Source: Escherichia coli (GTDB lineage: Bacteria > Pseudomonadota > Gammaproteobacteria > Enterobacterales > Enterobacteriaceae). From it: a stretch of DNA of 64,000 nucleotides. The stretch lies in assembly GCF_016026235.1 (NCBI RefSeq), contig NZ_CP065613.1. One strand, written 5' to 3'. Positions 1 through 64,000 of this stretch are shown piece after piece (position 1 is the stretch's first letter; the number at the start of each line of letters is the position of its first letter). The notes under the pieces are model-generated. The model was not told where the DNA came from and searched no databases. It was given only the letters and a program-made list of their open reading frames with translations. A program made the position numbers and the translations under genes.

Positions 1-847
1 CTTTGCGCTGCTGCTTCTCGCGCCCAGCTTATTACTGCTGGGTGGTCTGGTGGCCTGGCCAATGGTGTCGAATATCGAAATCAGTTTTTTACGTCTGCCG
101 CTCAATCCCAACATCGAGTCAACCTTTGTTGGGGTGAGTAACTATGTGCGTATCCTCTCCGAGCCCGGCTTCTGGCACTCGCTGTGGATGACGGTCTGGT
201 ATACCGCGCTGGTGGTGGCGGGCAGCACCGTCCTCGGGCTGGCAGTGGCGATGTTTTTCAACCGCGAGTTCCGCCTGCGCAAAACCGCGCGTTCGCTGGT
301 GATCCTCTCCTACGTAACGCCGTCCATTTCGCTGGTGTTTGCCTGGAAATACATGTTCAACAACGGCTACGGCATTGTGAACTACCTCGGCGTCGATCTT
401 CTGCATCTCTATGAGCAGGCACCACTGTGGTTCGATAATCCGGGCAGTAGCTTTGTGCTGGTGGTGCTGTTCGCCATCTGGCGCTACTTCCCGTATGCCT
501 TTATCTCGTTTCTGGCGATTTTGCAGACCATCGACAAATCGCTGTACGAAGCGGCAGAGATGGATGGCGCTAATGCCTGGCAACGGTTTCGTATCGTCAC
601 GCTGCCCGCGATTATGCCGGTCCTGGCGACGGTGGTGACCCTGCGCACCATCTGGATGTTCTACATGTTCGCGGATGTTTATTTGCTGACGACCAAGGTC
701 GATATTCTCGGTGTATATCTCTACAAAACCGCCTTTGCCTTTAATGACTTAGGGAAAGCGGCGGCGATCTCGGTGGTGCTATTCATCATTATTTTCGCTG
801 TCATTCTGCTGACCAGAAAACGGGTGAACCTCAATGGCAACAAATAA
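1..847 (+). CDS. ycjO: ABC sugar transporter permease, 5' end outside window
   Basis: ORF runs to window start; multi-TM permease sequence in K-12 ycjO position upstream of ycjP. Confidence 0.88.
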   Translation, partial: FALLLLAPSLLLLGGLVAWPMVSNIEISFLRLPLNPNIESTFVGVSNYVRILSEPGFWHSLWMTVWYTALVVAGSTVLGLAVAMFFNREFRLRKTARSLVILSYVTPSISLVFAWKYMFNNGYGIVNYLGVDLLHLYEQAPLWFDNPGSSFVLVVLFAIWRYFPYAFISFLAILQTIDKSLYEAAEMDGANAWQRFRIVTLPAIMPVLATVVTLRTIWMFYMFADVYLLTTKVDILGVYLYKTAFAFNDLGKAAAISVVLFIIIFAVILLTRKRVNLNGNK

Positions 848-1676
848 ACGCACACTCAGTCGCATCGGTTTTTACTGCGGGCTGGCGCTGTTTCTCATCA
901 TCACGCTATTTCCGTTTTTTGTGATGCTGATGACCTCGTTCAAGGGCGCGAAAGAGGCGATCTCACTGCATCCTACGCTGCTGCCGCAGCAGTGGACGCT
1001 GGAGCATTACGTCGACATTTTTAACCCGATGATTTTCCCGTTTGTCGACTACTTCCGTAACAGTCTGGTGGTGTCGGTGGTTTCATCCGTGGTGGCGGTA
1101 TTCCTCGGCATTCTTGGGGCTTACGCGCTTTCCCGCCTGCGCTTTAAAGGTCGGATGACCATCAATGCCAGCTTTTACACGGTGTATATGTTCTCTGGCA
1201 TTTTGCTGGTGGTGCCGCTGTTCAAAATCATCACCGCGCTGGGCATTTACGACACCGAGATGGCGCTGATCATCACCATGGTGACGCAAACTCTGCCCAC
1301 CGCCGTGTTTATGCTGAAAAGCTACTTCGACACCATCCCCGATGAGATCGAAGAAGCGGCGATGATGGATGGCCTCAACCGTCTGCAAATTATCTTCCGC
1401 ATCACCGTGCCGTTGGCGATGTCCGGGCTGATATCCGTGTTCGTCTACTGCTTTATGGTGGCGTGGAACGACTATCTGTTTGCGTCGATTTTCCTCTCCA
1501 GCGCCAGCAATTTCACCTTACCGGTGGGCCTGAACGCGCTGTTCAGTACGCCAGATTACATCTGGGGACGGATGATGGCGGCCTCACTGGTGACCGCATT
1601 GCCGGTGGTGATTATGTATGCGCTTTCGGAACGTTTTATTAAGAGTGGTTTGACCGCCGGTGGCGTGAAGGGCTAA
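834..1676 (+). CDS. ycjP: ABC sugar transporter permease
   Basis: 280-aa ORF, MalG-type permease features, overlaps ycjO end as in the operon. Confidence 0.9.
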   Translation: MATNKRTLSRIGFYCGLALFLIITLFPFFVMLMTSFKGAKEAISLHPTLLPQQWTLEHYVDIFNPMIFPFVDYFRNSLVVSVVSSVVAVFLGILGAYALSRLRFKGRMTINASFYTVYMFSGILLVVPLFKIITALGIYDTEMALIITMVTQTLPTAVFMLKSYFDTIPDEIEEAAMMDGLNRLQIIFRITVPLAMSGLISVFVYCFMVAWNDYLFASIFLSSASNFTLPVGLNALFSTPDYIWGRMMAASLVTALPVVIMYALSERFIKSGLTAGGVKG

Positions 1677-1706
1677 AGCGGCCAGTTTCTTTACAAGGAG
1701 TTTTAA

Positions 1707-2759
1707 ATGAAAAAGTTAGTAGCCACAGCACCCCGTGTTGCTGCGCTGGTTGAGTATGAAGATCGGGCGATTTTAGCCAATGAAGTGAAAATCCGCGTGC
1801 GTTTCGGCGCACCGAAACACGGAACGGAAGTGGTCGACTTCCGCGCCGCCAGCCCGTTTATCGATGAAGACTTTAACGGCGAATGGCAGATGTTCACTCC
1901 GCGTCCGGCAGATGCGCCGCGCGGCATTGAGTTTGGCAAATTCCAGCTTGGCAACATGGTGGTTGGCGACATTATCGAGTGCGGCAGCGACGTTACCGAC
2001 TACGCGGTGGGCGACAGCGTATGCGGCTACGGCCCGCTCTCCGAGACGGTCATCATTAACGCGGTGAATAACTACAAGCTGCGCAAAATGCCGGAAGGCA
2101 GCTCGTGGGAAAACGCCGTTTGTTACGACCCGGCGCAGTTTGCCATGAGCGGCGTGCGCGATGCCAACGTGCGCGTGGGTGATTTTGTTGTGGTGGTAGG
2201 GCTTGGCGCGATTGGTCAAATTGCCATTCAACTGGCGAAACGCGCTGGCGCGTCGGTCGTGATTGGCGTCGATCCTATCGCCCATCGCTGTGATATTGCC
2301 CGTCGCCACGGCGCGGATTTCTGCCTTAACCCCATTGGTACTGACGTAGGCAAAGAGATCAAAACGCTGACCGGCAAGCAGGGTGCCGATGTGATTATCG
2401 AAACCAGCGGCTATGCCGACGCGCTGCAATCGGCGTTCCGCGGTCTGGCCTACGGTGGCACCATCTCCTATGTCGCGTTTGCCAAACCATTTGCTGAAGG
2501 TTTTAACCTCGGACGCGAAGCGCATTTCAATAACGCCAAAATTGTTTTCTCCCGCGCGTGCAGCGAACCGAACCCGGATTATCCGCGCTGGAGCCGTAAG
2601 CGTATTGAAGAAACCTGCTGGGAACTGCTGATGAACGGTTATCTCAATTGCGAAGATTTAATCGACCCGGTAGTGACCTTTGCCAATAGCCCGGAAAGCT
2701 ACATGCAGTATGTCGATCAGCATCCGGAACAGAGCATCAAAATGGGCGTTACGTTTTAA
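1707..2759 (+). CDS. ycjQ: Zn-dependent sugar dehydrogenase (MDR family)
   Basis: 350-aa ORF with GxGxxG Rossmann motif; RBS aaggag upstream; synteny. Confidence 0.9.
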   Translation: MKKLVATAPRVAALVEYEDRAILANEVKIRVRFGAPKHGTEVVDFRAASPFIDEDFNGEWQMFTPRPADAPRGIEFGKFQLGNMVVGDIIECGSDVTDYAVGDSVCGYGPLSETVIINAVNNYKLRKMPEGSSWENAVCYDPAQFAMSGVRDANVRVGDFVVVVGLGAIGQIAIQLAKRAGASVVIGVDPIAHRCDIARRHGADFCLNPIGTDVGKEIKTLTGKQGADVIIETSGYADALQSAFRGLAYGGTISYVAFAKPFAEGFNLGREAHFNNAKIVFSRACSEPNPDYPRWSRKRIEETCWELLMNGYLNCEDLIDPVVTFANSPESYMQYVDQHPEQSIKMGVTF

Positions 2760-2776
2760 TTCAAAGGAATGAAAAA

Positions 2777-3565
2777 ATGAAAATAGGCACACAGAATCAG
2801 GCATTCTTTCCGGAAAACATTCTGGAGAAATTTCGTTATATCAAAGAGATGGGCTTCGATGGTTTTGAGATTGACGGCAAACTGCTGGTCAACAATCTCG
2901 AAGAAGTCAAAGCAGCAATCAAAGAAACCGGTTTACCGGTGACCACCGCCTGCGGTGGCTATGACGGTTGGATTGGCGACTTTATCGAAGAGCGTCGTCT
3001 TAATGGCTTAAAGCAGATCGAACGCATTCTCGAAGCGCTGGCAGAAGTGGGGGGTAAGGGTATCGTCGTTCCGGCAGCGTGGGGCATGTTTACCTTCCGC
3101 TTACCGCCGATGACCTCGCCGCGTAGCCTGGACGGCGACCGCAAAATGGTGAGTGATTCCCTGCGCGTACTGGAACAGGTCGCCGCGCGTACCGGAACCG
3201 TGGTGTATCTCGAACCGTTAAACCGCTATCAGGATCATATGATCAACACCCTCGCCGATGCCCGCCGTTACATCGTCGAAAACGATCTTAAACATGTACA
3301 GATTATCGGCGATTTCTATCACATGAATATCGAAGAAGATAACCTGGCGCAGGCGCTGCATGACAACCGCGACCTGCTCGGTCATGTGCATATTGCGGAT
3401 AACCATCGCTACCAGCCGGGCAGCGGCACCCTGGATTTCCACGCGCTGTTTGAACAGCTGCGCGCGGATAACTATCAGGGCTATGTAGTGTACGAAGGGC
3501 GTATCCGGGCGGAAGATCCTGCCCAGGCGTACCGTGATTCGTTGGCCTGGTTGCGTACCTGCTAA
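2777..3565 (+). CDS. ycjR: sugar phosphate isomerase/epimerase (xylose isomerase-like TIM barrel)
   Basis: 262-aa ORF; synteny in ycj operon. Confidence 0.88.
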   Translation: MKIGTQNQAFFPENILEKFRYIKEMGFDGFEIDGKLLVNNLEEVKAAIKETGLPVTTACGGYDGWIGDFIEERRLNGLKQIERILEALAEVGGKGIVVPAAWGMFTFRLPPMTSPRSLDGDRKMVSDSLRVLEQVAARTGTVVYLEPLNRYQDHMINTLADARRYIVENDLKHVQIIGDFYHMNIEEDNLAQALHDNRDLLGHVHIADNHRYQPGSGTLDFHALFEQLRADNYQGYVVYEGRIRAEDPAQAYRDSLAWLRTC

Positions 3566-3574
3566 GAGGTCTTT

Positions 3575-4630
3575 GTGAAAAGTGCAATGACAAGCTCTCC
3601 GCTGCGGGTCGCGATAATAGGCGCAGGCCAAGTGGCGGATAAGGTTCATGCTTCGTACTACTGCACCCGCAACGATCTGGAACTGGTGGCTGTCTGTGAC
3701 AGCCGCCTTTCCCAGGCGCAGGCGCTGGCAGATAAATACGGTAATGCATCCGTGTGGGACGATCCGCAGGCCATGCTGCTGGCGGTGAAACCTGATGTGG
3801 TTAGCGTCTGCTCACCTAACCGTTTTCATTACGAACATACCCTGATGGCACTGGAAGCGGGCTGCCATGTGATGTGCGAAAAACCGCCCGCCATGACGCC
3901 AGAACAGGCGCGGGAAATGTGCGATACCGCGCGCAAACTGGGCAAGGTGCTGGCCTACGACTTTCACCATCGTTTTGCGCTCGATACGCAACAGCTGCGT
4001 GAACAGGTGACCAACGGCGTTTTGGGAGAGATTTACGTTACCACCGCCCGCGCCCTGCGTCGCTGCGGCGTTCCCGGCTGGGGCGTCTTTACCAATAAAG
4101 AACTGCAGGGTGGTGGCCCGCTGATCGACATCGGCATTCATATGCTGGATGCTGCGATGTATGTGCTGGGCTTTCCGGCGGTGAAAAGCGTGAATGCGCA
4201 TAGCTTTCAAAAGATCGGCACGCAAAAGAGCTGTGGTCAATTTGGCGAGTGGGATCCGGCAACTTATAGCGTCGAAGATTCGCTGTTTGGCACCATTGAA
4301 TTTCATAACGGCGGCATTCTGTGGCTGGAAACGTCATTTGCACTCAACATCCGCGAACAGTCGATTATGAACGTCAGCTTTTGTGGTGATAAAGCCGGTG
4401 CGACGCTGTTTCCAGCACATATCTACACCGATAACAACGGTGAATTAATGACGCTGATGCAACGGGAAATGGCAGACGACAACCGCCATTTGCGCAGCAT
4501 GGAAGCCTTTATCAATCACGTACAGGGCAAGCCCGTGATGATAGCCGACGCCGAGCAGGGGTACATCATCCAGCAACTGGTGGCGGCGTTGTATCAATCC
4601 GCAGAAACAGGGACGCGTGTGGAATTATGA
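3575..4630 (+). CDS. ycjS: Gfo/Idh/MocA-family NAD-dependent oxidoreductase
   Basis: 351-aa ORF, N-terminal Rossmann motif IIGAGQVA; synteny. Confidence 0.88.
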   Translation: MKSAMTSSPLRVAIIGAGQVADKVHASYYCTRNDLELVAVCDSRLSQAQALADKYGNASVWDDPQAMLLAVKPDVVSVCSPNRFHYEHTLMALEAGCHVMCEKPPAMTPEQAREMCDTARKLGKVLAYDFHHRFALDTQQLREQVTNGVLGEIYVTTARALRRCGVPGWGVFTNKELQGGGPLIDIGIHMLDAAMYVLGFPAVKSVNAHSFQKIGTQKSCGQFGEWDPATYSVEDSLFGTIEFHNGGILWLETSFALNIREQSIMNVSFCGDKAGATLFPAHIYTDNNGELMTLMQREMADDNRHLRSMEAFINHVQGKPVMIADAEQGYIIQQLVAALYQSAETGTRVEL

Positions 4631-6894
4631 CCAGGCCAGTAACGTTATCAGAACCCCATTTCAGCCAGCATACCCTGAACAAGTATGCATCGCTGATGGC
4701 GCAGGGGAACGGCTATCTTGGGCTTCGCGCCAGCCATGAAGAAGATTACACGCGCCAGACGCGAGGGATGTATCTGGCGGGGCTGTATCATCGGGCGGGA
4801 AAAGGTGAAATCAACGAACTGGTGAACCTGCCTGATATCTTGGGGATGGAGATTGCCATAAATGGTGAGGTTTTCTCGTTATCCCGCGAAGCCTGGCAGC
4901 GTGAACTTGACTTTGCCAGTGGAGAATTACGCCGTAGCGTTGTCTGGCGTACCAGCAACGGCACAGGTTACACCATCGCCAGCCGTCGCTTTGTTTCGGC
5001 AGACCAACTGCCGCTCATTGTGCTGGAAATCACTATTACGCCACTGGACGCCGACGCGTCAGTGCTGATTTCAACAGGTATCGACGCTACGCAAACCAAC
5101 CACGGTCGCCAACATCTCGACGAAACCCAGGTGCGGGTGTTTGGTCAGCATCTGATGCAGGGGATCTACACCACCCAGGATGGACGCAGTGATGTGGCCA
5201 TCAGCTGTTGCTGTATGGTGAGCGGTGATGTGCAGCAATGCTATACCGCCAAAGAGCGCCGTTTGCAGCAACATACCAGTGCGCAGCTTCATGCAGGCGA
5301 GACAGTGACGTTGCAAAAACTGGTGTGGATCGACTGGCGGGATGACAGGCAAGCCGTTTTAGACGAGTGGGGCAGCGCGTCGCTTCGCCAGCTTGAAATG
5401 TGCGCGCAGCAGAGTTACGACCAACTTCTTGCAGTATCAACAGAAAACTGGCGTCAATGGTGGCAGAAACGTCGTATCACGGTAAATGGCGGCGAAGCGC
5501 ACGATCAGCAAGCGTTAGATTATGCGCTTTATCATCTGCGCATCATGACGCCTGCCCACGACGAGCGCAGCAGCATTGCGGCAAAAGGCTTAACCGGCGA
5601 AGGCTACAAAGGCCACGTTTTCTGGGATACAGAAGTATTTTTGTTACCGTTTCATCTGTTTAGCGATCCGACGGTTGCCCGAAGTTTACTGCGTTATCGC
5701 TGGCACAACTTGCCAGGCGCGCAGGAGAAAGCGCGACGCAACGGCTGGCAGGGCGCGCTATTTCCGTGGGAAAGCGCGCGCAGCGGCGAAGAAGAGACGC
5801 CGGAATTTGCCGCCATTAACATTCGCACCGGGCTGCGGCAAAAAGTGGCCTCGGCGCAGGCGGAACATCATCTGGTGGCCGATATCGCCTGGGCGGTTAT
5901 TCAATACTGGCAGACCACGGGGGATGAAAGTTTCATTGCGCATGAAGGCATGGCGCTACTTCTGGAAACTGCAAAGTTCTGGATTAGCCGCGCGGTGAGG
6001 GTTAACGACCGTCTGGAAATTCATGATGTTATTGGGCCTGACGAATATACCGAACATGTCAATAATAACGCCTTCACCAGCTATATGGCGTATTACAACG
6101 TCCAGCAGGCGCTGAGTATTGCCCGCCAGTTTGGCTGTAGCGACGATGCGTTTATCCATCGCGCCGAAATGTTCCTTAAAGAACTGCGGCTGCCAGAAAT
6201 TCAGCCCGACGGCGTTTTGCCGCAGGATGATTCGTTTATGGCTAAGCCGGCGATTAATCTGGCGAAATACAAAGCGGCGGCGGGGAAGCAAACCATTCTG
6301 CTGGATTATTCACGCGCAGAAGTGAACGAGATGCAAATCCTCAAACAAGCTGATGTGGTGATGCTCAATTACATGCTGCCGGAGCAGTTCTCAGCGGCAT
6401 CGTGTCTTGCCAATCTGCAATTTTATGAACCGCGCACTATTCACGACTCGTCATTAAGTAAAGCAATCCACGGCATTGTTGCCGCACGCTGTGGCCTGCT
6501 GACCCAAAGTTATCAGTTCTGGCGCGAGGGGACTGAAATCGATCTTGGTGCTGATCCGCATAGTTGTGATGATGGTATCCATGCTGCCGCAACTGGCGCT
6601 ATCTGGCTGGGGGCGATTCAGGGTTTTGCCGGGGTGAGCGTGCGTGACGGTGAATTGCATCTCAATCCGGCGTTACCTGAGCAGTGGCAACAGTTGTCTT
6701 TCCCTCTGTTCTGGCAGGGCTGCGAATTACAGGTCACGCTCGACGCGCAGCGTATTGCGATTCGAACTTCTGCGCCCGTTTCACTGCGTTTGAACGGGCA
6801 GCTTATATCCGTGGCTGAAGAATCTGTTTTCTGTTTGGGTGATTTTATTTTGCCCTTCAATGGGACCGCTACCACACATCAGGAGGATGAATGA
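4627..6894 (+). CDS. ycjT: kojibiose phosphorylase (glycoside hydrolase family 65)
   Basis: 755-aa ORF; GH65 size and sequence; overlapping start/stop with neighbours. Confidence 0.9.
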
Positions 6895-7550
6895 AACTGC
6901 AAGGGGTAATTTTCGATCTGGATGGTGTAATCACCGATACCGCGCATCTGCATTTCCAGGCGTGGCAGCAGATTGCCGCTGAAATTGGCATCAGCATTGA
7001 TGCGCAGTTTAACGAATCCCTAAAAGGGATCAGCCGCGATGAGTCTCTGCGGCGCATTCTGCAACACGGGGGCAAAGAGGGCGACTTTAACTCGCAGGAG
7101 AGGGCGCAACTGGCGTATCGCAAAAATCTGCTCTATGTCCACTCACTGCGCGAGTTGACGGTCAACGCTGTTCTACCCGGCATTCGCTCTTTGCTGGCAG
7201 ATCTCCGTGCACAGCAGATCCCGGTTGGGCTGGCTTCTGTCTCCCTGAATGCGCCGACGATTTTAGCGGCGCTGGAGCTGCGCGAGTTTTTCACCTTCTG
7301 CGCGGATGCTTCCCAACTTAAAAACTCGAAACCGGACCCGGAAATCTTTCTCGCCGCCTGTGCAGGGCTGGGCGTGCCGCCGCAGGCATGTATCGGCATT
7401 GAAGATGCGCAGGCGGGCATTGACGCCATTAACGCCAGCGGTATGCGCTCGGTGGGGATCGGCGCGGGCATAACCGGGGCGCAATTACTATTGCCTTCAA
7501 CGGACTCCCTGACCTGGTCGCGGTTATCGGCCTTCTGGCAAAACGTATAG
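6891..7550 (+). CDS. ycjU: beta-phosphoglucomutase (HAD superfamily)
   Basis: 219-aa ORF with HAD motif [10 protein letters not shown] near N-terminus. Confidence 0.9.
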
Positions 7551-7563
7551 CAAAGGAATCAAC

Positions 7564-8646
7564 ATGGCTCAGCTTTCGTTACAACATATTCAAAAAATCT
7601 ACGATAACCAGGTGCATGTGGTGAAGGACTTCAACCTGGAAATTGCCGATAAAGAGTTCATCGTGTTTGTCGGTCCGTCAGGCTGCGGTAAGTCGACCAC
7701 CCTGCGCATGATTGCTGGGCTTGAGGAGATCAGCGGCGGCGATCTGTTGATCGACGGCAAACGAATGAATGACGTTCCAGCCAAAGCACGCAATATAGCG
7801 ATGGTGTTCCAGAACTACGCGTTGTATCCGCATATGACGGTTTACGACAACATGGCGTTTGGCCTGAAGATGCAAAAAATCGCCAAAGAGGTGATTGATG
7901 AGCGGGTGAACTGGGCGGCGCAAATTCTCGGCCTGCGTGAGTACCTGAAACGCAAGCCGGGCGCGCTTTCCGGCGGGCAACGCCAGCGTGTGGCGCTCGG
8001 GCGGGCGATTGTGCGCGAAGCGGGCGTGTTTTTAATGGATGAACCACTCTCTAACCTTGATGCCAAGCTGCGCGTGCAAATGCGCGCAGAGATCAGCAAG
8101 CTGCACCAGAAGCTGAATACCACCATGATCTACGTGACCCACGATCAGACCGAAGCGATGACCATGGCGACGCGGATTGTGATTATGAAGGATGGGATTG
8201 TTCAGCAAGTTGGTGCGCCGAAAACGGTTTATAACCAACCAGCGAATATGTTTGTTGCCGGATTTATTGGATCACCGGCGATGAATTTTATTCGTGGCAC
8301 GATCGATGGCGATAAATTCGTTACGGAAACGCTTAAATTAACCATTCCCGAAGAGAAATTAGCGGTTCTGAAAACACAGGGAAGTTTGCATAAGCCCATC
8401 GTGATGGGAATACGTCCGGAAGATATTCATCCGGACGCGCAAGAGGAAAATAACATTTCCGCCAAAATTAGCGTGGCAGAATTAACCGGTGCGGAATTTA
8501 TGCTCTACACCACGGTTGGGGGGCACGAGTTAGTGGTCCGTGCTGGTGCGTTAAATGATTATCATGCAGGAGAAAATATCACTATTCATTTTGATATGAC
8601 GAAATGTCATTTCTTTGATGCAGAAACGGAAATAGCAATTCGCTAA
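7564..8646 (+). CDS. ycjV: ABC transporter ATP-binding protein (MalK-like), intact
   Basis: 360-aa uninterrupted ORF with Walker A GPSGCGKST, signature LSGGQRQR, Walker B FLMDEP. Confidence 0.9.
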   Translation: MAQLSLQHIQKIYDNQVHVVKDFNLEIADKEFIVFVGPSGCGKSTTLRMIAGLEEISGGDLLIDGKRMNDVPAKARNIAMVFQNYALYPHMTVYDNMAFGLKMQKIAKEVIDERVNWAAQILGLREYLKRKPGALSGGQRQRVALGRAIVREAGVFLMDEPLSNLDAKLRVQMRAEISKLHQKLNTTMIYVTHDQTEAMTMATRIVIMKDGIVQQVGAPKTVYNQPANMFVAGFIGSPAMNFIRGTIDGDKFVTETLKLTIPEEKLAVLKTQGSLHKPIVMGIRPEDIHPDAQEENNISAKISVAELTGAEFMLYTTVGGHELVVRAGALNDYHAGENITIHFDMTKCHFFDAETEIAIR

Positions 8647-8690
8647 ATACAGGGGGAAGGCATTCCCCCAGAATAATACAAGGAACAATA

Positions 8691-9596
8691 ATGAAAAAGT
8701 TATTACCCTGTACCGCACTGGTGATGTGTGCGGGAATGGCCTGCGCACAGGCCGAGGAAAAGAACGACTGGCACTTTAATATCGGCGCGATGTACGAAAT
8801 AGAAAACGTCGAGGGTTATGGCGAAGATATGGATGGGCTGGCGGAGCCTTCAGTCTATTTTAATGCCGCCAACGGGCCGTGGAGAATTGCTCTGGCCTAT
8901 TATCAGGAAGGGCCGGTAGATTATAGCGCGGGTAAACGTGGAACGTGGTTTGATCGCCCGGAGCTGGAGGTGCATTATCAGTTCCTCGAAAACGATGATT
9001 TCAGTTTCGGCCTGACCGGCGGTTTCCGTAATTATGGTTATCACTACGTTGATGAACCGGGTAAAGACACGGCGAATATGCAGCGCTGGAAAATCGCGCC
9101 AGACTGGGATGTGAAACTGACTGACGATTTACGTTTCAACGGTTGGTTGTCGATGTATAAATTTGCCAACCATCTGAACACTACCGGTTACGCTGATACC
9201 CGTGTCGAAACGGAAACAGGTCTGCAATATACCTTCAACGAAACGGTTGCCTTGCGAGTGAACTATTATCTCGAGCGCGGCTTCAATATGGACGACAGCC
9301 GCAATAACGGTGAGTTTTCCACGCAAGAAATTCGCGCCTATTTGCCGCTGACGCTCGGCAACCACTCGGTGACGCCGTATACGCGCATTGGGCTGGATCG
9401 CTGGAGTAACTGGGACTGGCAGGATGATATTGAACGTGAAGGCCATGATTTTAACCGTGTAGGTTTATTTTACGGTTATGATTTCCAGAACGGACTTTCC
9501 GTTTCGCTGGAATACGCGTTTGAGTGGCAGGATCACGACGAAGGCGACAGTGATAAATTCCATTATGCAGGTGTCGGCGTAAATTACTCGTTCTGA
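8691..9596 (+). CDS. ompG: outer membrane porin OmpG
   Basis: 301-aa ORF with signal peptide and aromatic-rich beta-barrel sequence ending in F. Confidence 0.9.
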   Translation: MKKLLPCTALVMCAGMACAQAEEKNDWHFNIGAMYEIENVEGYGEDMDGLAEPSVYFNAANGPWRIALAYYQEGPVDYSAGKRGTWFDRPELEVHYQFLENDDFSFGLTGGFRNYGYHYVDEPGKDTANMQRWKIAPDWDVKLTDDLRFNGWLSMYKFANHLNTTGYADTRVETETGLQYTFNETVALRVNYYLERGFNMDDSRNNGEFSTQEIRAYLPLTLGNHSVTPYTRIGLDRWSNWDWQDDIEREGHDFNRVGLFYGYDFQNGLSVSLEYAFEWQDHDEGDSDKFHYAGVGVNYSF

Positions 9597-9609
9597 TAAT
9601 GGGCTAAAT

Positions 9610-9700
9610 TGCCGGATGCGGCGCGAGTACTTTATCCGATCTATAAATGTAGGCCGGATAAGATGCGCTAGCATCGCATCCGGCATTCAGGCAAGGTAGC
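9610..9700. repeat. REP (repetitive extragenic palindrome) elements
   Basis: gccggatgcggcg / tgtaggccggataag...gcatccggca palindromic units between convergent genes. Confidence 0.6.
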
Positions 9701-9706
9701 TGGTAT

Positions 9707-10705
9707 TTATTTCAGCGTCATATGCGTGGCAACGGTAATATTCTGTGGTGACGGTTTTCCAGAAATTAAGCGGAATAATAACTCGCAGCTTTTTTGACCT
9801 AACTCCTGCGTCGGAACATCGATGCCGCCTGGTGCAGGCGTTAAAATAAACGACAGCGTTTCATTACTATAACCCACCACCGCTAACTGCTGCGGAATAG
9901 CAATATTTTTCTCTGCCGCCGCACGATAAATGCTCATTAATTTCAGGCTGTCAGTGGCAAACACTGCCTCAGGCAACGGTGACTGACTTAATAATTGCCG
10001 TGCTGCTTGCAGTGCTGTTTCATGGGTATAACCGCCATCAACAATCCATTCATCACGCACTGCAATATTATGCGCGGACAGACTTTGCTTATAGCCATTA
10101 ACGCGGTCAACCGAAACATGGACATCAAGCGACGCATGCAGACAGGCAATATTTTGATGCCCACTTTCAATTAATGCATCGGTCAACGCAATGCTGTCGC
10201 CAAAATTATCGGTATCGACAGAATAAACATGGGCATATTGACCTTCAACTTTGCCAATCACCACCACAGGAATATCGTATTTATCAAGTTGGGCAAAAAA
10301 TGACTCATCCGCTGGCGAACTTAGCATAATAATGCCTTTAATCATTTTCTGCTTAATTTTGCTTTCACATTTTTGTAAGTCTTCTGCCAGGTTGTGCGAC
10401 GTTTGTAATATCACGTCGAAACCTTCTTCTTCCGCTTTGGCGGTGATGGCATGTAGAACTTCTGAGAAAAACGGATTACCCGCCGTAGTTTTGGTCGAAC
10501 GGGTAGAAATCACCATAATGGCATCAAAACCCGAAGAGGTCAGCGCGCGGGCCAGCTTGTTTGGCTGATACTGTAATTCTTCAATGGCCCGTAACACTTT
10601 TTCGCGCGCTTCCGGGGAGATATTAGTTTGCTTATTCAGCACGCGTGATACGGTGGATTTTGATACGCCTGCAACCCTGGCAATATCATAAATAGTAGGG
10701 GACAT
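9707..10705 (-). CDS. ycjW: LacI-family transcriptional regulator
   Basis: 332-aa ORF; N-terminal [27 protein letters not shown]; synteny. Confidence 0.9.
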
Positions 10706-10859
10706 AGGTCAGGAACTCCGTCCGAACGTGAATGCTGCACATCTTATGGAGTTCGCCCGTCGATGACAACACGGGCAGTTGATAATCAATGGCCTGGCCC
10801 CCACATTCATATCCTTACGAATGATTTTTTTCTGGTCTTCAGAGCAGCACAGGACAGCA

Positions 10860-12257
10860 ATGAAGCGACTTAAAAATGAACTTAATGCGCTGGTGAATCG
10901 GGGTGTCGACAGACATCTGCGCCTCGCCGTAACCGGACTAAGCCGCAGCGGCAAAACAGCGTTTATCACTGCGATGGTCAATCAGTTGCTCAATATTCAC
11001 GCCGGAGCACGCTTGCCGCTGTTAAGCGCGGTGCGTGAAGAGCGTCTGCTGGGCGTAAAACGCATTCCTCAGCGTGACTTTGGCATTCCGCGCTTCACAT
11101 ATGATGAAGGACTGGCGCAGTTATATGGCGATCCTCCCGCCTGGCCGACGCCTACGCGCGGCGTCAGCGAAATTCGCCTGGCGCTACGCTATAAATCGAA
11201 CGATTCGCTGCTGCGCCACTTTAAGGATACCTCCACGCTGTATCTGGAGATTGTGGATTACCCTGGCGAATGGCTGCTCGACCTGCCGATGCTGGCGCAG
11301 GATTACTTAAGCTGGTCGCGGCAGATGACAGGCTTGCTCAATGGTCAGCGCGGCGTGTGGTCGGCGAAATGGCGGATGATGTGCGAAGGTCTGGACCCGT
11401 TAGCGCCTGCCGACGAAAACCGACTGGCAGACATTGCCGCCGCGTGGACCGATTATCTCCACCACTGTAAACAGCAGGGGCTGCACTTTATTCAGCCTGG
11501 GCGCTTTGTCTTGCCGGGGGATATGGCAGGTGCGCCCGCGCTGCAATTCTTCCCGTGGCCGGATGTCGATGCCTGGGGCGAGTCCAAACTGGCGCAGGCC
11601 GATAAGCACACCAATGCCGGAATGCTGCGCGAGCGGTTTAATTATTACTGCGAGAAGGTGGTGAAGGGGTTCTATAAGAATCATTTTCTGCGCTTTGACC
11701 GCCAGATTGTGCTGGTGGATTGCCTGCAACCTCTCAACAGTGGGCCACAGGCATTTAATGATATGCGTCTGGCACTGACGCAGCTGATGCAAAGTTTCCA
11801 CTACGGGCAGCGCACGCTGTTTCGCCGCTTATTCTCGCCGGTTATCGACAAACTGCTGTTTGCCGCGACGAAAGCGGACCATGTAACGGTCGATCAGCAC
11901 GCCAATATGGTTTCATTACTGCAACAACTGATTCAGGATGCCTGGCAAAATGCGGCGTTTGAAGGGATTAGTATGGATTGCCTGGGGCTGGCCTCGGTGC
12001 AGGCGACCACCAGCGGCATTATTGACGTCAACGGCGAGAAAATTCCGGCATTGCGCGGTAACCGGCTCAGCGATGGTGCGCCTCTCACCGTTTACCCCGG
12101 TGAAGTTCCTGCGCGTTTGCCCGGTCAGGCGTTCTGGGACAAGCAAGGGTTCCAGTTTGAAGCGTTTCGCCCGCAGGTGATGGATGTCGACAAACCACTA
12201 CCGCATATTCGTCTTGATGCTGCGCTGGAATTTTTAATAGGAGATAAATTGCGATGA
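10860..12257 (+). CDS. ycjX: conserved P-loop protein YcjX
   Basis: Start chosen at [12 protein letters not shown] within longer ORF; Walker A GLSRSGKT; synteny. Confidence 0.85.
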
Positions 12258-13315
12258 CCGAACCGTTAAAACCACGTATTGATTTCGACGGTCCGCTGGA
12301 GGTCGATCAGAATCCAAAATTCAGGGCGCAGCAGACCTTTGACGAAAATCAGGCGCAAAATTTTGCCCCGGCCACGCTCGACGAAGCGCAGGAAGAAGAG
12401 GGGCAAGTCGAAGCGGTAATGGACGCAGCGTTACGTCCGAAACGCAGCCTGTGGCGCAAAATGGTGATGGGCGGGCTGGCTCTGTTTGGCGCAAGCGTTG
12501 TCGGGCAGGGCGTGCAGTGGACAATGAATGCCTGGCAAACTCAGGACTGGGTGGCGCTGGGTGGATGTGCCGCTGGGGCATTGATTATCGGCGCTGGCGT
12601 AGGTTCTGTGGTAACAGAGTGGCGGCGCTTATGGCGCTTGCGACAGCGCGCCCATGAACGCGACGAAGCGCGTGATTTATTGCATAGCCACGGAACCGGC
12701 AAAGGCCGCGCATTTTGCGAAAAACTGGCGCAGCAGGCGGGCATCGATCAGTCACATCCGGCGCTGCAACGCTGGTATGCCTCAATCCATGAAACGCAAA
12801 ACGACCGTGAAGTGGTCAGTTTGTATGCGCATTTGGTCCAGCCAGTTTTAGATGCCCAGGCGCGGCGCGAAATCAGCCGTTCGGCAGCGGAATCAACGTT
12901 GATGATTGCGGTCAGCCCGCTGGCGCTGGTGGATATGGCATTTATCGCCTGGCGCAATCTGCGTTTGATTAATCGCATCGCCACGCTGTATGGCATTGAA
13001 CTGGGGTATTACAGCCGTTTGCGCCTGTTCAAGCTGGTATTGCTGAATATCGCTTTCGCCGGAGCCAGCGAATTGGTGCGCGAAGTGGGGATGGACTGGA
13101 TGTCGCAAGATCTCGCTGCTCGTTTGTCTACCCGCGCAGCTCAGGGGATTGGTGCTGGGCTTCTGACTGCACGACTCGGGATTAAAGCTATGGAGCTTTG
13201 CCGCCCACTGCCGTGGATTGACGATGACAAACCTCGCCTCGGGGATTTCCGTCGTCAGCTTATCGGTCAGGTGAAAGAAACGCTGCAAAAAGGCAAAACG
13301 CCCAGCGAAAAATAA
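12254..13315 (+). CDS. ycjF: inner membrane protein YcjF
   Basis: 353-aa ORF overlapping ycjX stop; hydrophobic central segments. Confidence 0.88.
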
Positions 13316-13374
13316 TGCAATATCGGGTGCTGACCGGATATCTTTACGCCGAAGTGCCCGTTTTTCCGTCTTTG

Positions 13375-13392
13375 TGTCAATGATTGTTGACA
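13375..13392. promoter_or_regulatory. TyrR-box-like palindrome upstream of tyrR
   Basis: TGTCAA-N6-TTGACA palindrome about 70 bp upstream of tyrR start. Confidence 0.45.
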
Positions 13393-13462
13393 GAAACCTT
13401 CCTGCTATCCAAATAGTGTCATATCATCATATTAATTGTTCTTTTTTCAGGTGAAGGTTCCC

Positions 13463-15004
13463 ATGCGTCTGGAAGTCTTTTGTGAAGACCGACTCGGTCT
13501 GACCCGCGAATTACTCGATCTACTCGTGCTAAGAGGCATTGATTTACGCGGTATTGAGATTGATCCCATTGGGCGAATCTACCTCAATTTTGCTGAACTG
13601 GAGTTTGAGAGTTTCAGCAGTCTGATGGCCGAAATACGCCGTATTGCAGGTGTTACCGATGTGCGTACTGTCCCGTGGATGCCTTCCGAACGTGAGCATC
13701 TGGCGTTGAGCGCGTTACTGGAGGCGTTGCCTGAACCTGTGCTCTCTGTCGATATGAAAAGCAAAGTGGATATGGCGAACCCGGCGAGCTGTCAGCTTTT
13801 TGGGCAAAAATTGGATCGCCTGCGCAACCATACCGCCGCACAATTGATTAACGGCTTTAATTTTTTACGTTGGCTGGAAAGCGAACCGCAAGATTCCCAT
13901 AACGAGCATGTTGTTATTAATGGACAGAACTTCCTGATGGAGATTACGCCTGTTTATCTTCAGGATGAAAATGATCAACACGTCCTGACAGGTGCGGTGG
14001 TGATGTTGCGATCAACGATTCGTATGGGCCGTCAGTTGCAAAATGTCGCCGCCCAGGACGTCAGCGCCTTCAGTCAAATTGTCGCTGTCAGCCCGAAAAT
14101 GAAGCATGTTGTCGAACAGGCGCAGAAACTGGCGATGCTAAGCGCGCCGCTGCTGATTACGGGTGACACAGGTACAGGTAAAGATCTTTTTGCCTACGCC
14201 TGCCATCAGGCAAGCCCAAGAGCGAGCAAACCTTACCTGGCGCTGAACTGTGCGTCTATACCGGAAGATGCGGTCGAGAGTGAGCTGTTTGGTCATGCTC
14301 CGGAAGGGAAGAAAGGATTCTTTGAGCAGGCGAACGGTGGTTCGGTGCTGTTGGATGAAATAGGGGAAATGTCACCACGGATGCAGGCGAAATTACTGCG
14401 TTTCCTTAATGATGGCACTTTCCGTCGGGTTGGCGAAGACCATGAGGTGCATGTCGATGTGCGGGTGATTTGCGCTACGCAGAAGAATCTGGTCGAACTG
14501 GTGCAAAAAGGCGTGTTCCGTGAAGATCTCTATTATCGTCTGAACGTGTTGACGCTCAATCTGCCGCCGCTACGTGACTGTCCGCAGGACATCATGCCGT
14601 TAACCGAGCTGTTCGTCGCCCGCTTTGCCGACGAGCAGGGCGTGCCGCGTCCGAAACTGGCCGCTGACCTGAATACTGTACTTACGCGTTATGCGTGGCC
14701 GGGAAATGTGCGGCAGTTAAAGAACGCTATCTATCGCGCACTGACACAACTGGACGGTTATGAGCTGCGTCCACAGGATATTTTGTTGCCGGATTATGAC
14801 GCCGCAACGGTAGCCGTGGGCGAAGATGCGATGGAAGGTTCGCTGGACGAAATCACCAGCCGTTTTGAACGCTCGGTATTAACCCAGCTTTATCGCAATT
14901 ATCCCAGCACGCGCAAACTGGCAAAACGTCTCGGCGTTTCACATACCGCGATTGCCAATAAGTTGCGGGAATATGGTCTGAGTCAGAAGAAGAACGAAGA
15001 GTAA
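13463..15004 (+). CDS. tyrR: transcriptional regulator TyrR
   Basis: Start at MRLEVFCEDR; sigma54-type AAA+ domain GDTGTGKD and C-terminal HTH. Confidence 0.92.
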   Translation: MRLEVFCEDRLGLTRELLDLLVLRGIDLRGIEIDPIGRIYLNFAELEFESFSSLMAEIRRIAGVTDVRTVPWMPSEREHLALSALLEALPEPVLSVDMKSKVDMANPASCQLFGQKLDRLRNHTAAQLINGFNFLRWLESEPQDSHNEHVVINGQNFLMEITPVYLQDENDQHVLTGAVVMLRSTIRMGRQLQNVAAQDVSAFSQIVAVSPKMKHVVEQAQKLAMLSAPLLITGDTGTGKDLFAYACHQASPRASKPYLALNCASIPEDAVESELFGHAPEGKKGFFEQANGGSVLLDEIGEMSPRMQAKLLRFLNDGTFRRVGEDHEVHVDVRVICATQKNLVELVQKGVFREDLYYRLNVLTLNLPPLRDCPQDIMPLTELFVARFADEQGVPRPKLAADLNTVLTRYAWPGNVRQLKNAIYRALTQLDGYELRPQDILLPDYDAATVAVGEDAMEGSLDEITSRFERSVLTQLYRNYPSTRKLAKRLGVSHTAIANKLREYGLSQKKNEE

Positions 15005-15010
15005 GCGCGA

Positions 15011-15042
15011 ATATGCCTGATGGTGCAACACCATCAGGCATA
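15011..15042. terminator. bidirectional hairpin terminator between tyrR and tpx
   Basis: Perfect palindrome atatgcctgatggtg...caccatcaggcatat between convergent genes. Confidence 0.6.
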
Positions 15043-15047
15043 TTAAC

Positions 15048-15554
15048 TTATGCTTTCAGTACAGCCAGAGCTGCTTCGTAATCCGGCTCGGTGGTGATTT
15101 CATCCACCAGCTGACTGAAAATCACATTGTCATTTTCATCAATAACCACAACGGCACGCGCTGCCAGACCTTTCAGTGGGCCATCAGCAATTGCCACACC
15201 GTAGGCTTGCAGGAATTCAGCGTTACGGAAAGTGGAGAGGGTGATAACGTTGTTCAGACCTTCTGCGCCGCAGAAACGAGACTGGGCGAACGGCAGATCG
15301 GCAGAGATACACAGCACAACGGTGTTGTCGATCTCGGTTGCCAGTTGGTTAAACTTACGTACTGATGCGGCGCAAACACCGGTATCAATACTCGGGAAAA
15401 TGTTCAGCACTTTGCGTTTACCCGCAAACTGACCGAGGGTGACGTCAGACAGATCTTTTGCCACGAGAGTAAAAGTCTGCGCTTTGCTACCCGCCTGCGG
15501 GATGGAGTTGGCGACTGTAACCGGGTTGCCCTGGAAATGAACGGTTTGTGACAT
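15048..15554 (-). CDS. tpx: thiol peroxidase
   Basis: 168-aa [17 protein letters not shown]; peroxiredoxin sequence. Confidence 0.95.
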
Positions 15555-15672
15555 GATTATCTTTCCTGTTTACATATAGTTAACGTCACACCTAGTTTAT
15601 GCTAACTGTCAATAACACAGCAAACGCTATTTGCGCTTAATCCGCAGACCACCGCGACAACAAGGAGTAAAG

Positions 15673-16638
15673 ATGAGAACCGTTAAGGTATTTGAGGAAG
15701 CCTGGCCCTTACATACCCCGTTTGTGATTGCCCGGGGAAGTCGCAGTGAAGCGCGCGTGGTGGTGGTTGAACTGGAAGAAGAGGGTATTAAAGGCACCGG
15801 CGAATGCACGCCGTATCCGCGTTATGGAGAAAGTGATGCCTCGGTAATGGCGCAAATTATGAGCGTCGTACCGCAATTAGAGAAAGGGCTGACACGGGAG
15901 GAGTTGCAAAAAATTCTCCCTGCCGGCGCAGCACGTAATGCGCTGGATTGTGCATTGTGGGATCTGGCGGCGCGAAAACAGCAGCAATCGCTGGCTGATT
16001 TGATCGGCATAACGCTTCCCGAGACAGTCACCACTGCACAGACGGTAGTCATCGGTACGCCTGATCAGATGGCCAATAGCGCATCAACACTCTGGCAGGC
16101 CGGCGCGAAATTATTGAAAGTGAAGCTGGATAACCATCTTATCAGTGAGCGGATGGTGGCAATTCGCACAGCTGTGCCCGATGCCACGCTGATCGTTGAT
16201 GCAAATGAATCATGGCGTGCAGAAGGGTTGGCGGCACGTTGCCAGCTATTGGCGGATTTAGGCGTTGCTATGCTTGAACAACCGCTTCCTGCGCAGGACG
16301 ATGCGGCACTGGAGAATTTTATTCATCCGTTACCGATTTGTGCTGATGAAAGTTGTCATACTCGTAGCAATCTGAAGGCGCTGAAAGGGCGCTATGAGAT
16401 GGTTAACATTAAGCTCGATAAAACCGGGGGGCTGACGGAAGCGCTGGCGCTGGCGACTGAAGCACGTGCACAAGGTTTTCGTCTGATGCTGGGCTGCATG
16501 TTGTGTACCTCTCGTGCCATTAGCGCCGCTTTACCGCTGGTGCCGCAGGTCAGTTTCGCCGATCTTGACGGACCGACCTGGCTGGCGGTAGATGTGGAAC
16601 CGGCGCTTCAGTTCACGACGGGCGAATTGCATCTTTAG
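15673..16638 (+). CDS. ycjG: L-Ala-D/L-Glu epimerase (enolase superfamily)
   Basis: Start at MRTVKVFEEAW within longer ORF; synteny. Confidence 0.85.
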   Translation: MRTVKVFEEAWPLHTPFVIARGSRSEARVVVVELEEEGIKGTGECTPYPRYGESDASVMAQIMSVVPQLEKGLTREELQKILPAGAARNALDCALWDLAARKQQQSLADLIGITLPETVTTAQTVVIGTPDQMANSASTLWQAGAKLLKVKLDNHLISERMVAIRTAVPDATLIVDANESWRAEGLAARCQLLADLGVAMLEQPLPAQDDAALENFIHPLPICADESCHTRSNLKALKGRYEMVNIKLDKTGGLTEALALATEARAQGFRLMLGCMLCTSRAISAALPLVPQVSFADLDGPTWLAVDVEPALQFTTGELHL

Positions 16639-17341
16639 GATGCCAGCGCAGCAAGTTTGCCATCGCAAAGAGATATTTTTCGCTGGCTTCGTCGGAGGAG
16701 ATGGGCGGAAACTCTGCGGTGATGCAATGCAAGTTCAGATCTGCACACCAACTGCCGAAAGAGCCAGGCGTTTCATAACCGACGCTGGTTACCAGAGGCA
16801 ATTCAAACGCCTGAGCCAGCCATTCGCCTAATTCGCTGTGTCTGGGATCTTCAATACAGGCCAGTGGATCGTGGAATGAGACCACCCAGGCAGGTTGAAT
16901 GCGGTGTATAAGCTGGCACAGCGCCTGGGTTTCAGGTTCGGAGCCAGGTTTGTCACCAGTCAGTAATACGACATCACGTTCTTCAGCGGCGCTGTTCCAG
17001 CGATAAACCGTTTCACCTTCCTTCCAGTTTGCCGCCGGAAAGTTTCTGTTTAAATCCACACCATTAGCATTGGCCCGTAACCCCAGCTGGCAGCCGTCAG
17101 GATTCACACACAGCACCACATGATGGCGGCGCAAAGAAGGTGTCAAAGTCCGCAGAGCACAGGAGAGCGTGACGACCGAAGAGTTTTCATCACCGTGAGT
17201 GCCAGCCAGAATCAAACCACTTTCGCGACTGGCTGCAGGGGCCGGAAACCAGATTAACGGCGCGCCCAATAATGAACGTCCGTAATGTTCTGTTCCGGGC
17301 GGAAATGCGCCGCGTTCGGCGCGTGGGCGGGTTACGGTCAT
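16613..17341 (-). CDS. mpaA: murein tripeptide amidase (zinc carboxypeptidase family)
   Basis: Start at MTVTRPRAERG; convergent 26-bp overlap with ycjG end. Confidence 0.85.
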   Translation of the reverse strand: MTVTRPRAERGAFPPGTEHYGRSLLGAPLIWFPAPAASRESGLILAGTHGDENSSVVTLSCALRTLTPSLRRHHVVLCVNPDGCQLGLRANANGVDLNRNFPAANWKEGETVYRWNSAAEERDVVLLTGDKPGSEPETQALCQLIHRIQPAWVVSFHDPLACIEDPRHSELGEWLAQAFELPLVTSVGYETPGSFGSWCADLNLHCITAEFPPISSDEASEKYLFAMANLLRWHPKDAIRPS

Positions 17342-17631
17342 GATCGTCTCTGGTTCAGGAAGTATTACAGGCAGTGTTGTGCAAATTTTGCGGATTATCA
17401 AATCCTTTTCTTCAACGCTATGTCATCGATCTTGTATCACTTTTTTGCCGGAAGTTGTTTGTATTTTTATTGATGTGCAGATATTAGAATTGTCGTAATG
17501 TTATATACATGGCGTATTTTATTCTTACTGGTTCTACACATGTTAATCGCATCTGATTGATCAGTTCACCTTAATAAGTTTAATAAATCGTACTGCACAT
17601 AGTACAGTACGATGGTGGCTATATAATTGAT

Positions 17632-18270
17632 TTACATGAAGAATGGCTTATCGCCATCAGTCCCGGGTTGATTGATGCCTATATTCTCATCAATGTGTTT
17701 CTCAGGTTTATCGATGATATCTGTAATTAATGCTGCGACACTCTTACGTGATACGATCGTACCTTTGAATGGTTCATTGCGTGAGGTAAGCTCATAATCA
17801 ATAATATCTTCATCCGTCAGCCAGGCAGGGCGAAGAATTGTATATTCCAGTCCAGAAGCCTCAATTGCATCCGCAGCCCTGCGGAATGGTTTTAGGGGCT
17901 CACCAATAACTGCATTATTCCATTCGCCAAATTTTCCAGGAACTTCATCATAAATGCCGAGGGAAAGAACAAAGATCAGACGTTTAACATCACAGGCTTT
18001 CATCGCAGCGATCACTGAATTTGCCTGAATATCTAAATCTTCCCCCGTAAGGTTGGCATACACAATATCCTGTCCCTGCATGGCCTGCTTCAGTGCTGCA
18101 TGATTCAGTACATCCCCCATAATAATCTGGCTATTAGTTGGATAGGGTTTGTGTATTTTTGCTGGCTGACGAGCAAATAAAGTTTGTTTAATGGTTTGTT
18201 TATCTGCCAGTTGATTAATCACATGGCGGGCTATCTGACCGCCAGCACCAAGAATGAGTACATTTTTCAT
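17632..18270 (-). CDS. NAD(P)-binding NmrA-like protein
   Basis: N-terminal Rossmann motif MKNVLILGAGGQIARH; lies between mpaA and the hydrolase genes. Confidence 0.7.
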   Translation of the reverse strand: MKNVLILGAGGQIARHVINQLADKQTIKQTLFARQPAKIHKPYPTNSQIIMGDVLNHAALKQAMQGQDIVYANLTGEDLDIQANSVIAAMKACDVKRLIFVLSLGIYDEVPGKFGEWNNAVIGEPLKPFRRAADAIEASGLEYTILRPAWLTDEDIIDYELTSRNEPFKGTIVSRKSVAALITDIIDKPEKHIDENIGINQPGTDGDKPFFM

Positions 18271-18870
18271 AATATTTCTCATGAAACTTATCACAGATGG
18301 GTGTTGAAAAAAGGAATAACTTTTTCCAGCTCCTCCTGAACAGCTTCCGGTTTGTCATACAGTTCATAATGTGAGAAATCGGGTAATGAAACTAACTGAC
18401 GATCCTGCGAAACCATCGCCCGGCCATAGACTTCCAGTCCATCACGATAAGCACCGAAGGCACCGACTTTTTCACCAACTACTACCATCACCGGCTGAGT
18501 CAGTAACACTTCAGTAAATGCGAAGGCATCCCAGGCCAGCGTTTTCTGTGCATGTGAGAACAACATTTTTGTCGCACCTCCCGGTTGTTGCCCGCGTGGT
18601 GTTTTATAGTAGTCAGTTGCTTCATAAACATCGCGTTCGGTCAGTCCATGGGCTTTTGCTGCATCCAGGCTGGCGGGAAGTAATTCGTTGATCTGTAATT
18701 CTCCACCACGAGCCTCTTTGGTTCGTTGCGACGCCATTGCATTCAATGCGCCAATCGGATCGTAATTGCTGAAACCTTCCCGAAAAAGACGCCCGATATT
18801 AACACCCGTAATACTCACTACAGCTTTAATTCGTTTTTCTGTCAGCGCGGCATTAATGGCATAGCCACCC

Positions 18871-20320
18871 GTTACTTTATTCGTACCCCTTATAATGGGG
18901 TGTTAGCCAGCCAGACCCGGCATGATTACTGCCCCCAGTCGTCCATGATCCGGGGGGTGATGTCACCGGGTCTGGTGGGGCGCTGGTAACCGCTAATAGG
19001 GGTCAGGTCAGGCACTTTTGCCGGGACCGTCTGTAACGTGGATGCCGGTACCTGCTCCCCGTGGTTATCTGGTTAACCCATATACAAGGGAGACAGAATG
19101 ACCGAATCCAGCGATTACGAATCCGTCCAGGTCTTTATCGGCGTTGATGTCGGTAAAGATACGCATCACGCTGTTGCCATTAATCGTTCAGGTAAACGCC
19201 TGTTCGATAAAGCATTACCCAACGACGAAAACAAACTCAGGTCGCTAATATCTGACCTGAAACAACATGGTCAGATACTGCTGGTTGTTGATCAGCCAGC
19301 TACCATCGGTGCGTTACCTGTCGCCGTTGCCCGCTCAGAAGGAGTCCTTGTCGGATACCTCCCTGGACTGGCCATGCGCCGCATAGCCGACTTACACGCC
19401 GGTGAAGCTAAAACTGATGCTCGTGACGCTGCCATCATTGCCGAAGCTGCCCGTACCCTGCCTCACGCGCTACGCACGCTGAAACTGGCTGACGAGCAAA
19501 TCGCCGAACTCTCCATGCTCTGCGGCTTCGATGATGATCTTGCCGCACAGACAACGCAGGCCAGCAACCGTATCCGCGGCCTTCTGACCCAGATACATCC
19601 GGCACTGGAGCGCGTTCTCGGTCCGAGACTTGAGCACCCGGCGGTACTCGATCTTCTCCAGCGATATCCCTCACCAGAAAAACTCGCTTCGCTGGGTGAG
19701 AAGAAGCTGGCAGCCCAGCTCTGCAAACTTGCGCCTCGTCTGGGTAAACGCCTTGCAGCAGACATAGCTCAGGCACTGGCCGAACAAACCGTCGTCGTTC
19801 CCGGCACGAATGCCGCTGCCGTAGTACTGCCACGTCTGGCACTCCAGCTCATCACGCTGCGTAAGCAAAGAGACGAGGTGGCGCTTGAGGTAGAACAGCG
19901 AGTTCTTGCTCACCCTCTTTACCCGGTCCTGACCAGTATGCCCGGAGTCGGTGTCAGGACCGCAGCCAGACTCCTCACCGAGGTCGCCTGCCGCGCCTTC
20001 GCCTCTGCCGCACATCTCGCTGCTTATGCTGGCCTTGCGCCGGTAACTCGGCGATCCGGCTCGTCAATACGCGGTGAGCATCCCTCGCGACGGGGTAATA
20101 AAGCTCTCAAACGGGCGTTGTTCCTGTCGGCCTTCGCCGCGCTCAGGGATCCGCTCTCCAGGGCTTACTACACCCGCAAAATGAGTCAGGGAAAACGACA
20201 CAATCAGGCGCTTATCGCCCTGGCGAGACGACGCTGCGACGTTCTGTTCGCCATGATGCGCGACGGGACTTTTTATACCCCGCAGGGGTCATAACATGCT
20301 TGACAACTTAATAGGGGCAC
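18871..20320 (+). mobile_element. IS110-family insertion sequence (about 1.45 kb, no terminal inverted repeats seen)
   Basis: Limits set by loss of hydrolase homology on both sides; 227-bp 5' leader, transposase ORF, 26-bp 3' end. Confidence 0.75.
19098..20294 (+). CDS. IS110-family transposase (DEDD N-domain plus C-terminal domain)
   Basis: 398 aa; N-terminal FIGVDVGKDTHHAV and C-terminal MPGVGVRTAARLL motifs; RBS aagggag. Confidence 0.85.
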   Translation: MTESSDYESVQVFIGVDVGKDTHHAVAINRSGKRLFDKALPNDENKLRSLISDLKQHGQILLVVDQPATIGALPVAVARSEGVLVGYLPGLAMRRIADLHAGEAKTDARDAAIIAEAARTLPHALRTLKLADEQIAELSMLCGFDDDLAAQTTQASNRIRGLLTQIHPALERVLGPRLEHPAVLDLLQRYPSPEKLASLGEKKLAAQLCKLAPRLGKRLAADIAQALAEQTVVVPGTNAAAVVLPRLALQLITLRKQRDEVALEVEQRVLAHPLYPVLTSMPGVGVRTAARLLTEVACRAFASAAHLAAYAGLAPVTRRSGSSIRGEHPSRRGNKALKRALFLSAFAALRDPLSRAYYTRKMSQGKRHNQALIALARRRCDVLFAMMRDGTFYTPQGS

Positions 20321-20670
20321 CCCCCCACACACACCCAGCACGCCAATGCGTTCAGCATCAACATATGGCAGAGTTACTGCATAATCGATAACACGGCTAA
20401 TATCCTCTACGCGCTGTGTCGGATCTTCTATCCAACGAGGCTCCCCACCAGATTCTCCCTGGAAACTGGCGTCATAAGCGAGAACGACATAGCCTTTTTC
20501 AGCCAATGCCTTGCCATAGATATTGCCAGACGTCTGCTCCTTACAACTGCCAAAAGGATGGACGCTGATAATCGCCGGATACTGTTTTGACTCATCAAAA
20601 TTTGGTGGAAACTGAATATTGGCAGCAATATGCCAGGCCATATCACTATTGCGGATTTGAATATGTTTCA

Positions 20671-21591
20671 TTACAGAGTTTCCTCAAAGAACGGAGCTAA
20701 TACTGAAATTGCTTCAGCCACATAGGCTTTGCCGTCATAAAGATCCATATGGTTTGCGCCTTCAACAATGTGATAGCGTTTATCCTGGCTTGATGCCCGA
20801 TCGTACAGGTCGTCACTCATCCATTTGCTCCCTGCCTGGCTGCCCGCCACAATCTGCGTCGGCTGAGTCAGGTACACTTCCGCCATATGGTAAGCATCAT
20901 AGGTAATAATCTGGTTAAGGCTGCGCAAAGTAGCGTAACCCGGTGCTGTTGGATACTGCGCGCGAGGGGTGTGGTAATACTCCCAGGCCTGACGCAGTTC
21001 TTCGTTCGGCGCATCGGACTCCTTCATTGGTGCCAGTGGCATAATGGCGTATTCTTCGCTGCTAATATCGCTGGTTCGGGCGTTTGAGCCAGCTTCAATG
21101 TGTGGCAGAGCATCAATAGATTTCACATTGTTTTCCCAACCATTGCGGAACATCGAACCAATATTGACCGCACTAACGGTACCGATGGCCTTGATGCGGC
21201 GATCCTGAATTGCAGCATTGGCTGTATATCCTGCACCGGCACAAATTCCCATCGCACCAATTCGGGTATTGTCGACATAAGAAAGCGTTGTCAGGTAATC
21301 AATCACGGCACTGACGTCTTCAGTACGAATGTATGGGTTTTCTAACTGACGCGGCTCGCCGCCACTTTCACCCTGATAAGATGCGTCATAAGCAATAGTG
21401 ACAAATCCCTTTTCCGCCAGTTTTTCGGCATAGGTCCCGGCCGTTTGTTCTTTAACGCCCCCACCTGGGTGAGATACCACAATTGCCGGATATTGACGGG
21501 TTTCATCAAATTTTGGAGGAAAATAGATCACTGCAGACAAAGAGATGGTTGGATTATTGCTGTTAGTGAAGCTGACTTTATTATTCATCAT
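20671..21591 (-). CDS. ycjY: alpha/beta hydrolase
   Basis: Intact ORF divergent from pgrR; ATGA overlap with the downstream paralog. Confidence 0.75.
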   Translation of the reverse strand: MMNNKVSFTNSNNPTISLSAVIYFPPKFDETRQYPAIVVSHPGGGVKEQTAGTYAEKLAEKGFVTIAYDASYQGESGGEPRQLENPYIRTEDVSAVIDYLTTLSYVDNTRIGAMGICAGAGYTANAAIQDRRIKAIGTVSAVNIGSMFRNGWENNVKSIDALPHIEAGSNARTSDISSEEYAIMPLAPMKESDAPNEELRQAWEYYHTPRAQYPTAPGYATLRSLNQIITYDAYHMAEVYLTQPTQIVAGSQAGSKWMSDDLYDRASSQDKRYHIVEGANHMDLYDGKAYVAEAISVLAPFFEETL

Positions 21592-21728
21592 TCCGTTCCT
21601 CATGGAGTTGTTGGTTCGTTTTAACGGTTGGTGATATCACTATAGATATTGATCATTAAGTTGATTAGACCCAAAATCATGATTAGACCTATCATTTAAA
21701 TGATTAATAGATTGTATGGAGATACTGA

Positions 21729-22628
21729 ATGAAGCGTGAAGAGATCGCTGATCTGATGGCGTTTGTCGTCGTTGCAGAGGAGCGTAGCTTCACTCGCGCA
21801 GCAGCCCGCCTGAGCATGGCGCAGTCAGCTTTAAGCCAGATAGTGCGCCGTATAGAAGAACGATTGGGATTGCGGCTTCTGACGCGAACCACGCGCAGTG
21901 TTGTACCCACTGAAGCGGGCGAGCATCTTTTGTCTGTTCTTGGCCCTATGCTGCATGACATAGATTCTGCCCTGGCATCCCTGAGCGATCTGCAGAACCG
22001 CCCATCCGGGACAATACGTATTACTACTGTAGAACATGCAGCAAAAACGATATTGTTACCAGCCATGCGCACATTCCTGAAATCACACCCTGAAATTGAT
22101 ATTCAGCTTATCATTGATTATGGTTTGACTGATGTCGTTTCTGAACGTTTTGATGCAGGCGTCCGTCTGGGTGGGGAGATGGATAAAGATATGATCGCCA
22201 TTCGAATCGGGCCAGATATACCAATGGCTATTGTTGGCTCACCGGATTATTTTTCTCGCCGAAGTGTTCCAACGTCAGTGTCACAATTAATAGATCATCA
22301 GGCAATTAATTTGTATCTTCCCACATCGGGTACAGCAAATCGCTGGAGATTAATACGCGGTGGACGTGAAGTTCGTGTTCGCATGGAAGGTCAGCTTTTA
22401 CTGAATACGATAGACCTGATCATTGATGCTGCAATTGATGGGCATGGATTGGCGTATCTACCTTATGATCAGGTTGAGCGGGCTATTAAAGAAAAAAAAC
22501 TGATACGTGTTTTGGATAAATTCACACCAGATTTACCCGGTTATCACCTGTACTATCCACACCGTCGACATGCTGGCTCGGCATTCTCATTATTTATAGA
22601 TAGGCTGAAGTATAAAGGTGCTGTTTAG
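21729..22628 (+). CDS. pgrR: LysR-family transcriptional regulator
   Basis: 299-aa ORF; N-terminal HTH LMAFVVVAEERSFTRAAARLSMAQSALSQ. Confidence 0.85.
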   Translation: MKREEIADLMAFVVVAEERSFTRAAARLSMAQSALSQIVRRIEERLGLRLLTRTTRSVVPTEAGEHLLSVLGPMLHDIDSALASLSDLQNRPSGTIRITTVEHAAKTILLPAMRTFLKSHPEIDIQLIIDYGLTDVVSERFDAGVRLGGEMDKDMIAIRIGPDIPMAIVGSPDYFSRRSVPTSVSQLIDHQAINLYLPTSGTANRWRLIRGGREVRVRMEGQLLLNTIDLIIDAAIDGHGLAYLPYDQVERAIKEKKLIRVLDKFTPDLPGYHLYYPHRRHAGSAFSLFIDRLKYKGAV

Positions 22629-23203
22629 CACTACTTGCTGATACATTAATTTAATTCTTCTCTTAACGTATTCTCAGTTCCTTTCAACGTTTTGGTTATT
22701 TTTTATTCTTCGTACAATGGCGACAGATGCTGATTATGATACCGAAAACTGGTTTGAACGTGTGAAGCCCGAACGTAGTGTTCGGTGTTCTATGTGCTTT
22801 GCCGCATTTTGGCGTCTATTATTTACACTAAATCTGATTTAATATATTGATACATAAAACATTTTATGTTTCCTGTGTCACTTTTTTGATGGAAGTTGTT
22901 TGCATTTCTTTAAGGCGAAACAAATAATTACGCATCAATTTTAATGTCGGTTAGAGGGAAACTTATGAAGCACTCTGTTTCAGTCACGTGTTGTGCGCTG
23001 TTGGTCAGCAGCATTTCTCTTTCGTATGCTGCAGAAGTTCCGAGCGGCACAGTACTGGCAGAGAAGCAGGAGCTGGTGCGCCACATTAAAGATGAGCCTG
23101 CGTCGCTGGATCCCGCTAAAGCCGTGGGCCTGCCAGAGATTCAGGTCATTCGCGATCTGTTTGAAGGACTGGTGAATCAGAACGAGAAAGGGGAGATTGT
23201 CCC

Positions 23204-24496
23204 CTGAGGAATCCCCAGAAAACAAGACAGGCATAGTGAGATGTGATCTAATTGATTGTGCTAACAATTTCAAGGAGATCACCACTATGCCTGCACGTTC
23301 ATTATGCCAAAATTTCCTTAACAATATACTGGCCCCTTTGCATCTTTACCGTCAAAAATCACTGATTGACGCAACTAATGCTGTAATAAATGGCGCTTCC
23401 CTCACACTTACCAGTATCGGGCGTCATTTAACCGGTACGGCATCAGTTAAAAACAAAATAAAGCGGGTGGATCGACTGTTGGGGAATCGACATTTGCAAA
23501 ATGAGGTTTCCACCATTTTTCAGCGAATTACCCAAAAGATTACGCGGGGAATGTCTCGTGTTGTGATACTCATTGACTGGAGTGCTTATCATGCCTCTCG
23601 TTTTCAGCTTTTGCGGGCAAGCCTGGCATGTGACGGGCGTTCTTTACCGTTGATGAGTTGTGTCGTTCCATCATCACAGACAGCGAATGCAGATGTACAT
23701 GAGCGTTTTCTGGAATCGCTTGCTGAGTGCTTTTCCCCGGGACTGATGTCATTGTTATTACAGATGCCGGTTTTCAGGGGCGATGGTTCCAACAGCTCCG
23801 CTCCCGTGGCTGGACCTATATTTGCCGGGTACTGGGCAATCATTATTACAATGTTGGTAATGGCTGGGAAAAGGTGTCGGACTCAGGCACAAAAGCATCA
23901 ACGACAGCAATTTATTTAGGTGAAGGCCTGCTGGGTCGAGATAAAAATGCACAACATGAAGGGCATTTTTATCTTTATAAAAGTAAGCCTAAAGGTCGTA
24001 GATTTAAACGCTCGAAGGAAAGAGCAACCAGACCATCGGTGACGGCTAAAGCTCGTACTGCCGGGAAATCACCATGGTTTATTTTCACAAACAGTACTGA
24101 GTTCTCGCCAAAACAGGTAATGAAATTATACAGCCGTAGAATGCAAATTGAGCAAAATTTCAGGGATGAAAAAAATCCTCGCTGGGGATTTGGACTACGG
24201 TTTGGTGCCAGTCATTCATCCGGGCGGGTCACGGTATTGAGTCTGATCGCAACATTAGCCAGTATCATTATGTGGTTAAGCGGTTTCAGCCTGGAAAACA
24301 AAGGGATACATCATAAATATCAGGCAAATACAGTGAAGCACAGGCGAGTCATCTCGTTATTAAAACTGGCGGAGAATGTGATTCGACATTCTCCACTCAT
24401 ACTAAACACACTGTCACTTGACGCAGGGCTGAAAGTTCTACAGCAACGGTATACCAATATGATAATGGTTTACTAAATTTTCTGGGGATCCCTCAG
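23204..24496 (+). mobile_element. IS4-family (IS10-like) insertion sequence, copy 1
   Basis: Terminal inverted repeats CTGAGGAATCCCCAGAAAA / TTTTCTGGGGATCCCTCAG; 10-bp direct repeat AGATTGTCCC on both flanks. Confidence 0.85.
23287..24476 (+). pseudogene. IS10-like transposase, frameshifted in copy 1
   Basis: One C missing from the C5 run near 23747 relative to copies 2 and 3; ORF splits into 23197-23919 and 23727-24476. Confidence 0.8.
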
Positions 24497-25931
24497 AGAT
24501 TGTCCCCGGCGTTGCGACTCAGTGGAAAAGTAATGACAACCGTATCTGGACTTTTACCCTGCGCGATAACGCAAAATGGGCGGATGGCACACCGGTAACG
24601 GCGCAAGATTTTGTCTACAGCTGGCAACGTCTGGTGGACCCGAAAACGCTATCGCCATTTGCATGGTTTGCCGCGCTGGCGGGAATCAACAACGCACAGG
24701 CGATTATTGATGGTAAAGCTACGCCAGACCAGCTTGGCGTCACCGCAGTTGATGCCCATACTTTGAAAATTCAGCTTGATAAACCGTTGCCGTGGTTTGT
24801 GAATTTAACCGCTAACTTTGCCTTCTTCCCGGTGCAAAAAGCCAACGTAGAAAGCGGTAAAGAGTGGACGAAACCCGGAAATCTGATCGGCAATGGCGCT
24901 TATGTTCTTAAAGATCGCGTAGTCAATGAAAAACTGGTCGTGGTACCGAATACCCATTATTGGGATAACGCCAAAACGGTGCTGCAAAAAGTGACTTTCC
25001 TGCCAATTAATCAGGAATCCGCAGCCACTAAGCGTTACCTCGCGGGGGATATTGATATCACCGAATCCTTCCCGAAAAATATGTATCAGAAGCTGTTGAA
25101 GGATATTCCGGGGCAGGTTTATACGCCGCCGCAGCTCGGGACCTATTATTATGCGTTTAACACGCAAAAAGGGCCGACGGCAGATCAGCGCGTTCGCCTG
25201 GCATTAAGTATGACGATAGATCGCCGCCTGATGACCGAAAAAGTGTTGGGAACGGGCGAAAAGCCAGCGTGGCATTTTACACCAGATGTTACCGCCGGAT
25301 TTACGCCGGAACCTTCGCCGTTTGAACAAATGAGTCAGGAAGAACTGAATGCGCAGGCAAAAACTTTGTTGAGCGCAGCTGGTTATGGTCCGCAAAAACC
25401 GCTGAAGCTGACGCTTTTGTATAACACTTCAGAAAACCATCAAAAAATTGCGATTGCTGTAGCATCGATGTGGAAAAAGAACCTTGGCGTAGATGTTAAA
25501 TTGCAAAATCAGGAATGGAAAACCTATATCGATAGCCGTAACACCGGCAATTTTGATGTTATCCGCGCCTCGTGGGTGGGGGATTATAATGAACCCTCCA
25601 CTTTCCTGACATTATTAACGTCAACGCATTCAGGAAATATTTCACGCTTTAACAATCCGGCATACGACAAAGTTCTGGCCCAGGCATCGACGGAAAATAC
25701 CGTTAAAGCGCGTAATGCCGATTACAACGCGGCAGAAAAAATCCTCATGGAGCAAGCACTGATTGCACCAATTTATCAATATACCAATGGACGATTAATC
25801 AAGCCGTGGCTGAAAGGTTATCCCATTAATAACCCGGAAGATGTGGCGTACAGCCGGACTATGTATATTGTGAAGCATTGATGTGATGGGAACTGGCGTT
25901 ACCCTTGTGGATAACGCCAGTGATGTCTGAT

Positions 25932-26963
25932 TTAGCGCCCCTGTTCCGGCGGTGTAATGTTATCCATATACAGCGTCTGGCTGGGGAAGGCAAAGTCCGC
26001 GCCGTGTGACTGCACAATATCGATAATCTTCAAATAAACGTCTTGCTGTGCAGCAAGCCATTCAGCCCATACCGTGGTTTTGGTAAAGCAATAAACCATA
26101 ATATTCAATGACGAGTCGGCAAACTGGTTGAAATAAACCAGTAAGGTTTGTCGCTGGTCGATGGCCGGGTGATTTTTCAGCATCTCACGTACGGCTTCGA
26201 CAATAACGCCCACTTTTGCCGCATCCTCATAACGTAAACCAATGGTCGTGGTAATGCGGCGGTTGGTCATTCGTCCTGGGTTTTCTACGCTGATCGACGA
26301 AAACAGCGAGTTCGGTACGTACAATGGACGATTATCAAAGGTCGTAATTTTGGTAATTCGCCAGCCAATTTCCGCTACTGTACCTTCGATATTTCTGTCC
26401 GGTGAACGGATCCAGTCGCCAATACTGAAAGGACGGTCGAAATAGAGCATGATCCCGGAAAAGAAATTGCTCAGAATATCTTTACCGGCCATACCGACAG
26501 CCAGACCACCAATACCACCAAAGGTCAGCAAGCCAGAAAGGCTCATGCCGAAATGTTCGCCATAAAGCAGAACAAGCACCACAATAATGGTGATTTTGAT
26601 AATGCGCGACATAATCCGCGCACTGGTGATATCGCGACCTTTTTTAATCTGCTGTTTTTCAAACTGATTAATCAGCAAAAATAGCTTAATCGTCAGAATA
26701 ACCGCAATCAGGGACGTACAGATAAAATCGATAACGCCTGGGGTGATAAATTTGAGTTTATAGTTTTCTATAACATAATTAATAATGCTACCAACAGCAC
26801 TGATAATTATGGTGTAGATTAAAAATTGCACCGCATGGAATAAAAAACCTTTTCTTTTACGATTTCCGCGGCGAAACCAAAAGCTCATCAGAATCAATGC
26901 TGCGCAGCTACCGAAAATAATGACCAGATTAAGCGCATTATTTGTAAACAGTTCAGCGATCAT
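25932..26963 (-). CDS. ynaI: small-conductance mechanosensitive channel (MscS family)
   Basis: 343-aa membrane protein ORF; synteny after mppA. Confidence 0.9.
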
Positions 26964-27206
26964 TGTTTTATCAGGCTCCTCCAGATAATTGTCGTCATGC
27001 CGGAAACCCCTGGCGGGGCTATTTTACCGCGACAATTCATTCAGATCATCAATAGTCAGGGAAGGAAGTAGCAACATTAGCTAACTAATCAATGCGTTGA
27101 TTGTAAATCCAGCTAAGAGGTGAGGTTTTCAGAGCAGACAACGGTGAAATGTCATGGTATTGTTACGTTTAGGTAACAAGAAATTTGTCTGCACAAGGAT
27201 TACATC

Positions 27207-27464
27207 ATGATTATGGCGAAACTGAAGTCAGCGAAAGGGAAGAAATTTCTCTTTGGTTTGTTGGCGGTTTTCATTATTGCGGCGTCGGTTGTGACTCGCG
27301 CGACTATCGGCGGCGTTATAGAACAGTACAATATTCCGCTGTCTGAGTGGACGACATCAATGTATGTGATTCAGTCATCGATGATTTTTGTTTATAGCCT
27401 GGTTTTTACTGTGTTGCTGGCAATCCCGTTAGGAATTTATTTCCTTGGTGGCGAAGAGCAGTAA
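27207..27464 (+). CDS. ynaJ: small inner membrane protein
   Basis: 85-aa ORF with two hydrophobic segments; synteny. Confidence 0.85.
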   Translation: MIMAKLKSAKGKKFLFGLLAVFIIAASVVTRATIGGVIEQYNIPLSEWTTSMYVIQSSMIFVYSLVFTVLLAIPLGIYFLGGEEQ

Positions 27465-27469
27465 GTAAA

Positions 27470-27500
27470 AAATAGGCCCGATAACTCGGGCCTTGTCAGT
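27470..27500. terminator. hairpin terminator between ynaJ and uspE
   Basis: aggcccgataactcgggcct stem-loop between convergent genes. Confidence 0.5.
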
Positions 27501-27513
27501 TATTGAAGAGTCG

Positions 27514-28464
27514 TTAATCGTCTTCTTCGTCATCCAGCTCAACGGGTGTCTGATACTGGTCAGGTTTAATGACCAGCAGGTCGCAGCGAAGATGATCAAT
27601 CACCTGTTCCGCCGTGTTGCCGAGGAATGCTGCTGAAATACCGGTACGTCCTACCGTGCCCAGAACCACAATCCCCGCCTGTAAGTGCTCCGCCAAATCA
27701 GGAATCACCTCTTCTGGCAGACCTTTTTCTACGTGCGTCATGTTTTCATTAATGCCGAATTTCTGCCGCAGAGCTTTCATTGCCAGCAAATGTTGCCCAC
27801 GAATGGCATCGTTATAAACGCTCGGATCAAATTCCGGCAGTTCAATCGCGATATTAATTGGCGTTACTGGGTAAGCGCCAACCAGATGAACTTCGGTATG
27901 GTTGACTTGTTCTGCCAGTTCGATCGTCTCTTTGACCAGTTTTTCATTGAGCGCATTATGATACGGCTCTTCACTGGCGAGATTCACCGCCACCAGCGCC
28001 TTACCTCCTTCCGGCCACGGCTGGTCTTTCACCATCCACACCGGGCTTGGGCATTTGCGTAACAGATGCCAGTCCGTTGGCGTAAAAATCACCGCTTCCA
28101 GACGGTCATGTTGGTGCGCCATTTTTAGCACCAAATCGTGCCCGCCGCTGATCACTTCCTGAATGATGGCTTCGAAAGGACGGTTATGCCAGACCACTTT
28201 AATTTCAATGGGAACGCCAGCATTGAGATAATATTTTGCCTGCTCGTGGATCCAGGCTGTACGCTGGCTGATGACGCCCTGACGCATAGCCGTACGTTCG
28301 TCCGGGGAGAGCAGGGTGGTCATTTCGTATGAGAAGTCATAGATCGGCAAAAAGGCTTTAATTTTGCCACCAATCCGTTGATGTAAATAAACAGCTCGCC
28401 GCAATGCTGGTTGGTCGTCCTGGTTAGGATCGATAACAACGAGCATGTTCTGATACATAGCCAT
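27514..28464 (-). CDS. uspE: tandem-domain universal stress protein E
   Basis: Start at [15 protein letters not shown] within longer ORF; two Usp domains. Confidence 0.9.
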
Positions 28465-28615
28465 ACAGGGTCTCCTTACAACAACTGTCAACGCAGTTTG
28501 TAATTAAAAGATTAACCCATATCTGGTGAATGAAACAGTGATGAACCTTCTGCCAGATCAATAAATCAGAAAAATTTAATGATATGACAGAAGGATAGTG
28601 AGTTATGCGGAAAAA

Positions 28616-29368
28616 TCAGGCAACGTTACGCGTATGACCAGCAAGCTGGGCCAGCGCATCGTTATTTTCGATGGTGATGTATTTACCTTTGACTGCCAGC
28701 ATACCGCTTTTCTGGAAGCGACCTAGCAGACGGCTGATGGTTTCTACCGTCAGGCCCAGATAGTTACCGATATCGCCACGAGTCATCGTCAGGCGGAATT
28801 CACGAGGGGAGAAGCCGCGTTGGGCAAAACGACGGGACAGGTTGTAGATGAATGCAGCCAGACGTTCCTCGGCATTTTTCTTCGACAACAGCAAGATCAT
28901 GTCCTGATCGCCTTTGATTTCACCGCTCATCAGACGCATCATCTGCTGACGCAGATTCGGCATTTTACCGGACAAATCGTCCAGCGTTTCGAACGGGATT
29001 TCACATACCATCGAGGTTTCCAGCGCCTGAGCGAAGCTCGGGTGATGGCCGCTGCCGATGGCGTCAAATCCCACCAGGTCGCCAGCTAAATGGAAACCAG
29101 TGATTTGCTCGTCGCCTTGCTCAGTGATGGTATAACTTTTAATCGTACCGGAGCGGATGGCATAAAGCGATTTAAGTTCATCACCAGCCTTAAACAGCGT
29201 CTGGCCTTTCTGAATAGGCTTCTTCCGCTCAATGATATTATCAAGCTGATCAAGCTCATGTTCGTTGAGTGTGAACGGGATGCAAAGCTGGCTGATGCTG
29301 CAATCCTGGCAATGGATAGCACAACCGCCAGACTGAATGCGCCGTATAATTCGCTTTTCCGGGATCAT
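28616..29368 (-). CDS. fnr: fumarate/nitrate reduction regulator FNR
   Basis: Start at [23 protein letters not shown]; N-terminal Cys cluster and CRP-family HTH. Confidence 0.95.
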
Positions 29369-29562
29369 AGGTCTGCTCAAGCCGTAATTGATATTTGTCA
29401 ATTTTAACATCTTTTTAGGGAGCAAGTAAGTCTAAGCAAACCTTAACAGCAGAGAATTCCGATATTAGATGTAAATATATGTCTATCTATTTGAAAACCC
29501 TTAAGTTGTTAAGGGTAACTTTACATAAAAGTGTGAACAAGCTGGCACAAATTGTTTAATGT

Positions 29563-30078
29563 TTACAGCAAAAGATAACCTTCGTGGCGCAATAACCACT
29601 CTTTTCGCTGAACTCCGCCTGCATATCCGGTCATGGTGCCGTTTCGGCCAATAACCCGATGGCAAGGTACGACGATGCTGATGGGATTCGATCCGTTTGC
29701 CGCACCAACGGCACGCGCCGCGCCAGGGCGGCCCAATTGTTCAGCCAGTTGGCCGTAATGCATTACCTGCCCGCAGGGGATAGTGCGTAGAGTTTTCCAG
29801 ACTTCGCGCTGAAATGGCGTCCCCCCTGTGGCAGTGGGAAGCGTATCAATAATGCTAAGATTACCGGCAAAATAATCACGAAGCTTGTCGCTTAAACCGC
29901 CTGGGTTGGTGGCAGAAATGCGCTCATAGCCTTCTTTGCGATAATGGATGTCCAGCAGCTGCACCATGCGTTCGCTGTACTCTTCCCATTCAACCGCCCG
30001 CAGGCGAAATTGCTCATCGCAAATCACCCACAGTGGACCCAGTGGCGTGGCAATTTTTTCTTCAAGTAATCTCAGCAT
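29563..30078 (-). CDS. ogt: O6-methylguanine-DNA methyltransferase
   Basis: 171-aa ORF with active-site motif VPCHRVIG. Confidence 0.95.
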
Positions 30079-30112
30079 CCGTTCTCTCTTAAGACAAACG
30101 TGGGTAAATCCC

Positions 30113-31406
30113 CTGAGGAATCCCCAGAAAACAAGACAGGCATAGTGAGATGTGATCTAATTGATTGTGCTAACAATTTCAAGGAGATCACCACTATGCC
30201 TGCACGTTCATTATGCCAAAATTTCCTTAACAACATACTGGCCCCTTTGCATCTTTACCGTCAAAAATCACTGATTGACGCAACTAATGCTGTAATAAAT
30301 GGCGCTTCCCTCACACTTACCAGTATCGGGCGTCATTTAACCGGTACGGCATCAGTTAAAAACAAAATAAAGCGGGTGGATCGACTGTTGGGGAATCGAC
30401 ATTTGCAAAATGAGGTTTCCACCATTTTTCAGCGAATTACCCAAAAGATTACGCGGGGAATGTCTCGTGTTGTGATACTCATTGACTGGAGTGCTTATCA
30501 TGCCTCTCGTTTTCAGCTTTTGCGGGCAAGCCTGGCATGTGACGGGCGTTCTTTACCGTTGATGAGTTGTGTCGTTCCATCATCACAGACAGCGAATGCA
30601 GATGTACATGAGCGTTTTCTGGAATCGCTTGCTGAGTGCTTTTCCCCCGGGACTGATGTCATTGTTATTACAGATGCCGGTTTTCAGGGGCGATGGTTCC
30701 AACAGCTCCGCTCCCGTGGCTGGACCTATATTTGCCGGGTACTGGGCAATCATTATTACAATGTTGGTAATGGCTGGGAAAAGGTGTCGGACTCAGGCAC
30801 AAAAGCATCAACGACAGCAATTTATTTAGGTGAAGGCCTGCTGGGTCGAGATAAAAATGCACAACATGAAGGGCATTTTTATCTTTATAAAAGTAAGCCT
30901 AAAGGTCGTAGATTTAAACGCTCGAAGGAAAGAGCAACCAGACCATCGGTGACGGCTAAAGCTCGTACTGCCGGGAAATCACCATGGTTTATTTTCACAA
31001 ACAGTACTGAGTTCTCGCCAAAACAGGTAATGAAATTATACAGCCGTAGAATGCAAATTGAGCAAAATTTCAGGGATGAAAAAAATCCTCGCTGGGGATT
31101 TGGACTACGGTTTGGTGCCAGTCATTCATCCGGGCGGGTCACGGTATTGAGTCTGATCGCAACATTAGCCAGTATCATTATGTGGTTAAGCGGTTTCAGC
31201 CTGGAAAACAAAGGGATACATCATAAATATCAGGCAAATACAGTGAAGCACAGGCGAGTCATCTCGTTATTAAAACTGGCGGAGAATGTGATTCGACATT
31301 CTCCACTCATACTAAACACACTGTCACTTGACGCAGGGCTGAAAGTTCTACAGCAACGGTATACCAATATGATAATGGTTTACTAAATTTTCTGGGGATC
31401 CCTCAG
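30113..31406 (+). mobile_element. IS4-family (IS10-like) insertion sequence, copy 2
   Basis: Same terminal inverted repeats; 10-bp direct repeat GGTAAATCCC on both flanks; 1294 bp. Confidence 0.85.
30196..31386 (+). CDS. IS10-like transposase (IS4 family), intact
   Basis: 396 aa from MPARSL; NKIKRVDRLLGNRHL and IEQNFRDEKNPRWGFGLR regions resemble the IS10 transposase. Confidence 0.85.
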   Translation: MPARSLCQNFLNNILAPLHLYRQKSLIDATNAVINGASLTLTSIGRHLTGTASVKNKIKRVDRLLGNRHLQNEVSTIFQRITQKITRGMSRVVILIDWSAYHASRFQLLRASLACDGRSLPLMSCVVPSSQTANADVHERFLESLAECFSPGTDVIVITDAGFQGRWFQQLRSRGWTYICRVLGNHYYNVGNGWEKVSDSGTKASTTAIYLGEGLLGRDKNAQHEGHFYLYKSKPKGRRFKRSKERATRPSVTAKARTAGKSPWFIFTNSTEFSPKQVMKLYSRRMQIEQNFRDEKNPRWGFGLRFGASHSSGRVTVLSLIATLASIIMWLSGFSLENKGIHHKYQANTVKHRRVISLLKLAENVIRHSPLILNTLSLDAGLKVLQQRYTNMIMVY

Positions 31407-31545
31407 GGTAAATCCCCGGACCTATCGGCAGACCAACAAGATACCACGCCAGCAACATCAGCAGCCATACCACCAAAAAGATAAGCGGATAGGGCAAGAC
31501 TAACGAATAGTAAGTACCCAGTTTCGCGTCTGGTTTGTCGCAGTC
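31407..31545 (-). pseudogene. abgT: 3' remnant of aminobenzoyl-glutamate transporter gene abgT
   Basis: Hydrophobic C-terminal tail KPDAKLGTYYSLVLPYPLIFLVVWLLMLLAWYLVGLPIGPGIY; the flank before the IS completes it as GIYPRLS-stop next to ogt. Confidence 0.5.
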
Positions 31546-31923
31546 TGATAGCATAAAGCGATTTTTTGATTTTTCTGCCTGAAGAAATGAGGGCAAGCCA
31601 TCACATGGATCGAGGGTGGGATAATTCCAGTCAGTGAAATTTTACCGTAGGCTATCTGTTATTTGATTCTGTGGCGTGATAGCCGCCAGACACCACTGAA
31701 CTCGTCACTCATTCCCCAATCCCGGCGAGAATGTGGTTATTTACAGAGCTAAAAATGAATAAAAAATAGAGCCTGTCGACATCCGCCAGACTCTACAGTA
31801 CACACAGCAGTGCATCCTCGTCTTAAATCCGGCCTGGGGTCCTTGTGACCGGTGACAGTGTTATAACGGTTTTACCCATCCGTTGCCAATTTTCTTCAGT
31901 GACAGATTTCACGAAAATATAAG

Positions 31924-32724
31924 TTAAATCATTTGTCTTGTGATTGCATAATCATGCATCGTTAATCGACGAGTAAATTTACCGGGCGAGTAGCCCGTTC
32001 GACGCTTAAACATATTGCCGAACGATTCAGCTGAGGCATAGCCCAGACGATGGGCAATTTTGGTCAACGAATATCCATCATCAAGAAGCGTCACTGCAGA
32101 AATAACGTGCATTTGCTGAACCCAGTGGCGAAATGTTAATCCCGTCTCTTTAACAAATAAGCGCATGAGTGTACGGCTACTGACGTTAATTTTATCCGCT
32201 AGATTATCCAGTGTTGGCAGATACCCTTGGTTGTTTAGCAAATTCTCACAAAGCTGCTGTAGCCGCTCATCATTTGGCCAAGGGAGTTCAAGTGACATTT
32301 TCACCCCCATTTTTATTTCCTGAAGTATCAGTGTCTCGAGGGCTGAAAAACGTAACTGTTGTTTATCTGTGGTACTTTGCGACGGTGGAAGTTGGTTAAT
32401 TGCAATTAGTAATTCCCTTAACAGGGGTGAAATACCCGTCATGAAGCAAACTGTTCCCAGCGTTTCACTTTCCGCTTCTGAAACCAGTACGGTTTTTAAA
32501 AGTACGTTGCCTGTCGCAACAAACTTATGCGGCATTTGTGGGGGCAGCCAAAGCGCGCTGCTGGCATGGACTCCAGCCCATACACGAACGACTCCTTCAG
32601 CCGGGTAAAGCAACTGGGCATAGAGATGTTTATGCCAGGGAACTGTACCTCCATTCAGATGTTCCGAATCCAGTCCGATAATGTGATGCCCTGGTGATGC
32701 TTTGGGTTGCAGTATAATTGTCAT
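31924..32724 (-). CDS. AraC-family transcriptional regulator
   Basis: 266-aa ORF; C-terminal AraC HTH region LTKIAHRLGYASAESFGNMFKRRTGYSPGKF. Confidence 0.8.
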   Translation of the reverse strand: MTIILQPKASPGHHIIGLDSEHLNGGTVPWHKHLYAQLLYPAEGVVRVWAGVHASSALWLPPQMPHKFVATGNVLLKTVLVSEAESETLGTVCFMTGISPLLRELLIAINQLPPSQSTTDKQQLRFSALETLILQEIKMGVKMSLELPWPNDERLQQLCENLLNNQGYLPTLDNLADKINVSSRTLMRLFVKETGLTFRHWVQQMHVISAVTLLDDGYSLTKIAHRLGYASAESFGNMFKRRTGYSPGKFTRRLTMHDYAITRQMI

Positions 32725-32817
32725 TTACAGTAGGTATTTTGTCAGAAATCATCAAATAAGCCATGTTAAATTTTAAATATGACGTATGCAAGTTTCCGGA
32801 TATATACGGTGTAAAGA

Positions 32818-33849
32818 GTGATGATAATTTCTAAAAAACAGCTTATTGGGGTGGTAGCGATCGGTATTCTTTTGACTGGCGTTGTCTTTTTTATCTGGTG
32901 GGTAAGCAAAGGAAGATTTATACAGACGACGGATGATGCTTACATTGGTGGTAATATCACCACGGTGGCAAGTAAAGTTTCTGGTTATATTTCTGCTATA
33001 GAGGTGCGCGATAATCAGAGCGTAAAAAAAGGCGATATTATCCTGCGTCTCGATGATCGGGATTATCGTGCAAATGTCGCCAGGCTTGAGGCAAAAATAA
33101 AAAGTAGCAAAGCCAATCTCGAAGGCATTCAAGCCACTATTGCGATGCAGCAGTCGATAATTCAAAGTGCCAGTGAAACATGGCAGGCAGTAAAACATGA
33201 GGAGCAAAAGCGCCTGCGAGATACTGAACGTTATGAAAAACTCGCACAATCAGCGGCAATATCGCAACAAATTATTGATAACGCCAGGTTTGACTACCAG
33301 CAGGTCGCAGCAAAGGAGCGCAAAGCCGCGAACGATTTCCTGGTGGAGAAGCAACGGCTGGCAGTTTTATCTGCTCAGGAAGAAAACGTACGTGCGAGTA
33401 TCGAAGAAGTTCAGGCCGCTTTGACTCAGGCACTACTGGATCTGGAATATACCCTTGTGCGTGCGCCGATTGATGGCATTGTCGCAAACCGCAGCGCCCA
33501 TACAGGCAGTTGGGTGGAAGGCGGCACATCGTTAGTTTCACTAGTACCAGTCAGTGAGTTGTGGGTTGATGCAAATTATAAAGAAAACCAAATAGCGGGA
33601 ATGAAGCCAGGAATGAAGGCTGAGATCCGTGCTGATATTCTCAAAGGGGAAGTGTTTCACGGTCACATTGAAAGCCTTTCCCCAGCGACAGGAGCCAGTT
33701 TCAGCTTGATTCCGATAGAAAATGCCACTGGCAATTTCACCAAAATTGTTCAGCGTGTCCCGGTACGGATTGCATTTGACGACGCAAAGGAATTAAAGCA
33801 ACTTCTTCGCCCGGGACTGTCCGTCACCGTCAGTGTTGATGAGAGATGA
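32818..33849 (+). CDS. HlyD/EmrA-family membrane fusion protein
   Basis: 343-aa ORF with N-terminal TM segment, coiled-coil middle and beta-barrel C-terminus. Confidence 0.8.
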   Translation: MMIISKKQLIGVVAIGILLTGVVFFIWWVSKGRFIQTTDDAYIGGNITTVASKVSGYISAIEVRDNQSVKKGDIILRLDDRDYRANVARLEAKIKSSKANLEGIQATIAMQQSIIQSASETWQAVKHEEQKRLRDTERYEKLAQSAAISQQIIDNARFDYQQVAAKERKAANDFLVEKQRLAVLSAQEENVRASIEEVQAALTQALLDLEYTLVRAPIDGIVANRSAHTGSWVEGGTSLVSLVPVSELWVDANYKENQIAGMKPGMKAEIRADILKGEVFHGHIESLSPATGASFSLIPIENATGNFTKIVQRVPVRIAFDDAKELKQLLRPGLSVTVSVDER

Positions 33850-35359
33850 TGTCTATGCGTAAACATATTGCTTTCGCCAGTATGTGTATGGGATTATTTA
33901 TTGCTCAGCTTGATATTCAAATTGTATCGTCATCCCTAAATGAAATAGGTGGTGGTTTGTCCGCAGGTAAAGACGAAATGGCCTGGCTTCAGACCAGCTA
34001 TTTAATTGCTGAGATTATTGTTATTCCGCTCTCTGGGTGGCTGTCACGGGTATTTTCCACTCGTTGGCTTTTTACTCTATCCGCGGGAATATTTACTTTA
34101 ATGAGTATCGCGTGTGGACTTGCATGGAATATTCAGATCATGATTTTGTTTCGTGCTTTACAGGGAGCTGCTGGCGCATCCATGATCCCTTTAGTTTTCA
34201 CGACGGCGTTTATTTATTACCAGGGTAAAGAGTTGGGGTTGGCTGCTGCGGTAGTCAGTGCGCTGGCCTCACTGTCACCGACGCTAGGGCCAACTCTGGG
34301 GGGCTGGATCACTGATAACCTCGACTGGCGATGGCTATTTTATATCAATATATTACCTGGCATATATTTAGTTTTGAGTATTCCTTTTCTGGTTAATTTT
34401 GATAAACCTGATCTCTCTTTACTGAAAGTTGCTGATTATCCGAGTATTATCCTGTTGGCCATGACTCTGGGATGTCTGGAATATACCCTTGAAGAAGGAG
34501 CGCGCTGGGGATGGCTGGATGATAATACTATTTTGCTGACATCAGTTCTGGCATTGGTGAGTTTTATTTTATTTGCTGCGCGTACACTTACAATATCCAA
34601 TCCGATAATGGATCTTCATGCTTTTAAGGATAAAAATTTCACTCTGGGATGTTTTTTTTCTTTTTCTGGAGGGGTTGGGATATTCTCTACTGTATATTTA
34701 ATACCTGTGTTTTTGGGGCAGATTCGCGGATTAAATGCCGAAGAGATAGGTTTTGCCGTTTGCACAACAGGTATTTTCCAGTTATTTTCTGTTCCCTTTT
34801 ACTTCTGGTTAAGTAAAAAAATAAATCTGCGATGGCTGTTGATGGCGGGGCTGGGCGGATTTGTGTTTTCAATGTATCTTTTTACCCCTATAACCCACGA
34901 ATGGGGATGGCAGGAATTACTGTTTCCACAGGCAATTAGAGGGATTTCGCAGCAGTTTGCGATGGCCCCATCGTAACATTAACGCTAGGGGGAATTCCAA
35001 AAGAACGGCTGAAGTTAGCCTCTGGTGTATTTAATTTAACACGTAATCTTGGGGGCGCGATTGGTATTGCCCTGTGTGGCTCTATTCTCAATAATCGAAC
35101 TAATTTTCATTTTTCGCGAATGGGTGAAAAAATGGTTTCTGTTCCCCATACGGTGAATGACTTCATTTCCAGAAGTGCTTTATTTTTTAATCGCAGTGGA
35201 AGTGACCAGACATCGGAAATACTGGCTTCAACCAAATTATTGAGTCAATTGATGCTGAGGGAGGCGCAAACTATGGCATTTTCGGATACCTTTCTGCTAA
35301 TCAGTGGTCTGTTATTTATCGCATTTTTGTTGGTTCCTGCTATGAATAAATCATCCTGA
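33846..35359 (+). pseudogene. MFS efflux transporter (EmrB-like) with apparent frameshift
   Basis: ORF 33846-34976 stops early; the protein continues in another frame through 35359. Confidence 0.65.
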
Positions 35360-35553
35360 TCGGAGCCTGTGCTGAATTAAACTCGGGCTAAACTGTTCGA
35401 TACTGCTAACAGGCTAGTATAAAATGCCCCGCCTGCGCAGATACTCACAGGTATGAAGTAGAGTATTGTTTCAATCTGTGAAGGGAACGATGCAGTAAGT
35501 ATGAACAATTAACCCGTCTGAATCACGACGTGTGAAGGTGCATAGGAGGTTAC

Positions 35554-36117
35554 ATGAACCTTGACGACAAATCGCTGTTTCTTGACGCCATGGAAGATGT
35601 CCAGCCGCTGAAACGAGCTACAGATGTCCACTGGCATCCAACGCGTAACCAACGTGCGCCGCAGCGTATCGACACGCTGCAGCTTGATAATTTCCTCACC
35701 ACCGGATTTCTCGACATCATCCCGCTAAGTCAGCCGCTGGAGTTTCGGCGGGAAGGGTTGCAACATGGGGTGCTGGATAAGCTGCGCAGTGGTAAATATC
35801 CGCAACAGGCGAGCCTGAATCTTTTGCGCCAGCCGGTGGAAGAGTGCCGCAAAATGGTGTTCAGTTTCATTCAACAAGCCCTGGCGGATGGTTTGCGTAA
35901 TGTGCTGATTATTCATGGTAAAGGGCGGGAAGATAAATCGCATGCCAATATTGTCCGCAGCTATGTGGCGCGCTGGCTGACCGAATTTGATGATGTTCAG
36001 GCATATTGCACCGCGCTACCGCATCATGGCGGCAGCGGGGCGTGTTACGTCGCACTACGTAAAACGGCGCAGGCGAAGCAAGAAAACTGGGAGCGCCACG
36101 CTAAGCGCAGTCGTTGA
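35554..36117 (+). CDS. smrA: Smr-domain DNA endonuclease
   Basis: 187-aa ORF with Smr motif LIIHGKG; synteny. Confidence 0.85.
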   Translation: MNLDDKSLFLDAMEDVQPLKRATDVHWHPTRNQRAPQRIDTLQLDNFLTTGFLDIIPLSQPLEFRREGLQHGVLDKLRSGKYPQQASLNLLRQPVEECRKMVFSFIQQALADGLRNVLIIHGKGREDKSHANIVRSYVARWLTEFDDVQAYCTALPHHGGSGACYVALRKTAQAKQENWERHAKRSR

Positions 36118-36137
36118 TCTCGAGACGCATCCGCGGC

Positions 36138-37370
36138 TTATGCCGCCAGCACGCGGTTGCGTCCATCATTTTTCGCCCGATACAAAGCATCATCAACGCG
36201 TTTAAACAGTTCATCGATGCTTTCATTTCCTTCGTGATGCGCCACACCAATGCTGACGGTAAAGCGTGGTAAGCCCGAAATACTCACTTTTGCCACGCTT
36301 ACGCGGATAGTTTCAGCCAGCGAAAGCGCGGTATCCAGTGGGGTTCTTGGTAGCAATAAGACAAACTCTTCGCCTCCCCAACGAAACACCAAATCGCCTT
36401 TGCGAGCGCAACTTTCGAGGGTGCGGGCGAGGGCGCATAACACCTCATCACCTTTAGAATGCCCATAGAGATCGTTAATGTGTTTAAAACGATCGGTGTC
36501 GATGAGCAACAAGCTGTAATCCTGAGCGATGGCGAGATGCTGCATTTGGCCTGGCTCGGTAATGTGATAAAACTGTCGCCGATTCAGTAATCCGGTCATC
36601 GCGTCATGGTGAGCAGCATGTTCCAGCTGCTCCTCCAGCCGTTTTTGCTCAGTAATATCATGCACAATACATAACATGAGCTTGTCGCCATAAATTTCAA
36701 TCGGTCCGGCATAGGTCTGCACATGACGAGTAGATCCATCCGCCAGTTTATGAACAAAATTCAAAGGTTTATGACCGCCGGGTAAATGCGAAATTTCATG
36801 CATGATAGGCATGACGCGACGCCCGAGCATATTTATTTCCCAGGTATGTTTCTGGCACATCGTTTCATGGTTATAACCATAGAAATTGAGCGCGGCGAGG
36901 TTAGCATCGACGATTTGTCCATCTCGTGACGGGTCAATCAACAACATTGGTGCAGAGTTAGTCAGAAAAAAGCGCGCATAAAAACCTTGTTTTTTGCGCT
37001 GATAATTTGCCGAGCGACTGGCTTTTAAACCCAGCGTTGCCGGCGCTTCGATACCTTCGAAAATAATCACCGGTTCTGTTTCTGTCAGCTCTCGCAAAAC
37101 AAGCCGACAGCTTAATGCTGTTTCCTCTTCTTTACGCTGAACAGTGAGGATTTCGATAATATCGTGTTGGTTTTGCAGATCGGAGAGGTATTTCGGCAGT
37201 TCTTTTTGTGAGGAGACGGAATAGGGACCGGTTCGTAGCTGACTAAACGTGAGGTCTTGCATCAACAGTCGCGCCGCGCTATTGGCATAAATTAACTGTT
37301 CCTCAAAGGGCGAAACGATCCAGACAGGACTGGTGAGTAAGTCCAGGGTATTGAAGTTGTGCGTAATCAT
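36138..37370 (-). CDS. dgcM: diguanylate cyclase (PAS-GGDEF)
   Basis: GGDEF active site RWGGEEF; start chosen at MITHNF within longer ORF. Confidence 0.85.
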   Translation of the reverse strand: MITHNFNTLDLLTSPVWIVSPFEEQLIYANSAARLLMQDLTFSQLRTGPYSVSSQKELPKYLSDLQNQHDIIEILTVQRKEEETALSCRLVLRELTETEPVIIFEGIEAPATLGLKASRSANYQRKKQGFYARFFLTNSAPMLLIDPSRDGQIVDANLAALNFYGYNHETMCQKHTWEINMLGRRVMPIMHEISHLPGGHKPLNFVHKLADGSTRHVQTYAGPIEIYGDKLMLCIVHDITEQKRLEEQLEHAAHHDAMTGLLNRRQFYHITEPGQMQHLAIAQDYSLLLIDTDRFKHINDLYGHSKGDEVLCALARTLESCARKGDLVFRWGGEEFVLLLPRTPLDTALSLAETIRVSVAKVSISGLPRFTVSIGVAHHEGNESIDELFKRVDDALYRAKNDGRNRVLAA

Positions 37371-37603
37371 TGAGATCCCATTATTTTTATCAATTTTTGT
37401 TGCTATCCGATCGCAAAAAAGCCACGTCATATGATCAGATAATTCTGATAATGATAGACGCTATTTAACACTTCACACGGTTTGTATACGGAAAAGCATT
37501 TTGCTTTTTGTATTCAATTTAGACAGAATTTTATTAATCATTTCAGGGTAATGGGGTGATGAGATGTTGCGTAACAGGGCCAGAAGGCTAGACTACAAAA
37601 TAA

Positions 37604-38608
<1,005 letters not shown>

Positions 38609-38654
38609 CAAAAGCAATTTTTCCGGCTATCTGTATACAAAAACGCCGCAAAGT

Positions 38655-38668
38655 TTGAGCGAAGTCAA
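38655..38668. promoter_or_regulatory. FNR-binding site upstream of fnrS
   Basis: TTGAG-N4-GTCAA close to the TTGAT-N4-ATCAA consensus, about 40 bp upstream of the sRNA start. Confidence 0.6.
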
Positions 38669-38703
38669 TAAACTCTCTACCCATTCAGGGCAATATCTCT
38701 CTT

Positions 38704-38826
38704 GCAGGTGAATGCAACGTCAAGCGATGGGCGTTGCGCTCCATATTGTCTTACTTCCTTTTTTGAATTACTGCATAGCACAATTGATTCGTACGACGCC
38801 GACTTTGATGAGTCGGCTTTTTTTTG
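38704..38826 (+). ncRNA. fnrS: FNR-regulated small RNA FnrS
   Basis: GCAGGTGAATGCAACGTCAAGCGATGGGCG... ending in GCCGACTTTGATGAGTCGGC hairpin plus T-run; zntB-dbpA intergenic position. Confidence 0.8.
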
Positions 38827-38882
38827 CCTGTTATTTATCAGCGTCTACCCTTTAAGAGTCCACCCAATGACCGGAGGGAAAT

Positions 38883-39053
38883 ATGACGACACTTATTTAT
38901 TTGCAAATTCCTGTCCCTGAACCGATTCCTGGCGATCCTGTTCCAGTGCCCGATCCGATCCCTCGCCCGCAACCCATGCCTGACCCACCACCCGATGAAG
39001 AACCGATTAAATTGTCGCATCGTGAGCGTAGATCTGCGAGGATACGCGCCTGA
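38883..39053 (+). CDS. small proline-rich protein (56 aa), unknown function
   Basis: ATG preceded by ggaggg RBS; translation MTTLIYLQIPVPEPIPGDPVPVPDPIPRPQPMPDPPPDEE... Confidence 0.4.
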   Translation: MTTLIYLQIPVPEPIPGDPVPVPDPIPRPQPMPDPPPDEEPIKLSHRERRSARIRA

Positions 39054-39085
39054 TGACTTTGCGTCGATGACCACGAGAATAGATT

Positions 39086-40459
39086 GTGACCGCTTTTTCT
39101 ACCCTGAATGTTTTGCCTCCCGCCCAACTCACGAACCTTAATGAGTTGGGTTATTTAACCATGACGCCGGTGCAGGCCGCCGCGCTTCCGGCGATCCTTG
39201 CCGGAAAAGATGTTCGCGTGCAGGCGAAAACTGGCAGCGGCAAAACGGCGGCTTTTGGCCTCGGCTTGTTACAGCAAATTGATGCGTCGCTATTTCAAAC
39301 CCAGGCTTTAGTGCTGTGTCCTACGCGTGAACTGGCGGATCAGGTGGCAGGTGAATTGCGTCGGCTGGCGCGTTTTCTGCCAAATACCAAAATTTTGACG
39401 TTGTGCGGTGGTCAACCGTTCGGTATGCAGCGTGATTCGTTGCAACATGCGCCGCATATTATCGTGGCAACGCCGGGGCGTTTGCTGGATCACCTGCAAA
39501 AAGGCACGGTATCACTGGATGCGTTGAATACGCTGGTGATGGATGAGGCCGACCGCATGCTGGATATGGGATTTAGCGATGCCATTGATGATGTCATCCG
39601 TTTTGCGCCAGCATCTCGACAGACGCTTCTGTTTTCGGCAACCTGGCCGGAAGCCATCGCTGCAATCAGCGGACGAGTGCAACGCGATCCTTTGGCGATT
39701 GAAATTGACTCAACAGATGCTTTGCCACCCATTGAACAACAATTTTATGAGACATCCAGCAAAGGCAAAATTCCTCTGTTGCAACGGTTATTAAGCTTGC
39801 ATCAGCCATCCTCTTGCGTGGTGTTTTGCAATACCAAAAAAGATTGTCAGGCTGTCTGCGACGCGCTGAATGAAGTAGGGCAAAGTGCATTGTCGTTACA
39901 CGGCGATCTGGAGCAACGCGATCGCGATCAGACCCTGGTACGTTTTGCTAACGGTAGCGCCCGTGTACTGGTCGCGACTGATGTTGCTGCGCGTGGTCTG
40001 GATATAAAATCGCTTGAGCTGGTGGTGAACTTTGAGCTGGCGTGGGACCCTGAAGTTCATGTACATCGCATCGGCCGTACAGCTCGTGCAGGAAATAGCG
40101 GTCTGGCGATCAGTTTCTGTGCTCCGGAAGAAGCACAGCGGGCCAATATCATTTCTGACATGTTGCAGATAAAACTTAACTGGCAAACACCGCCAGTTAA
40201 TAGTTCCATTGTGCCGCTGGAAGCAGAAATGGCAACGTTGTGTATCGATGGCGGGAAAAAAGCCAAAATGCGCCCGGGTGATGTATTAGGTGCACTGACA
40301 GGAGATATCGGGCTTGATGGCGCAGATATTGGCAAAATCGCCGTGCATCCGGCGCATGTCTATGTCGCGGTCCGTCAGGCTGTTGCTCATAAAGCATGGA
40401 AACAGTTACAGGGCGGGAAGATTAAAGGAAAAACGTGCCGGGTGCGGTTATTAAAATAA
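39086..40459 (+). CDS. dbpA: ATP-dependent RNA helicase (DEAD-box)
   Basis: 457-aa ORF with AKTGSGKT, DEAD and SAT motifs. Confidence 0.92.
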   Translation: MTAFSTLNVLPPAQLTNLNELGYLTMTPVQAAALPAILAGKDVRVQAKTGSGKTAAFGLGLLQQIDASLFQTQALVLCPTRELADQVAGELRRLARFLPNTKILTLCGGQPFGMQRDSLQHAPHIIVATPGRLLDHLQKGTVSLDALNTLVMDEADRMLDMGFSDAIDDVIRFAPASRQTLLFSATWPEAIAAISGRVQRDPLAIEIDSTDALPPIEQQFYETSSKGKIPLLQRLLSLHQPSSCVVFCNTKKDCQAVCDALNEVGQSALSLHGDLEQRDRDQTLVRFANGSARVLVATDVAARGLDIKSLELVVNFELAWDPEVHVHRIGRTARAGNSGLAISFCAPEEAQRANIISDMLQIKLNWQTPPVNSSIVPLEAEMATLCIDGGKKAKMRPGDVLGALTGDIGLDGADIGKIAVHPAHVYVAVRQAVAHKAWKQLQGGKIKGKTCRVRLLK

Positions 40460-40499
40460 TGAAATGTTGAATTGCCGGGTGCAAGAGTAAACATCTTAT

Positions 40500-40565
40500 T
40501 CGGGATTGCCGGATGCGACGCTGGCCGCGTCTTATCCGGCCTCCATAAGAGTAGCCCGATACGCT
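40500..40565. repeat. REP (repetitive extragenic palindrome) elements
   Basis: gccggatgcgacgctggccgcgtcttatccggcc palindromic units after dbpA. Confidence 0.55.
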
Positions 40566-40587
40566 TGCGCATCGGGCGCTATCCTGG

Positions 40588-41523
40588 TTATTTCACTTCA
40601 ACCACATTCAGCCGTAACTCATCCAACTGATTTTCATCTTCTTCTGGCTGCCAGCCCGCCGGTTGTAGTGGGATCTCTTCGCGATCAAACGCCAGATCAC
40701 CCCCGTTAACCACTTCAGAACCGTGGGTGATGCCTTTGAAATCGAACAGGTTGGTATCGCACAGATGCGACGGCACCACATTCTGCATCGCGCTGAACAT
40801 CGTCTCGATACGCCCTGGATAACGTTTATCCCAGTCCCGCAACATGTCAGCAATCACCTGACGTTGCAGGTTAGGCTGTGAACCGCACAGGTTGCACGGA
40901 ATAATCGGGAACGCTTTTGCATCGGCAAATCGCTGAATATCTTTCTCGCGGCAGTAGGCCAGCGGACGAATAACGATATGTTTGCCATCATCGCTCATCA
41001 GTTTCGGAGGCATACCTTTCATCTTGCCGCCGTAGAACATATTTAAGAACAACGTTTGCAGGATATCGTCACGATGGTGGCCCAACGCGATCTTCGTCGC
41101 CCCCAGTTCCGTTGCGGTGCGATAAAGGATACCGCGACGTAGCCGAGAACACAGTGAGCAAGTGGTTTTGCCCTCTGGAATCTTCTCTTTCACGATACCG
41201 TAAGTGTTCTCTTCAACAATCTTGTACTCAACGCCCAGCTTTTCAAGATACTCGGGCAGAACGTGTTCCGGGAAGCCCGGTTGCTTTTGATCGAGGTTAA
41301 CAGCCACCAGCGAAAAATTGATTGGCGCGCTTTGCTGCAAATTGCGCAGAATCTCCAGCATGGTATAGCTGTCTTTACCCCCGGAGAGGCAAACCATGAT
41401 GCGATCGCCTTCTTCAATCATATTGAAGTCAGCAATGGCTTCGCCCACGTTACGACGCAGACGTTTTTGTAATTTGTTCAGATTGTATTGTTCTTTCTTT
41501 GTAATTTGTTGATTTTCTTGCAT
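40588..41523 (-). CDS. ttcA: tRNA 2-thiocytidine biosynthesis protein
   Basis: 311-aa ORF with PP-loop SGGKDS and CxxC pairs; followed directly by the prophage integrase. Confidence 0.9.
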
Positions 41524-41574
41524 TATTTCAGTTCTCTGGTACTAAATGGGGCAAATTGGGGGCAAACTTTGCAA

Positions 41575-42810
41575 CTACGATAACCGCGCATTCAACATGG
41601 CTATCTGTTCGTCGTTCATGTCATCAATCCACATACCGTAAATTTCATACACCATTTGCGCAGTTTCATGCCCCATCTGGCTGGCTATAAATGCCGGGTT
41701 CGCTCCTGCCGTCAACAGCCAGCAGGCAAAAGTATGTCGCGTATGGTACGGATTACGGCGGCGAATACCAGCACGTTTTACTGCTGCATTCCATCTCGCA
41801 CCCAAACTGCTTACCGAGTAATAAGGTTTCTGTTTTCCGTTACACATCCTGGGCATGAAAACAAAATGCAGTTTTTGCTTTTCGGTTCTGCCGTACTCCC
41901 GATGATAAAAAGTGATTTCGCTTTTGCGATGATGCCCGGTCAGTTTGTATTGCTCCTTCAGTGCTTCAAGAGCTGGCTGTAGTAATGTTACCGTCCGGAT
42001 CCCGGCATTTGTTTTTGGGGGACCGAACATATCAAGTATCGTCAGGTTTCTTCTGACATTCACAATTCCCTTCTCGAAATCCACATCCTCCCACGCCAGA
42101 GCTGCCAGTTCCCCGTGACGAAGCCCGGAGTAAACGGCAAATTTCCACAAGTTTTGGCTCTGTCCTTTTTCACTTTCCATTAATGCATTGAATTCTGTTT
42201 TAGATAACGGGTCAGGCTTTATTCTGTTTCGCTGTAATTTTTTTACTCCTTCAAATGGTTTGGTTGATATAAATCCCGACTGATACGCAAAACGTAACAG
42301 CGAACAGAGCAGGGCGATATAGTTATCAACTGTGCGCACGGTTCTTCCTTTTTTGTTGGATCTTGGATTATCCAGGTAAAGCGTTTCTCCATGCAGCAGT
42401 TCATTCCGGTAGTTTAAGATATCGCTATAACGAATATATGATATCGGGGTACTTTCACAAATTATTATTCTGAGTGTTTTTAATTGTGATTTCGTTTTCT
42501 TCATTGTGTTTGTTGTTAACTCTGTCTCTTTAATTTTTGTCCAGATATCACAAAGCTCCCCGAACGTTTTTATGACTCTCGTTGTCACCATTTTTGCCCC
42601 AGTGCTGGACTGGGGAAAACGTCTTAAATACTCAAATTCACCGGAGTTTATTTCATGAACTATCAGCGCTCTTAAATTTCCGGCCTTTTTAATATTACTG
42701 TTTGTAATCTCCCAGCCTTTTAATGTTTCCCGACATCGTTTTCCTCGAAACATGAACCAGATGCGAATGTTTCTACCTCTAATCTCGACACCTGTTGGTA
42801 ATTTAGACAT
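41575..42810 (-). CDS. intR: prophage tyrosine integrase (Rac IntR-like)
   Basis: 411-aa ORF; C-terminal catalytic region with HTRHTFA and terminal Y-containing box. Confidence 0.9.
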   Translation of the reverse strand: MSKLPTGVEIRGRNIRIWFMFRGKRCRETLKGWEITNSNIKKAGNLRALIVHEINSGEFEYLRRFPQSSTGAKMVTTRVIKTFGELCDIWTKIKETELTTNTMKKTKSQLKTLRIIICESTPISYIRYSDILNYRNELLHGETLYLDNPRSNKKGRTVRTVDNYIALLCSLLRFAYQSGFISTKPFEGVKKLQRNRIKPDPLSKTEFNALMESEKGQSQNLWKFAVYSGLRHGELAALAWEDVDFEKGIVNVRRNLTILDMFGPPKTNAGIRTVTLLQPALEALKEQYKLTGHHRKSEITFYHREYGRTEKQKLHFVFMPRMCNGKQKPYYSVSSLGARWNAAVKRAGIRRRNPYHTRHTFACWLLTAGANPAFIASQMGHETAQMVYEIYGMWIDDMNDEQIAMLNARLS

Positions 42811-42811
42811 A

Positions 42812-43051
42812 TCATGAGTCTTTGATAAACTGATTTATCTTTGGATAGTTGTACCAGATAATCCCTCGTTTGCTGTCTGGCTTACCTAAAGGAGATACTC
42901 GTTTGAAGTGGAAGCCCTCCACCCAACAGTTCTGGCGGTATGCTTCAATTTGTCTGGCCCCCAGACCAGTGCGAAGCATCAGGCCGTATTCAACCATCCA
43001 CTCTTCATTAAAGATTACTTGTGCCATCGCATCACCTCTGGCAGGCGCCAA
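42812..43051 (-). CDS. phage excisionase
   Basis: 79-aa ORF immediately upstream of int; Xis-like sequence. Confidence 0.75.
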
Positions 43052-43126
43052 TGTTAGACTGAAATTGACGCCTGATGTTGATTATTAATAATCAGCTATG
43101 AAGTTCTAATCTGGATATAATGAAAT

Positions 43127-43348
43127 TCACGAGGACTGAAGTTTCTCGCAATTAAAATTTATCAGTTTTACTTTCTGCTCTCTGGAAACGCCTGCTTCTT
43201 TTTCCCCTGAGAGCATTTTTTCGCATTCTGATTTCGTTAGTTTTGTCTTTGAGTATCTTGTCCAGCTGGCAGGAGAACCACCTTCCTTTTCAATAGTGGC
43301 TGTAATTTTATACATGAACACCTCCATTAATATTTTCCCAAAATGCAC
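43127..43348 (-). CDS. hypothetical prophage protein (73 aa)
   Basis: ORF in the early-left operon, same strand as neighbours; no recognisable domain. Confidence 0.4.
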   Translation of the reverse strand: MHFGKILMEVFMYKITATIEKEGGSPASWTRYSKTKLTKSECEKMLSGEKEAGVSREQKVKLINFNCEKLQSS

Positions 43349-43354
43349 TTGGTT

Positions 43355-44452
43355 TTACACCGGAATATTCTCATCGTATCCTGCTTGTTGCGTTTCGTTT
43401 TGTGTTTGTGGATCCGGGAATGCATATTCAACGCCTTCCAGTTCAATCCATAGTGCATTACGACCAGCTTTGATTGTCGGCCAGTCCATACCTTTGATTC
43501 TTTCCCATGAGCGGGAGGTGAATGTTTTTTCCAGCAAATCAGCTTTTGCGCGTTTGGCGTCGTTACTGGTGCCCCCATGGTGCTTGTTGAGCAACTCGAT
43601 AATTTCATCAAGTGCGATTTCTTTTGCACGCTTTTCTTTTAGCCATGTCGGTGTACCGTCGTTGGCAAATAATTCACTGTTATCCCGTGAGGTATCGATG
43701 CCGAGGTGTTCACCTCCCAGGTTAAGAAACTCGATATGAGGAAGAAAGTTTTTAAATGTTGGGTTTGAAAATACCTGTCCATCAATACGGGTGGAGCGAT
43801 CTTTTAGTATTCTGGCGGTGCGCCACACCTGACCGGTTTCTATGTTCATTTGCTTCTCCATCTGGATCAGGATGGAGGGTTCATAACCGGTTTCTGTTTC
43901 TGCTTTCATTTTTATACCGGTTTTTGCCAACTGGCGTTTGCCATCATCACCTTCGAAAAAGTCATACTCATATCCTGCACGCCCGCACATAATAATGTGC
44001 GCCTGACTGTTAACAAATCGATCGGTAAAGCGTCGCCACTCCTGTTTGAGCCACGCCCAGTCTGAAAATTCCAGTCCTCGTTTACGGTTTCGGCGTCTGG
44101 CATACTCGTCGCATAATCCGGTCCAGAAGTGACTGATGGAGTCGATGATCATTACGGAACCGCTGCTTTCCGCTTCATTAATGGCTTCAAGCAGATCAAC
44201 AAACGAGCGGGTTTTTGCCGTAAATAATTCGATATTTTCCGCATCAAAGCGGGGTTTAACCCAGTCAGAGCCTGTTTCTGTGTCCAGAAACATTACCGGG
44301 CGGTTACCAGCTTCAATTCCCCGTTGCCGCATAAGCATTACCAGACCAATAGCCAGTTCGCTTGCTGTGTAGGTTTTGCCGTCGCCAGCAAACCCCATAA
44401 TTCCTGCTTTTAGATAGGCCTGTGTGTTTATTGCTCGTTGAAAAAGCGCCAT
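43355..44452 (-). CDS. P-loop NTPase, RecA-like fold (possible Sak4-type recombination ATPase)
   Basis: 365 aa; Walker A GFAGDGKT at residues 20-27 and Walker B-like MIIDSISH; sits in the recombination-module position. Confidence 0.55.
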   Translation of the reverse strand: MALFQRAINTQAYLKAGIMGFAGDGKTYTASELAIGLVMLMRQRGIEAGNRPVMFLDTETGSDWVKPRFDAENIELFTAKTRSFVDLLEAINEAESSGSVMIIDSISHFWTGLCDEYARRRNRKRGLEFSDWAWLKQEWRRFTDRFVNSQAHIIMCGRAGYEYDFFEGDDGKRQLAKTGIKMKAETETGYEPSILIQMEKQMNIETGQVWRTARILKDRSTRIDGQVFSNPTFKNFLPHIEFLNLGGEHLGIDTSRDNSELFANDGTPTWLKEKRAKEIALDEIIELLNKHHGGTSNDAKRAKADLLEKTFTSRSWERIKGMDWPTIKAGRNALWIELEGVEYAFPDPQTQNETQQAGYDENIPV

Positions 44453-44457
44453 AGATT

Positions 44458-44757
44458 TTAGTCCTCCAAATCAATATCAACCTGGTGGTGGGCAATGGTT
44501 TCAGCCATGTACCGGATGTGTTCTGCCATGCGCTCCTGAAACTCAACATCATCATCAAATGCGTGGCTGATTGCCTGTTTATTGGCACCGTGGCGTTGCA
44601 AATGGTCGATGCAGAGCGATTCAAACAGGTGCTGAGGCAGACCTTTTTCCAGGTCGTCCGCCAGTTCCGTTTCTTTTTCTTCACGAACGATCTGCTGGTA
44701 GTGGCGAGCCCATGCCATTTCTTCAATACGATCAAAAATCGGGTAAGCGCTCATCAC
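44458..44757 (-). CDS. hypothetical prophage protein (99 aa, acidic)
   Basis: ORF with ATGA-type overlap to the upstream gene; no recognisable domain. Confidence 0.4.
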
Positions 44758-45106
44758 TGGTCACTCCAAAATTTTCAAGCTTGTTGGCAATCATCATTGC
44801 GATGTCAGGGATTGCAGGCGCATAGGCTATGCACGCAGGATTCGCACATAAACCGTAAACCGCCGCAATCAACACCTGTTTTTTCCAGTTGAGTTCATCT
44901 TCGCCAGTTTCATTATTGCTATCATTATGCTGATCGCTGCCAGCGTTCTCCGGTAACAAATCATCAGCTTTTCCGTTTTCTTCGGCTCTTCTTCCTGTGC
45001 TTCATCTGGTTTTTTTTCGTCAAAAGTTTCCTGATAAGTTGCGTCTCCCATCACCGCGCCACAGTCAGGGCAGTTATCCTCGCCAGTCTGATTGCAGGGT
45101 GTTCCC

Positions 45107-46400
45107 CTGAGGGATCCCCAGAAAATTTAGTAAACCATTATCATATTGGTATACCGTTGCTGTAGAACTTTCAGCCCTGCGTCAAGTGACAGTGTGTTTA
45201 GTATGAGTGGAGAATGTCGAATCACATTCTCCGCCAGTTTTAATAACGAGATGACTCGCCTGTGCTTCACTGTATTTGCCTGATATTTATGATGTATCCC
45301 TTTGTTTTCCAGGCTGAAACCGCTTAACCACATAATGATACTGGCTAATGTTGCGATCAGACTCAATACCGTGACCCGCCCGGATGAATGACTGGCACCA
45401 AACCGTAGTCCAAATCCCCAGCGAGGATTTTTTTCATCCCTGAAATTTTGCTCAATTTGCATTCTACGGCTGTATAATTTCATTACCTGTTTTGGCGAGA
45501 ACTCAGTACTGTTTGTGAAAATAAACCATGGTGATTTCCCGGCAGTACGAGCTTTAGCCGTCACCGATGGTCTGGTTGCTCTTTCCTTCGAGCGTTTAAA
45601 TCTACGACCTTTAGGCTTACTTTTATAAAGATAAAAATGCCCTTCATGTTGTGCATTTTTATCTCGACCCAGCAGGCCTTCACCTAAATAAATTGCTGTC
45701 GTTGATGCTTTTGTGCCTGAGTCCGACACCTTTTCCCAGCCATTACCAACATTGTAATAATGATTGCCCAGTACCCGGCAAATATAGGTCCAGCCACGGG
45801 AGCGGAGCTGTTGGAACCATCGCCCCTGAAAACCGGCATCTGTAATAACAATGACATCAGTCCCGGGGGAAAAGCACTCAGCAAGCGATTCCAGAAAACG
45901 CTCATGTACATCTGCATTCGCTGTCTGTGATGATGGAACGACACAACTCATCAACGGTAAAGAACGCCCGTCACATGCCAGGCTTGCCCGCAAAAGCTGA
46001 AAACGAGAGGCATGATAAGCACTCCAGTCAATGAGTATCACAACACGAGACATTCCCCGCGTAATCTTTTGGGTAATTCGCTGAAAAATGGTGGAAACCT
46101 CATTTTGCAAATGTCGATTCCCCAACAGTCGATCCACCCGCTTTATTTTGTTTTTAACTGATGCCGTACCGGTTAAATGACGCCCGATACTGGTAAGTGT
46201 GAGGGAAGCGCCATTTATTACAGCATTAGTTGCGTCAATCAGTGATTTTTGACGGTAAAGATGCAAAGGGGCCAGTATGTTGTTAAGGAAATTTTGGCAT
46301 AATGAACGTGCAGGCATAGTGGTGATCTCCTTGAAATTGTTAGCACAATCAATTAGATCACATCTCACTATGCCTGTCTTGTTTTCTGGGGATTCCTCAG
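45107..46400 (-). mobile_element. IS4-family (IS10-like) insertion sequence, copy 3
   Basis: Same inverted repeats; 10-bp direct repeat GGGTGTTCCC on both flanks; 1294 bp. Confidence 0.85.
45127..46317 (-). CDS. IS10-like transposase (IS4 family), intact
   Basis: Translation identical to the copy 2 transposase. Confidence 0.85.
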   Translation of the reverse strand: MPARSLCQNFLNNILAPLHLYRQKSLIDATNAVINGASLTLTSIGRHLTGTASVKNKIKRVDRLLGNRHLQNEVSTIFQRITQKITRGMSRVVILIDWSAYHASRFQLLRASLACDGRSLPLMSCVVPSSQTANADVHERFLESLAECFSPGTDVIVITDAGFQGRWFQQLRSRGWTYICRVLGNHYYNVGNGWEKVSDSGTKASTTAIYLGEGLLGRDKNAQHEGHFYLYKSKPKGRRFKRSKERATRPSVTAKARTAGKSPWFIFTNSTEFSPKQVMKLYSRRMQIEQNFRDEKNPRWGFGLRFGASHSSGRVTVLSLIATLASIIMWLSGFSLENKGIHHKYQANTVKHRRVISLLKLAENVIRHSPLILNTLSLDAGLKVLQQRYTNMIMVY

Positions 46401-47998
46401 GGGTGTTCCCTCCTCCGGTTCGCTGTTCTGGTGCTGTTTATCTTCAGTCTGTCGCACTTCATTTTCCGTTTTTTTGACTTCATTTGAGGAGATATGATGA
46501 CCGGGAATCCATTTCGGATCATTCGGGTCGCTAATCCCTTCAACAAATTCTCCGCGAGAGGCAGCCAGTAATTTGTCTGCATCGACAGGATTTTTGGGCG
46601 GAATGTTTTTCCGGGCTTCATGGAGTTCTGCCCGCAGTTCCTGATATTTCTCATCAACAGCATTTACCTGTGACTGAGCATCCAGCGGCTGCGTGTCCTG
46701 ATGATGTTCAGTTGCATCCGGTTCCACTGTTTCAGCCGTTGCCTGTTCATCTGCCATTGCGCAAGATGGTTGCGGTTTTTCTTCATCATCCTGTTTTCCT
46801 TCTTCTGTTACTCGCTGCGGCATCGGGGCAGAGGAGCGACCGCAGGCAATATCCACGATTTCCGGATCAGGGTTGGCATGATCGGTTTCAGTCAGTACCT
46901 TGTTCAGATATTCAGTGACGTGCGCGGGGATGACCTCGATACCAATCGGTGCTTCTTTCACTGACGCAACCACGATGGCGCGGGAATAATCCATCCCGCC
47001 AGGCATGGTGATGAATTTGTCGCGGAAAACAGAAAAGGGCGGTTTATTTTCAGTGATAATTTCCTCAATGCGTTTAGCGTGTGCCGGATGAAGATTATAA
47101 ATATCCACGTCCATTGAACGGGCCAGTACGCCAGTGGCTACGTCGCGCGCCAGCGACGTCAGATCGTGGACGAAACCTTCGCCGCGATCGGTGAGGTTCC
47201 CGCCGCCAGCATTAGCACCGGAAGCCGTGCGAGTGATACGCGAAACACGATTTCCTTTCATCCACTCTTTTGTCAGCAGACCGCGATCGGTGTAGTTGGC
47301 ATCCAGATATGCTTCGAAAAAAGCAGTCATCAGTCCCAGATTTGAATTGCCAGGATTAGGGAAAACTTTGTCAGTATCACGCACGAGTTTGTGGAGGTCG
47401 CGAATCTCCAGCGGGTCGAGCAGACTGGTTTTATGCGAAACAGCCAGAGCAGTAACAGCCGGTAGTTCTTCATCCCGAGCAATGTGTAATGCCTGGAGTT
47501 CGTCGCGTGAAACGTGCGTTACCGGTTTTTCGCTGCCGTGTTGCGCAAGCCAACGAATGGGCAGTTCCTGACCGGAAACTGGCAGGAGCATGTTCTCCTC
47601 AATTTCTGTCATGTCTTCGCCGTTGACGTTGGTATTGTCAGTGCTGGCTGGTTTGTCCTGAACAGAGGGAGAAGATGCGATAAATACCATTGTGATGCCA
47701 TCTTCCCCGCCTTTTTCGTAACGGTTGCAGAATTCCGTATCAAACACGCCTTCTGGTGGGAGGTCATCAACAACGGGCAAATTGACGCGAACAGGTTTTT
47801 TAAAGTCATCTTCATCGTAGCCAGCATCGTCAATCGCAACAGCACCACGGGAGATGGCAATGGATAATTTTTTCGCTTCAGCCCAGTAAAAACCGCCTTT
47901 AATACCGAGGCGTTTTCTTACTTTGTCATTTTTTGCTTCGTAATACAGTGGGTAAACTTGTTTATCGGTGCTCATTGTTTTTTAACCTCAACTCATAT

Positions 47999-48343
47999 TC
48001 AGATTGCATAAAAGAAACGAACTGATGATGCGATATGAGAGAGTTCTTTCAGTCGTTGATAACTGATACCGTATTTCTTGTCAGCCTCTTCAATGCGAGC
48101 TGTGAGTAATGCAATTTCTTTAATGGCACATACACAACAATCAAATGTTCCCAGAACGTAACCGTCATCAATAATTACCGTGACGTTTTCTTTTTGGGAA
48201 ATCTGAATGAAACTATGTAATGTATTCCCACATTTAAATTCGGCGAGAGAATCGTTAATAACATCAAGTTCAATTTCACATTCAATAATGCTCATTGCTG
48301 TTTCCTTTTTTAAGGTTGAGTGAATCCCTGCCATTGCTGGCAT
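47999..48343 (-). CDS. hypothetical prophage early protein
   Basis: ORF in the early-left operon; start may lie at the internal MSIIECEIE. Confidence 0.4.
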   Translation of the reverse strand: MPAMAGIHSTLKKETAMSIIECEIELDVINDSLAEFKCGNTLHSFIQISQKENVTVIIDDGYVLGTFDCCVCAIKEIALLTARIEEADKKYGISYQRLKELSHIASSVRFFYAI

Positions 48344-48369
48344 AAATTCAGTTTCGAATATTCAGTTAA

Positions 48370-48657
48370 TTAAAGTTCGTGTGCCATCTTGTCTTTTTCG
48401 GCACAAGCTGCACTGCAATATTTTCGTTTCTTTCTGGCAATCATGTTTCCATGCATATAAATAAGCTCGCCAGTAAAAGCTTTTTCAGGTAAAAACTGTT
48501 TATTGCAGAGATGGTAATCACATTGTATTAAATCCAGGTCACCTTTTTGCTGGAGAATTTTTCTGATTCTCCACAGCCATTTTTTAATCCCGGTATGACT
48601 GATGGTCTGCCTGAGGGCAGGTGTAAAACAATAATCAAGCATGGGGTTCATATCCAT
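48370..48657 (-). CDS. hypothetical Cys-containing prophage protein (95 aa)
   Basis: CDYHLC and CSAAC pairs suggest possible metal binding; early-left operon. Confidence 0.45.
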   Translation of the reverse strand: MDMNPMLDYCFTPALRQTISHTGIKKWLWRIRKILQQKGDLDLIQCDYHLCNKQFLPEKAFTGELIYMHGNMIARKKRKYCSAACAEKDKMAHEL

Positions 48658-48667
48658 AGCTCCATTT

Positions 48668-49212
48668 TTATTTTAAGGAAAGCAACTGCTCTACGGTCAT
48701 GTTTTTAATTGCGCCCCGGTTTACAAGAGTCCAGCCCTGTTTTTCCAGATAAAACCGGAAAGTCTCCAGGGTACAGACCAGTGCGCCATCAGGAACGGTT
48801 TCGGTGAATTCGACATTGCCGAATTTGTCGAAGTGAACAACCAGAGTGCGACCATCACCCGGAATCATCTTGTCAGCAGGTGGGGTGTTATTCTGGCGCA
48901 GTTCGGCCTCCATGCGGTCGAACTCAGCAATGTAGGCTTCCTTGAATGTGGCGGCTTTTTTGCCCGTGAAGCCCATCACCAGGAAAACGAAGCCGTTTTT
49001 GGTGATTTGGTAGGCGTTATAAGAATTGCCGCGGTGTTCGAATTTAACCCGCGAAAAGTTGCTGGTTAAAAATAGTTCAGAACATTCGAGGGATTCTATT
49101 TTTTGAACAACATGGTGATGCTGCTTGCCAAAAAACTCAGCAATCGAAATAGAAGTAGTGACGGCGCGACCATTTTCGATGGTTACGTCAGGGTGAGAAA
49201 GGGTAGTAGCCA
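48668..49212 (-). CDS. Rha-family phage regulatory protein
   Basis: Start at MATTLSHPDV with gagga RBS; Phage_pRha-like block GRAVTTSISIAEFFGKQHHHVVQKIESL. Confidence 0.7.
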
Positions 49213-49914
49213 TAATGACATCCTCAAGTGATAAGTTAATTAACTCACCAGCAGAGGTGCTAATCTCATGGGTGGTGAGACGCACAGGGTTAGCACTACC
49301 GGTCACTCGAGAACCCGGCCAGCCTTGCGGCTGCCCCGCACGCCTCACCATAATTTGAATGTGGCTGTGCATTACGCATAAAAAAACCGCTTCAGCGCGG
49401 TTATGCGCTCGAGTAACTTTCGGGGTGCTAATCCCGGCACCCGTTTTATGAGGTGCAGGTGCACTATAATTCCACCCGTTCTGGTTTTCAATAGCTACAT
49501 TCAACATTTTCTCTTTCCTTTCATCACCGAAGTGAATTTTGTGATGCGGTGCCTGGTGCCTCCAGGTGACGTTAACCAGTTAACAATTACAGTCGGCTTT
49601 CCCACCCAAAACAATAAGGACTAACATGACTTTTAACTGTGCCGCGTGCGCTTAGCCGCATTCACCGCATCACAAAATTCACTTTAAAAAGGGCGGACAT
49701 CAGCCAGCAATTAAACCGATGCCGCCAACTGGTACTTCACACAGCAATGTCGTTATTTACAACCGGAAGCGCACTCCCACCATTTAAATTTCACAGACAA
49801 GACCGACTCTTTATGAATACCGGAAATGCGCCTTCGTGTTGTGCCCGGTTTTATTTCACCACCTCCGGGCTTTGGTGGTATCTTTACTGAAGTTCTCACA
49901 CAACCAGTAAGGAA

Positions 49915-50238
49915 ATGAATATGCCAACGTATCTCGCCAGAGTAGAACTATATAATGCTGAGCCAGAGGATTACGAAGGGCTTCATAAATATATGCTCTC
50001 ACTAGGATTCAGGAGAACGATCCCCCATGGAGATGGTTCGTATAATCAACTCCCGGACGGAACTTATGTTTCCGAAAAGGGCGGTGATATTTATCAAATT
50101 CGCAGCCAGATATCTGACTATGCAGACCGACTATCCGGGTATCGCGCGTCTGTTTTGTTTGCGAATTCAGTCAATGCGCATGGTATTTATACCCCGCCAA
50201 GACCCGGTGAATATCCTGCACGGCCTTCTGCTTTGTAG
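49915..50238 (+). CDS. hypothetical prophage protein (107 aa)
   Basis: aaggaa RBS 7 bp upstream of ATG; transcribed against the early-left operon; no TM segment. Confidence 0.5.
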   Translation: MNMPTYLARVELYNAEPEDYEGLHKYMLSLGFRRTIPHGDGSYNQLPDGTYVSEKGGDIYQIRSQISDYADRLSGYRASVLFANSVNAHGIYTPPRPGEYPARPSAL

Positions 50239-50390
50239 AAGGCTTCTTCGCTATCATAATCGCCAGATTCCAGCGCTTCTTTAGCCAGCCAGATGCGTGC
50301 CCCAGTGCCTGCATTTGGCTCCAGTTGCTGGAGGCGTTTTGCATCTTCTAGGAGTAGAGCGATAACGTGTTTTAATTCTGTCTCGTTCAT
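50187..50390 (-). CDS. YdaG-like small prophage protein
   Basis: MNETELKHVIALLLEDAKRLQQ; overlaps the 3' end of the 107-aa gene by about 50 bp. Confidence 0.45.
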   Translation of the reverse strand: MNETELKHVIALLLEDAKRLQQLEPNAGTGARIWLAKEALESGDYDSEEAFYKAEGRAGYSPGLGGV

Positions 50391-50391
50391 T

Positions 50392-50547
50392 TTACTCACC
50401 TGAATGTCTTCCCAACCAACGACGTGCGCCAGCTTCGGTTTTAAACGTTTTGCTTTTGGTATACGTCATGGCGGTGAATGTGCCGTCTTGATTGGGAAAC
50501 ACGCCACATACCAGAGATTCGTTGTTGCCAAGATCGATAGTATTCAT
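50392..50547 (-). CDS. YdaF-like small prophage protein (51 aa)
   Basis: MNTIDLGNNESLVCGVFPNQDGTFTAMTYTK...; immediately downstream of the repressor. Confidence 0.5.
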   Translation of the reverse strand: MNTIDLGNNESLVCGVFPNQDGTFTAMTYTKSKTFKTEAGARRWLGRHSGE

Positions 50548-50852
50548 GTTGACCCCATTTCCCCTTAACGCCGGGTGGCGGAACGTTTTATCTACTGCGC
50601 TTTGTATCAATCAACAACTGCCGTCATGTTCGTATGCCTCAGGCTGGCTACTTAGCCCTGTTCAGTGACTGGATAACTCGAGGTATTGTCCTGCCGTTCT
50701 CTGGTGGGGCGTTGTTTGGATATGCTTATTAAACACAATTTGTTTTCTTATGTCAACACGTAATGTGTTTTATGGTGGGTGTCATATGATGATGCTACAA
50801 AAAAGCCCGCTGATAGCGGGCTGATTGGCATATTACTGTGATAGCAAGATCA

Positions 50853-51272
50853 TTATTCCGGTGGGGGATTATCTTTAATCCTGCCTCTCAAATATTTTTC
50901 TACATACTCATCGATTTCTTTTAGCCGGACTTCAAATAGCTCAATCATTCGTTGTTGTTCTGAGCCCGGTAGCTGGTTAAACAACTCAAGAAGTTTTCGT
51001 TGGGATTCATTTAACCACAATTCAGAAGATTCCTGTTCTCCAAAGAGGAGCTCAGGAGGAGATATGCCAAGTGCCTTTCCCAATACGACAGCGTCATGTA
51101 CTCCAACATTTCTGCTGCCCGCCTCATAGTTACCTATACGCGATTGCGTCCATCCGCAGATTTCAGCAAGTTTTCCTTGAGATAAACCAAGCTTCTGCCT
51201 GCGCTCTTTAAGACGCATTGCAATTTTGTCATTGAGCCTACTAGCGGCAATTTTTTCGTTTTCTTTTTCCAT
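50853..51272 (-). CDS. prophage repressor (XRE-family HTH, RacR/cI-like)
   Basis: HTH LGLSQGKLAEICGWTQSRIGNYE; divergent from a cro-like gene. Confidence 0.8.
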   Translation of the reverse strand: MEKENEKIAASRLNDKIAMRLKERRQKLGLSQGKLAEICGWTQSRIGNYEAGSRNVGVHDAVVLGKALGISPPELLFGEQESSELWLNESQRKLLELFNQLPGSEQQRMIELFEVRLKEIDEYVEKYLRGRIKDNPPPE

Positions 51273-51368
51273 TGCATCCTTGTATCACGAATCGTGATTT
51301 ACATAAAACACAAAACAGCTTGACTATATAACACAAGGTGTGTTTAAAATTGTCATCGGAGGTTTTCA
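51273..51368. promoter_or_regulatory. immunity-region operator/promoter between repressor and cro-like gene
   Basis: Palindrome TCACGAATCGTGA plus TTGACT-17 bp-TAAAAT rightward promoter. Confidence 0.5.
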
Positions 51369-51611
51369 ATGAACAAAATTTCAACATATCGAAAACAGCT
51401 TGGGCTGTCTCAAAGACAACTTGCTGTTCAGTTAGGGTGGATACAAAGCCGACTGGCAAATTACGAAGCAAATTTTCGTACCCCTGGACTAGAGGAGTGC
51501 AGAAAAATTGTTTCTACCCTTAATCGGCTTGGCGCTCATTGTGGACTTGACGATGTATTCCCCCCAGACGGTAAGCATAGCGAAAACAGCATAGGAGCGG
51601 TTGATTCATGA
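51369..51611 (+). CDS. Cro/HTH-type regulator (YdaS-like)
   Basis: 80 aa; HTH LGLSQRQLAVQLGWIQSRLANYE. Confidence 0.75.
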   Translation: MNKISTYRKQLGLSQRQLAVQLGWIQSRLANYEANFRTPGLEECRKIVSTLNRLGAHCGLDDVFPPDGKHSENSIGAVDS

Positions 51612-52030
51612 AAATCAGGCATGAGCACATCGAATCAGTGTTGTTAGCCCTGGCAGCCGAAAAAGGGCAGGCGTGGGTCGCTAACGCAATTACTGAAGAA
51701 TATCTGCGCCAGGGGGGAGGTGAATTGTCTCTGACACCAGGCAAGGACTGGAATAATCAGCAGAACATCTATCATCGTTGGTTAAAAGGTGAAACGAAAG
51801 CGCAAAGGGAAAAAATTCAGAAACTGATCCCTGCGGTTCTGGCAATTCTTCCGCGCGAGCTGCGTCACCGACTCTGCATCTTCGATACCCTGGAACGCCG
51901 TGCATTACTGGCGGCGCAGGAAGCGTTGAGTACGGCAATTGATGCGCATGATGATGCAGTCCAGGCCGTTTACCGGAAAGCGCATTTCAGCGGCGGCGGG
52001 TCTTCCGACGATTCTGTCATTGTTCATTAA
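51608..52030 (+). CDS. YdaT-like prophage protein
   Basis: 140-aa ORF overlapping the ydaS-like stop. Confidence 0.65.
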   Translation: MKIRHEHIESVLLALAAEKGQAWVANAITEEYLRQGGGELSLTPGKDWNNQQNIYHRWLKGETKAQREKIQKLIPAVLAILPRELRHRLCIFDTLERRALLAAQEALSTAIDAHDDAVQAVYRKAHFSGGGSSDDSVIVH

Positions 52031-52093
52031 GCAAAAGTTTCCATGCTGTTTGTGCTTATTCTAAGCAACCGGGCAGCATCATACGGGGCAATT

Positions 52094-53242
52094 ATGGCCG
52101 CATTACCATACATGCAACTGTACATAGCTGATTACCTGGCTGACACCATGCATTTGTCAGCAGAGGAGCACGGCGCGTATTTGTTGCTGATGTTCAATTA
52201 CTGGCAAACAGGAAAGCCAATACCCAAAAACAGGTTGGCAAAAATTGCCCGTCTGACTAACGAGCGATGGGTTGATGTTGAACCATCCTTGCGGGAGTTT
52301 TTTTGTGATAACGGCGACGAATGGATGCATCTTCGGATTGAGGAAGATCTGGCATCTGTCAGAGAAAAATTAACCAAAAAATCAGCCGCAGGAAAAGCAT
52401 CTGTTCAGGCCAGAAGAAGCAGAAAGGAAGCAGATGTTCAAACAAAACAAGAGAGAAATTTAACAGGTGTTCAAACAGATGTTGGAGTGATGTTCGAACA
52501 TGATGCCAACACAAAGGCAACTAATAAAGATACAGATAAAGATCTAAAAACAGATCTAACCCATCCCAAACCCTTCCCTTCCGGAAGGGAGTTTCGGGAT
52601 TTTGTGGCTGGAGTGCTTGAGGGGAGATTATCTGGCGGTACTGCAGCGGAATTTTGTAATTCTGCGGTGGTTGCGTTGCAGGCTGCTGGCCTGGATGTCT
52701 GTCGTGAGTATCCGGTGCCAGAGCGTGGTGACGGTTGCGGAGGGCGGATTGATATCGTCGTGACTGACAGGAACGGTGTCCGGTGTGGGATCGAGCTTGA
52801 CCGAAATTCTCCGCGACAGAAATCACTGCTCAAAATCGGTGCTGTTGAAACCGGGATATGTGTCTTGCGGCGCAGTGATATCGCAAGGCACACCGAGCAG
52901 GGAATTCTGGTTATCGGTGGGGCTGTTCGCCAGAAAAAATTTGACCCGTTGTCAGTTGATCTGCCCGACTGGTTGCCAGAAACACTCTGGCATGAGTGGG
53001 TCCAGTTCAGGCAGGCATTGCGAAAACCGATTCGAACGGAGCAGGGCGCTAACGGGGCGATACGGGAACTGGAAAAATTCCGTCAGCAGGGTTTTACACC
53101 TGAGCAGGTGATTCGACACAGCATCGCCAATGAATACCAGGGTCTGTTCGCGCCGAAAGGTGTTCGGCCTGAGACGTTGCTCCGACAGGTTAACACCGTC
53201 TCGTTGCCGGACAGTGCGATCCCGCCAGGCTTCAGGGGGTAA
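52094..53242 (+). CDS. prophage replication protein (YdaU/DUF1376-like)
   Basis: Start at MAALPYMQLYIADYL; precedes the DnaC-like gene. Confidence 0.7.
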   Translation: MAALPYMQLYIADYLADTMHLSAEEHGAYLLLMFNYWQTGKPIPKNRLAKIARLTNERWVDVEPSLREFFCDNGDEWMHLRIEEDLASVREKLTKKSAAGKASVQARRSRKEADVQTKQERNLTGVQTDVGVMFEHDANTKATNKDTDKDLKTDLTHPKPFPSGREFRDFVAGVLEGRLSGGTAAEFCNSAVVALQAAGLDVCREYPVPERGDGCGGRIDIVVTDRNGVRCGIELDRNSPRQKSLLKIGAVETGICVLRRSDIARHTEQGILVIGGAVRQKKFDPLSVDLPDWLPETLWHEWVQFRQALRKPIRTEQGANGAIRELEKFRQQGFTPEQVIRHSIANEYQGLFAPKGVRPETLLRQVNTVSLPDSAIPPGFRG

Positions 53243-53248
53243 CAGACC

Positions 53249-53995
53249 ATGAAAAATATTGCGACAGGAGGCGTTCTGGAGCGTATCCGCAGACTGACCC
53301 CACCACATGTAACCGCCCCATTCAGAACGGTTGCGGAGTGGCGCGAGTGGCAACTTGCTGAAGGCCAGAAACGTTGCGAGGAGATCAACCGCCTGAATCG
53401 TCAGTTGCGGGTGGAAAAAATCCTGAACCGCTCCGGCATCCAGCCGTTGCACCGGAAGTGTTCGTTTGCGAATTACCGGGCGCAGAACGACGGTCAGCGA
53501 CATGCACTGAGTCAGGCGAAATCCATAGCTGACGAACTGATGACAGGCTGTACGAATTTTGTGTTCAGCGGTAAGCCCGGCACCGGAAAAAATCATCTTG
53601 CAGCCGCGATTGGCAACCGGCTGATGGCGAAGGGGCGTAGCGTGATTATCGTCACCGTGTCCGATGTCATGAGCGTGTTGCATGAGAGCTACGACAACGG
53701 CAAATCCGGTGAAAAATTTTTACAGGAGCTTTGTGGTGTTGACCTGCTGGTCCTGGATGAAATTGGCATGCAGCGGGATACGAAAAACGAGCAGGTGGTA
53801 CTGAACCAGATTGTTGATCGCCGGACGGCATCGTTACGCGGTGTGGGGATGCTGACAAATATTAACCATGCAGCGATGAATACACTTCTCGGCGAGCGGG
53901 TGATGGATCGCATGGTCATGAACGGCGGGCGCTGGGTGAATTTTAACTGGGAGAGCTGGCGTCCGAATGTTAGCCATTCGAGGGTTGTTAAGTAG
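53249..53995 (+). CDS. DnaC/IstB-like replication ATPase (YdaV-like)
   Basis: Walker A GKPGTGKNH and Walker B LLVLDEIG. Confidence 0.85.
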   Translation: MKNIATGGVLERIRRLTPPHVTAPFRTVAEWREWQLAEGQKRCEEINRLNRQLRVEKILNRSGIQPLHRKCSFANYRAQNDGQRHALSQAKSIADELMTGCTNFVFSGKPGTGKNHLAAAIGNRLMAKGRSVIIVTVSDVMSVLHESYDNGKSGEKFLQELCGVDLLVLDEIGMQRDTKNEQVVLNQIVDRRTASLRGVGMLTNINHAAMNTLLGERVMDRMVMNGGRWVNFNWESWRPNVSHSRVVK

Positions 53996-54009
53996 TTTCA
54001 GGAGGATTT

Positions 54010-54432
54010 ATGGCGAAACCTTTTACTCCCGAACAGCGGGAAGAACTGAAGACGCGAATTGTGGAACTCGTGCATCAGGACGGTCGGGTCACGATTCGGC
54101 AGTTGTCAGATGAAACAGGTATCAGTCGTGCGTCTGTCGGTCGCTTATGCATGGAACTGGTCGCAAGTGGTGATGTATATAATTCTGGCTACGGGGTATT
54201 TCCCTCTGAACAGGCTCATAAAGACTGGCAAAACGCCCGCAAAAAGCTATCGAGGGTAAAGGTGAAGAAACCGGTTGTGGTTGATCCTGACCTTATCTGG
54301 TCATTACCAGACGGAGAAATACGCCGCTACGACAGGCGCCTGAATATAATCTGTCGCGAGTGCCGGAAGAGCGAAGCTATGCAGCGCGTGCTGGCGTTTT
54401 ATCAGGGGAAATTTCAGGAGGCGGTACTGTGA
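54010..54432 (+). CDS. hypothetical prophage protein with HTH-like segment
   Basis: 140-aa ORF; TIRQLSDETGISRASVGRL resembles an HTH. Confidence 0.5.
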   Translation: MAKPFTPEQREELKTRIVELVHQDGRVTIRQLSDETGISRASVGRLCMELVASGDVYNSGYGVFPSEQAHKDWQNARKKLSRVKVKKPVVVDPDLIWSLPDGEIRRYDRRLNIICRECRKSEAMQRVLAFYQGKFQEAVL

Positions 54433-54475
54433 GTAAAATTAGCTATGAAGTGGTCAACAAAAACTGGCCACCGAG

Positions 54476-55623
<1,148 letters not shown>

Positions 55624-55742
55624 TATGGCACCTGTGTTGTTCTGAGGTGAGCATATCACCTCTGTTCAGGTGGCCAAATTCAGTAAACCACTTCACTATC
55701 AGGCTTCAATTACCGCTGGTATTCGCATCAAAGGAGAGGAGC

Positions 55743-56099
55743 ATGGAAATAAAACCAGAAGATGAGTTAAGCAATATCGTTTTATTTCCGGTAAAAGAGG
55801 ATGACCCACGTAATCAGGTTAATTTTCTTTATGAACCATCGGAAAGACCATATTGCCATCACGCCTCTGTCCGGGTTGACGAAAAAGAGCGTCAGGTCCG
55901 CTGTAAAATCTGCGGTGCGGTTGTGGAGCCGTTTGACTGGATGCTCTCTGTGGCAAAAAGAGAAACCAGACTGGCAGATGATGTAAGGCTATTGCGCCAG
56001 GAGGAACAGGAAAGGCGGAGAAATATAGAAAAGCTGATACAGATTGAGCGTAACGCGAAAGCGCGGATACGCAGGGCGACAAAATCCAGAACTGAATAA
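55743..56099 (+). CDS. hypothetical prophage protein with zinc-ribbon-like Cys/His cluster
   Basis: Start at MEIKPEDE with gagagga RBS; CHH...CKIC then a basic coiled-coil tail. Confidence 0.5.
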   Translation: MEIKPEDELSNIVLFPVKEDDPRNQVNFLYEPSERPYCHHASVRVDEKERQVRCKICGAVVEPFDWMLSVAKRETRLADDVRLLRQEEQERRRNIEKLIQIERNAKARIRRATKSRTE

Positions 56100-56191
56100 T
56101 TAAATTTAGCACTGTTAAAAATTTAATCCTTAACCGGAGGGATTTCTGCACCCTCAAATCATCAGGAGACCGCCCGAAAGGGCGGTAATGA

Positions 56192-56410
56192 ATGGTTACA
56201 TTATTTAGAAAAAAATATCCGCGAAAGAGTAGAACAACAGAATTCCTGTTTCTCATTCTGTTTATCGTGTTGATGACACCGATATCCCCACTAATTTTTG
56301 TCTGGATAATCGGAAAAATAATTGAGCCAGTTATTGAATTGTATAACGACGTGGTATGGGCGTCATTCAACACACTGCACAATAAAATTAATCCGTATAA
56401 GGAAAGCTGA
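56192..56410 (+). CDS. small hydrophobic prophage protein (72 aa)
   Basis: ORF with one strongly hydrophobic segment. Confidence 0.3.
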   Translation: MVTLFRKKYPRKSRTTEFLFLILFIVLMTPISPLIFVWIIGKIIEPVIELYNDVVWASFNTLHNKINPYKES

Positions 56411-56411
56411 T

Positions 56412-56777
56412 ATGGCACTGACGAAAAAACAACGTGCAGAACTGCGCATGAAGTTCGGTGGTCGCTGCGCTTATTGCGGCTGCGAACTTGGCGAAAAGTG
56501 GCATGCAGACCATGTAAAACCGGTCATTCGTTTTGATGGAAATATGCTTCACCAGGAACGTGACGATATATCCAACATGGTACCAGCATGCCACCCATGC
56601 AATCTGCACAAGCATTGCAGTAGCCTGGAAGATTATCGACGAATTATCAGTGATGGTCGTCGTGAATTCCTTGCGTCCGGGAAAGGCAAAGCGCTGGTTC
56701 GTATGGGATTGGTTGAAATGAAATCTGACCCGGTTGTGTTCTGGTTTGAAAAATATCAAGAAGGGGCTACGGCATGA
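56412..56777 (+). CDS. HNH endonuclease
   Basis: CAYCGCEL...HADHVKPV...PACHPCNLHK motif set. Confidence 0.75.
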   Translation: MALTKKQRAELRMKFGGRCAYCGCELGEKWHADHVKPVIRFDGNMLHQERDDISNMVPACHPCNLHKHCSSLEDYRRIISDGRREFLASGKGKALVRMGLVEMKSDPVVFWFEKYQEGATA

Positions 56778-57439
56778 CCACTATTACCAAAGAGCGACTG
56801 CAATGGCTGGCTAACATTTCTGGCCGCGATGATATTGACGATATAGACGGCGGTGAAATTCGTGAACTGGCGCTTATCGCTCTGGCATCACTGGAAGCAG
56901 AGCCTGTAGCGGAATGCATTGTTGAAGATGGGGGCATGTGTATTGACGGGTTCGGTGAGTATGTGGGTCACTCGCTGCCTGATGGAATGCATGAGCTTTA
57001 TGCTGCCCCGCGAATGCGACAACCTGATGGATGGAAAGCCGTAGCTGTAGCGTGGAAGGTGACGTTTACTCAAGTTGACCAGGAATCTAATACGTTCACT
57101 GCTATATATTTTGACAAAGCGGAAGTTGAGCGTTGGGTACGACTGCATAAAGCATGTGATTTTCGGGCAGATATAACACCGCTTTACGCAGCGCCGGCAG
57201 TGCCGGTTGCAGTAAACGACGACATGGCTTACGCATTCCATCACGCACTGTCAGATTCATCGCTTGGCTCTGATGAAATCGAAGAAATTAAAACCGGTTT
57301 GCGTGCTGCCTTTGCCAACGTCACTATCCAACCAGAGCCGATAGTGCCGGATGAAATCGGGCCAAACGATAGTAATACGTTTGATTATGTTGATGGCTGG
57401 AACGCCTGCCGCGCTGCCATGCTTAAGGGAGATAAATAA
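56774..57439 (+). CDS. hypothetical prophage protein (221 aa)
   Basis: ORF with overlapping start/stop to neighbours; no recognised domain. Confidence 0.5.
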   Translation: MTTITKERLQWLANISGRDDIDDIDGGEIRELALIALASLEAEPVAECIVEDGGMCIDGFGEYVGHSLPDGMHELYAAPRMRQPDGWKAVAVAWKVTFTQVDQESNTFTAIYFDKAEVERWVRLHKACDFRADITPLYAAPAVPVAVNDDMAYAFHHALSDSSLGSDEIEEIKTGLRAAFANVTIQPEPIVPDEIGPNDSNTFDYVDGWNACRAAMLKGDK

Positions 57440-57804
57440 TGATTAATCGAACCAAACTGGAGCACATTCTCGAATATGCCAGGCAGCAGAAATGTATTGG
57501 GCAACTTTGTAAAATTCCACCAGGAGATATGGTTGAAATCGTGGAAATGGCCATGCGTAAGGCTGGCAACTCTCCGGTAACTCCGGCTGGCTGGATAAGC
57601 TGTAGTGATGCAGTTCCTGCTGAATATTGCGATGTGATTCTTCTCGATGATCTCGGGAATGTATTCCCCGGTTCCTGGGATAAGGTTTTTTGCCCCACTC
57701 GTGGCGGGAATAAGATGGCTTTTGTGGACAAAGACGGCGTTGAAGTAGAGAGCTCAACTCACTGGATGCCGCTACCGGAACCACCGCAGGAGGTGAATCA
57801 ATGA
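57439..57804 (+). CDS. DUF551-like phage protein
   Basis: C-terminal HWMPLPEPP motif typical of this phage family. Confidence 0.6.
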   Translation: MINRTKLEHILEYARQQKCIGQLCKIPPGDMVEIVEMAMRKAGNSPVTPAGWISCSDAVPAEYCDVILLDDLGNVFPGSWDKVFCPTRGGNKMAFVDKDGVEVESSTHWMPLPEPPQEVNQ

Positions 57805-57884
57805 CCTGGCCTGAGGCATTCACCACGGTAGGAATTGCGATGGCGGTGGCGCTGGTGGTGTATTCGATTTGCCGTTGGGGTTAA
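57801..57884 (+). CDS. 27-aa hydrophobic peptide
   Basis: MTWPEAFTTVGIAMAVALVVYSICRWG, ATGA overlap with upstream gene, terminator follows. Confidence 0.3.
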   Translation: MTWPEAFTTVGIAMAVALVVYSICRWG

Positions 57885-57890
57885 CAAACA

Positions 57891-57920
57891 AAAACCCCGG
57901 ATTGATGGTCCGGGGTTTTT
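57891..57920 (+). terminator. rho-independent terminator
   Basis: aaaaccccggattgatggtccggggttttt. Confidence 0.65.
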
Positions 57921-58258
57921 GAAGGAAACAAAACAGAAACAGCAATTGCCGTTACCTGTTGTTACCATGGCAAGTAAACGTATCTCAGGCGAGCGCATTG
58001 CGCCGTTCTGACGCAGATAAACTAGCCTGGATAGATGGTGCTGGCAATAAAAAATAGCGTTTTCTTATCGGTGTCGGTAAGATTGCTGCGGGTGCTTGAG
58101 GCTGTCTGCCTCGGGCATGTCACTGTAAGGCAGACAGAGAAAAGCCCCAGTTAACATTACGCGTCCTGCAAGACGCTTAACATTAATCTGAGGCCCAATC
58201 TATGTCTCACAAATGTAGGTTAGCCTCTTACGTGCCGAAAGGCAAGGAGAAGCAGGCT

Positions 58259-58414
58259 ATGAAGCAGCAAAAGGCGATGTTAATCGCCCTGATCGTCATC
58301 TGTTTAACCGTCATTGTGACGGCACTGGTAACGAGGAAAGACCTCTGCGAGGTACGAATCCGAACCGGCCAGACGGAGGTCGCTGTCTTCGTAGACTACG
58401 AATCTAGAGAGTAA
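58259..58414 (+). CDS. Hok/Gef-family type I toxin
   Basis: MKQQKAMLIALIVICLTVIVTALVTRKDLCEVRIRTGQTEVAVFVDYESRE; aaggag RBS. Confidence 0.8.
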   Translation: MKQQKAMLIALIVICLTVIVTALVTRKDLCEVRIRTGQTEVAVFVDYESRE

Positions 58415-58692
58415 GAGTGACCAGGCGGGAGAGTAATCTCCCGCCACCTTTGATGTGTCAGGCATCCTCAACGCACCCGCACTTAACCCGTTTCGGCGGT
58501 TTTTTTTGTTGCGTGCTGAATACGCAGGGTGAAAAATAACCATATATTTGATTATATACACAACAAAAAATAAAAGTCATTGTACTTGCACATTAAACAA
58601 TCAAATATACGGCGTGAAATAAATGTTTTTCAGATTAATATTTTTGTCTCTATGTGGATATAACCGTTTGTACTTATAAACCTGGAGGCATC

Positions 58693-58905
58693 GTGGAAAA
58701 AATAAAGAAACTATTTAGTAGCAAATACGCAGTCATACGTCGTGATGACCTGTCAGTTATAGTCGAAATGGATTACTTCCCTGAAACCCCAAAATCAATA
58801 ATGTATCGTAATGGTCGAAAGGCAATTTTTTTACCGATGAGGGTAAGTGACATTATGGGAAATGATAAACTGCTGGATGAATTGCGAGTCAGAGCATCCT
58901 GTTAG
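58693..58905 (+). CDS. hypothetical prophage protein (70 aa from GTG)
   Basis: ctggagg RBS before GTG at 58693; no recognised domain. Confidence 0.35.
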   Translation: MEKIKKLFSSKYAVIRRDDLSVIVEMDYFPETPKSIMYRNGRKAIFLPMRVSDIMGNDKLLDELRVRASC

Positions 58906-58976
58906 TATTGGCATTAATTCTGGTATACTACATAACGGGCTGAACACCCATTCTACTGCGCCAGCGGAGAACTACG

Positions 58977-59576
58977 ATGGCGCATATACAACTGGTCAAA
59001 CAAACCTCTTCCGGATTACTTCTCCCGGCGACGCCGGAGAGTTGCGATTTTTTGCATCAAATCAAAATAGGTGAGTGGATACACGCAGACTTTAAGCGTG
59101 TGCGTAACTACGCATTCCACAAGCGTTTTTTCAAACTCCTGCAACTGGGATTTGATTACTGGACTCCGGTCGGTGGGGCGATCACGCCTCGCGAACGAAA
59201 ACTGGTATCAGGCTTCGTTGATTACCTGTGCGAATCAGTAGGTCGGGAACACACTCCAGCCCTGAGTGATGCCGCAGAGCAATACCTTAATACAGTTGCG
59301 ACATGCAGAACCCGGGATACGGCATTGCTAAAGTCGTTTGACGCTTTCCGCGAGTGGGTAACCATTCAGGCCGGATTTTACACCGAGCATATTTATCCTG
59401 ATGGTAGTCGTGGGCGCAGGGCAAAATCTATCGCATTTGCGAACATGGACGAAACCGAGTTTCAGCAGGTTTATAAATCTGTACTGAATGTGCTGTGGAA
59501 CTGGATCCTGTTCCGTAAATTTTCCTCTCCGGAACAAGTCGAAAATGTGGCCGCGCAGCTACTGGAGTTTGCGTAA
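58977..59576 (+). CDS. hypothetical nin-region prophage protein (199 aa)
   Basis: ORF directly upstream of the YbcO-like gene. Confidence 0.5.
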   Translation: MAHIQLVKQTSSGLLLPATPESCDFLHQIKIGEWIHADFKRVRNYAFHKRFFKLLQLGFDYWTPVGGAITPRERKLVSGFVDYLCESVGREHTPALSDAAEQYLNTVATCRTRDTALLKSFDAFREWVTIQAGFYTEHIYPDGSRGRRAKSIAFANMDETEFQQVYKSVLNVLWNWILFRKFSSPEQVENVAAQLLEFA

Positions 59577-59866
59577 TGGTGGATTTACGTAAAGCGGCGC
59601 GGGGGCAGATGTGCACCGTCAGAATTCCTGGCTACTGCAATCACGATCCGGAAACGTCTGTGCTGGCGCATTACCGACTGGCGGGAACGTGCGGAACAGC
59701 GACAAAACCACACGATATGCAGGCGGCGATTGCCTGTAGCTCATGCCACGATTTAATCGACGGGCGGGTAAAAACAAGCGATTACACCAAAGAAGAATTA
59801 CGCCTGATACATGCAGAAGGTGTTTTTCGCACGCAAGAAATCTGGAGAAAGGAAGGTTATTTATGA
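59576..59866 (+). CDS. YbcO-like protein (DUF1364, putative nuclease)
   Basis: Cys-rich 96-aa ORF resembling DLP12 YbcO. Confidence 0.7.
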   Translation: MVDLRKAARGQMCTVRIPGYCNHDPETSVLAHYRLAGTCGTATKPHDMQAAIACSSCHDLIDGRVKTSDYTKEELRLIHAEGVFRTQEIWRKEGYL

Positions 59867-60417
59867 TTTACCCAACAAATACAGGCAAAAGCGGGGAACA
59901 CCTTCGTCTCACCACGCTGGAAAGTGTCTGGATTCAGGGAAAACTGCGCATGTGGGGGCGCTGGTCGTATATTGGCGGCGGTAAGACGGGGAATATGTTC
60001 AACCAGTTGTTGGCCTCTAAAAAGCTGACAAAAACGGCAATTAACGAGGCGCTCCGGAGGATGAAAAAAGCAGGTCTGGACAAACCTGAACTTGAGGCTT
60101 TTTTGCGGGATATGATCAACGGCAAGCAAAAAAGCTGGCTGGTGCATTGTACTGACGCAGAGGCGTTATGCATTGATCGGGTGATTAGTGAAGTGCTGGC
60201 AGAACACCCAGGATTGATTTGTATCCTCCGGCAACGATATGAAGGGAGTGGGATGACTAAGCGAAAAATGGCTGAATTGCTGAATGATTCACACCCTGAG
60301 TGGTGTTATCGGACGTGTTGCAGTCGGGTTGATGTATGGCTAAATCTTGCTGAATATATGCTCTATCTACCGATGCGTGATGCATTCTCTTCCGGGGATC
60401 TAAAAACCGTCTGTTGA
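59863..60417 (+). CDS. candidate late-gene antiterminator (Q-like by position)
   Basis: 185-aa ORF whose stop overlaps the -35 of a strong promoter followed by a terminator. Confidence 0.45.
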   Translation: MIYPTNTGKSGEHLRLTTLESVWIQGKLRMWGRWSYIGGGKTGNMFNQLLASKKLTKTAINEALRRMKKAGLDKPELEAFLRDMINGKQKSWLVHCTDAEALCIDRVISEVLAEHPGLICILRQRYEGSGMTKRKMAELLNDSHPEWCYRTCCSRVDVWLNLAEYMLYLPMRDAFSSGDLKTVC

Positions 60418-60443
60418 CTCAATCTGTTATCCGGGGCTATATT
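60414..60443 (+). promoter_or_regulatory. pR'-like late promoter
   Basis: TTGACT-18 bp-TATATT immediately after the Q-like stop. Confidence 0.5.
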
Positions 60444-60504
60444 CCTCACGCGCCAGCAAAATCTGGCGTCGGGATTGGCGTCCCGGATGTTTACGGAGCG
60501 ATAT

Positions 60505-60526
60505 GAGACGCGCCCGCGTCTTTTTT
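60505..60526 (+). terminator. tR'-like terminator
   Basis: gacgcgcccgcgtc hairpin plus T6, about 70 bp downstream of the promoter. Confidence 0.55.
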
Positions 60527-60689
60527 CATATCGTTTGCACAGTCTCATTCGCGATTTATGGCGGGCTGTGTGGGGGAGCCGAAAGGCTCGCCGGTTTCCG
60601 TACCCGGTTACGCCAACCCTGCACAGTTCGCCACCAGTTCGATTGGCGTCGTCGGTGGCGATAATTTCCAAATGTACGGAGTTATCGTT

Positions 60690-61247
60690 ATGACCACTCA
60701 AATCTCTGTTGAAACTCTCTCCCCGATCACCCATAACCAGATTCCTGTTATTACCACCGAACTTTTGGCGCAGCTTTACGGCACTGAGCCGGTGCGTATT
60801 CGCCAGAATCATCATGAGAACAAAGTACGCTTCGTTGAAGGGAAACACTTTTTCAAAGTTGTTGGTAATGACCTTAAAGAATTGCGGGTAGCTTTAAACT
60901 ACTCACAAAATCCCATCTCTCCCAAAGCCCGCTCCCTCATCCTCTGGACAGAACGAGGCGCAGCACGCCACGCCAAAATGCTCGAAACCGATCAGGCGTG
61001 GGATGTGTTCGAAAAACTGGAAGACTGCTATTTCAGTCAAAAGGATCCGTCAACGCCAGTTTCATGCCAGAAAAGTTACGACACGCGAGTTCTCTGTTAT
61101 CAGAGAGGCGGTGTCACTGTTTCCACAATTCAGTTACGGGATGATGATATTGTTATTTCCCTTGAGTCATGGCTGGAACTGGCGAGAGCCAATGGTTGGT
61201 TTGTTGTTCGCAGAGATAAACTGGTGGAAAGGTTGATGCAGCTTTAA
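60690..61247 (+). CDS. ORF6N-domain protein (KilA-N/Bro-N superfamily, antirepressor-like)
   Basis: ITTELLAQLYGTEPVRIRQNHHENKVRFVEGKHFFKVVGNDLKEL block; ggag RBS. Confidence 0.6.
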   Translation: MTTQISVETLSPITHNQIPVITTELLAQLYGTEPVRIRQNHHENKVRFVEGKHFFKVVGNDLKELRVALNYSQNPISPKARSLILWTERGAARHAKMLETDQAWDVFEKLEDCYFSQKDPSTPVSCQKSYDTRVLCYQRGGVTVSTIQLRDDDIVISLESWLELARANGWFVVRRDKLVERLMQL

Positions 61248-61344
61248 AAAAGTTCTTGCATTTTTGCACATAAACTGCTTCAATTCCGGTAAGCTTCGCA
61301 AAGCTGTATCGCGAGGCGAATAGCAGACATGGACATTTGAAAGA

Positions 61345-61367
61345 GCCCGCTTTATGCGGGTTTTTTT
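61345..61367 (+). terminator. rho-independent terminator
   Basis: agcccgctttatgcggg hairpin plus T7. Confidence 0.55.
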
Positions 61368-61455
61368 ATACCTGAAAAACGGCACAGGACGTTAAACGTG
61401 CTGGTGGTCAGATGAGTTTGCAGATGTGATGACATATGGTTATTATTCTGCCTCC

Positions 61456-61532
61456 GGCCCTTTAGCTCAGTTGGTCAGAGCGAGCGACTCATAATCGCCA
61501 GGTCGCTGGTTCAAGTCCAGCAAGGGCCACCA
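61456..61532 (+). tRNA. tRNA with anticodon CAT (Ile2/Met type)
   Basis: Manual cloverleaf: GGCCCTT acceptor, loop CTCATAA, T-arm GCTGG/CCAGC, CCA end. Confidence 0.8.
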
Positions 61533-61533
61533 A

Positions 61534-61610
61534 CCACCACTAGCTCATCCGGATAGAGCATCAACCTTCTAAGTTGACGGTGCGAGGTTCGAGTCCTCGG
61601 TGGTGGGCCA
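61534..61610 (+). tRNA. tRNA-Arg (anticodon TCT)
   Basis: Manual cloverleaf: CCACCAC acceptor, loop CTTCTAA, T-arm CGAGG/CCTCG, CCA end. Confidence 0.8.
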
Positions 61611-61612
61611 GC

Positions 61613-61688
<76 letters not shown>

Positions 61689-61691
61689 TAT

Positions 61692-61766
<75 letters not shown>

Positions 61767-62058
61767 GTCAGAGTCTTTCAGTCTGCGATGATGGGAAATC
61801 CCGGAGTGACTGAAAGACGTTTAAGTTATGAATGATCGCCTTTTTTTGCAAAATTGCTGTGCAGAAATACTAACCTTCGGGCGTGCGATCATTCATAAGC
61901 ACTCTGCTTTTATTCCGATTAACTGTGGGTGGTTTGTTGGATAGAGTGCTTTCCTTACTGTATATATCGTTTCGCCCGCTTTTGCGTTTTTTTCTTTTCA
62001 AATCCCTTTCATTTCTCAGTGTAAAACTACGCCATCCGTTATTTGCGGAGGTGAGGCT

Positions 62059-62274
62059 ATGAAATCCATGGACAAAATTTCAACGGGCATTGCCTACGGC
62101 ACCTCCGCCGGCAGTGCCGGCTACTGGTTTTTGCAGTGGTTGGATCAGGTCAGTCCATCACAGTGGGCTGCGATTGGTGTGCTGGGAAGTCTGCTTCTGG
62201 GGCTTCTGACTTATCTGACGAATCTGTATTTCAAAATAAGAGAAGACAAGCGTAAGGCTGCACGGGGAGAGTAA
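62059..62274 (+). CDS. class II holin (phage 21 S-like pinholin) with dual-start motif
   Basis: [28 protein letters not shown]...; Met1 and Met4 starts; two TM segments. Confidence 0.85.
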
Positions 62275-62277
62275 ATA

Positions 62278-62907
62278 ATGAAGCATGAAGAAATGAATCA
62301 GCGATTCAATCACCTGGAAAATGAAATCACTGAGCTTAATAAAAAATTGTCGGCGTTGGTGAGTTCTGAAGATGAAAACAAACGCCGCGATGAGCATTAT
62401 GCGGCGATTTACGATTACTGCCACAAAGTCGCTCACGAGACTTTTATGAAGTTTTTGCAGGAAAAGTTTTTACCGGCCGCATTGTCAGAAAAAGAGGCGG
62501 CTTACCTGCGGCCTGAGTACGTCATTACGGTTAACAGTGCCGGAGAGGAAGAGCATAAAAGTGATTTTATTGCGTCTGCACCGGATAAAGACCAGGAACC
62601 CCGTCGGCCTTTCAGGGTTTCCTGTGAAGAGGGTGAGTTCGTCGTTTATGAGAACGGAAAACCTGTCCGGGCATCGCATCATCACTGCCTGAAAATTATT
62701 AATCTCGCTATCAGATGCCTGAAAGACGAAAACACCAGAGTTATGAAACGCATTGGCCGTTGCATGGGGTATTTGCAGGTGGCGGCAGAGATTGAAGCAC
62801 TTGCCAGTGGTGCAGACATGGATGCTGCGGTGCGGGAGGCTCTTCTTCGTGATTTCAATACTCCCCCTTTAAGAAAGAGCCTGATGACTGGATCCAGCCG
62901 GGGCTGA
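62278..62907 (+). CDS. hypothetical protein (209 aa) between holin and endolysin
   Basis: Uninterrupted ORF starting 4 bp after the holin stop; coiled-coil N-terminus, no TM segment, no recognised domain. Confidence 0.6.
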   Translation: MKHEEMNQRFNHLENEITELNKKLSALVSSEDENKRRDEHYAAIYDYCHKVAHETFMKFLQEKFLPAALSEKEAAYLRPEYVITVNSAGEEEHKSDFIASAPDKDQEPRRPFRVSCEEGEFVVYENGKPVRASHHHCLKIINLAIRCLKDENTRVMKRIGRCMGYLQVAAEIEALASGADMDAAVREALLRDFNTPPLRKSLMTGSSRG

Positions 62908-62972
62908 CTTATCTTAAAAGGCGTATATAAGTTGGCTCGTTATTTGTTGCCGATAAATCCTGATAAATATCC

Positions 62973-63506
62973 ATGAGCGCAAAAATCAAATACGGCCTGT
63001 CGGCTGCTGTTCTGGCGCTGATTGCCGCAGGCGCGTCTGCTCCCCAGATACTTGACCAGTTTCTGAACGAAAAAGAGGGTAATCACACAACGGCATACCG
63101 TGATGGTTCTGGCATATGGACCATCTGTCGTGGTGCCACAATGGTGGATGGTAAGCCTGTCATACCGGGAATGAAGCTGTCGAAGGAAAAATGTGACCAG
63201 GTTAACGCTATTGAACGTGATAAGGCGCTGGCATGGGTGGAGCGCAATATTAAAGTACCTCTGACCGAACCACAAAAAGCGGGTATAGCGTCATTTTGCC
63301 CCTATAACATTGGCCCCGGTAAGTGTTTCCCGTCGACGTTTTATAAGCGGCTGAATGCCGGTGATCGTAAGGGCGCATGCGAGGCGATTCGCTGGTGGAT
63401 AAAAGATGTTGGGCGCGATTGCCGCATACGTTCAAATAACTGCTATGGACAGGTTATTCGTCGTGACCAGGAAAGCGCATTAGCCTGTTGGGGGATAGAT
63501 CAATGA
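62973..63506 (+). CDS. SAR endolysin (lysozyme, phage 21 R-like)
   Basis: N-terminal signal-anchor-release segment [18 protein letters not shown]; lysozyme sequence. Confidence 0.85.
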
Positions 63507-63970
63507 GCAGAGTCACCGCGATTATCTCCGCTCTGGTTATCTGCATCATCGTCTGCCTGTCATGGGCTGTTAATCATTACCGTGATAACGCCATTACCTA
63601 CAAAGAGCAGCGCGACAAAAACGCAAGAGAACTGAAGCTGGCGAACGCAACCATTACTGACATGCAGCAGCGCCAGCGTTCTGTTGATGCACTCGATGCT
63701 AAATACACGAAGGAGTTAGCTGATGCGAAAGCTGAAAATGATGCTCTTCGGCGCAAGCTTGATAATGGTGGTCGGGTGCTCGTCAAAGGAAAATGCCCTG
63801 TGCCAGCCTCAGCCAAAACCTCCAGCGCCTCCGGCATGGGCAATGATGCCACCGTCGAACTCTCTTCAGTTGCTGGACGAAACGTTCTCGGTATCCGGGA
63901 CGGAATTATCCGCGACCAAACAGCACTGAGAACGCTTCAGGAATACATCAATACGCAATGCCTGAATTAA
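63503..63970 (+). CDS. i-spanin Rz
   Basis: N-terminal TM segment then coiled coil; overlaps the endolysin end. Confidence 0.75.
63723..63929 (+). CDS. o-spanin Rz1 (lipoprotein embedded in Rz in the +1 frame)
   Basis: Lipobox LIMVVGCSS and proline-rich PPAPPAW. Confidence 0.7.
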
Positions 63971-64000
63971 TCCCTCTGTATCAAAAACGAACTCAATTTG

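Follow-up and report, generated by a model that had tools for sequence, protein, structure and literature searches.

The ycjV gene is annotated as a pseudogene in Escherichia coli K-12, and an open copy of it in another strain raises two questions: which of the two alleles is the exception, and does an uninterrupted ycjV mean that the transport and catabolic locus around it can work? We addressed these questions in a 64,000-nucleotide stretch of E. coli DNA (hereafter the window), in which ycjV occupies positions 7564-8646. Our main reading, to which we assign a probability of about 0.95, is that this is the ordinary wild-type ycjV, encoding the ATPase of a type I carbohydrate importer, and that K-12 has lost one G from the gene.

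The ycjV reading frame and its product

The open reading frame listing of the window contains a single ATG-started frame across this interval, with 360 amino acids and zero internal stops. Its start lies 13 nt past the ycjU stop codon, and a Shine-Dalgarno-like AAGGAA is found 7 nt upstream of the ATG. The gene and the sequence elements of its predicted product are as follows.

7564..8646, plus strand: ycjV coding sequence, 360 aa, intact, predicted nucleotide-binding subunit of the YcjNOP-V carbohydrate ABC importer (open reading frame, domains, MsmX alignment, K-12 comparison)
7672..7695, plus strand: Walker A (P-loop) GPSGCGKS, residues 37-44 (motif scan)
7966..7980, plus strand: ABC signature LSGGQ, residues 135-139 (motif scan)
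8026..8043, plus strand: Walker B VFLMDE, residues 155-160 (motif scan)
8140-8142, plus strand: H-switch H193 (motif scan)
8269..8616, plus strand: C-terminal regulatory region, OB_MalK and TOBE_2 (Pfam coordinates)

The motif scan also placed the Q-loop at Q83 and the D-loop at SNLD (residues 163-166), downstream of Walker B, so that the motifs follow the canonical order of Walker A, Q-loop, signature, Walker B with the catalytic Glu, D-loop and H-switch. The initial annotation had described ycjV here as an intact 360-aa ABC ATPase with all of its motifs, and the uninterrupted frame and complete motif set agree with that description. Judged by these motifs and by the domain and family matches below, the frame is clearly a real gene and not a chance open reading frame.

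Pfam places the protein among ABC nucleotide-binding domains (NBD; ABC_tran, PF00005, E = 1.3e-31, 110.5 bits, cutoff 25) and identifies OB_MalK at residues 236-288 (E = 1.2e-14, 55.3 bits, cutoff 27) and TOBE_2 at residues 282-351 (E = 5.1e-10, 39.8 bits, cutoff 21). An NBD followed by a MalK OB fold and TOBE is the architecture of CUT1 (MalK/UgpC/MsmX-type) ATPases. Among NCBIfam models, that of the UgpC subfamily scores highest (484 bits, cutoff 432). The score against the MalK equivalog NF008233 is 431.6 bits, below its cutoff of 568, and YcjV is therefore not MalK. E. coli MalK and UgpC share with YcjV the family, the motifs and the C-terminal regulatory fold, but they differ from it in genomic context and partner proteins.

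The best match to YcjV among PDB structures is Bacillus subtilis MsmX (6yir, E = 8.8e-150), which aligns end to end and has the same layout of NBD and OB/TOBE domains; full-length alignments were also obtained with the AlgS, MalK and SugC structures, those of MalK at 1e-99. YcjV and MsmX have been reported to be 64% identical, and recombinant E. coli YcjV to have ATPase activity (PMC7658222). MsmX is an orphan gene product and a multitask ATPase, whereas YcjV is encoded within the operon of its own transporter. Four charged MsmX residues highlighted in the same study (D77, R104, E110 and K154; PMC7658222) are N77, Q104, V110 and G154 in the window protein by ungapped alignment. The replacement of these residues is in line with the reported failure of YcjV to replace MsmX in B. 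subtilis (PMC7658222), and on these two grounds we did not class YcjV as a multitask ATPase of the MsmX/MsmK type.

The K-12 allele and the species norm

In NC_000913.3 (MG1655) the locus is divided into ycjV b1318 (1380821..1381789) and ymjB b4524 (1381789..1381902), both annotated as pseudogenes. RefSeq flags the ycjV CDS of BW25113 as 'frameshifted', and there are zero differences between MG1655 and BW25113 across the gene. Alignment of the window gene with that of K-12 (97.7% nucleotide identity) revealed 24 substitutions and one G deleted in K-12. The deletion falls in the following run.

8518..8523, plus strand: G6 homopolymer in codons G319-G320, G5 in K-12 at 1381774-1381778 of NC_000913.3 (alignment, sequence, allele counts)

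Loss of one G takes the K-12 frame into ...VGG-TS-stop, so that the product ends at 322 aa and not, as in the window, at 360. The missing residues 321-360 take in 31 of the 70 positions matched by TOBE_2 (about half), and the truncated K-12 protein would be predicted to have lost its function; MalK or UgpC might stand in for it. The substitutions are synonymous at 22 of the 24 sites, and the two replacements (A232S and G273E) are the two amino-acid differences across the first 320 residues. This predominance of synonymous differences fits a gene kept under purifying selection and damaged recently in K-12. The statement in the initial annotation that ycjV is a pseudogene in K-12 MG1655 is borne out both by the reference annotation and by the one-base frameshift, and the alignment that it proposed found the K-12 gene frameshifted rather than equally intact.

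We then asked how the two alleles are distributed among 5,426 complete RefSeq E. coli genomes. At least 80% of ycjV is present in 4,980 of them, nearly always as an annotated 1083-bp CDS. All but 2 of the 5,001 matching records have at least 95% nucleotide identity and the window retains the gene order ycjT-ycjU-ycjV-ompG with a divergent ycjW, both as expected of orthologues. An exact 71-mer centred on G6 occurs in 4,378 of the 5,426 genomes and the exact 70-mer with G5 in 369. Among the G5 matches listed, 57 of 60 are K-12 derivatives or laboratory-sized strains; carriers include MG1655, C600, J53, DH5alpha, DH1, RR1, NCM3722, ER strains and evolved MG1655 lines. The ycjV genes of BW25113 and MC4100 align across 1082 bases, which is the G5 length, and B-lineage strains such as Rosetta2(DE3) carry a 1083-bp ycjV. 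A 360-aa frame with G6 was present in all 15 of the non-K-12 loci that we fetched.

The exact YcjV protein of the window is found on at least 1000 contigs in the protein collection and is the commonest E. coli allele. It does not differ in kind from the YcjV of most non-K-12 strains (e.g. WP_000057985.1, PMC7658222), which is the product of the same gene, likewise of 360 aa, in the same position with ycjU/pgmB on one side and ompG on the other. Because exact G6 matches outnumber G5 matches by 4,378 to 369, intact ycjV is the wild type and norm of the species and the K-12 allele is the exception. The framing of an intact ycjV as a feature of this particular strain thus needs correction: the gene is intact, but that is the ordinary state in E. 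coli. Intact ycjV is already known, and the noteworthy allele is that of K-12.

Two G5 genes annotated as 'frameshifted' were observed outside K-12, both with ycjV at positions 583-1664 of the extracted locus. In strain 2014C-3051 (NZ_CP027338.1, locus L020), 21 sites of the gene distinguish it from K-12 and 5 from the window. Strain 08-00022 (NZ_CP013662.1, locus L021) has 5 within-gene differences from K-12, together with divergent flanks. These two cases represent either slippage that has recurred at the run or homopolymer errors in the assemblies, and with G5 on two unrelated wild haplotypes the G6 run may be a hotspot of recurrent mutation.

A homopolymer, where this one-base lesion lies, is a classic site of sequencing error, and the G5 calls in 2014C-3051 and 08-00022 could be such errors; the K-12 pseudogene might itself be an artefact of sequencing or annotation that reflects no true difference between strains. 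This reading is effectively refuted by the presence of G5 in 369 independently sequenced genomes (MG1655, BW25113, DH5alpha, DH1, C600, J53, MC4100, NCM3722 and others). MG1655 and BW25113 agree across the whole gene, and the curated annotation of NC_000913.3 and PGAP both call a pseudogene or frameshifted gene.

The occurrence of the change from G6 to G5 on at least three ycjV haplotypes (K-12, 2014C-3051 and 08-00022) might instead indicate a contingency site, at which slippage switches the importer on and off and both lengths are normal phases. We consider this very improbable. Six G residues are short for a phase-variable tract, non-K-12 genomes with G5 are a handful among about 5,000, and the wild loci that we fetched uniformly carry G6. 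Furthermore, K-12 derivatives separated by decades all retain G5 with no reversion, and both wild G5 cases could be errors of assembly. A stable wild-type gene with a lesion peculiar to K-12 remains the preferred interpretation.

The ycj operon, its regulation and its chromosomal setting

The window opens 35 nt inside ycjO (K-12 coordinate 1373257), so that ycjM, ycjN, the start of ycjO and the operon promoter lie outside it. The remaining genes of the locus are given below with amino-acid differences counted against K-12.

1..847, plus strand: ycjO, permease, partial, first 35 nt missing (K-12 comparison)
834..1676, plus strand: ycjP, permease, 280 aa, protein identical to K-12 with 0 differences (K-12 comparison)
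1707-2759, plus strand: ycjQ, K-12 length, 3 differences (K-12 comparison)
2777-3565, plus strand: ycjR, K-12 length, 1 difference (K-12 comparison)
3575-4630, plus strand: ycjS, K-12 length, 2 differences (K-12 comparison)
4627..6894, plus strand: ycjT, kojibiose phosphorylase, 755 aa, 19 differences (open reading frame, K-12 annotation)
6891..7550, plus strand: ycjU (pgmB), beta-phosphoglucomutase, 219 aa, 4 differences (open reading frame, K-12 annotation)
8691..9596, plus strand: ompG, 301 aa, monomeric porin of the outer membrane and final gene of the operon, 2 differences (open reading frame, K-12 comparison)
9707..10705, minus strand: ycjW, intact, 332 aa, operon repressor of the LacI family, 5 differences (open reading frame, K-12 comparison, PMC6599011)

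All of the genes from ycjP through ycjU, together with ompG and ycjW, have their K-12 lengths and zero internal stops. By the product names of the K-12 annotation, ycjQ, ycjR and ycjS encode guloside/glucoside dehydrogenases and epimerase. The YcjT allele of the window is extremely common (47,665 blocks, with loci 98.1-98.7% identical), and the window is 97.8% identical to K-12.

To view the genes upstream of the window we used contigs that encode its rarer YcjU allele. One draft contig (GCA_050054195.1, JBNHSK010000007.1; L015) is 100.000% identical to window positions 1-17550 and ends close to the ISEc20 of the window, as expected of a short-read assembly. On this contig ycjM, ycjN and ycjO are all intact; they encode 559, 430 and 293 aa and differ from K-12 at 2, 3 and 1 amino acids, respectively. 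The state of ycjM, ycjN and the ycjO start is thus that of L015, possibly another isolate than the source of the window. Taken over the window and L015, the partners of YcjV are an SBP_bac_1 protein (YcjN) and two BPD_transp_1 permeases, which is the genomic context of a CUT1 importer. In a separate locus with the same YcjU allele from an unrelated assembly (L018, 11801-12701), ompG is called in two pieces (55 aa and 257 aa), which suggests a frameshift or stop in ompG of that strain, where ycjV is intact.

Two YcjW ChIP peaks have been described in K-12 (Luhachack et al., PMC6599011), and a repeated 14-mer is a candidate for the operator.

6861..6874, plus strand: candidate YcjW operator, 14-mer TGGGACCGCTACCA, 17 nt before the ycjU ATG (sequence)

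The 14-mer is partly palindromic with a central CG, and an identical copy precedes the ycjM ATG by 13 nt in K-12 and in L015. In addition to the window copy, matches were located in L002 (4191-4204 and 14119-14132) and L015 (44-57), and the 19-kb K-12 locus contains no further copies beyond the ycjM and ycjU sites. Since these positions fit both ChIP peaks, the element is likely the YcjW operator, an assignment made by position, as the motif is not printed in the text of PMC6599011. In that study YcjW represses ycjM-V and ompG, strongly so under laboratory conditions, and the repressor comes off its DNA in vitro in the presence of kojibiose (PMC6599011).

The 44-nt spacer between ycjV and ompG contains a hairpin.

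8652..8669, plus strand: 7-bp G+C-rich hairpin in the ycjV-ompG spacer (dG -13.6 kcal/mol, z -2.96)

A T tract following this hairpin is absent on the plus strand, and read-through into ompG is therefore expected. No sigma-70-like or other promoter-like site above chance was found around ycjV. Both features are consistent with a transcript that runs from the upstream genes through ycjV into ompG, and co-expression of the operon in the window strain would follow from such an arrangement.

The lineage of the window is rich in insertion sequences, with three ISEc60 and one ISEc20 copies in 64 kb. The ISEc60 copies are 99.5-99.9% identical to each other.

23200-24509, minus strand: ISEc60 (IS4-family) copy 1, in mppA, which it disrupts near codon 80; about 10 bp of target are duplicated, AGATTGTCCC
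30105-31415, minus strand: ISEc60 copy 2, in the abgT 3' remnant
45102-46403, minus strand: ISEc60 copy 3, in a prophage recE-like gene

Full-length ISEc60 is present in 14 genomes of the complete-genome set; among them are CFSAN029787, with copies on its chromosome and on two plasmids, and FDAARGOS_943, with copies in at least 38 places. The best match to window positions 1-12000 among the 5,426 genomes is 99.0% identical. The closest complete relative is FDAARGOS_943 (NZ_CP065615.1, locus L004), which matches positions 1-8620 at 99.965% with 3 mismatches. In this strain the 3' end of ycjV holds an IS1A, about 26 nt ahead of the stop codon, which leaves a product of 353 aa (L004, 14001-17155), and an ISEc60 directly past the IS1A is followed by uidA; the chromosome is rearranged and ompG no longer follows ycjV. 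The disrupted ycjV and displaced ompG indicate that the locus is dispensable in this clade, though it is intact in the window.

Other differences from K-12 were observed across the window. Positions 17471-20614, between mpaA and ycjY, hold about 3.1 kb that is absent from K-12, which has only ymjC/ymjD remnants there. Between 31541 and 35544, abgB, abgA, abgR and most of abgT of K-12 are replaced by three other genes; at least 80% of this segment is covered in 1,316 complete genomes, making it a common alternative form. The IS5F located between ynaI and ynaJ in K-12 is absent at 27081-27084, where the junction is clean. Positions 41575-64000 contain a Rac-like lambdoid prophage beside ttcA, as is Rac in K-12; its similarity to K-12 Rac is patchy (82-95% in blocks), and its best complete-genome match is strain VL40 (80% covered at 97.3%).

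17632-18294, minus strand: NAD(P)H-binding protein gene, in the 3.1-kb segment
18291-18818, minus strand: open reading frame without a Pfam match, in the 3.1-kb segment
19098-20294, plus strand: ISEc20 transposase (IS110-family), in the 3.1-kb segment
31924-32724, minus strand: AraC-family regulator, in the abg replacement
32818-33849: HlyD-family protein, in the abg replacement
33846-34976: DHA2 MFS efflux permease, in the abg replacement
41575-42810, minus strand: prophage integrase

Is the locus functional?

The initial annotation had called the ycjMNOPQRSTUV locus probably functional here. This holds insofar as the genes are intact across the window and L015; the support is that of genetic intactness, and part of it comes from outside the window. 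An alternative is that ycjV is open but silent or functionally dead here, through a missense change, loss of the promoter or of an upstream gene, or because the operon as a whole is cryptic; ompG is cryptic in K-12. Several observations lend themselves to this view: ycjM, ycjN and the promoter region lie outside the window, the genome is IS-rich and its nearest complete relative carries IS1A in ycjV, sites resembling sigma-70 promoters near ycjV do not rise above chance, and YcjW represses the operon strongly in the laboratory. Nevertheless, we regard a silent or dead gene as unlikely, given that the protein is the commonest allele of the species, every catalytic motif is present, and 22 of the 24 substitutions relative to K-12 leave the protein unchanged. 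Conservation extends to ycjW and to both candidate operators, and the contig identical to window positions 1-17550 has intact ycjMNO and a candidate operator upstream of ycjM.

If ycjV is the wild-type ATPase of our main reading, its mode of action can be proposed by analogy with its family. The importer would consist of YcjV as cytoplasmic ATPase, YcjN as lipoprotein binding protein, and YcjO and YcjP as permeases, an assignment consistent with the treatment of YcjN, YcjO, YcjP and YcjV as one transporter in PMC11543891. The ycjV gene is located within the YcjW-repressed ycjMNOPQRSTUV-ompG operon, between the ycjT/ycjU pair and ompG. Substrate would cross the outer membrane via OmpG and be delivered by YcjN to YcjOP, beneath which a YcjV homodimer, joined through its C-terminal OB/TOBE domains as in its homologues MalK and MsmX, would close on two ATP at interfaces between Walker A/Walker B and the signature motif of the partner subunit. 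Hydrolysis involving E160 and H193 would then drive the alternating-access cycle of the permeases on the substrate received from YcjN.

According to Luhachack et al. (PMC6599011), who cite Mukherjee 2018, MG1655 fails to grow when kojibiose is its only carbon source, and deletion of ycjW gives it no help on this sugar (PMC6599011). YcjN bound none of the sugars screened, kojibiose among them (PMC11543891). Both the lack of growth of MG1655 on kojibiose and the lack of a phenotype or ligand for YcjNOP may be due to the ycjV frameshift, and not to absent enzymes or an unsuitable inducer, but we find this explanation doubtful and offer it tentatively. If it is true, strains with G6 would import the true substrate of the operon, be it kojibiose, glucosylglycerate or a guloside. 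The accessible ycj-operon literature that discusses YcjV as the transporter ATPase does not mention the K-12 frameshift. Searches for ymjB, or for a K-12 pseudogene together with ycj, returned nothing relevant, and we found no report of repair of the K-12 G run or of a kojibiose test of a G6 strain. K-12 ycjV has been used as an integration site alongside loci such as ilvG, ygaY, yghX and ylbE (PMC11731478); our reading, which that paper does not state, is that these loci were chosen as neutral pseudogene sites.

As the ycjV/ymjB pseudogene already stands in the K-12 reference annotation, the lesion carries little weight as a discovery. Its bearing is on the interpretation of ycj-operon work, most of which was done in K-12; this work deals with kojibiose phosphorylase, the pathway for gulosides, the structure of YcjN and the regulon of YcjW. 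The ycjV gene has also been listed among those needed by EHEC for colonisation of the bovine gut, as cited in PMC8009128. Because the K-12 transporter is without a full-length ATPase, negative growth and ligand results obtained in that background may not hold for wild E. coli.

Follow-up and report, generated by a model that had tools for sequence, protein, structure and literature searches.

Why does a sequence of 32 nucleotides occur twice, in the same orientation, in the 64,000-nucleotide stretch of Escherichia coli DNA analysed here (the window), once beside mpaA and once beside mppA? The first copy, TCACTTTTTTGCCGGAAGTTGTTTGTATTTTT (copy A; 17437-17468, + strand), is bounded by the start of mpaA (17341, minus strand) and by an NmrA-like SDR gene whose 3' end is at 17632, and the second, TCACTTTTTTGATGGAAGTTGTTTGCATTTCT (copy B; 22878-22909, + strand), is found 56 nt upstream of the start of mppA (22965). 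An earlier note on this DNA had described the pair as 28/32 identical, both on the + strand, and had assigned one copy to the mpaA side and the other to the mppA side; our alignments bear out each of these points, with the copies differing at 4/32 positions. The similarity reaches 7 nt further left (17430-17466 against 22871-22907, 37 nt at 86% identity), giving a full repeat of ~39 nt (Table 1), and the flanks outside this extended repeat show no similarity between copy A and copy B. The note had left two readings of the pair side by side, namely a shared cis-regulatory element, for which the regulator PgrR was named as a candidate, and a small repeat.

As far as copy number is concerned, the second of these is correct. 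A degenerate pattern with 3 mismatches allowed finds just two sites within the 64-kb window, for an expectation of 0 in shuffles. A search of 5418 E. coli genomes with the 39-nt query (E<=10) returned 10654 places, with a median of 2 per genome and a maximum of 4, rather than matches at many unrelated loci, the outcome that the earlier note had named as refuting its reading; K-12 carries both motif copies. A dispersed repeat of the REP, ERIC or MITE type is ruled out by these two places per E. coli genome. An RNA element or a terminator was likewise ruled out, as neither copy A nor copy B has a match in Rfam and the motif folds no better than its shuffles.

The origin of the two copies becomes apparent from species that have one. 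We anchored 80 loci on MpaA, using one genome per species, and located the neighbouring genes by tblastn. In nearly all of these species mppA lies directly upstream of mpaA and is transcribed divergently from it. Alignment across the Enterobacteriaceae, a check that the earlier note had proposed, recovers a single motif copy in this adjacent mpaA-mppA spacer, which measures ~180-200 bp at such empty sites in 68 or more other Enterobacteriaceae and non-coli Escherichia. The genera concerned include Citrobacter, Enterobacter, Klebsiella, Kluyvera, Leclercia, Lelliottia, Trabulsiella and others, and within Escherichia the empty site is found in E. albertii, E. whittamii and three further non-coli lineages. 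As the reference we used the 182-bp spacer of Escherichia sp. MOD1-EC7003, the closest empty-site genome: its positions 1-125 match window 17342-17466 at 97%, and its positions 89-182 match window 22871-22964 at 88%. The duplicated overlap is thus 37-39 bp, and the junction arithmetic closes as 88+39+55 = 182. The E. coli arrangement is the ancestral spacer broken by a 5.4-kb insert (~4 kb without ISEc20), and the mpaA side and the mppA side share the motif because part of the spacer was duplicated around that insert. Judged from these alignments, the two copies go back to a single sequence of the ancestral divergent mpaA-mppA spacer; the motif pair is not a regulatory element acquired in common by mpaA and mppA. 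Chance similarity of two AT-rich intergenic sequences, which the presence of other 29-44-nt imperfect two-copy repeats in the window might have brought to mind, is refuted and retains next to no probability, as both copies are orthologous to one and the same single-copy empty-site sequence with exact junction arithmetic.

Table 1. Features of the mpaA-mppA region in window coordinates, with the basis of each assignment
Feature	Position	Strand	Basis
mpaA (murein tripeptide amidase), left host gene	16613..17341	-	ORF, translation, FDAARGOS_946 annotation
Ancestral mpaA-proximal spacer (B side)	17342..17429		97% identical to empty-site positions 1-88
Copy A, attL-like core	17430..17468	+	matches ancestral positions 89-125
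Left insert end, non-cassette; possible P'-arm remnant	17469..17560		absent from empty sites
NmrA-like SDR oxidoreductase, cassette gene	17632..18270	-	annotation; Pfam NmrA/NAD_binding_10 on orthologues
Second alpha/beta hydrolase gene, ISEc20-split	18292..20671	-	two annotated pseudogene halves
ycjY (alpha/beta hydrolase), cassette gene	20671..21591	-	annotation
pgrR (LysR-type regulator), cassette gene divergent from ycjY	21729..22628	+	annotation
queH pseudogene remnant, right insert end	22717..22803	+	PGAP annotation in FDAARGOS_946, RM13514
Lambda attP P-arm-like segment, adjoining copy B on left	22793..22870	+	lambda alignment
Copy B, attR-like core	22871..22909	+	aligns with lambda 'int 3'; holds mppA -35-like hexamer
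Predicted sigma-70-like mppA promoter	22899..22928	+	consensus scan, 9 of 12
Ancestral mppA-proximal spacer (B' side)	22910..22964		aligns to empty-site positions 128-182
mppA 5' part	22965..23192	+	cut by IS4-family element at ~23193-24507

Using the gene annotation of the near-identical strain FDAARGOS_946, we obtained the gene order ycjG, mpaA, SDR gene, split hydrolase with ISEc20, ycjY, pgrR, queH remnant and mppA. The second hydrolase gene, which is intact and encodes 310 aa in other strains and genera, holds ISEc20 (IS110 family; 18871-20311, with the transposase at 19098-20294 on the + strand), a later insertion inside a cassette gene; the full arrangement with ISEc20 in the hydrolase gene occurs in 9/5426 genomes. 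The left-end segment (17469-17560) is single-copy and present in 2940/5426 E. coli genomes, and a strain variant of this end differs solely by an 18-bp indel. At the other end, the remnant of queH (epoxyqueuosine reductase) comprises ~29 codons with a 37-nt match to a plasmid queH; it has no match in NCBIfam and is too short for one. Just 3' of the SDR gene, on the minus strand, there is a hairpin CGTACTG-N9-CAGTACG followed by a T-rich run (17590-17612), which falls narrowly outside the loop-length limit of our scan and is removed by the K-12-type deletion described below; it could be the terminator of the SDR gene.

The window further holds three ~1.3-kb IS4-family copies (23193-24507, 30102-31416 and 45096-46410), two of them direct and one inverted, which are identical at 100% over 766-1314 nt. 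The first of these breaks mppA 228 nt after its start, and the window strain therefore probably lacks a functional MppA.

The genes of the insert have relatives that travel together elsewhere. PgrR homologues of 88-89% identity are found in Klebsiella, Raoultella, Kluyvera, Enterobacter, Citrobacter and Salmonella, some of them labelled as plasmid-borne. In 5/5 neighbourhoods examined, pgrR is divergent from a ycjY-hydrolase-NmrA/SDR set while the surroundings are unrelated; these contexts come from Raoultella, Salmonella, Kluyvera and plasmid-like contigs of Klebsiella. The cassette takes the form of a 4-gene or a 6-gene module, the longer of which adds a short-chain dehydrogenase and an Old-Yellow-Enzyme-type reductase, a pair that often follows the pgrR module. 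This composition points to a role of the module in catabolism or detoxification rather than in the cell wall. On plasmid-like contigs of the Klebsiella variicola type, the cassette adjoins TerB/BrxC-like defence genes and a TacA/acetyltransferase toxin-antitoxin pair. At the DNA level, the window and the cassette loci are homologous only between 17561, which corresponds to where the next gene ends in Raoultella, and the stop codon of pgrR at 22628, such that 17469-17560 is not homologous to the Raoultella/Klebsiella cassette. The 92-bp left end and the 242-bp right end (queH remnant and P arm) fall outside the cassette homology and hence represent the context of the vehicle or donor. queH stands beside pgrR in none of the five other cassette contexts (Raoultella, Klebsiella, Salmonella, Kluyvera and a further contig). 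An integrase fragment 100 bp after pgrR in Kluyvera was considered and found to have no link to the insertion, its spacer being unlike the P arm or the core. Taken together, pgrR and ycjY are not original to the murein-peptide locus: they are the cargo of a mobile cassette.

If the motif was present before the insert, what is its native function? It holds blocks conserved across 68 species, ATCAAYTTT, AAG and TTTGCATTTC, and a -10-like block, GAAACAAATAATTAC, lies eight variable bases beyond TTTGCATTTC. TTTGCATTTC scans as the -35 of an mppA promoter (a consensus match only), for which the predicted elements are TTTGCA (22899-22904) and AATAAT (22923-22928) with an 18-nt spacer; both hexamer regions are at least 80-90% conserved across 68 species. 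Nearer to mpaA, we observed two further strongly conserved blocks in the same 68 species, GGCAGTGTTGTGCAAAA and TAATCAAAT.GTTTC (17370-17410), whose conservation is stronger than that of the motif itself and which may be the mpaA promoter or an operator.

These observations bear on the possibility that the two copies are a shared cis-regulatory site under selection, through which mpaA and mppA are jointly controlled by PgrR or some other single regulator. Such a site would agree with the position of the ancestral copy in a divergent promoter region with conserved blocks, with the -35-like scan of the TTTGCATTTC-type block and with the fact that the products of mpaA and mppA both act on murein tripeptide; however, the insertion junctions fully account for the duplication, and copy A is ill-suited to the role. 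While it keeps the mpaA upstream sequence to ~127 bp from the ATG, it is without the downstream half of the mppA promoter and the conserved sequence after the motif, including the -10-like GAAACAAATAATTAC; its orientation is away from mpaA, and the promoter scan predicted no promoter there. We therefore hold a shared site to be very improbable as the reason for the two copies, and what survives of the cis-regulatory suggestion is that the ancestral single copy was promoter DNA.

pgrR has been published as a regulator of peptidoglycan recycling, and its regulon entry lists ycjY-ymjDC-mpaA as repressed in K-12 (PMC5934670), which speaks for a role at this locus. The SELEX targets of PgrR, however, name the ycjY/ycjZ spacer, with no site upstream of mppA or mpaA (PMC5934670). 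Moreover, 68 species have kept the motif without a pgrR at their mpaA-mppA locus, the gene itself being part of the insert. The motif is older at this locus than pgrR, which came as cargo, and hence is not to be explained by PgrR; the idea of a PgrR operator, prompted by the earlier note's naming of PgrR as a candidate, was rejected.

The reported control of mpaA may nevertheless have a simple source in the history of K-12. In this strain, two deletions reduce the SDR and the second hydrolase genes to ymjC and ymjD, with just the ymjC remnant retained of the former. One of the deletions begins directly after copy A, with the ymjC ORF passing through the motif (locus 3695-3740). Deletions of the K-12 type also take the SDR gene's 3' portion together with the spacer that follows; by subtraction, ~2300 genomes lack the left-end segment in this manner. 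We infer that the effect of PgrR on mpaA may depend on read-through that the K-12-type deletion could allow, and the control of mpaA by PgrR in K-12 may be a by-product of the insertion.

We then considered what kind of event could have produced the insertion. Between copies A and B we found no integrase, excisionase or any other phage gene, and the insert ends have no terminal inverted repeats, their similarity to each other not exceeding that of shuffles. Target duplications of IS elements and transposons are short, 2-14 bp, and come with terminal inverted repeats and a transposase; a duplication of this type was rejected, because the terminal inverted repeats are missing and 37-39 bp is too long.

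A sequence search unexpectedly matched the right insert end to 48.5-kb lambda genomes. In the phage collection, window 22793-22887 aligns with lambda 27637-27731 at 77% identity (E 2e-9), and the matches to this segment in HK629 and HK630 are annotated as attP. The local alignment continues through the motif (lambda 27637-27747 against window 22793-22906), with a score of 79 versus 20.2 +/- 2.7 for shuffles. In the lambda record, the P-arm Int sites int1 and int2 end at 27634, the core site int3 occupies 27714-27747 and the crossover 27724-27738. The homology therefore starts right after int1/int2, spans the proximal P arm and sets the motif on the core Int-binding region; the 78 bp to the left of copy B are proximal P-arm-like, and the part with the int1/int2 arm sites is absent. 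In lambda it is this proximal part of the P arm to which Xis, Fis and IHF-H2 bind. The core is laid out alike in the two, as CACTT-N9-AAGTTG in the window and CAGCTT-N9-AAGTTG in lambda, and the motif thus presents what look like inverted core-type Int sites around a short overlap.

The differences between each copy and the empty site have a sidedness of their own. In copy B the changes lie in the left part alone (positions 3, 7 and 19-20, also 5 in K-12), whereas in copy A they lie at the right end alone, from position 33/37 onward. Each copy has hence changed on the side facing the P arm or the insert, a pattern that fits attR (copy B) and attL (copy A) hybrids. We consider it likely, with good confidence, that the copies are the common core of a fossil lambda-type attachment-site pair, that is, the scars of an insertion, and we read copy A as B-O-P' (attL-like) and copy B as P-O-B' (attR-like) on the basis of these comparisons. 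The pair is filed as a fossil and not as a working att site because no integrase gene stands beside the attL-like core.

Other parts of a lambda-type element were sought with negative results. Window 17456-17640 shows no similarity to the P' arm of lambda (27732-27860), and the distal P arm (the lambda P1, P2 region) is missing at the right insert end, where the queH remnant is found instead. Phage records contain nothing beyond lambda-type P arms at 75-77%; no viral contig carries this core, nor was MpaA found on viral contigs; no metagenome contig has the reconstructed attP junction; and no intact prophage is present at mpaA in ten distinct E. coli neighbourhoods. A further weak point concerns the positions at which the cores read CC or AT, since in the lambda register this difference falls inside the 7-bp overlap. 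Heterology in the 7-bp overlap normally blocks Int recombination. The 'AT' may be a later mutation rather than derived from attP, given that Escherichia sp. E1V33 has CC in both copies.

Alternatively, the insertion might have come about without the motif acting as an att site, through illegitimate or microhomology-mediated joining with duplication of the target or through homologous recombination with a pre-arranged donor, with the lambda-attP-like segment as unrelated cargo that abuts copy B by chance. We regard both this course of events and such a chance placement as unlikely. An absent integrase and an undetectable P' arm would be expected of it, the cassette moves among differing contexts in other genera without visible att sites, and the K-12-type junction of E1V33 (see below) shows that the region also spreads by homologous recombination; yet it does not account for a lambda homology that runs through the repeat in register, placing the motif on the core Int-binding site, for the left/right pattern of differences that fits attL/attR hybrids, or for a 39-bp duplication, without terminal inverted repeats, that far exceeds those of the transposase type.

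Under the attachment-site reading, the following course may be envisaged. In the ancestor, mpaA and mppA would have been adjacent and divergent, and the single core, overlapping the -35 region of the mppA promoter, would have served as attB. A lambda-family integrative element whose attP shared ~30-39 bp with the spacer would have recombined with it, most plausibly through integrase catalysis. The accessory region adjacent to its attP would have carried, or later received, the pgrR/ycjY/hydrolase/SDR cassette together with queH; of these options, we infer that the cassette arrived together with the lambda-type element. Integration would have duplicated the core into copy A (attL) by mpaA and copy B (attR) by mppA, and the right flank of copy A would by the same logic be P'-derived. 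Copy B retains the mppA -35-like element at its original position, and what now lies upstream is the P-arm remnant. Of the phage genes, the integrase included, nothing would have survived later deletions, which spared the cassette and ~78 bp of P arm. The cores would now act merely as short direct repeats, between which recombination would have made the sequences alike in some strains and excised the islet precisely in others.

Other breaks are seen in the same spacer. In Citrobacter sp. 18056, a 2866-aa ORF (locus 282-8882) ends 118 bp upstream of mpaA and stands in place of mppA and most of the spacer; here the break falls after the AATCAAATAGTTTCC block and not at the motif. Salmonella enterica subsp. 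arizonae/diarizonae have a 3.1-3.4-kb cdtA-cdtB-cdtC-like islet between mpaA and mppA, with the Pfam domains CDtoxinA, Exo_endo_phos and CDtoxinA. In a Salmonella diarizonae locus (L025), the ancestral sequence breaks within the motif after ...CTGCCGGA, and different sequence stands in place of the mppA-proximal promoter part. Close to its right end, the Salmonella diarizonae islet has a CAGCTTTTTTGAT... string that resembles the lambda core, a similarity that is not significant; the arizonae/diarizonae islet as such matches neither lambda attP nor the E. coli P arm significantly and lends the E. coli reading no support.

The fate of the islet within E. coli was followed by counting alleles with diagnostic queries and by inspecting four empty genomes (GF4-3, CP131, 2014C-3075 and 2013C-4282). 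A precise empty site, with mpaA directly beside mppA, is present in 173/5426 complete E. coli genomes. In GF4-3 and CP131, the left flank of copy A runs into 'GAT', a variant that is elsewhere characteristic of copy B; in 2014C-3075, 'GCC' is combined with a right flank of the E. coli type, and the right flank of 2013C-4282 is outgroup-like. Among the empty genomes, 14 have the chimeric 'AT' core, in two flank haplotypes, and ~147 have 'CC'. The latter, which make up most of the empty E. coli alleles, are indistinguishable from never-filled alleles and could be ancestral. The copy-A flank with 'AT' occurs in 108 genomes in all; as this total includes the 14 empty ones, 'AT' is present in both copies in ~94 filled genomes. 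O145:H28 strain RM13514, for one, has 'GAT' in both (locus 6013 and 10021), with 30 identical bases. The 'AT' in both copies of filled genomes looks like gene conversion between the cores. MpaA itself is identical (WP_000219122.1) in filled and empty strains. As far as allele comparison can tell, this distribution shows exchange between the copies, in the form of both conversion and precise deletion.

The allele of Escherichia sp. E1V33 combines CC in both copies with the K-12-type deletion junction, and the core and right flank of its copy B are of the type of its own clade. This suggests an import through homologous recombination, one end of which lay within or close to the motif. The ymjC junction is identical in K-12 and E1V33, which belong to different species-level lineages, and this implies that the K-12-type junction allele has been transferred between Escherichia lineages. 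We had also considered 'AT' versus 'CC' as a strict marker of the two copies, and this was dropped in the light of RM13514 (AT/AT) and E1V33 (CC/CC).

It is conceivable that the islet is still mobilisable: a resident prophage might provide a lambda/HK022-type integrase in trans, or RecA might act on cores homogenised to 30 identical bp, and the islet would be excised and re-inserted reversibly, though we would call this very unlikely. If true, E. coli populations would switch between a shared divergent mpaA-mppA promoter region and PgrR-controlled read-through over mpaA, in a manner that resembles the reversible excision of wzy in Salmonella.

These findings change the reading of pgrR as a gene of the murein-peptide locus: it belongs to a cassette that landed in the mpaA-mppA promoter spacer. 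The landing site would be newly recognised as an attachment site of the lambda type, placed in a promoter region that is conserved among enterobacteria. The ~3% of complete E. coli genomes that lack the islet precisely offer natural, isogenic-like contrasts for the expression of mpaA and mppA. Islets flanked by att sites are common. Our literature search, which was incomplete, found no description of an attachment site or islet at mpaA-mppA, and this instance appears to be undescribed while being of an ordinary kind.

How, then, does the locus compare with known systems? With the attP/attB and attL/attR sites of lambda it shares a single core in the empty site and a direct repeat around the insert, ~78 bp of proximal P arm which together with the core is 77% identical to lambda 27637-27747, a core layout like lambda C-O-C', and the placement of the cargo beside the P arm, where the b region of lambda sits. 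It differs in the length of the shared identity (~30-39 bp versus 15 bp in lambda), in its target (the mpaA-mppA promoter spacer versus gal-bio) and in that the islet lacks int, xis, the distal P arm (P1, H1, P2) and a recognisable P' arm. HK022 is a sister system of lambda Int with a different core specificity. The cryptic prophages of E. coli (e14, Rac and DLP12) parallel the islet in an integrase-type insertion, large deletion and the retention of cargo co-opted by the host, but they still have phage genes and usually an integrase, whereas the pgrR islet is betrayed by its cores and one partial arm. The wzy locus of Salmonella Typhimurium has 113-bp identical attL/attR-like direct repeats, and its excision, circularisation and re-acquisition were shown experimentally (PMC12074656). 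Like the pgrR islet, it is a small non-phage islet without an integrase of its own between direct repeats, one of which lies in the promoter region of a neighbouring gene, and it undergoes natural precise deletions that leave one repeat (PMC12074656). In contrast, the repeats of the pgrR islet are ~39 bp with 4-6 mismatches in most strains, and its loss is deduced from genome comparison alone. The wzy locus is the best published analogue of the present state of the pgrR islet; by function and by sequence, lambda attP/attB is the closest system.

What the first reader, a model, noticed from the sequence alone, without database searches (positions are those of the whole stretch)
18871..20320. 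IS110-family element with a structured 227-nt 5' leader (bridge-RNA candidate) splitting a hydrolase gene
A 1.45-kb element encoding a 398-aa IS110-family transposase interrupts a ycjY-paralog gene; joining the flanks restores GVCGG-GGYAINAAL, matching the intact paralog. The element has no terminal inverted repeats, a long leader and a 26-bp 3' end, as in the IS110 group. The leader contains a perfect 10-bp inverted repeat CCAGACCCGG (18910-18919) / CCGGGTCTGG (18965-18974) with an inner C5/G6 stem. IS110-group elements are known to encode a guide-like bridge RNA in this region; its loops would specify the target (GCCACC | C-run) and donor ends.
Basis: partly seen in the sequence, partly recalled or inferred. 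Interest (0 to 1): 0.6.

Follow-up and report, generated by a model that had tools for sequence, protein, structure and literature searches.

The report
ISEc20 insertion sequence with bridge RNA
This is a copy of ISEc20, a catalogued mobile element of a family that uses its own small "bridge" RNA to choose where it inserts; its leader has the expected two-loop RNA, aimed at runs of C, so the finding is correct but ordinary.

Summary
Window 18871-20320 is a complete 1450-bp copy of ISEc20 (IS110 family, IS110 group). It is ≥99% identical to copies in about 1,300 E. coli records. Durrant et al. 2024 already list it as an IS110-group element with the long non-coding end on the left. It splits a ycjY-paralogue hydrolase gene in the O145:H28 lineage.

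The 10-bp inverted repeat lies one base to the right of the stated coordinates. Joining the flanks gives nine C's, which is a frameshifted allele; eight restore the ORF.

The bridge-RNA interpretation is supported. In 42 relatives from Burkholderiales to Actinobacteria the leader folds into a 5' hairpin plus two stem-loops with internal loops, and 21 base pairs show compensatory changes.

- **First loop (target):** ACUGCCCCC matches the left flank, and GGGGGG(UG) is complementary to the right junction.
- **Second loop (donor):** UAAUAGGGG matches the right end, and GUAACGU(G) is complementary to CAC|GTTAC.
these are the two target guides, not a conserved stem.

Relatives with altered loops have correspondingly altered flanks or ends. 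Two clean empty sites show a scarless 1450-bp insertion into a C-run. The exact 2-nt crossover register remains unresolved. The element and mechanism are known, so interest is low.

The parts
18871..20320 (+). ISEc20, complete 1450-bp copy (the inserted DNA)
   Evidence: the same 1450 bp lies between different flanks at more than 30 sites; empty sites equal the joined flanks.
18862..18870 (+). Left half of the target (TAGCCACCC). The last C's are the target core and the start of the C-run.
   Evidence: positions -1, -2 and -3 are C in 32, 30 and 30 of 32 sites. This site matches the left target guide at 4 of 9 positions.
18871..18875 (+). Left end GTTAC, the right half of the donor site, paired by the right donor guide
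   Evidence: invariant in 42 relatives. It is complementary to GUAAC at 19033-19037.
18873..18878 (+). TACTTT, proposed -10 box of the promoter formed when the ends join in a circle
   Evidence: TAC[TC][TA]T is kept in all relatives. The spacer to the TTGACA in the right end is 17 nt if the junction is CAC|GTTAC. Inferred, not tested.
18885..18901 (+). 5' stem-loop of the RNA (ACCCC / GGGGU)
   Evidence: for the fold. helix 1: 4 of 5 pairs show compensatory change.
18910..18920 (+).
   Evidence: helix 2: 97.4% paired and 6 of 11 pairs compensatory. for the coordinates.
18928..18936 (+). Left target guide ACUGCCCCC (same sense as the left flank plus core)
   Evidence: flanks such as cACTGCCCCC|GTTAC (L007). 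L088 has GAGACGCUC against flank ACGCTC|, and L089 has AUUCAUCCU against TTTCATCCC|.
18938..18949 (+). Small hairpin between the two target guides
   Evidence: helix 4: conserved and 98% paired, with no compensatory change.
18952..18959 (+). Right target guide GGGGGG followed by UG. The 8 nt are complementary to the right junction CACCCCCC.
   Evidence: CAC+C5 is the commonest right junction. L088 has UGAGAGUG against CACTCTCA (8 of 8).
18966..18976 (+). Target-binding loop, outer stem, 3' arm
18978..18992 (+). Donor-binding loop, outer stem, 5' arm
   Evidence: helix 5: 94.6% paired and 7 of 12 pairs compensatory.
18994..19002 (+). Left donor guide UAAUAGGGG, identical to the right end TAATAGGGG (20309-20317)
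   Evidence: the guide and the right end covary, with GGGGC, GGGAC and GAGGC haplotypes identical in 30 of 42 loci.
19006..19028 (+). Donor-binding loop, inner stem-loop
   Evidence: helices 6-7: 4 of 5 pairs compensatory.
19033..19041 (+). Right donor guide GUAACGU followed by GG. GUAACGUG is complementary to CAC|GTTAC, the joined ends.
   Evidence: invariant in relatives. for the coordinates.
19046..19059 (+). Donor-binding loop, outer stem, 3' arm
19098..20294 (+). Recombinase (transposase) gene, 398 aa
   Evidence: the C-terminal domain aligns to the IS621 recombinase (8wt6, E=1.2e-14), including the catalytic serine motif SGSS.
20300..20305 (+). TTGACA, proposed -35 box of the junction promoter
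   Evidence: TTGAC[AG] is conserved 15-16 nt from the right end in relatives.
20309..20320 (+). Right end TAATAGGGGCAC, the left half of the donor site plus the donor core
20321..20326 (+). Right half of the target (CCCCCC)
18291..18870 (-). 3' part of the interrupted ycjY-paralogue hydrolase gene
20321..20671 (-). 5' part of the interrupted hydrolase gene

Best explanation
The segment is an intact, probably active copy of ISEc20, an IS110-group element that moves by RNA-guided site-specific recombination.

**Proposed cycle (inferred from IS621 and the family literature).** The element leaves as a 1450-bp circle whose joined ends read ...TTGACA-N15-CAC|GTTACTTT.... This junction would form a promoter (TTGACA, 17 nt, TACTTT). 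The promoter would transcribe the leader into a bridge RNA of about 175-190 nt. The RNA has a 5' hairpin, a target-binding loop and a donor-binding loop.

**Guides (shown by sequence).**
[quoted passage not shown] GGGGGG pairs with the top-strand C-run on the right.
- The following UG pairs with the element's own ...CA once strands are exchanged.
[quoted passage not shown] **Reaction.** The DEDD/serine recombinase bound to this RNA exchanges strands between circle and target at a 2-nt core. The element inserts into a C-run, ideally ACTG followed by about ten C's, without duplicating the target.

**Shown here:** element identity, ends, scarless insertion, conserved fold, guide complementarity and its covariation.

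**Inferred:** the circle, the promoter, RNA expression and the chemistry. The exact core remains open (donor AC against target CC, or one base to the left).
For: **Identity**
- Searches identify ISEc20. One search gives the Pfam domains.
- One search shows homology to the IS621 and ISCro4 recombinases, with the SGSS serine and the KTDxxDA aspartates aligned.
- the Durrant 2024 supplement lists 'ISEc20;ISSfl4' as IS110 group, LE type.

**Scarless insertion**
- Tape-measure gene: the empty site is GATCTG-C7-TGCTG with 100% identical flanks. The occupied site is GATCTG-C5|IS|CC-TGCTG.
- At the window locus the joined flanks equal the IS-free C9 allele.

**Fold**
- 92.4% of cells are paired.
- 21 pairs show compensatory change.
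- The covariation score is 0.303 against 0.182 when shuffled (0 of 500 shuffles reach it).
- It is no more than 0.097 when partners are slid by 1-3 columns.

**Guides**
- One search gives the coordinates; the flank is C at -1 in 32 of 32 sites, and the commonest right junction is CAC+C5.
- L088 and L089 are relatives with a different target loop and matching flanks.
- the left donor guide and the right end covary (30 of 42 identical 8-mers; no permutation out of 5000 reached this).

**Junction promoter and held-out relatives**
- the promoter elements are conserved.
- a model built from 42 relatives finds one strong hit in the window (18903-19062, 165 bits). It also finds the held-out relatives.

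**Family mechanism:** PMC11208160 and PMC11208158.
Against: - No RNA, circle or recombination data exist for ISEc20 in the library searched.
- Rfam has no matching family, and my model does not detect the IS621 bridge RNA (best E=0.22 with a meaningless alignment). Membership therefore rests on architecture, not RNA homology.
- The distal left-guide positions (ACUG) do not covary significantly with flanks across the family (p=0.26). The window's own left flank matches the left guide at only 4 of 9 positions.
- The left donor guide does not clearly pair with the core.
- Left and right guides imply different bases at one core position (target C, donor A).
- Some occupied and empty comparisons from other lineages differ by 1-3 nt.
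Confidence: 0.85

Rival explanations
1. The leader is only a 5' untranslated region. It would carry part of a promoter and a structure that controls transposase translation, as was thought for IS110 ends before 2024. The protein alone would recognise the C-run target.
For: The last 40 nt of the leader can form a hairpin near the ribosome-binding site. The conserved TTGACA and TACNNT elements would also suit simple expression control. No expression data are available.
Against: - The four loop segments match the target and the ends in the strand pattern of IS621.
- L088 and L089 changed both the loops and their flanks.
- The left donor guide and the right end covary at three different positions.
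- The recombinase is homologous to one solved in complex with a bridge RNA.
Confidence: 0.04
2. C5 (18932-18936) and G6 (18952-18957) would form a structural inner stem, and the guides would be the flanking unpaired stretches CAUGAUUACUG and UGAUGUCA.
For: The minimum-free-energy fold of the RNA alone pairs C5 with G5, and RNAalifold keeps these pairs. In the free RNA this helix very likely forms.
Against: - None of the 5 pairs shows a compensatory change. In L018 and L089 the changes break the pairs (helix 3), and the L088 guide segments are only partly complementary to each other.
- CAUGAU and UGUCA are nearly invariant across elements, including those with different targets. They behave as scaffold, not guides.
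- The C5 and G6 runs match the C-run flanks.
Confidence: 0.08
3. This copy is a dead relic. It has the anatomy but no longer moves.
For: This particular insertion is fixed in only 9 genomes of one lineage. Its left flank matches the left guide poorly.
Against: - The ORF is intact and identical to WP_001358663.1, which is found at many different sites.
- There are up to 9 places per genome, and copies occur on plasmids and prophages.
- The leader is identical to that of the other copies.
Confidence: 0.05

Closest known systems
IS621 of E. coli (IS110 family): bridge RNA plus recombinase (Durrant et al. 2024, PMC11208160; Hiraizumi et al. 2024, PMC11208158)
   Same: - The protein has the same two domains, and the catalytic serine motif aligns.
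- Both have a long left non-coding end, a short right end and no inverted repeats, and both insert without a scar.
- The RNA has a 5' hairpin and two stem-loops with internal loops.
[quoted passage not shown]
- Both left guides are 9 nt long, and in each a conserved CAUG motif lies a few nucleotides upstream.
- A GUGAU motif lies before the left donor guide. This comes from comparing the 177-nt IS621 RNA with the ISEc20 leader. I verified that the IS621 RNA sequence lies upstream of an annotated IS621 gene.
- The -35 box sits in the right end and the -10 box in the left end.
   Different: - The protein is 398 aa against 326 aa. Sequence similarity is detectable only in the C-terminal domain by phmmer.
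- RNA sequence homology is not detectable.
- The target is a homopolymer C-run rather than ATCGGGC-CT-AC, so the two target guides are complementary to each other over 5 bp.
- The donor and target cores appear to differ at one base (A against C) instead of sharing CT.
- The right donor guide pairs contiguously (8 bp), without the two flipped-out U's.
ISBma3 of Burkholderia and the prototype IS110 cluster (ISfinder names grouped with ISEc20 in the Durrant 2024 supplement)
   Same: - 79-82% protein identity.
- Identical ends..CCCC|GTTAC[TC][TA]T ... CATAGGGGCAC|CCCCC.
- The loops are nearly identical and the fold is the same.
- ISSfl4 of Shigella is the same element at about 99.7% identity.
   Different: - The stem sequences and the distal left-guide positions differ (ACUG against CUCG, GUUG and others).
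- ISEc20 has an extra U in the left donor guide.
- The -35 box is one base closer to the end.
IS1111-group elements with a seekRNA or bridge RNA downstream of the gene
   Same: Same protein family and the same RNA-guided principle.
   Different: Those elements carry the RNA in a long right end and have subterminal inverted repeats. ISEc20 has only 26 bp after the stop codon and no such repeats, so it is not of that group.

Membership tests
IS110 family, IS110 group | [quoted passage not shown] | tested here: met
   PF01548 covers residues 14-168 (E=1.4e-48) and PF02371 covers 277-358 (E=3.7e-21). RRSGSSIRG aligns with the IS621 ESGSSVRG motif (catalytic S241), and KTDARDA aligns with KTDTVDA (D102, D105). 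The N-terminal pairwise alignment is weak, so the D17 and D65 equivalences rest on the Pfam match.
IS110 family, IS110 group | No terminal inverted repeats; long left and short right non-coding ends | tested here: met
   at best 8 of 20 identities between the ends. The leader is 227 nt and the right end is 26 bp.
IS110 family, IS110 group | Site-specific, scarless insertion around a short core, with no target duplication | tested here: met
   the empty sites equal the joined flanks; the flanks have a strong C-run consensus. The position of the core within the C-run is not resolved.
IS110 family, IS110 group | Circular intermediate whose joined ends form a promoter | not testable with these tools
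   Only the sequence is consistent: TTGACA, 17 nt, TACTTT if the junction is CAC|GTTAC.
Bridge RNA (as defined for IS621) | Non-coding RNA in the left end with a 5' stem-loop and two stem-loops that carry internal loops | tested here: met
   all four stems have compensatory changes (4 of 5, 6 of 11, 7 of 12 and 4 of 5 pairs). No shuffle out of 500 reaches the observed score.
Bridge RNA (as defined for IS621) | First loop pairs with the target and second loop with the donor; 5' sides pair with the bottom strand and 3' sides with the top strand | tested here: met
   One search gives the coordinates. Searches give the flanks. Searches give the reprogrammed relatives L088 and L089. One search shows covariation of the left donor guide with the right end.
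Bridge RNA (as defined for IS621) | All four guides include the same core dinucleotide | tested here: inconclusive
   The left target guide ends in CC. The right target and right donor guides both read G-U at the core, which pairs with AC. The left donor guide stops at ..GGGG(C/U). The donor core therefore appears to be AC and the target core CC, but the register is ambiguous by one base.
Bridge RNA (as defined for IS621) | RNA is expressed and bound by the recombinase, and reprogramming it redirects recombination | not testable with these tools
   No data for ISEc20 were found.
Bridge RNA (as defined for IS621) | Detectable RNA homology to a curated or validated bridge RNA model | tested here: not met
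   no Rfam 15 hit at E≤10 in the leader; the subfamily model does not find the IS621 RNA. This is not a defining feature of the class, whose loops and stems vary widely.
IS1111 group (seekRNA type) | Long right end carrying the RNA; subterminal inverted repeats | tested here: not met
   The right end is 26 bp and there are no inverted repeats.

The most novel reading that the evidence does not exclude
The ISEc20/ISBma3 subfamily may be a bridge system with two unusual properties.

1. It targets a homopolymer, so its two target guides pair with each other in the free RNA. This could gate target binding.
2. Its donor core (AC) differs from the usual target core (CC). The right target guide plus UG is then fully complementary only to the product junction CACCCCCC, which would bias the reaction towards insertion.

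A corollary concerns the odd pure-C alleles found without the IS at loci that are occupied in other strains. Examples are the C9 and C10 alleles at the window locus and a C11 run that replaces AACAC6 in dgcE. These could be traces of gain and loss of the element. If so, the IS would be a driver of frameshift-prone homopolymer tracts.
Probability: 0.2. Interest if true: 0.5.

Novelty: already known. Interest (0 to 1): 0.22.

Why it matters
For annotation, it explains why one of two tandem ycjY-like hydrolase genes is split in O145:H28 strains. It also shows that the gene carried a slippery C-run that is already frameshifted in related EHEC genomes.

For the field it adds little. ISEc20 is catalogued and was already placed among the bridge-RNA elements.

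The guide map given here could still be useful to anyone wanting a second, natively E. coli bridge recombinase. It covers the left target guide (ACUGCCCCC), the right target guide (GGGGGG + UG), the left donor guide (UAAUAGGGG) and the right donor guide (GUAACGU + GG). It is backed by a very broad set of natural relatives and two naturally reprogrammed ones. The homopolymer target and the one-base difference between the donor and target cores are the only points that might repay an experiment.

Tried and rejected
**Searches that found nothing useful**
- Rfam 15 at E≤10 over 18000-21000 found nothing in the leader.
- A covariance model of the subfamily did not detect the IS621 RNA.
- Literature searches for ISEc20 and ISBma3 returned no study of their targets or RNA.
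- An empty site for L127 was not found. Its flanks are not contiguous elsewhere, so it is a rearrangement joint.
- The hrpB-mrcB empty site was not pursued because REP-copy variation made it uninformative.

**Crossover models rejected**
1. *Core CC next to GTTAC with a 2-nt duplication (1452-bp unit).* Rejected because the clean empty sites show no duplication.
2. *The A of ...GGGGCAC comes from the target (net 1448 bp).* The rtcB-like locus suggested this. The tape-measure site has no A in the empty allele, which rejects it. It would also leave only a 15-nt promoter spacer.
3. *Donor ...GGGGCA + core CC.* Rejected because in L088 the two target guides would then imply different cores.

**Other negative results**
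- The tandem array in L008 (periods 1452 and 1453 bp) was considered as a proxy for the circle junction. I rejected this because unequal exchange between the flanking C-runs explains it.
- A permutation test for covariation between the distal left-guide positions and the flanks was not significant.
Full report
**What is there.**
- Window 18871-20320 is a 1450-bp segment with one ORF (19098-20294, 398 aa) on the plus strand. The protein has the two Pfam domains of IS110-family recombinases: DEDD_Tnp_IS110 (E=1.4e-48) and Transposase_20 (E=3.7e-21).
- The whole segment matches 1,482 E. coli records in 1,462 of 5,426 complete genomes. In 1,310 records the identity is ≥99%, and the gene is annotated 'IS110-like element ISEc20 family transposase'. 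Shigella copies are named ISSfl4.
- Thirteen copies compared side by side share exactly GTTACTTTATTCG...AATAGGGGCAC between unrelated flanks. A further 30 prophage contigs bring the total to 32 distinct left junctions.
- This particular insertion occurs in only 9 genomes, the best match being O145:H28 strain RM12761. The window therefore comes from that lineage.

**Check of the observation.**
- Leader length (227 nt), 3' end (26 bp), lack of terminal inverted repeats (best 8 of 20 identities) and interruption of a ycjY-paralogue hydrolase gene are all confirmed.
- The perfect 10-bp inverted repeat is at 18911-18920 / 18966-18975, one base right of the stated coordinates. A repeat that long appears in 9 of 300 shuffles of the leader.
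- Joining the flanks gives GCCA-C9-ACAC, which is out of frame. Eight C's give the full 310-aa protein with ...GVCGGGGYAINAAL....
- The nine-C allele exists without the IS in strain 2017C-4109, with 100% identical flanks. A ten-C allele occurs in O157:H7, and an intact allele GCCACCACCCCC occurs in other strains.

**Ends and mode of insertion.**
- The flanks are C-rich. Position -1 is C in 32 of 32 sites, -2 and -3 in 30 of 32, and -4 in 26 of 32. The right junction reads CAC followed by five C's in 12 of 26 sites and by four or six C's in 6 more.
- Because the target is a homopolymer, boundaries cannot be read from one site. Two clean pairs settle the net event.
  - In a prophage tape-measure gene the empty allele is intact, has 100% identical flanks and occurs in hundreds of genomes. 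It reads GATCTG-C7-TGCTG. The occupied allele reads GATCTG-C5|GTTAC...GGGGCAC|CC-TGCTG.
  - At the window locus the joined flanks equal the IS-free C9 allele.
- In both cases exactly the 1450 bp were added, with no duplication, and the CAC at the right end came with the element. This is the scarless, core-centred insertion described for IS110 elements (PMC11208160).

**The leader across relatives.**
- The recombinase is 79-82% identical to ISBma3 of Burkholderia. A scan of one genome per species returned 80 loci from Burkholderiales, other Proteobacteria and many Actinobacteria at 69-94% identity.
- Where both ends could be identified they read ..CCCC|GTTAC[TC][TA]T ... TTGAC[AG]-N-CATAGGGGCAC|CCCCC.
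- An alignment of 42 distinct leaders shows nearly invariant loop segments and variable stems.
- I counted pairs on a structure I specified: a 5' hairpin, the outer stem of loop 1, a small hairpin inside loop 1, and the outer and inner stems of loop 2.
  - 92.4% of cells are paired, and 21 pairs have changes on both sides.
  - The covariation score is 0.303, against 0.182 for shuffles (0 of 500 reach it) and no more than 0.097 for partners slid by 1-3 columns.
  - Per helix, 4 of 5, 6 of 11, 7 of 12 and 4 of 5 pairs are compensatory.
- In window coordinates the stems are 18885-18901, 18910-18920 with 18966-18976, 18978-18992 with 19046-19059, and 19006-19028.
[quoted passage not shown] The 3' side pairs with the top strand. 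ISEc20 fits this pattern.
- *Left target guide.* ACUGCCCCC (18928-18936) reads like the left flank. L007 has cACTGCCCCC|GTTAC, and L002 and L009 have CTGCCCCC|.
- *Right target guide.* GGGGGG (18952-18957) is complementary to the C-run on the right. Together with the next UG it is complementary to the whole right junction CACCCCCC.
- *Left donor guide.* UAAUAGGGG (18994-19002) is identical to the right end TAATAGGGG (20309-20317).
- *Right donor guide.* GUAACGU(G) (19033-19040) is complementary to (C)AC|GTTAC, the joined ends.

It consists of the two target guides.
- None of its five pairs shows a compensatory change.
- In the relatives where these segments differ, L018 and L089, the changes break the pairing (helix 3).
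- In the free RNA the two runs probably do pair. That is a consequence of aiming at a homopolymer.

**Covariation of guides with DNA.**
- Most relatives keep the same C-run target, so informative cases are few but clear.
  - L088 is a 1473-bp Arthrobacter contig, by inference a collapsed multi-copy repeat. It has GAGACGCUC in place of the left target guide, and its left flank ends ACGCTC|GTTAC. It has UGAGAGUG in place of GGGGGGUG, and its right junction is CACTCTCA, a perfect complement.
  - L089 has AUUCAUCCU with flank TTTCATCCC|, and UCUGUGUG with right junction CACAAGGT (6 of 8 pairs counting one wobble).
- The left donor guide and the right end covary as ATAGGGGC, ATAGGGAC, ATAGAGGC and, in L089, ATAGGAGC. 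The 8-mers are identical in 30 of 42 loci, and no permutation out of 5000 reached that number. Relatedness inflates this figure.
- In contrast, the four distal positions of the left target guide do not covary significantly with flanks (p=0.26). In E. coli they are only weakly enriched; for example, G at -6 occurs in 13 of 32 sites.
- Site choice therefore seems dominated by the C-run. The window's own left flank TAGCCACCC matches the left guide at 4 of 9 positions, and its right flank matches fully.

**Junction promoter.**
- The right end carries TTGACA (20300-20305) 15 nt from its tip. Relatives carry TTGAC[AG] 16 nt from the tip.
- Left-end positions 3-8 are TAC[TC][TA]T in all relatives, with the last T invariant.
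- If the circle junction is CAC|GTTAC, as the 1450-bp net insertion implies, the spacer is 17 nt (18 in relatives). This matches the known reconstitution of a promoter across the core. It is inferred, not tested.

**Where the crossover lies.** I tested several registers.
- *Core CC with a 2-nt duplication.* Excluded by the clean empty sites.
- *Target-derived A (net 1448 bp).* This fits the rtcB-like locus exactly when IS-free alleles from other lineages are used (97.3% identical flanks; CTGCCCC-A-CCCCCC). The tape-measure site contradicts it, and it would give a 15-nt promoter spacer.
- *Donor ...GGGGCA plus core CC.* This makes the two target guides of L088 disagree.
- *Best remaining reading.* The donor is ...ATAGGGGC-AC-GTTAC... 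and the target is LT-CC-RT. The invariant C sits next to the top-strand cut, and the other core base differs between donor and target. Both 3' guides then read G-U at the core, and the next bases act as handshake guides (GG against the target ..CC; G against the element's ..C). A register one base to the left cannot be excluded.

**Unexplained.**
- IS-free alleles in other lineages at three occupied loci carry an A-interrupted C-run complementary to GGGGGGUG. Meanwhile the nearest IS-free relatives carry pure C-runs, including a C11 run that replaces AACAC6 in dgcE.
- Four right junctions read CAC|GTTA[CT] with no C-run.

**Comparison with what is known.**
- The recombinase aligns to the IS621 and ISCro4 recombinases solved with their bridge RNAs (8wt6, E=1.2e-14; 9t56). 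The catalytic serine motif and the KTDxxDA aspartates are conserved.
- I recalled the 177-nt IS621 bridge RNA from memory. It agrees with every residue named in PMC11208158. It also matches E. coli DNA 100%, immediately upstream of an annotated IS621 gene.
- Side by side, both RNAs have a 9-nt left target guide, with a conserved CAUG motif a few nucleotides upstream of it, and GUGAU before the left donor guide.
- Sequence-level RNA homology is not detectable, however. Rfam 15 has no hit. A covariance model of the ISEc20 subfamily finds the window copy (165 bits) and held-out relatives (73-178 bits), but not the IS621 RNA.
- The Durrant et al. 2024 supplement already lists 'ISEc20;ISSfl4' as IS110 group with the non-coding RNA end on the left. 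It clusters ISEc20 with IS110 and ISBma3. No paper in the library discusses ISEc20 or ISBma3 guides or targets.

**Verdict.** The finding is real and its interpretation is right. It describes a catalogued element of a now well-understood kind. The useful additions are exact coordinates for the RNA parts, the reassignment of the 'inner stem' as the target guides, proof of scarless insertion into a C-run, and the note that the interrupted gene's C-run is itself unstable. The homopolymer target and the apparent one-base difference between the donor and target cores are the only features that depart from the IS621 model, and they remain untested.

Noticed in passing
window 18868-18870 and 20321-20326; loci L013, L014, L015: The ycjY-paralogue hydrolase gene carries a slippery C-run. 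The intact allele reads GCCACCACCCCC. IS-free EHEC-lineage genomes have frameshifted C9 (strain 2017C-4109) and C10 (O157:H7) alleles. In the window the joined flanks give C9, so the gene may have been a pseudogene before the IS arrived.
   Followed up: yes
L008 1-4450 (E. coli SMN197SH3 chromosome): Three head-to-tail ISEc20 copies with periods of 1452 and 1453 bp. The junctions are GGGG-CCCCC-GTTAC and GGGGCAC-CCC-GTTAC. Unequal exchange between the flanking C-runs is the likely cause, rather than a trace of the circle junction.
   Followed up: partly
L103, L108, L127 (E. coli prophage contigs); L042 2715-2735 (Cupriavidus laharis): In these four loci the right junction reads GGGGCAC|GTTA[CT]... 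with no C-run. The right flank mimics the element's own left end, the sequence that the right donor guide pairs with. The flanks of L127 are not contiguous in other genomes, so at least some of these are rearrangement joints.
   Followed up: partly
L128 (E. coli STEC388 dgcE) compared with L017 (K-12) and L003 (occupied): At the dgcE site that ISEc20 occupies in strain 2014C-3061, the closest IS-free genomes have CCAG-C11-AACAG where K-12 has CCAG-AACACCCCCC-AACAG. This gives a frameshifted gene in STEC388. The origin of this pure C-run is unknown; it could be a pre-existing target or a scar.
   Followed up: partly
L085 about 2690-2740; L095 about 1320-1345: A relative in Georgenia has more than 38 C's directly after its right end. 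A relative in Arthrobacter has its right target guide expanded to G13AGGG. Homopolymer instability therefore affects both the targets and the RNA gene.
   Followed up: no
L018-L097: The ISEc20/ISBma3 subfamily keeps 69-82% protein identity and identical element ends across Enterobacteria, Burkholderiales and Actinobacteria (Microbacteriaceae, Arthrobacter). This suggests recent transfer between phyla.
   Followed up: no
window 1-64000: The only run of seven or more C's or G's in the whole 64-kb window is the one at the IS right junction (from 20320).
   Followed up: yes
protein P0002: A 530-aa database protein joins the ISEc20 recombinase to a PF05930 domain. This is probably an annotation read-through from a flanking gene.
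   Followed up: no

Follow-up and report, generated by a model that had tools for sequence, protein, structure and literature searches.

ISEc60 insertion at a target-site hot spot has made mppA a pseudogene in Escherichia coli

Results

The gene mppA is a pseudogene in the window, the stretch of 64,000 nucleotides of Escherichia coli DNA (contig NZ_CP065613.1) that was analyzed here, and does not encode a functional MppA. Its disruption by an insertion sequence that we identify as ISEc60 is a real, ordinary, and recent pseudogenization, driven by the target-site specificity of the element. The original prediction, made from the sequence alone, that mppA is inactivated by an insertion after codon 80 (22965 to 25881) was confirmed by the junctions, by the flanking 10-bp repeat, and by the restoration of the reading frame upon removal of the element (Table 1).

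The reading frame of mppA opens with the ATG at 22965 and is cut after codon 80 (Pro, 23202 to 23204), with a TGA at 23205 to 23207, within the first few bases of the insertion, ending the truncated product of 80 aa; the stop codon of the 3' part ends at 25881. Instead of a continuous ORF with a signal peptide at its N terminus, we found one interrupted by 1293 bp and the 10-bp duplication. In silico removal of the element together with one copy of the repeat yielded an uninterrupted ORF of 1614 nt encoding 537 aa, the product of which could be aligned from one end to the other with MppA of E. coli (PDB 3O9P), with 2 substitutions over residues 23 to 537, and scored 1175 bits against the MppA entries 3O9P/4TOZ and ~540 bits against OppA chains. 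A look-up of this exact 537-aa product returned no gene on record, owing to a P498L substitution (C to T at 25760) that is specific to the lineage and lies in the 3' fragment. The chromosomal context pgrR-mppA-ynaI is conserved at the locus. Since the same junctions between mppA and the element are present in the independent public assemblies L027, L030, and RMDEC364, the insertion is not an assembly artifact, and in related genomes the mppA locus is already labeled a pseudogene by PGAP. The exact 80-aa truncated product was present on 677 public contigs; the source names of these contigs mention E. coli and Shigella flexneri.

The nearby genes for MpaA, YcjG, and PgrR are intact, as had also been proposed: ycjG and mpaA match full-length NCBIfam equivalog models, and pgrR retains its full 299 aa. 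Because the gene next to mppA, ynaI, is convergent, no polar effect is expected. Among 5426 complete E. coli genomes, mppA was located at 5422 places in 5418 genomes, being single-copy in 5414 of the 5418, and in the closest complete genome it was found at 1 place only. To judge from these genome sequences, a second copy of mppA is unlikely.

Table 1. Features of the mppA locus, the ISEc60 copies, and the neighboring genes in the window
Feature	Coordinates	Strand	Remarks
ycjG (L-Ala-D/L-Glu epimerase)	15673..16638	+	Intact, 321 aa, NCBIfam equivalog match
mpaA (murein tripeptide amidase)	16613..17341	-	Intact, NCBIfam equivalog match
pgrR (LysR-type regulator)	21729..22628	+	Intact, 299 aa
mppA 5' fragment	22965..23203	+	Signal peptide and 58 initial mature residues
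Left target-site duplication copy	23194..23203		AGATTGTCCC, 10 bp
ISEc60 copy in mppA	23204..24496	+	1293 bp, 1 bp short of the other two copies
Left terminal inverted repeat	23204..23222	+	CTGAGGAATCCCCAGAAAA, 19 bp
Transposase gene, mppA copy	23287..24476	+	Two ORFs, split by a 1-bp deletion
Right terminal inverted repeat	24478..24496	-	CTGAGGGATCCCCAGAAAA on the minus strand, 19 bp
Right target-site duplication copy	24497..24506		AGATTGTCCC, 10 bp
mppA 3' fragment	24507..25881	+	Codons 81-537 and stop; without signal peptide
Second ISEc60 copy	30113..31406	+	1294 bp, downstream of ogt; duplication GGTAAATCCC; intact 396-aa transposase
Third ISEc60 copy	45107..46400	-	1294 bp; duplication GGGTGTTCCC

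A perfect direct repeat of 10 bp (AGATTGTCCC) brackets the insertion in mppA, and the combination of 19-bp inverted repeats (1 mismatch) with a 10-bp direct repeat was seen at 3/3 copies in the window. Matches to the inverted-repeat pattern number 6 in the window, corresponding to 3 copies of the element, with 0.00 expected by chance. The second copy is a direct repeat of the one in mppA, the 5.6 kb between them holding the 3' part of mppA followed by ynaI, ynaJ, uspE, fnr, and ogt, while the third truncates a recE-like (Exonuc_VIII) prophage gene. The element shares 99.2 to 99.9% nucleotide identity with copies annotated by PGAP as ISEc60, and the transposase of the second copy is identical to WP_001111632.1, which PGAP names "ISEc60 family"; the identity of the element is judged here by match to PGAP-named copies. 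In related genomes, the identical element is labeled "IS4-like element ISEc60 family transposase." The transposase scored 360.5 bits against the NCBIfam model NF033591 (IS4_2 equivalog; cutoff, 152), and the Pfam domain DDE_Tnp_1 (PF01609) was found on the identical protein. Compared with IS10A, the transposase has 36% identity over 93% of its length, and the terminal repeats (CTGAGGAATCCCC in ISEc60 and CTGAAGAATCCCC in IS10A) have nearly the same terminal 13 bp. On these sequence comparisons, we assign the element in mppA to ISEc60, within the IS10 subgroup of the IS4 family. Its earlier description as IS10-like holds at the level of the subgroup, given the transposase identity and the similar ends, but does not extend to IS10 proper, since the element is ISEc60, with so low an identity to IS10A and a duplication that is 10 bp in both orientations and not the 9 bp of IS10. 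An element of 1292 bp with a 12-bp duplication, an alternative reading arising from the invariant flanking G and C, was rejected: it is contradicted by copy 3, with its A...T flanks, and by the ompG site, and the ends of IS10A likewise start with CTGA.

In the mppA copy, the transposase gene has a run of four C residues (C4) at 23735 to 23738, compared with C5 in the other copies, and its frame breaks off past codon 152, upstream of both the Asp of VITDAGF and the Glu of the YREK region. Assembly L027, identical in all other respects, is free of this frameshift. An exact look-up of the frameshifted 210-aa transposase fragment did not return the record of the window itself but placed the same C4 run at further copies of ISEc60, in different long-read assemblies, pointing to a homopolymer prone to error or slippage; the 1-bp frameshift is possibly a homopolymer or assembly error.

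The uninterrupted target in mppA is GGGGAGATTGTCCCC (GGGG-AGATTGT-CCCC), which forms the codons for Gly-Glu-Ile-Val-Pro and, being an exact GGGG(N7)CCCC, matches the motif of IS186, a distant relative of ISEc60, GGGG(N6/N7)CCCC. Lee et al. (2016; PMC5009759) give the latter as the target rule of IS186, with 54 sites in K-12 and use in both orientations; mppA is not named in the main text of their paper. For ISEc60, duplications of 10 bp were found at all intact copies. A position weight matrix (PWM) was built from 9 ISEc60 sites, all outside the window, with G at -1 and C at +1 in 9/9 of them, and it ranked the three occupied sites of the window 1st, 4th (mppA), and 23rd of 60,068 positions. 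The preference drawn from ~15 distinct sites is approximately cG|GGGAWWTCCC|Cg, i.e., a G-rich/C-rich palindrome with an A/T-rich center, often an intrinsic-terminator-like hairpin. The mppA site contains one perfect half-site (TCCCC), its left half reading GAGAT where GGGGA is preferred. At this site, the duplication generated by ISEc60 is 10 bp (motif positions 5 to 14) and that generated by IS186 is 11 bp (GGAGATTGTCC). The consensus ISEc60 target sequence can be written as CGGGGAATTCCCCG, and GGTGAAATTGTTCCG is an example of a synonymously recoded mppA target.

The same site is used repeatedly in other genomes. ISEc60 occupies it in RMDEC364, in the same orientation on a different haplotype (10 differences), and in FDAARGOS_943, in the opposite orientation on an identical haplotype with the same duplication, while insertions of IS186 (PGAP name, IS421) interrupt the same codon in 5 complete genomes and many other assemblies, facing either way and representing at least 4 further haplotypes. 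Counting both elements, there have been at least 7 independent insertion events, and the site is occupied in 7/5426 complete genomes, in a survey that relied on hot-spot junctions and the exact 80-aa product and could detect the hot-spot class only. The sister assembly L028 has a neighboring IS110-family insertion and the ogt-side ISEc60 copy in common with the window but contains an intact 537-aa mppA with an empty site; the mppA insertion is therefore recent. Relatives of the strain include the NCTC assembly GCA_900449985.1 and GCA_902503985.1, the latter having an empty site. The ogt-side copy itself was found in both orientations, and a site present in two plasmids carries ISEc60 in either orientation.

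Near the locus are several more IS insertions, together with an inversion mediated by IS copies. Homologous recombination between IS copies was considered as the source of the orientation in FDAARGOS_943 and rejected, as an inversion of this kind leaves each element in its old orientation toward at least one flank; the inversion product in L018/L022 shows that the (minus, plus) arrangement existed too. A close relationship of ISEc60 to IS186 was likewise discarded, since BLASTP matched the transposases over no more than 22 residues, around the YREK region, and they fall under different NCBIfam models. Searches of the literature on IS186 with mppA, on Shigella mppA pseudogenes, and on ISEc60 biology found nothing relevant.

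Discussion

It is very probable that ISEc60, inserting by target specificity, inactivated mppA recently and that no functional periplasmic MppA is made. The mppA codons spelling GGGGAGATTGTCCCC mimic the preferred target of ISEc60 and thereby determined the choice of site, into which this cut-and-paste DDE element transposed, duplicating 10 bp (AGATTGTCCC), in a recent event and in a lineage where its copies have multiplied. Translation ends past residue 80, and the other 457 codons are left without a promoter-proximal start or signal peptide, so that a functional periplasmic MppA is not to be expected. Murein tripeptide is carried by MppA (KD, ~250 nM) with OppBCDF and not by OppA (PMC3173086; PMC11509177), and, mppA being single-copy, loss of MppA-dependent murein tripeptide uptake is expected, a prediction based on this literature. 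AmpG-dependent recycling and the cytoplasmic breakdown of tripeptide by MpaA and YcjG would be unaffected, and the physiological effect may be small, since CadB and AmpG offer other recycling routes (PMC11509177). The event would presumably have been neutral or slightly deleterious.

The recurrence of insertions could also be seen as a sign that loss of MppA is positively selected, whether as a pathoadaptive or antibiotic tolerance trait or through altered release of murein tripeptide, a Nod1 ligand, with selection acting instead of or beside target bias; we regard this as improbable. The occurrence of no fewer than 7 independent insertions at a single codon, the human stool isolates among the carriers, and the Shigella flexneri-named records with the same 80-aa fragment are all compatible with it, and Li and Park in 1999 reportedly found raised multiple antibiotic resistance in mppA null mutants. 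It also accords with the tie between MppA and the salvage and release of Nod1 ligands (PMC4943601, citing Nigro 2008). However, the pattern is already expected from target specificity by itself, the site being a perfect IS186 motif and ranking 4th of 60,068 positions for ISEc60. Furthermore, occupancy is rare, the gene is kept intact in the sister strain, and all disruptions seen sit at the hot spot, though the survey could detect that class only.

A bolder form of this idea, which we consider doubtful to much the same degree, is that GGGGAGATTGTCCCC in mppA acts as a contingency "off switch" on which two unrelated IS4-family transposases have converged, the loss of scavenging being intermittently advantageous in gut or invasive lineages. 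If this were true, the motif would be retained, and not synonymously erased, owing to a benefit such as changed Nod1-ligand shedding or drug tolerance. In a weaker version, the preference of ISEc60 for terminator-like GC hairpins may be a hitherto undescribed rule of target choice by an IS10-subgroup element.

Descent of all mppA::ISEc60 alleles from a single ancestral insertion, followed by vertical or recombinational spread and a change of orientation by later rearrangement, is very unlikely. The window, FDAARGOS_943, L027, and L030 do have an identical 1.1-kb upstream haplotype and an identical 10-bp duplication, but recombination between IS copies does not reverse an element against both flanks, the same haplotype occurs with an empty site in L028, and the RMDEC364 insertion lies on a haplotype with 10 differences; in addition, the ogt-side and plasmid sites are likewise occupied in both orientations, and IS186, a different element, occupies the mppA site. 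Still less credible is the persistence of MppA function by means of a second mppA copy, a substitute binding protein, or the 3' fragment, which has an in-frame ORF of 415 aa beginning with GTG at 24634 and for which an outward IS promoter might serve, as IS10-type elements can have such promoters (e.g., IS10 pOUT). The product would be devoid of the signal peptide and at least 58 initial mature residues (~100 if GTG at 24634 is used) and so could not reach the periplasm or fold as a two-lobed binding protein, mppA is single-copy in nearly all of the genomes that contain it, and murein tripeptide is not transported by OppA (PMC3173086).

Insertion by target specificity, as the preferred explanation, makes the mechanism more ordinary and the pattern more interesting. 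Codons 77 to 81 of mppA are a predictable hot spot for IS186 and ISEc60, and identical mppA::IS junctions across strains are therefore not readable as shared ancestry. The strong target rule of ISEc60 (G-run/A-T/C-run palindromes) predicts landing sites as the element expands and accounts for the parallel insertions, the tandem copies, and the inversions mediated by IS copies that these lineages show. Strains with mppA::ISEc60 are predicted to be natural MppA-null mutants, usable for work on tripeptide scavenging in stationary-phase recycling and on Nod1-ligand release.

Among known hot spots of IS186 (IS421), to which the lon promoter also belongs, the mppA target stands as an exact G4N7C4. 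IS186 is found there in both orientations, as at fimA and menC in the main text of PMC5009759, whereas the occupant in the window is ISEc60, with a transposase that has no meaningful similarity to that of IS186. The likeness to IS10/Tn10 consists of a DDE_Tnp_1 transposase encoded by a single ORF, ends that begin CTGA-G-RATCCCC, and symmetric hot spots at which insertion occurs in either orientation, while the duplication (10 bp versus 9 bp) and the length (1294 bp versus 1329 bp) set ISEc60 apart. The target consensus of IS10 is NGCTNAGCN, from which the ISEc60 consensus given above differs. A target preference of GGG(N)5CCC is said to have been described for IS231A by Hallet et al. in 1994; this IS4-family element resembles ISEc60 in selecting a short palindrome, a G run and a C run around an A/T-rich spacer, and in its duplications of ~10 to 12 bp, but it belongs to another subgroup, resides in Bacillus thuringiensis, and has a different spacer length. 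As a housekeeping gene cut by an expanding IS, mppA in the window is like the IS-made pseudogenes of IS-rich E. coli and Shigella and does not differ from them in kind, although the hot-spot cause is unusually well defined.

Structure of the interrupted mppA gene

The original prediction placed an IS insertion after codon 80 of mppA, which encodes the murein tripeptide-binding protein of the Opp system, and the ORF map, the repeats, the restored frame and the MppA alignment bear out both this position and the coordinates of the gene. The frame is open for 80 codons, after which the first bases of the insert create TGA. The terminal inverted repeats (CTGAGGAATCCCCAGAAAA and CTGAGGGATCCCCAGAAAA) follow a pattern matched six times in the window, corresponding to three copies of the element, and never in shuffles, and a perfect 10-bp direct repeat (AGATTGTCCC) lies on either side of the insert. 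Removal of the element and one repeat copy reopens a 1614-nt frame, which is not restored when 9 bp rather than 10 bp are deleted with the element. The reconstructed 537-aa protein differs from crystallized E. coli MppA (3O9P, 4TOZ) by two substitutions over residues 23 to 537, and its MppA match score is twice its OppA score. An assembly artefact is ruled out by identical junctions in independent assemblies; in related genomes, RefSeq annotation already flags mppA as a pseudogene.

Coordinates of features in the window
Feature	Coordinates	Size	Basis or remark
ISEc60 target upstream of ompG	8653-8669		GGGGGAAGGCATTCCCCC
Alpha/beta-hydrolase gene fragments (ycjY paralogue)	18291-18818 and 20273-20671		Divided by IS110-family element
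IS110-family element	18871-20319	1449 bp
IS110-family transposase	19098-20294	398 aa	NCBIfam 'IS110 family RNA-guided transposase'
mppA start	22965		ATG (MKHSVSV...); ORF map and raw sequence
Insert in mppA	23204-24496	1293 bp	Bounded by 19-bp inverted repeats
C-run in mppA copy	23735-23738		C4
mppA and ogt-side ISEc60 copies	23204-31406		Direct repeats enclosing 5.6 kb
C-to-T in mppA 3' fragment	25760		P498L
DHA2-family MFS efflux gene	33846-34976	376 aa	Downstream of HlyD-family gene
Integrase of Rac-like prophage	41575-42810
Third ISEc60 copy with the gene that it truncates	45107-47975		Gene is recE-like (Exonuc_VIII), in the prophage

Identity and target preference of ISEc60

The element was found at 99.2-99.9% identity in 14 genomes (megablast, 5,426 complete E. 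coli genomes), where the PGAP product name is 'IS4-like element ISEc60 family transposase'; in the two papers found that name ISEc60, it turns up in passing only. The intact 396-aa transposase, taken from the second, ogt-side copy, matches NCBIfam IS4_2 (360 bits) and Pfam DDE_Tnp_1, and shares 36% identity with the transposases of IS10A and ISVsa5 across 93% of its length. The description 'IS10-like' holds at the subgroup level, given this identity and the similar ends (CTGAAGAATCCCC and CTGAAGGATCCCC in an IS10A copy, CTGAGGAATCCCC and CTGAGGGATCCCC in ISEc60), but ISEc60, unlike IS10, is a distinct 1294-bp element with 10-bp duplications. Since the duplication is 10 bp at every intact copy, in both orientations, an extra terminal base is excluded. 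An unannotated ORF on Shigella flexneri plasmid NZ_CP026099.1 (99735-100925), 51.6% identical to the ISEc60 transposase, is a more distant relative of the element, on a plasmid of virulence-plasmid size.

Duplications and flanks read at about 15 distinct sites give a symmetric target preference, cG|GGGAWWTCCC|Cg. A symmetrised position weight matrix (PWM), built from nine sites outside the window only and applied to an IS-free reconstruction of it, ranked the three occupied sites 1st, 4th (mppA) and 23rd of 60,068 positions. Across genomes, the ogt-side site is found with the element in either orientation, as is one plasmid site compared across two plasmids, and tandem IS-10 bp-IS arrangements were found. 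The high-scoring target 23 bp upstream of ompG is empty in the window and filled by ISEc60 in E. coli FDAARGOS_943, where the other flank of the element comes from the uidR region and the element marks the joint of an IS-mediated rearrangement. On the basis of PWM rank, two-way orientation use, tandem copies and occupancy of the ompG site elsewhere, target specificity suffices to explain why ISEc60 hit mppA. Many targets are GC-stem/AT-loop palindromes or hairpins followed by T-runs (loci L007, L012, L034-L038 and others; e.g., AAAAAAGCCGGGGATAATTCCCCGGTTTTT) and look like intrinsic terminators; ISEc60 seems to home to terminator hairpins, of which the mppA site is an intragenic look-alike.

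Head-to-tail pairs exactly 10 bp apart (GGGATTTACC) occur on the chromosome (L004/L005, hokB-ydcA) and on pCFSAN029787_01 (L039), consistent either with insertion of a second copy into the target that the first had duplicated or with an IS-dimer intermediate.

The same mppA codon is also used by another element. An exact product look-up placed the 80-aa truncated MppA on 677 contigs, and in most loci fetched the insert was IS186 (ends CATAAGCGCTAACTTAAGGGTTG, 370-aa transposase, 11-bp duplication GGAGATTGTCC), whose transposase has no meaningful similarity to that of ISEc60; the product is identical because each element supplies an in-frame stop directly after Pro80. The empty target reads GGGG-AGATTGT-CCCC, and its motif, GGGG(N7)CCCC, is the highly specific target of IS186 (Lee et al. 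2016, PMC5009759), with only 54 such sites in K-12, which can take the element in either direction (PMC5009759). IS186 (IS421 in PGAP naming) occupies the mppA site in five complete genomes, in both orientations, and ISEc60 occupies it in two, oriented as in the window in RMDEC364 and oppositely, with the same 10-bp duplication, in FDAARGOS_943.

Loss of MppA could also have been positively selected, and Li and Park, in 1999, reportedly linked it to multidrug tolerance. Another possible route, the shedding of Nod1 ligand, appears in PMC4943601, citing Nigro 2008. Selection is nevertheless disfavoured: it is not needed given the hot spot, occupancy is low (7/5426 genomes), and the sister strain keeps mppA intact.

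Consequences for MppA function

What remains upstream of the insert codes for the signal peptide plus 58 residues of the mature protein, while the 3' fragment lacks a signal peptide, its longest in-frame ORF beginning 138 nt beyond the element, at a GTG; from these fragments, no functional periplasmic binding protein is predicted to arise. It is very unlikely that the 3' fragment or an additional mppA provides residual function; in E. coli, mppA is a single-copy gene, with 5422 places across 5418 genomes and just one in the nearest complete genome. Murein tripeptide transport is supported by MppA with OppBCDF (KD about 250 nM) but not by OppA (Maqbool et al. 2011, PMC3173086), and a 2024 review treats MppA-Opp as a high-affinity, stationary-phase scavenging route beside AmpG, with CadB as a minor alternative (PMC11509177). 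Given these roles, uptake of free tripeptide is expected to be lost, and recycling as a whole is not. As anticipated, the MpaA, YcjG and PgrR genes are intact (ycjG and mpaA match full-length equivalog models; pgrR encodes the full 299 aa). Downstream, ynaI is convergent, and therefore polarity is not expected.

Independent insertions and their age

Over 1.1 kb upstream of the insertion, one haplotype occurs with ISEc60(+), ISEc60(-) and the empty site, that of RMDEC364 differs from it, and at least four further haplotypes carry the IS186 insertions. Because elements, orientations and haplotypes differ, we infer at least seven independent insertions at the site, by two elements. A single ancestral insertion, flipped later, is rejected, since recombination is unable to invert the element relative to both flanks and an empty site is present on the same haplotype. 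The predicted knockout of mppA by an IS is correct and ordinary.

The sister draft assembly L028 (GCA_902503985.1) has both the ogt-side ISEc60 copy and the neighboring insertion of the IS110-family element in common with the window, yet its 537-aa mppA is uninterrupted, one nucleotide from the reconstructed gene; the mppA insertion is therefore the youngest of the three in this lineage. P498L is found only in the window and the NCTC assembly L027 (GCA_900449985.1), residue 498 being Pro in L028, FDAARGOS_943, RMDEC364 and PDB 3O9P, and may mark the onset of drift once mppA was inactivated.

Relative to the other two ISEc60 copies in the window, the one in mppA has a single substitution and has lost 1 bp from a C-run that is C5 in other copies; this deletion disrupts the transposase frame after codon 152, before the second catalytic Asp and the Glu. 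This single C is the sole difference from L027 over 20.4 kb, and L027 annotation calls the transposase intact; the frameshift may thus be a homopolymer sequencing error, or the site may be prone to slippage. Other long-read assemblies show the same C4 variant in further copies of ISEc60.

Other IS-associated features

No target duplication is visible at the IS110-family element, an insertion common to L027-L030, the FDAARGOS_943 site being uninterrupted. The segment bracketed by the mppA and ogt-side ISEc60 copies (mppA 3'-ynaI-ynaJ-uspE-fnr-ogt) makes these direct repeats a substrate for fnr deletion or composite-transposon behavior; in two NCTC assemblies (L018, L022), the segment lies inverted, with the mppA copy in minus and the ogt copy in plus orientation at its ends. 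The short DHA2-family efflux gene, annotated as frameshifted in FDAARGOS_943, is probably another pseudogene.

To conclude, the case contributes mppA as a hot spot common to two elements, along with an apparent target rule for ISEc60. The closest known cases are the G4N6/7C4 hot spots of IS186, the hot-spot behavior of IS10, and the preference of IS231A for GGG(N5)CCC.

Follow-up and report, generated by a model that had tools for sequence, protein, structure and literature searches.

The closest described counterpart of the locus studied here is the abgR-mcaS-smrA (ydaL) interval of E. coli K-12, which has intact abgTBAR genes, no efflux cassette, 111 bp of ancestral DNA upstream of smrA and a McaS sRNA gene with a different 5' hairpin loop. 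For the efflux genes, the known system to compare with is EmrAB-TolC, encoded by emrRAB in E. coli, in which the gene for a 14-helix DHA2 MFS transporter is preceded in the operon by that of its adaptor and no outer-membrane gene is present; its regulator EmrR is of the MarR type. Cassettes with the same three genes as in E. coli (AraC-family regulator, HlyD-family adaptor, MFS transporter), in the same order and orientation, are found in Citrobacter freundii, Kluyvera cryocrescens, Salmonella enterica subsp. salamae and other bacteria. In the literature on the abg genes, McaS, ydaL and phylogroup, nothing was found on an abg-deletion polymorphism or on this cassette.

The window, a 64-kb stretch of an E. 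coli chromosome, shares with K-12 the anchors ogt, mcaS and smrA in the same orientation, with McaS at full length. The left anchor ogt (29563-30078, minus strand) is an intact ORF of 171 aa, its DNA 100% identical to the annotated ogt of OkiPb01713, and the right anchor smrA (35554-36117, plus strand) is intact as well. Unlike K-12, the window has only remnants of abgT and abgR, and a three-gene cassette lies beyond mcaS at 31960-35543. The analysis established the gene order, the breakpoints, the family assignments, how frequent the haplotypes are in the population and in what relative order the events occurred. It is likely that the ogt-smrA interval is a strain-variable chromosomal spot of Escherichia and that its state in the window reflects five separate events. 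The chief value of this reading would be a corrected record: a stack of ordinary events (an insertion, a deletion, an IS hop and two small lesions) and not a gene-for-gene replacement.

Pairwise alignment with the AST240 locus showed that 5,043 bp (coordinates 3958-9000 of that locus) are missing from the window, a loss that took away abgB and abgA entirely, most of abgT and three-quarters of abgR from its 5' end. The junction was placed at 31539/31540, with a possible TGTA microhomology, in agreement with the initial annotation, which had expected a breakpoint near 31540 and had recognized the abgT tail. The 3' remnant of abgT (31407-31538, minus strand) shares 97.7% identity with the abgT genes of AST240 and a K-12-like genome; the target site duplicated by an IS element makes up its first 10 bp. 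The terminal 7 codons and the stop codon (GIYPRLS*; 30089-30112, minus strand) are severed from this remnant by the IS and are collinear with the tail annotated as abgT in L001 (5988-6131). In total 146 nt of abgT homology, ∼47 codons and the stop, are kept in the window. In L001 and L007 the abgT remnant is labeled by PGAP as 'AbgT family transporter, missing N-terminus'.

The DNA between the abgT remnant and the AraC gene had initially been described as unrelated and non-coding. Instead, it consists of the 3' end of abgR, followed by a full-length McaS gene. The abgR remnant (31541-31752, plus strand, ∼212 nt) is a pseudogene with indels, ∼80-82% identical to functional abgR, and is labeled by PGAP as 'LysR family transcriptional regulator; frameshifted; internal stop; missing N-terminus'. 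That the mismatch of abgR (∼82%) might be a haplotype difference linked to the cassette was considered and rejected, as genomes with both the cassette and intact abg genes have an abgR 98% identical to that of K-12; among the alleles compared, the divergence is confined to the deletion-type stub. The ∼20% divergence of the stub exceeds simple decay since the radiation of E. coli and is only partly explained.

The McaS (IsrA) gene (31758-31853, minus strand) matched Rfam model RF00115 over model positions 1-96 with 108.8 bits, compared with a gathering score of 42. Alignment and folding showed that the 5' hairpin loop of the window's allele differs from that of K-12. A 1-bp deletion at 31760 has shortened its U-tract by one base compared with close relatives. 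Haplotypes with the cassette differ from those without it by ∼17% over the promoter and the 5' part of mcaS, which would be better explained by recombinational import from a divergent lineage than by a simple insertion in place.

The left border of the cassette (31960) lies ∼420 bp past the abg deletion junction (31539), with the abgR remnant and mcaS in between. At its right end, a spacer of 184 bp (35360-35543) stands where the ancestral 111-bp smrA upstream sequence was, and this spacer is homologous neither to K-12-type DNA nor to the outgroups Citrobacter and Salmonella. The G+C content of the cassette is 42-47%, compared with 48.8% for the window. At the borders, no terminal repeats, integrase or other mobility genes were found, only short repeats at chance level.

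The three cassette genes had been named correctly in the initial annotation, as profile and structure matches showed. The AraC-family regulator (31924-32724, minus strand) has a cupin/AraC_binding and an HTH_18 domain and is 266 aa long. Its counterpart elsewhere in E. coli has 271 aa; in the window, the residues ESVWL are missing from the cupin domain through an in-frame deletion of 15 bp after 32570. For the intact allele, HTH_18 was matched with E = 1.3e-21, AraC_binding with 5.7e-8 and Cupin_2 with 1.1e-6. In the window's allele the HTH is unaltered, and the five-residue deletion lowers the sensor-domain scores to 15.4 and 18.5 bits (E = 0.016 and 0.0017). The exact 266-aa protein was found on 21 contigs, and none of the 1,451 cassette-bearing complete genomes has the 15-bp deletion. 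This deletion, together with the abgR remnant and the McaS gene, had been missed initially. The final 11 codons of the AraC gene (31927-31959) are backbone DNA and not cassette DNA. The regulator and the pump operon are separated by a divergent intergenic region of 96 bp (32725-32820), 100% conserved with the divergent Escherichia genome E69, which, judged from the gene layout, presumably holds the promoter and operator.

The adaptor (32821-33849, plus strand) is an intact, EmrA-like protein of 342 aa. It matched TIGR01730 (RND_mfp) with 131.5 bits (cut-off 94.9), and its nearest solved structure is EmrA (8zar, E = 1e-42). With TIGR00998 (EmrA/EmrK), residues 6-339 aligned with positions 2-334 of the 334 in the model, and the score of 266 bits stayed below the curated cut-off of 390.8, indicating that the adaptor is only a distant relative. 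The MFS gene (33846-35359, plus strand) overlaps the adaptor gene by 4 nt (ATGA, 33846-33849), which suggests one operon. In other E. coli it has 504 codons, and the intact allele belongs to the DHA2 EmrB/QacA subfamily (TIGR00711, 404.4 bits against 230.2, residues 9-496). The nearest solved structure is EmrB (8zal/8zar, E = 1e-55). With 217.8 bits against a cut-off of 925 for NF000391, the model for EmrB proper, the cassette transporter is a paralogue and not EmrB itself. The likeness to EmrAB-TolC lies in the 14-helix transporter, the adaptor gene just upstream and the absence of an outer-membrane protein gene from the locus. Unlike emrRAB, to which it is only distantly related, the cassette has a divergent AraC/cupin regulator and is accessory, present in ∼27% of E. 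coli, and its adaptor of 342 aa compares with 390 positions in the EmrA model NF011715. In strains with intact alleles, the regulator would sense a small molecule through its cupin domain and, acting at the 96-bp divergent region, control the adaptor-transporter operon. By analogy, adaptor and transporter would form an EmrAB-type, proton-driven efflux pump, which is proposed to borrow TolC since the locus has no outer-membrane gene.

The distribution of the haplotypes was surveyed in 5,426 complete E. coli genomes. The K-12-type order abgTBAR-mcaS-smrA was found in ∼3,900-4,050 of these, with ∼3,910 showing the K-12-type match and no other, and abgTBAR-mcaS-AraC/HlyD/MFS-smrA in ∼700 (∼708 when the junction from intact abgR to AraC was matched at at least 95% identity). 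The haplotype of the window, abgT'-'abgR-mcaS-AraC/HlyD/MFS-smrA, was identified in 698 genomes by a search with the deletion junction. Cassette carriers amount to ∼1,450 genomes (1,451), or ∼27%. The abg deletion junction is common to ST131, ATCC 11775 and E69 (∼92% identical). Because of this sharing and of the ∼20% divergence of the abgR stub, the loss of abg is taken as an old event. It represents an old polymorphism of p-aminobenzoyl-glutamate salvage across major ExPEC lineages that left the McaS gene intact.

These frequencies bear directly on the claim of the initial annotation that the abg operon had been replaced by the efflux locus. A single event of this kind might be read from the window, which keeps only the abgT tail with the efflux genes within ∼400 bp, and every deletion-junction genome that was inspected also carries the cassette. 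However, in ∼700 complete genomes, among them AST240, N3 and CFSAN018748, the full abgTBAR genes are followed by mcaS and the same cassette, and the deletion junction and the cassette border are separated by the abgR remnant and mcaS. A swap is therefore hardly credible and the claim is wrong; the coexistence of the abg genes and the cassette in one genome indicates two separate events, the deletion of abg and the insertion of the cassette, as polymorphisms that arise independently of each other. It was further considered whether the cassette is ancestral in Escherichia and the K-12 type arose by its deletion, an arrangement that, as the initial annotation had itself noted, would contradict its reading. 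K-12-type DNA keeps 36 nt (12 codons) homologous to the 3' end of the E. coli AraC gene, with 28 of 36 positions identical. The cassette also occupies the same site in E69, ∼8% divergent, and dS between the cassettes of E. coli and of the Citrobacter type is saturated, so that any acquisition was not recent. Against this, the terminal extension of AraC is absent from every orthologue outside Escherichia, all of which end 11 residues earlier, as expected of a gene that reads into a pre-existing backbone, and K-12-type homology stops at exactly these 36 nt. The smrA upstream region of the K-12 type, and not the spacer of the window, can be aligned with Salmonella, C. koseri and C. rodentium (for the last, 114 bp at 76%). 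In none of the three outgroup genomes (C. rodentium, C. koseri, Salmonella) does the cassette lie between ogt and smrA: two of them, C. rodentium and Salmonella, have ogt next to smrA, and in C. koseri the interval holds just an abgT remnant and McaS. With Citrobacter and Salmonella as outgroups, an ancestral cassette is therefore rather unlikely, and the cassette appears, from the smrA upstream sequence that the K-12-type junction shares with Citrobacter and Salmonella, to be a derived insertion. The 36 nt in K-12 were also considered as a vestige of a lost cassette; this was rejected, given orthologues without the 11 codons and outgroups that share the K-12 smrA upstream DNA.

In the SmrA homologue search on which the choice of outgroups rested, all Escherichia fell into one 90% cluster and the outgroups obtained were Citrobacter and Salmonella. 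The contig scan covered Kluyvera, Paraburkholderia/Burkholderia and the divergent E69. The orthologous cassettes of Citrobacter, Kluyvera and Salmonella resemble that of E. coli also in the overlap of the adaptor and MFS genes, with amino acid identities of 82% for the MFS protein and 79% for AraC. They differ in that they lie in at least three other, mutually unrelated genomic contexts, some beside resolvase or copper-resistance genes, and in that their AraC protein has 262 aa and lacks the 11-residue tail. The orthologous MFS protein outside E. coli has 505 aa and is listed as 'MULTISPECIES [Enterobacteriaceae]'.

In RefSeq the MFS gene of every genome inspected is labeled 'DHA2 family efflux MFS transporter permease subunit; frameshifted', and in L001, L002, L004, L005, L006 and L007 PGAP flags it as a frameshifted CDS of 1,456 nt. 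Taken literally, this would make the cassette a pseudogene locus throughout E. coli. Yet the ORF of 504 codons is uninterrupted in five of these six genomes and aligns end to end, without internal gaps, with the 505-aa orthologues, and dN/dS of the MFS gene is 0.04-0.25. A hidden compensated frameshift that might explain the flag was sought in the E. coli MFS gene and not found. The PGAP feature ends at an out-of-frame TAA that corresponds to the C-terminal end (...AFSVPFC) of truncated proteins from Shigella flexneri (484 and 488 aa, WP_162471458.1 among them), so that the flag on an intact transporter gene seems to be an artefact that stems from a frameshifted reference protein. Decay of the cassette in all E. 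coli is thus quite improbable. In the window itself, the frame breaks at the C-run 34966-34969, where a 1-bp deletion reduced C5 to C4, as suspected in the initial annotation, which had placed a frameshift near 34970. The stop codon at 34974-34976 leaves a product of 376 aa, without part of TM12 and all of TM13-14, and not the 14-helix protein: the stop at codon 376 lies within the region aligned with TM12 and the last 128 residues, the C-terminal helix among them, are out of frame. A single base in a C5 run is a classic site of sequencing or assembly error, in which case the pump of the window's strain would be intact. Over the run, an exact match to the window was found in none of the 1,451 complete genomes with the cassette, all but N3 having one base more, and one related assembly (L027) has C5. 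But of six independent assemblies of the window's lineage, which share the AraC deletion and the IS end, the other five, among them two GenBank drafts and Logan assemblies built from short reads of different runs, have C4, and the 15-bp deletion in the regulator fits a locus that was already decaying. An error at this position is highly improbable; the frameshift is real, and the pump in the window's strain is most likely dead.

For other strains, it is tentatively proposed, with a probability somewhat below even, that the cassette works as an efflux system and is kept by selection in ∼27% of E. coli, ST131 and the type strain among them, that it has been mislabeled as a pseudogene through a frameshifted Shigella flexneri reference, and that its arrival swapped the upstream region of smrA and brought in a distinct McaS allele. 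If so, this pump would escape any resistome or pan-genome screen in which pseudogenes are discarded, and the new smrA upstream region and McaS allele could alter the regulation of both neighbors.

The element that interrupts the abgT stub (30113-31406, plus strand, 1,294 bp) is an ISEc60-like IS of the IS4 family, 99.8% identical to elements annotated as 'IS4-like element ISEc60 family transposase'. NCBIfam NF033591 was matched with 360.5 bits (cut-off 152), the ends are terminal inverted repeats (CTGAGG...CCTCAG), and the 10-bp target duplication GGTAAATCCC is present at 30103-30112 and 31407-31416. The ogt start codon is 35 bp downstream of the IS. An uninterrupted target site together with the same abg deletion was found in OkiPb01713; the site is empty in L001, and none of the complete E. 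coli genomes has an IS at this position. The IS is thus a later, independent and simple insertion with its duplication intact, and the initial annotation was right that the abg loss is the older event, since 698 complete genomes and E69 have the same junction.

The proposed order of events is as follows. An ancestral ogt-abgT-abgB-abgA-abgR-mcaS-smrA interval would have gained the 3.6-kb cassette between the mcaS promoter region and smrA, which would have displaced ∼111 bp of smrA upstream DNA and extended the AraC frame by 11 codons into the backbone. A cassette-bearing chromosome would then, long ago, have lost the 5,043 bp from the interior of abgT to that of abgR, and with them the uptake and hydrolysis of p-aminobenzoyl-glutamate; mcaS would have stayed intact, and of abgT and abgR only pseudogene stubs would have been left. 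In the lineage of the window itself, the ISEc60-like element probably inserted into the abgT stub and the sensor domain of the AraC regulator lost its 15 bp. The latest step would be the loss of one C from the C5 run, which truncated the MFS protein.

The window's strain belongs to a lineage in which IS elements are expanding and an accessory pump is decaying stepwise, with cleanly ordered events. Three ISEc60-like copies are present in the 64 kb; the other two are identical, each with its own 10-bp duplication.

The gene order was taken from an ORF listing and direct reading of the sequence. Next to fnr (28616-29425, −) lie ogt (29563-30078, −), an IS element (30113-31406, +) with a transposase ORF of 396-428 aa and a short abgT-like ORF tail extending from 31407 (−). 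After a stretch of about 400 bp without a long ORF, these are followed by an AraC-family gene (31924-32724, −), an HlyD-family gene (32821-33849, +), a broken MFS gene (33846-35359, +) and smrA (35554-36117, +). The frame of the MFS gene runs into a stop at 34974-34976 and continues in another frame to 35359. The initial annotation had thus correctly recognized the tail of abgT, the frameshift in MFS and the three genes. The conserved FnrS sRNA gene (RF01796, 134.8 bits) could be identified at 38704-38821 (+), and is also present in all outgroup loci examined.

The region 31387-35553 was compared by megablast with 5,426 complete E. coli genomes. The segment 31541-31959 matched the abgR 3' end together with the DNA that follows it, and an Rfam search identified a full-length McaS/IsrA sRNA gene at 31758-31853 (−), with a score of 108.8 bits (gathering score 42). 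The DNA behind the abgT tail, initially described as unrelated and non-coding, is therefore an abgR stub followed by the McaS gene; in related genomes the same stub is annotated by PGAP as a LysR-family pseudogene. On cassette-bearing chromosomes the 5' hairpin of McaS differs from that of K-12, with the loop UCACAAGGACCCCAG in the window versus GCAGAGGAGACAAU in K-12. The cassette-linked allele keeps the CCGG stem and the GGA motif; the K-12 allele scores 118.4 bits, compared with 108.8 bits for that of the window.

The initial annotation had proposed that the abg operon was replaced by the efflux-type locus. This proved wrong, since the strains AST240, N3 and CFSAN018748 carry both, in the order ogt-abgT-abgB-abgA-abgR-AraC-HlyD-MFS-smrA. 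The K-12-type order is ogt-abgTBAR-smrA, with McaS in between. Among the 5,426 complete E. coli genomes, about 1,450 carry the cassette and 698 have the abg deletion junction; the junction from intact abgR to AraC (at least 95% identity) was found in about 708 genomes and the K-12 type in about 3,900-4,050. The abg deletion and the cassette are therefore two polymorphisms lying side by side. The initial observation is partly confirmed, and the locus represents ordinary accessory-genome variation within a known variable interval.

In an alignment with AST240 (L002), the window matched abgT up to locus position 3957 and then abgR from 9001, which corresponds to a deletion of 5,043 bp; abgT is reduced to 146 nt and abgR to about 212 nt. 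The junction comprises 2 nt at 31539-31540, with a possible TGTA microhomology. The same junction was found in ST131, in the type strain ATCC 11775, in one chicken and one bovine isolate, and in CP089930 "E. coli E69", which shares only about 92% identity over 12 kb and was used as a representative of a separate species. On deletion-type chromosomes the abgR stub (31541-31752, compared with 9001-9214 in AST240) is about 20% diverged from functional abgR; its neighbors, the abgT tail (97.7%) and mcaS, are nearly identical to their counterparts. Because the junction is shared with E69 and other lineages and the stub has diverged to this extent, the abg deletion is old, in agreement with the initial proposal that the loss was an older event. 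The E69 stub is intermediate in divergence. The divergence of the stub exceeds what simple decay within E. coli would give, and this excess is only partly explained.

Orthologous three-gene cassettes, with an MFS identity of 82%, were identified in Citrobacter, Kluyvera, Salmonella salamae and others, where they occupy at least three unrelated genomic contexts. The AraC protein of these orthologs stops 11 residues short of the E. coli AraC end, and the extra 36 nt of the E. coli gene (31924-31959) coincide exactly with the segment that has retained homology to K-12-type DNA, so the E. coli AraC gene reads into backbone DNA. The 111 bp upstream of smrA in K-12-type genomes aligned with C. rodentium (114 bp, 76%), C. 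koseri and Salmonella, none of which could be aligned with the 184-bp spacer of the window. Ogt directly adjoins smrA in C. rodentium and Salmonella; in C. koseri (L030 8480-9000), the two are separated by a McaS gene (59.4 bits) and 79 bp left of the abgT tail, without abg genes, which suggests a separate abg loss outside Escherichia. Because AraC runs into the backbone, the K-12-type region upstream of smrA is shared with the outgroups and the ogt-smrA intervals of the three outgroup genomes examined are free of the cassette, the cassette is a derived insertion that displaced the original DNA upstream of smrA. Saturated dS relative to the Citrobacter-type cassette and the presence of the cassette at this site in E69 show that the insertion is not recent. 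The cassette borders carry neither repeats nor mobility genes.

The MFS protein passed the DHA2/EmrB-subfamily model TIGR00711 (404 bits, cut-off 230) and failed the EmrB model itself (218 bits, cut-off 925). The adaptor resembled the EmrA/EmrK model over its full length at 266 bits, below the cut-off of 390.8, and passed the general RND_mfp model. The closest solved structures belong to EmrAB, namely EmrB and EmrA in the cryo-EM entries 8zal and 8zar. The regulator combines an AraC_binding/Cupin_2 sensor with an HTH_18 DNA-binding domain. An ATGA overlap joins the adaptor and MFS genes, and no outer-membrane gene is found in the cassette locus. The cassette is an uncharacterized member of a known pump family; by analogy with EmrAB, it would encode a proton-driven tripartite pump using TolC, and the divergently transcribed regulator would presumably control the pump genes.

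In every E. coli genome inspected, RefSeq/PGAP labels the MFS gene "frameshifted", as a 1,456-nt CDS ending at an out-of-frame TAA. The equivalents of 33846-35359 are located at 8457-9971 in OkiPb01713 (L001), at 11324-12838 in AST240, and from 5921 in FDAARGOS_943 (L004), 3921 in L006 and 7364 in L007, the last two being further E. coli genomes. Nevertheless, the ORF is uninterrupted over 504 codons in five of six genomes and collinear with 505-aa orthologs. The PGAP end point coincides with the stop codon of truncated proteins from Shigella flexneri with the C-terminus AFSVPFC (484 and 488 aa, including WP_162471458.1), and a 484-aa protein with its stop accounts for 1,455 nt, one base short of the 1,456-nt CDS. 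A systematic annotation artifact, caused by a truncated S. flexneri reference, is the probable origin of the flag. Within E. coli, dN/dS was 0.04-0.25 for MFS and 0.12-0.23 for AraC. For the adaptor, two comparisons gave about 0.15; the most closely related pair, with a dS of only 0.009, gave 0.59.

A three-way alignment revealed three differences private to the window, located in the McaS U-tract, AraC and MFS. The terminator U-tract of McaS has a 1-bp deletion at 31760 and is one base shorter than in the closest relatives. In AraC, a 15-bp in-frame deletion, shared by no complete E. coli genome, takes ESVWL out of the cupin domain, and the AraC_binding score drops from 33.0 to 15.4 bits; the exact 266-aa protein was found on 21 contigs. 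In MFS, a 1-bp deletion in a C5 run (34966-34969) results in a protein of 376 aa that lacks part of TM12 and all of TM13-14, and no complete E. coli genome matched the window exactly across this run. An assembly error was weighed against six independent assemblies of the lineage: the IS end and the AraC deletion occur in all six, and the run reads C4 in five and C5 in one. Therefore, the frameshift, as initially reported, is a real mutation, and it occurred last among the events. In this strain, the pump is most likely non-functional. In E69 (L013 7980-9502), two ORFs of 287 and 236 aa make up the MFS gene, which reflects a different and independent disruption of the same transporter.

The 1,294-bp IS element was placed at 30113-31406 by comparison with OkiPb01713, which has the abg deletion without the IS; indeed, the IS arrived later by simple insertion, independently of the loss of abg, as first suggested. 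It shares 99.8% identity with annotated ISEc60-family elements, its transposase passed the IS4 model, and none of the complete E. coli genomes carries an IS at this site. The ogt-AraC interval repeatedly attracts IS insertions. The element interrupts the abgT stub 35 bp upstream of the start codon of ogt, thereby separating this gene from any promoter in the abgT 3' end, and may alter ogt expression. The window contains three ISEc60-like copies of 1,294 bp, at 23204-24496 (+), 30113-31406 (+) and 45107-46400 (−), two identical and one with two differences, each flanked by a separate 10-bp target duplication with CCC at its end (GGTAAATCCC, AGATTGTCCC and GGGAACACCC). Three copies within 64 kb point to a recent IS expansion with target preference. 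Strain FDAARGOS_943 has about 39 ISEc60-like copies and, in its ogt-AraC interval (L004 2293-3714), another IS4-family element with a 1,422-nt transposase gene.
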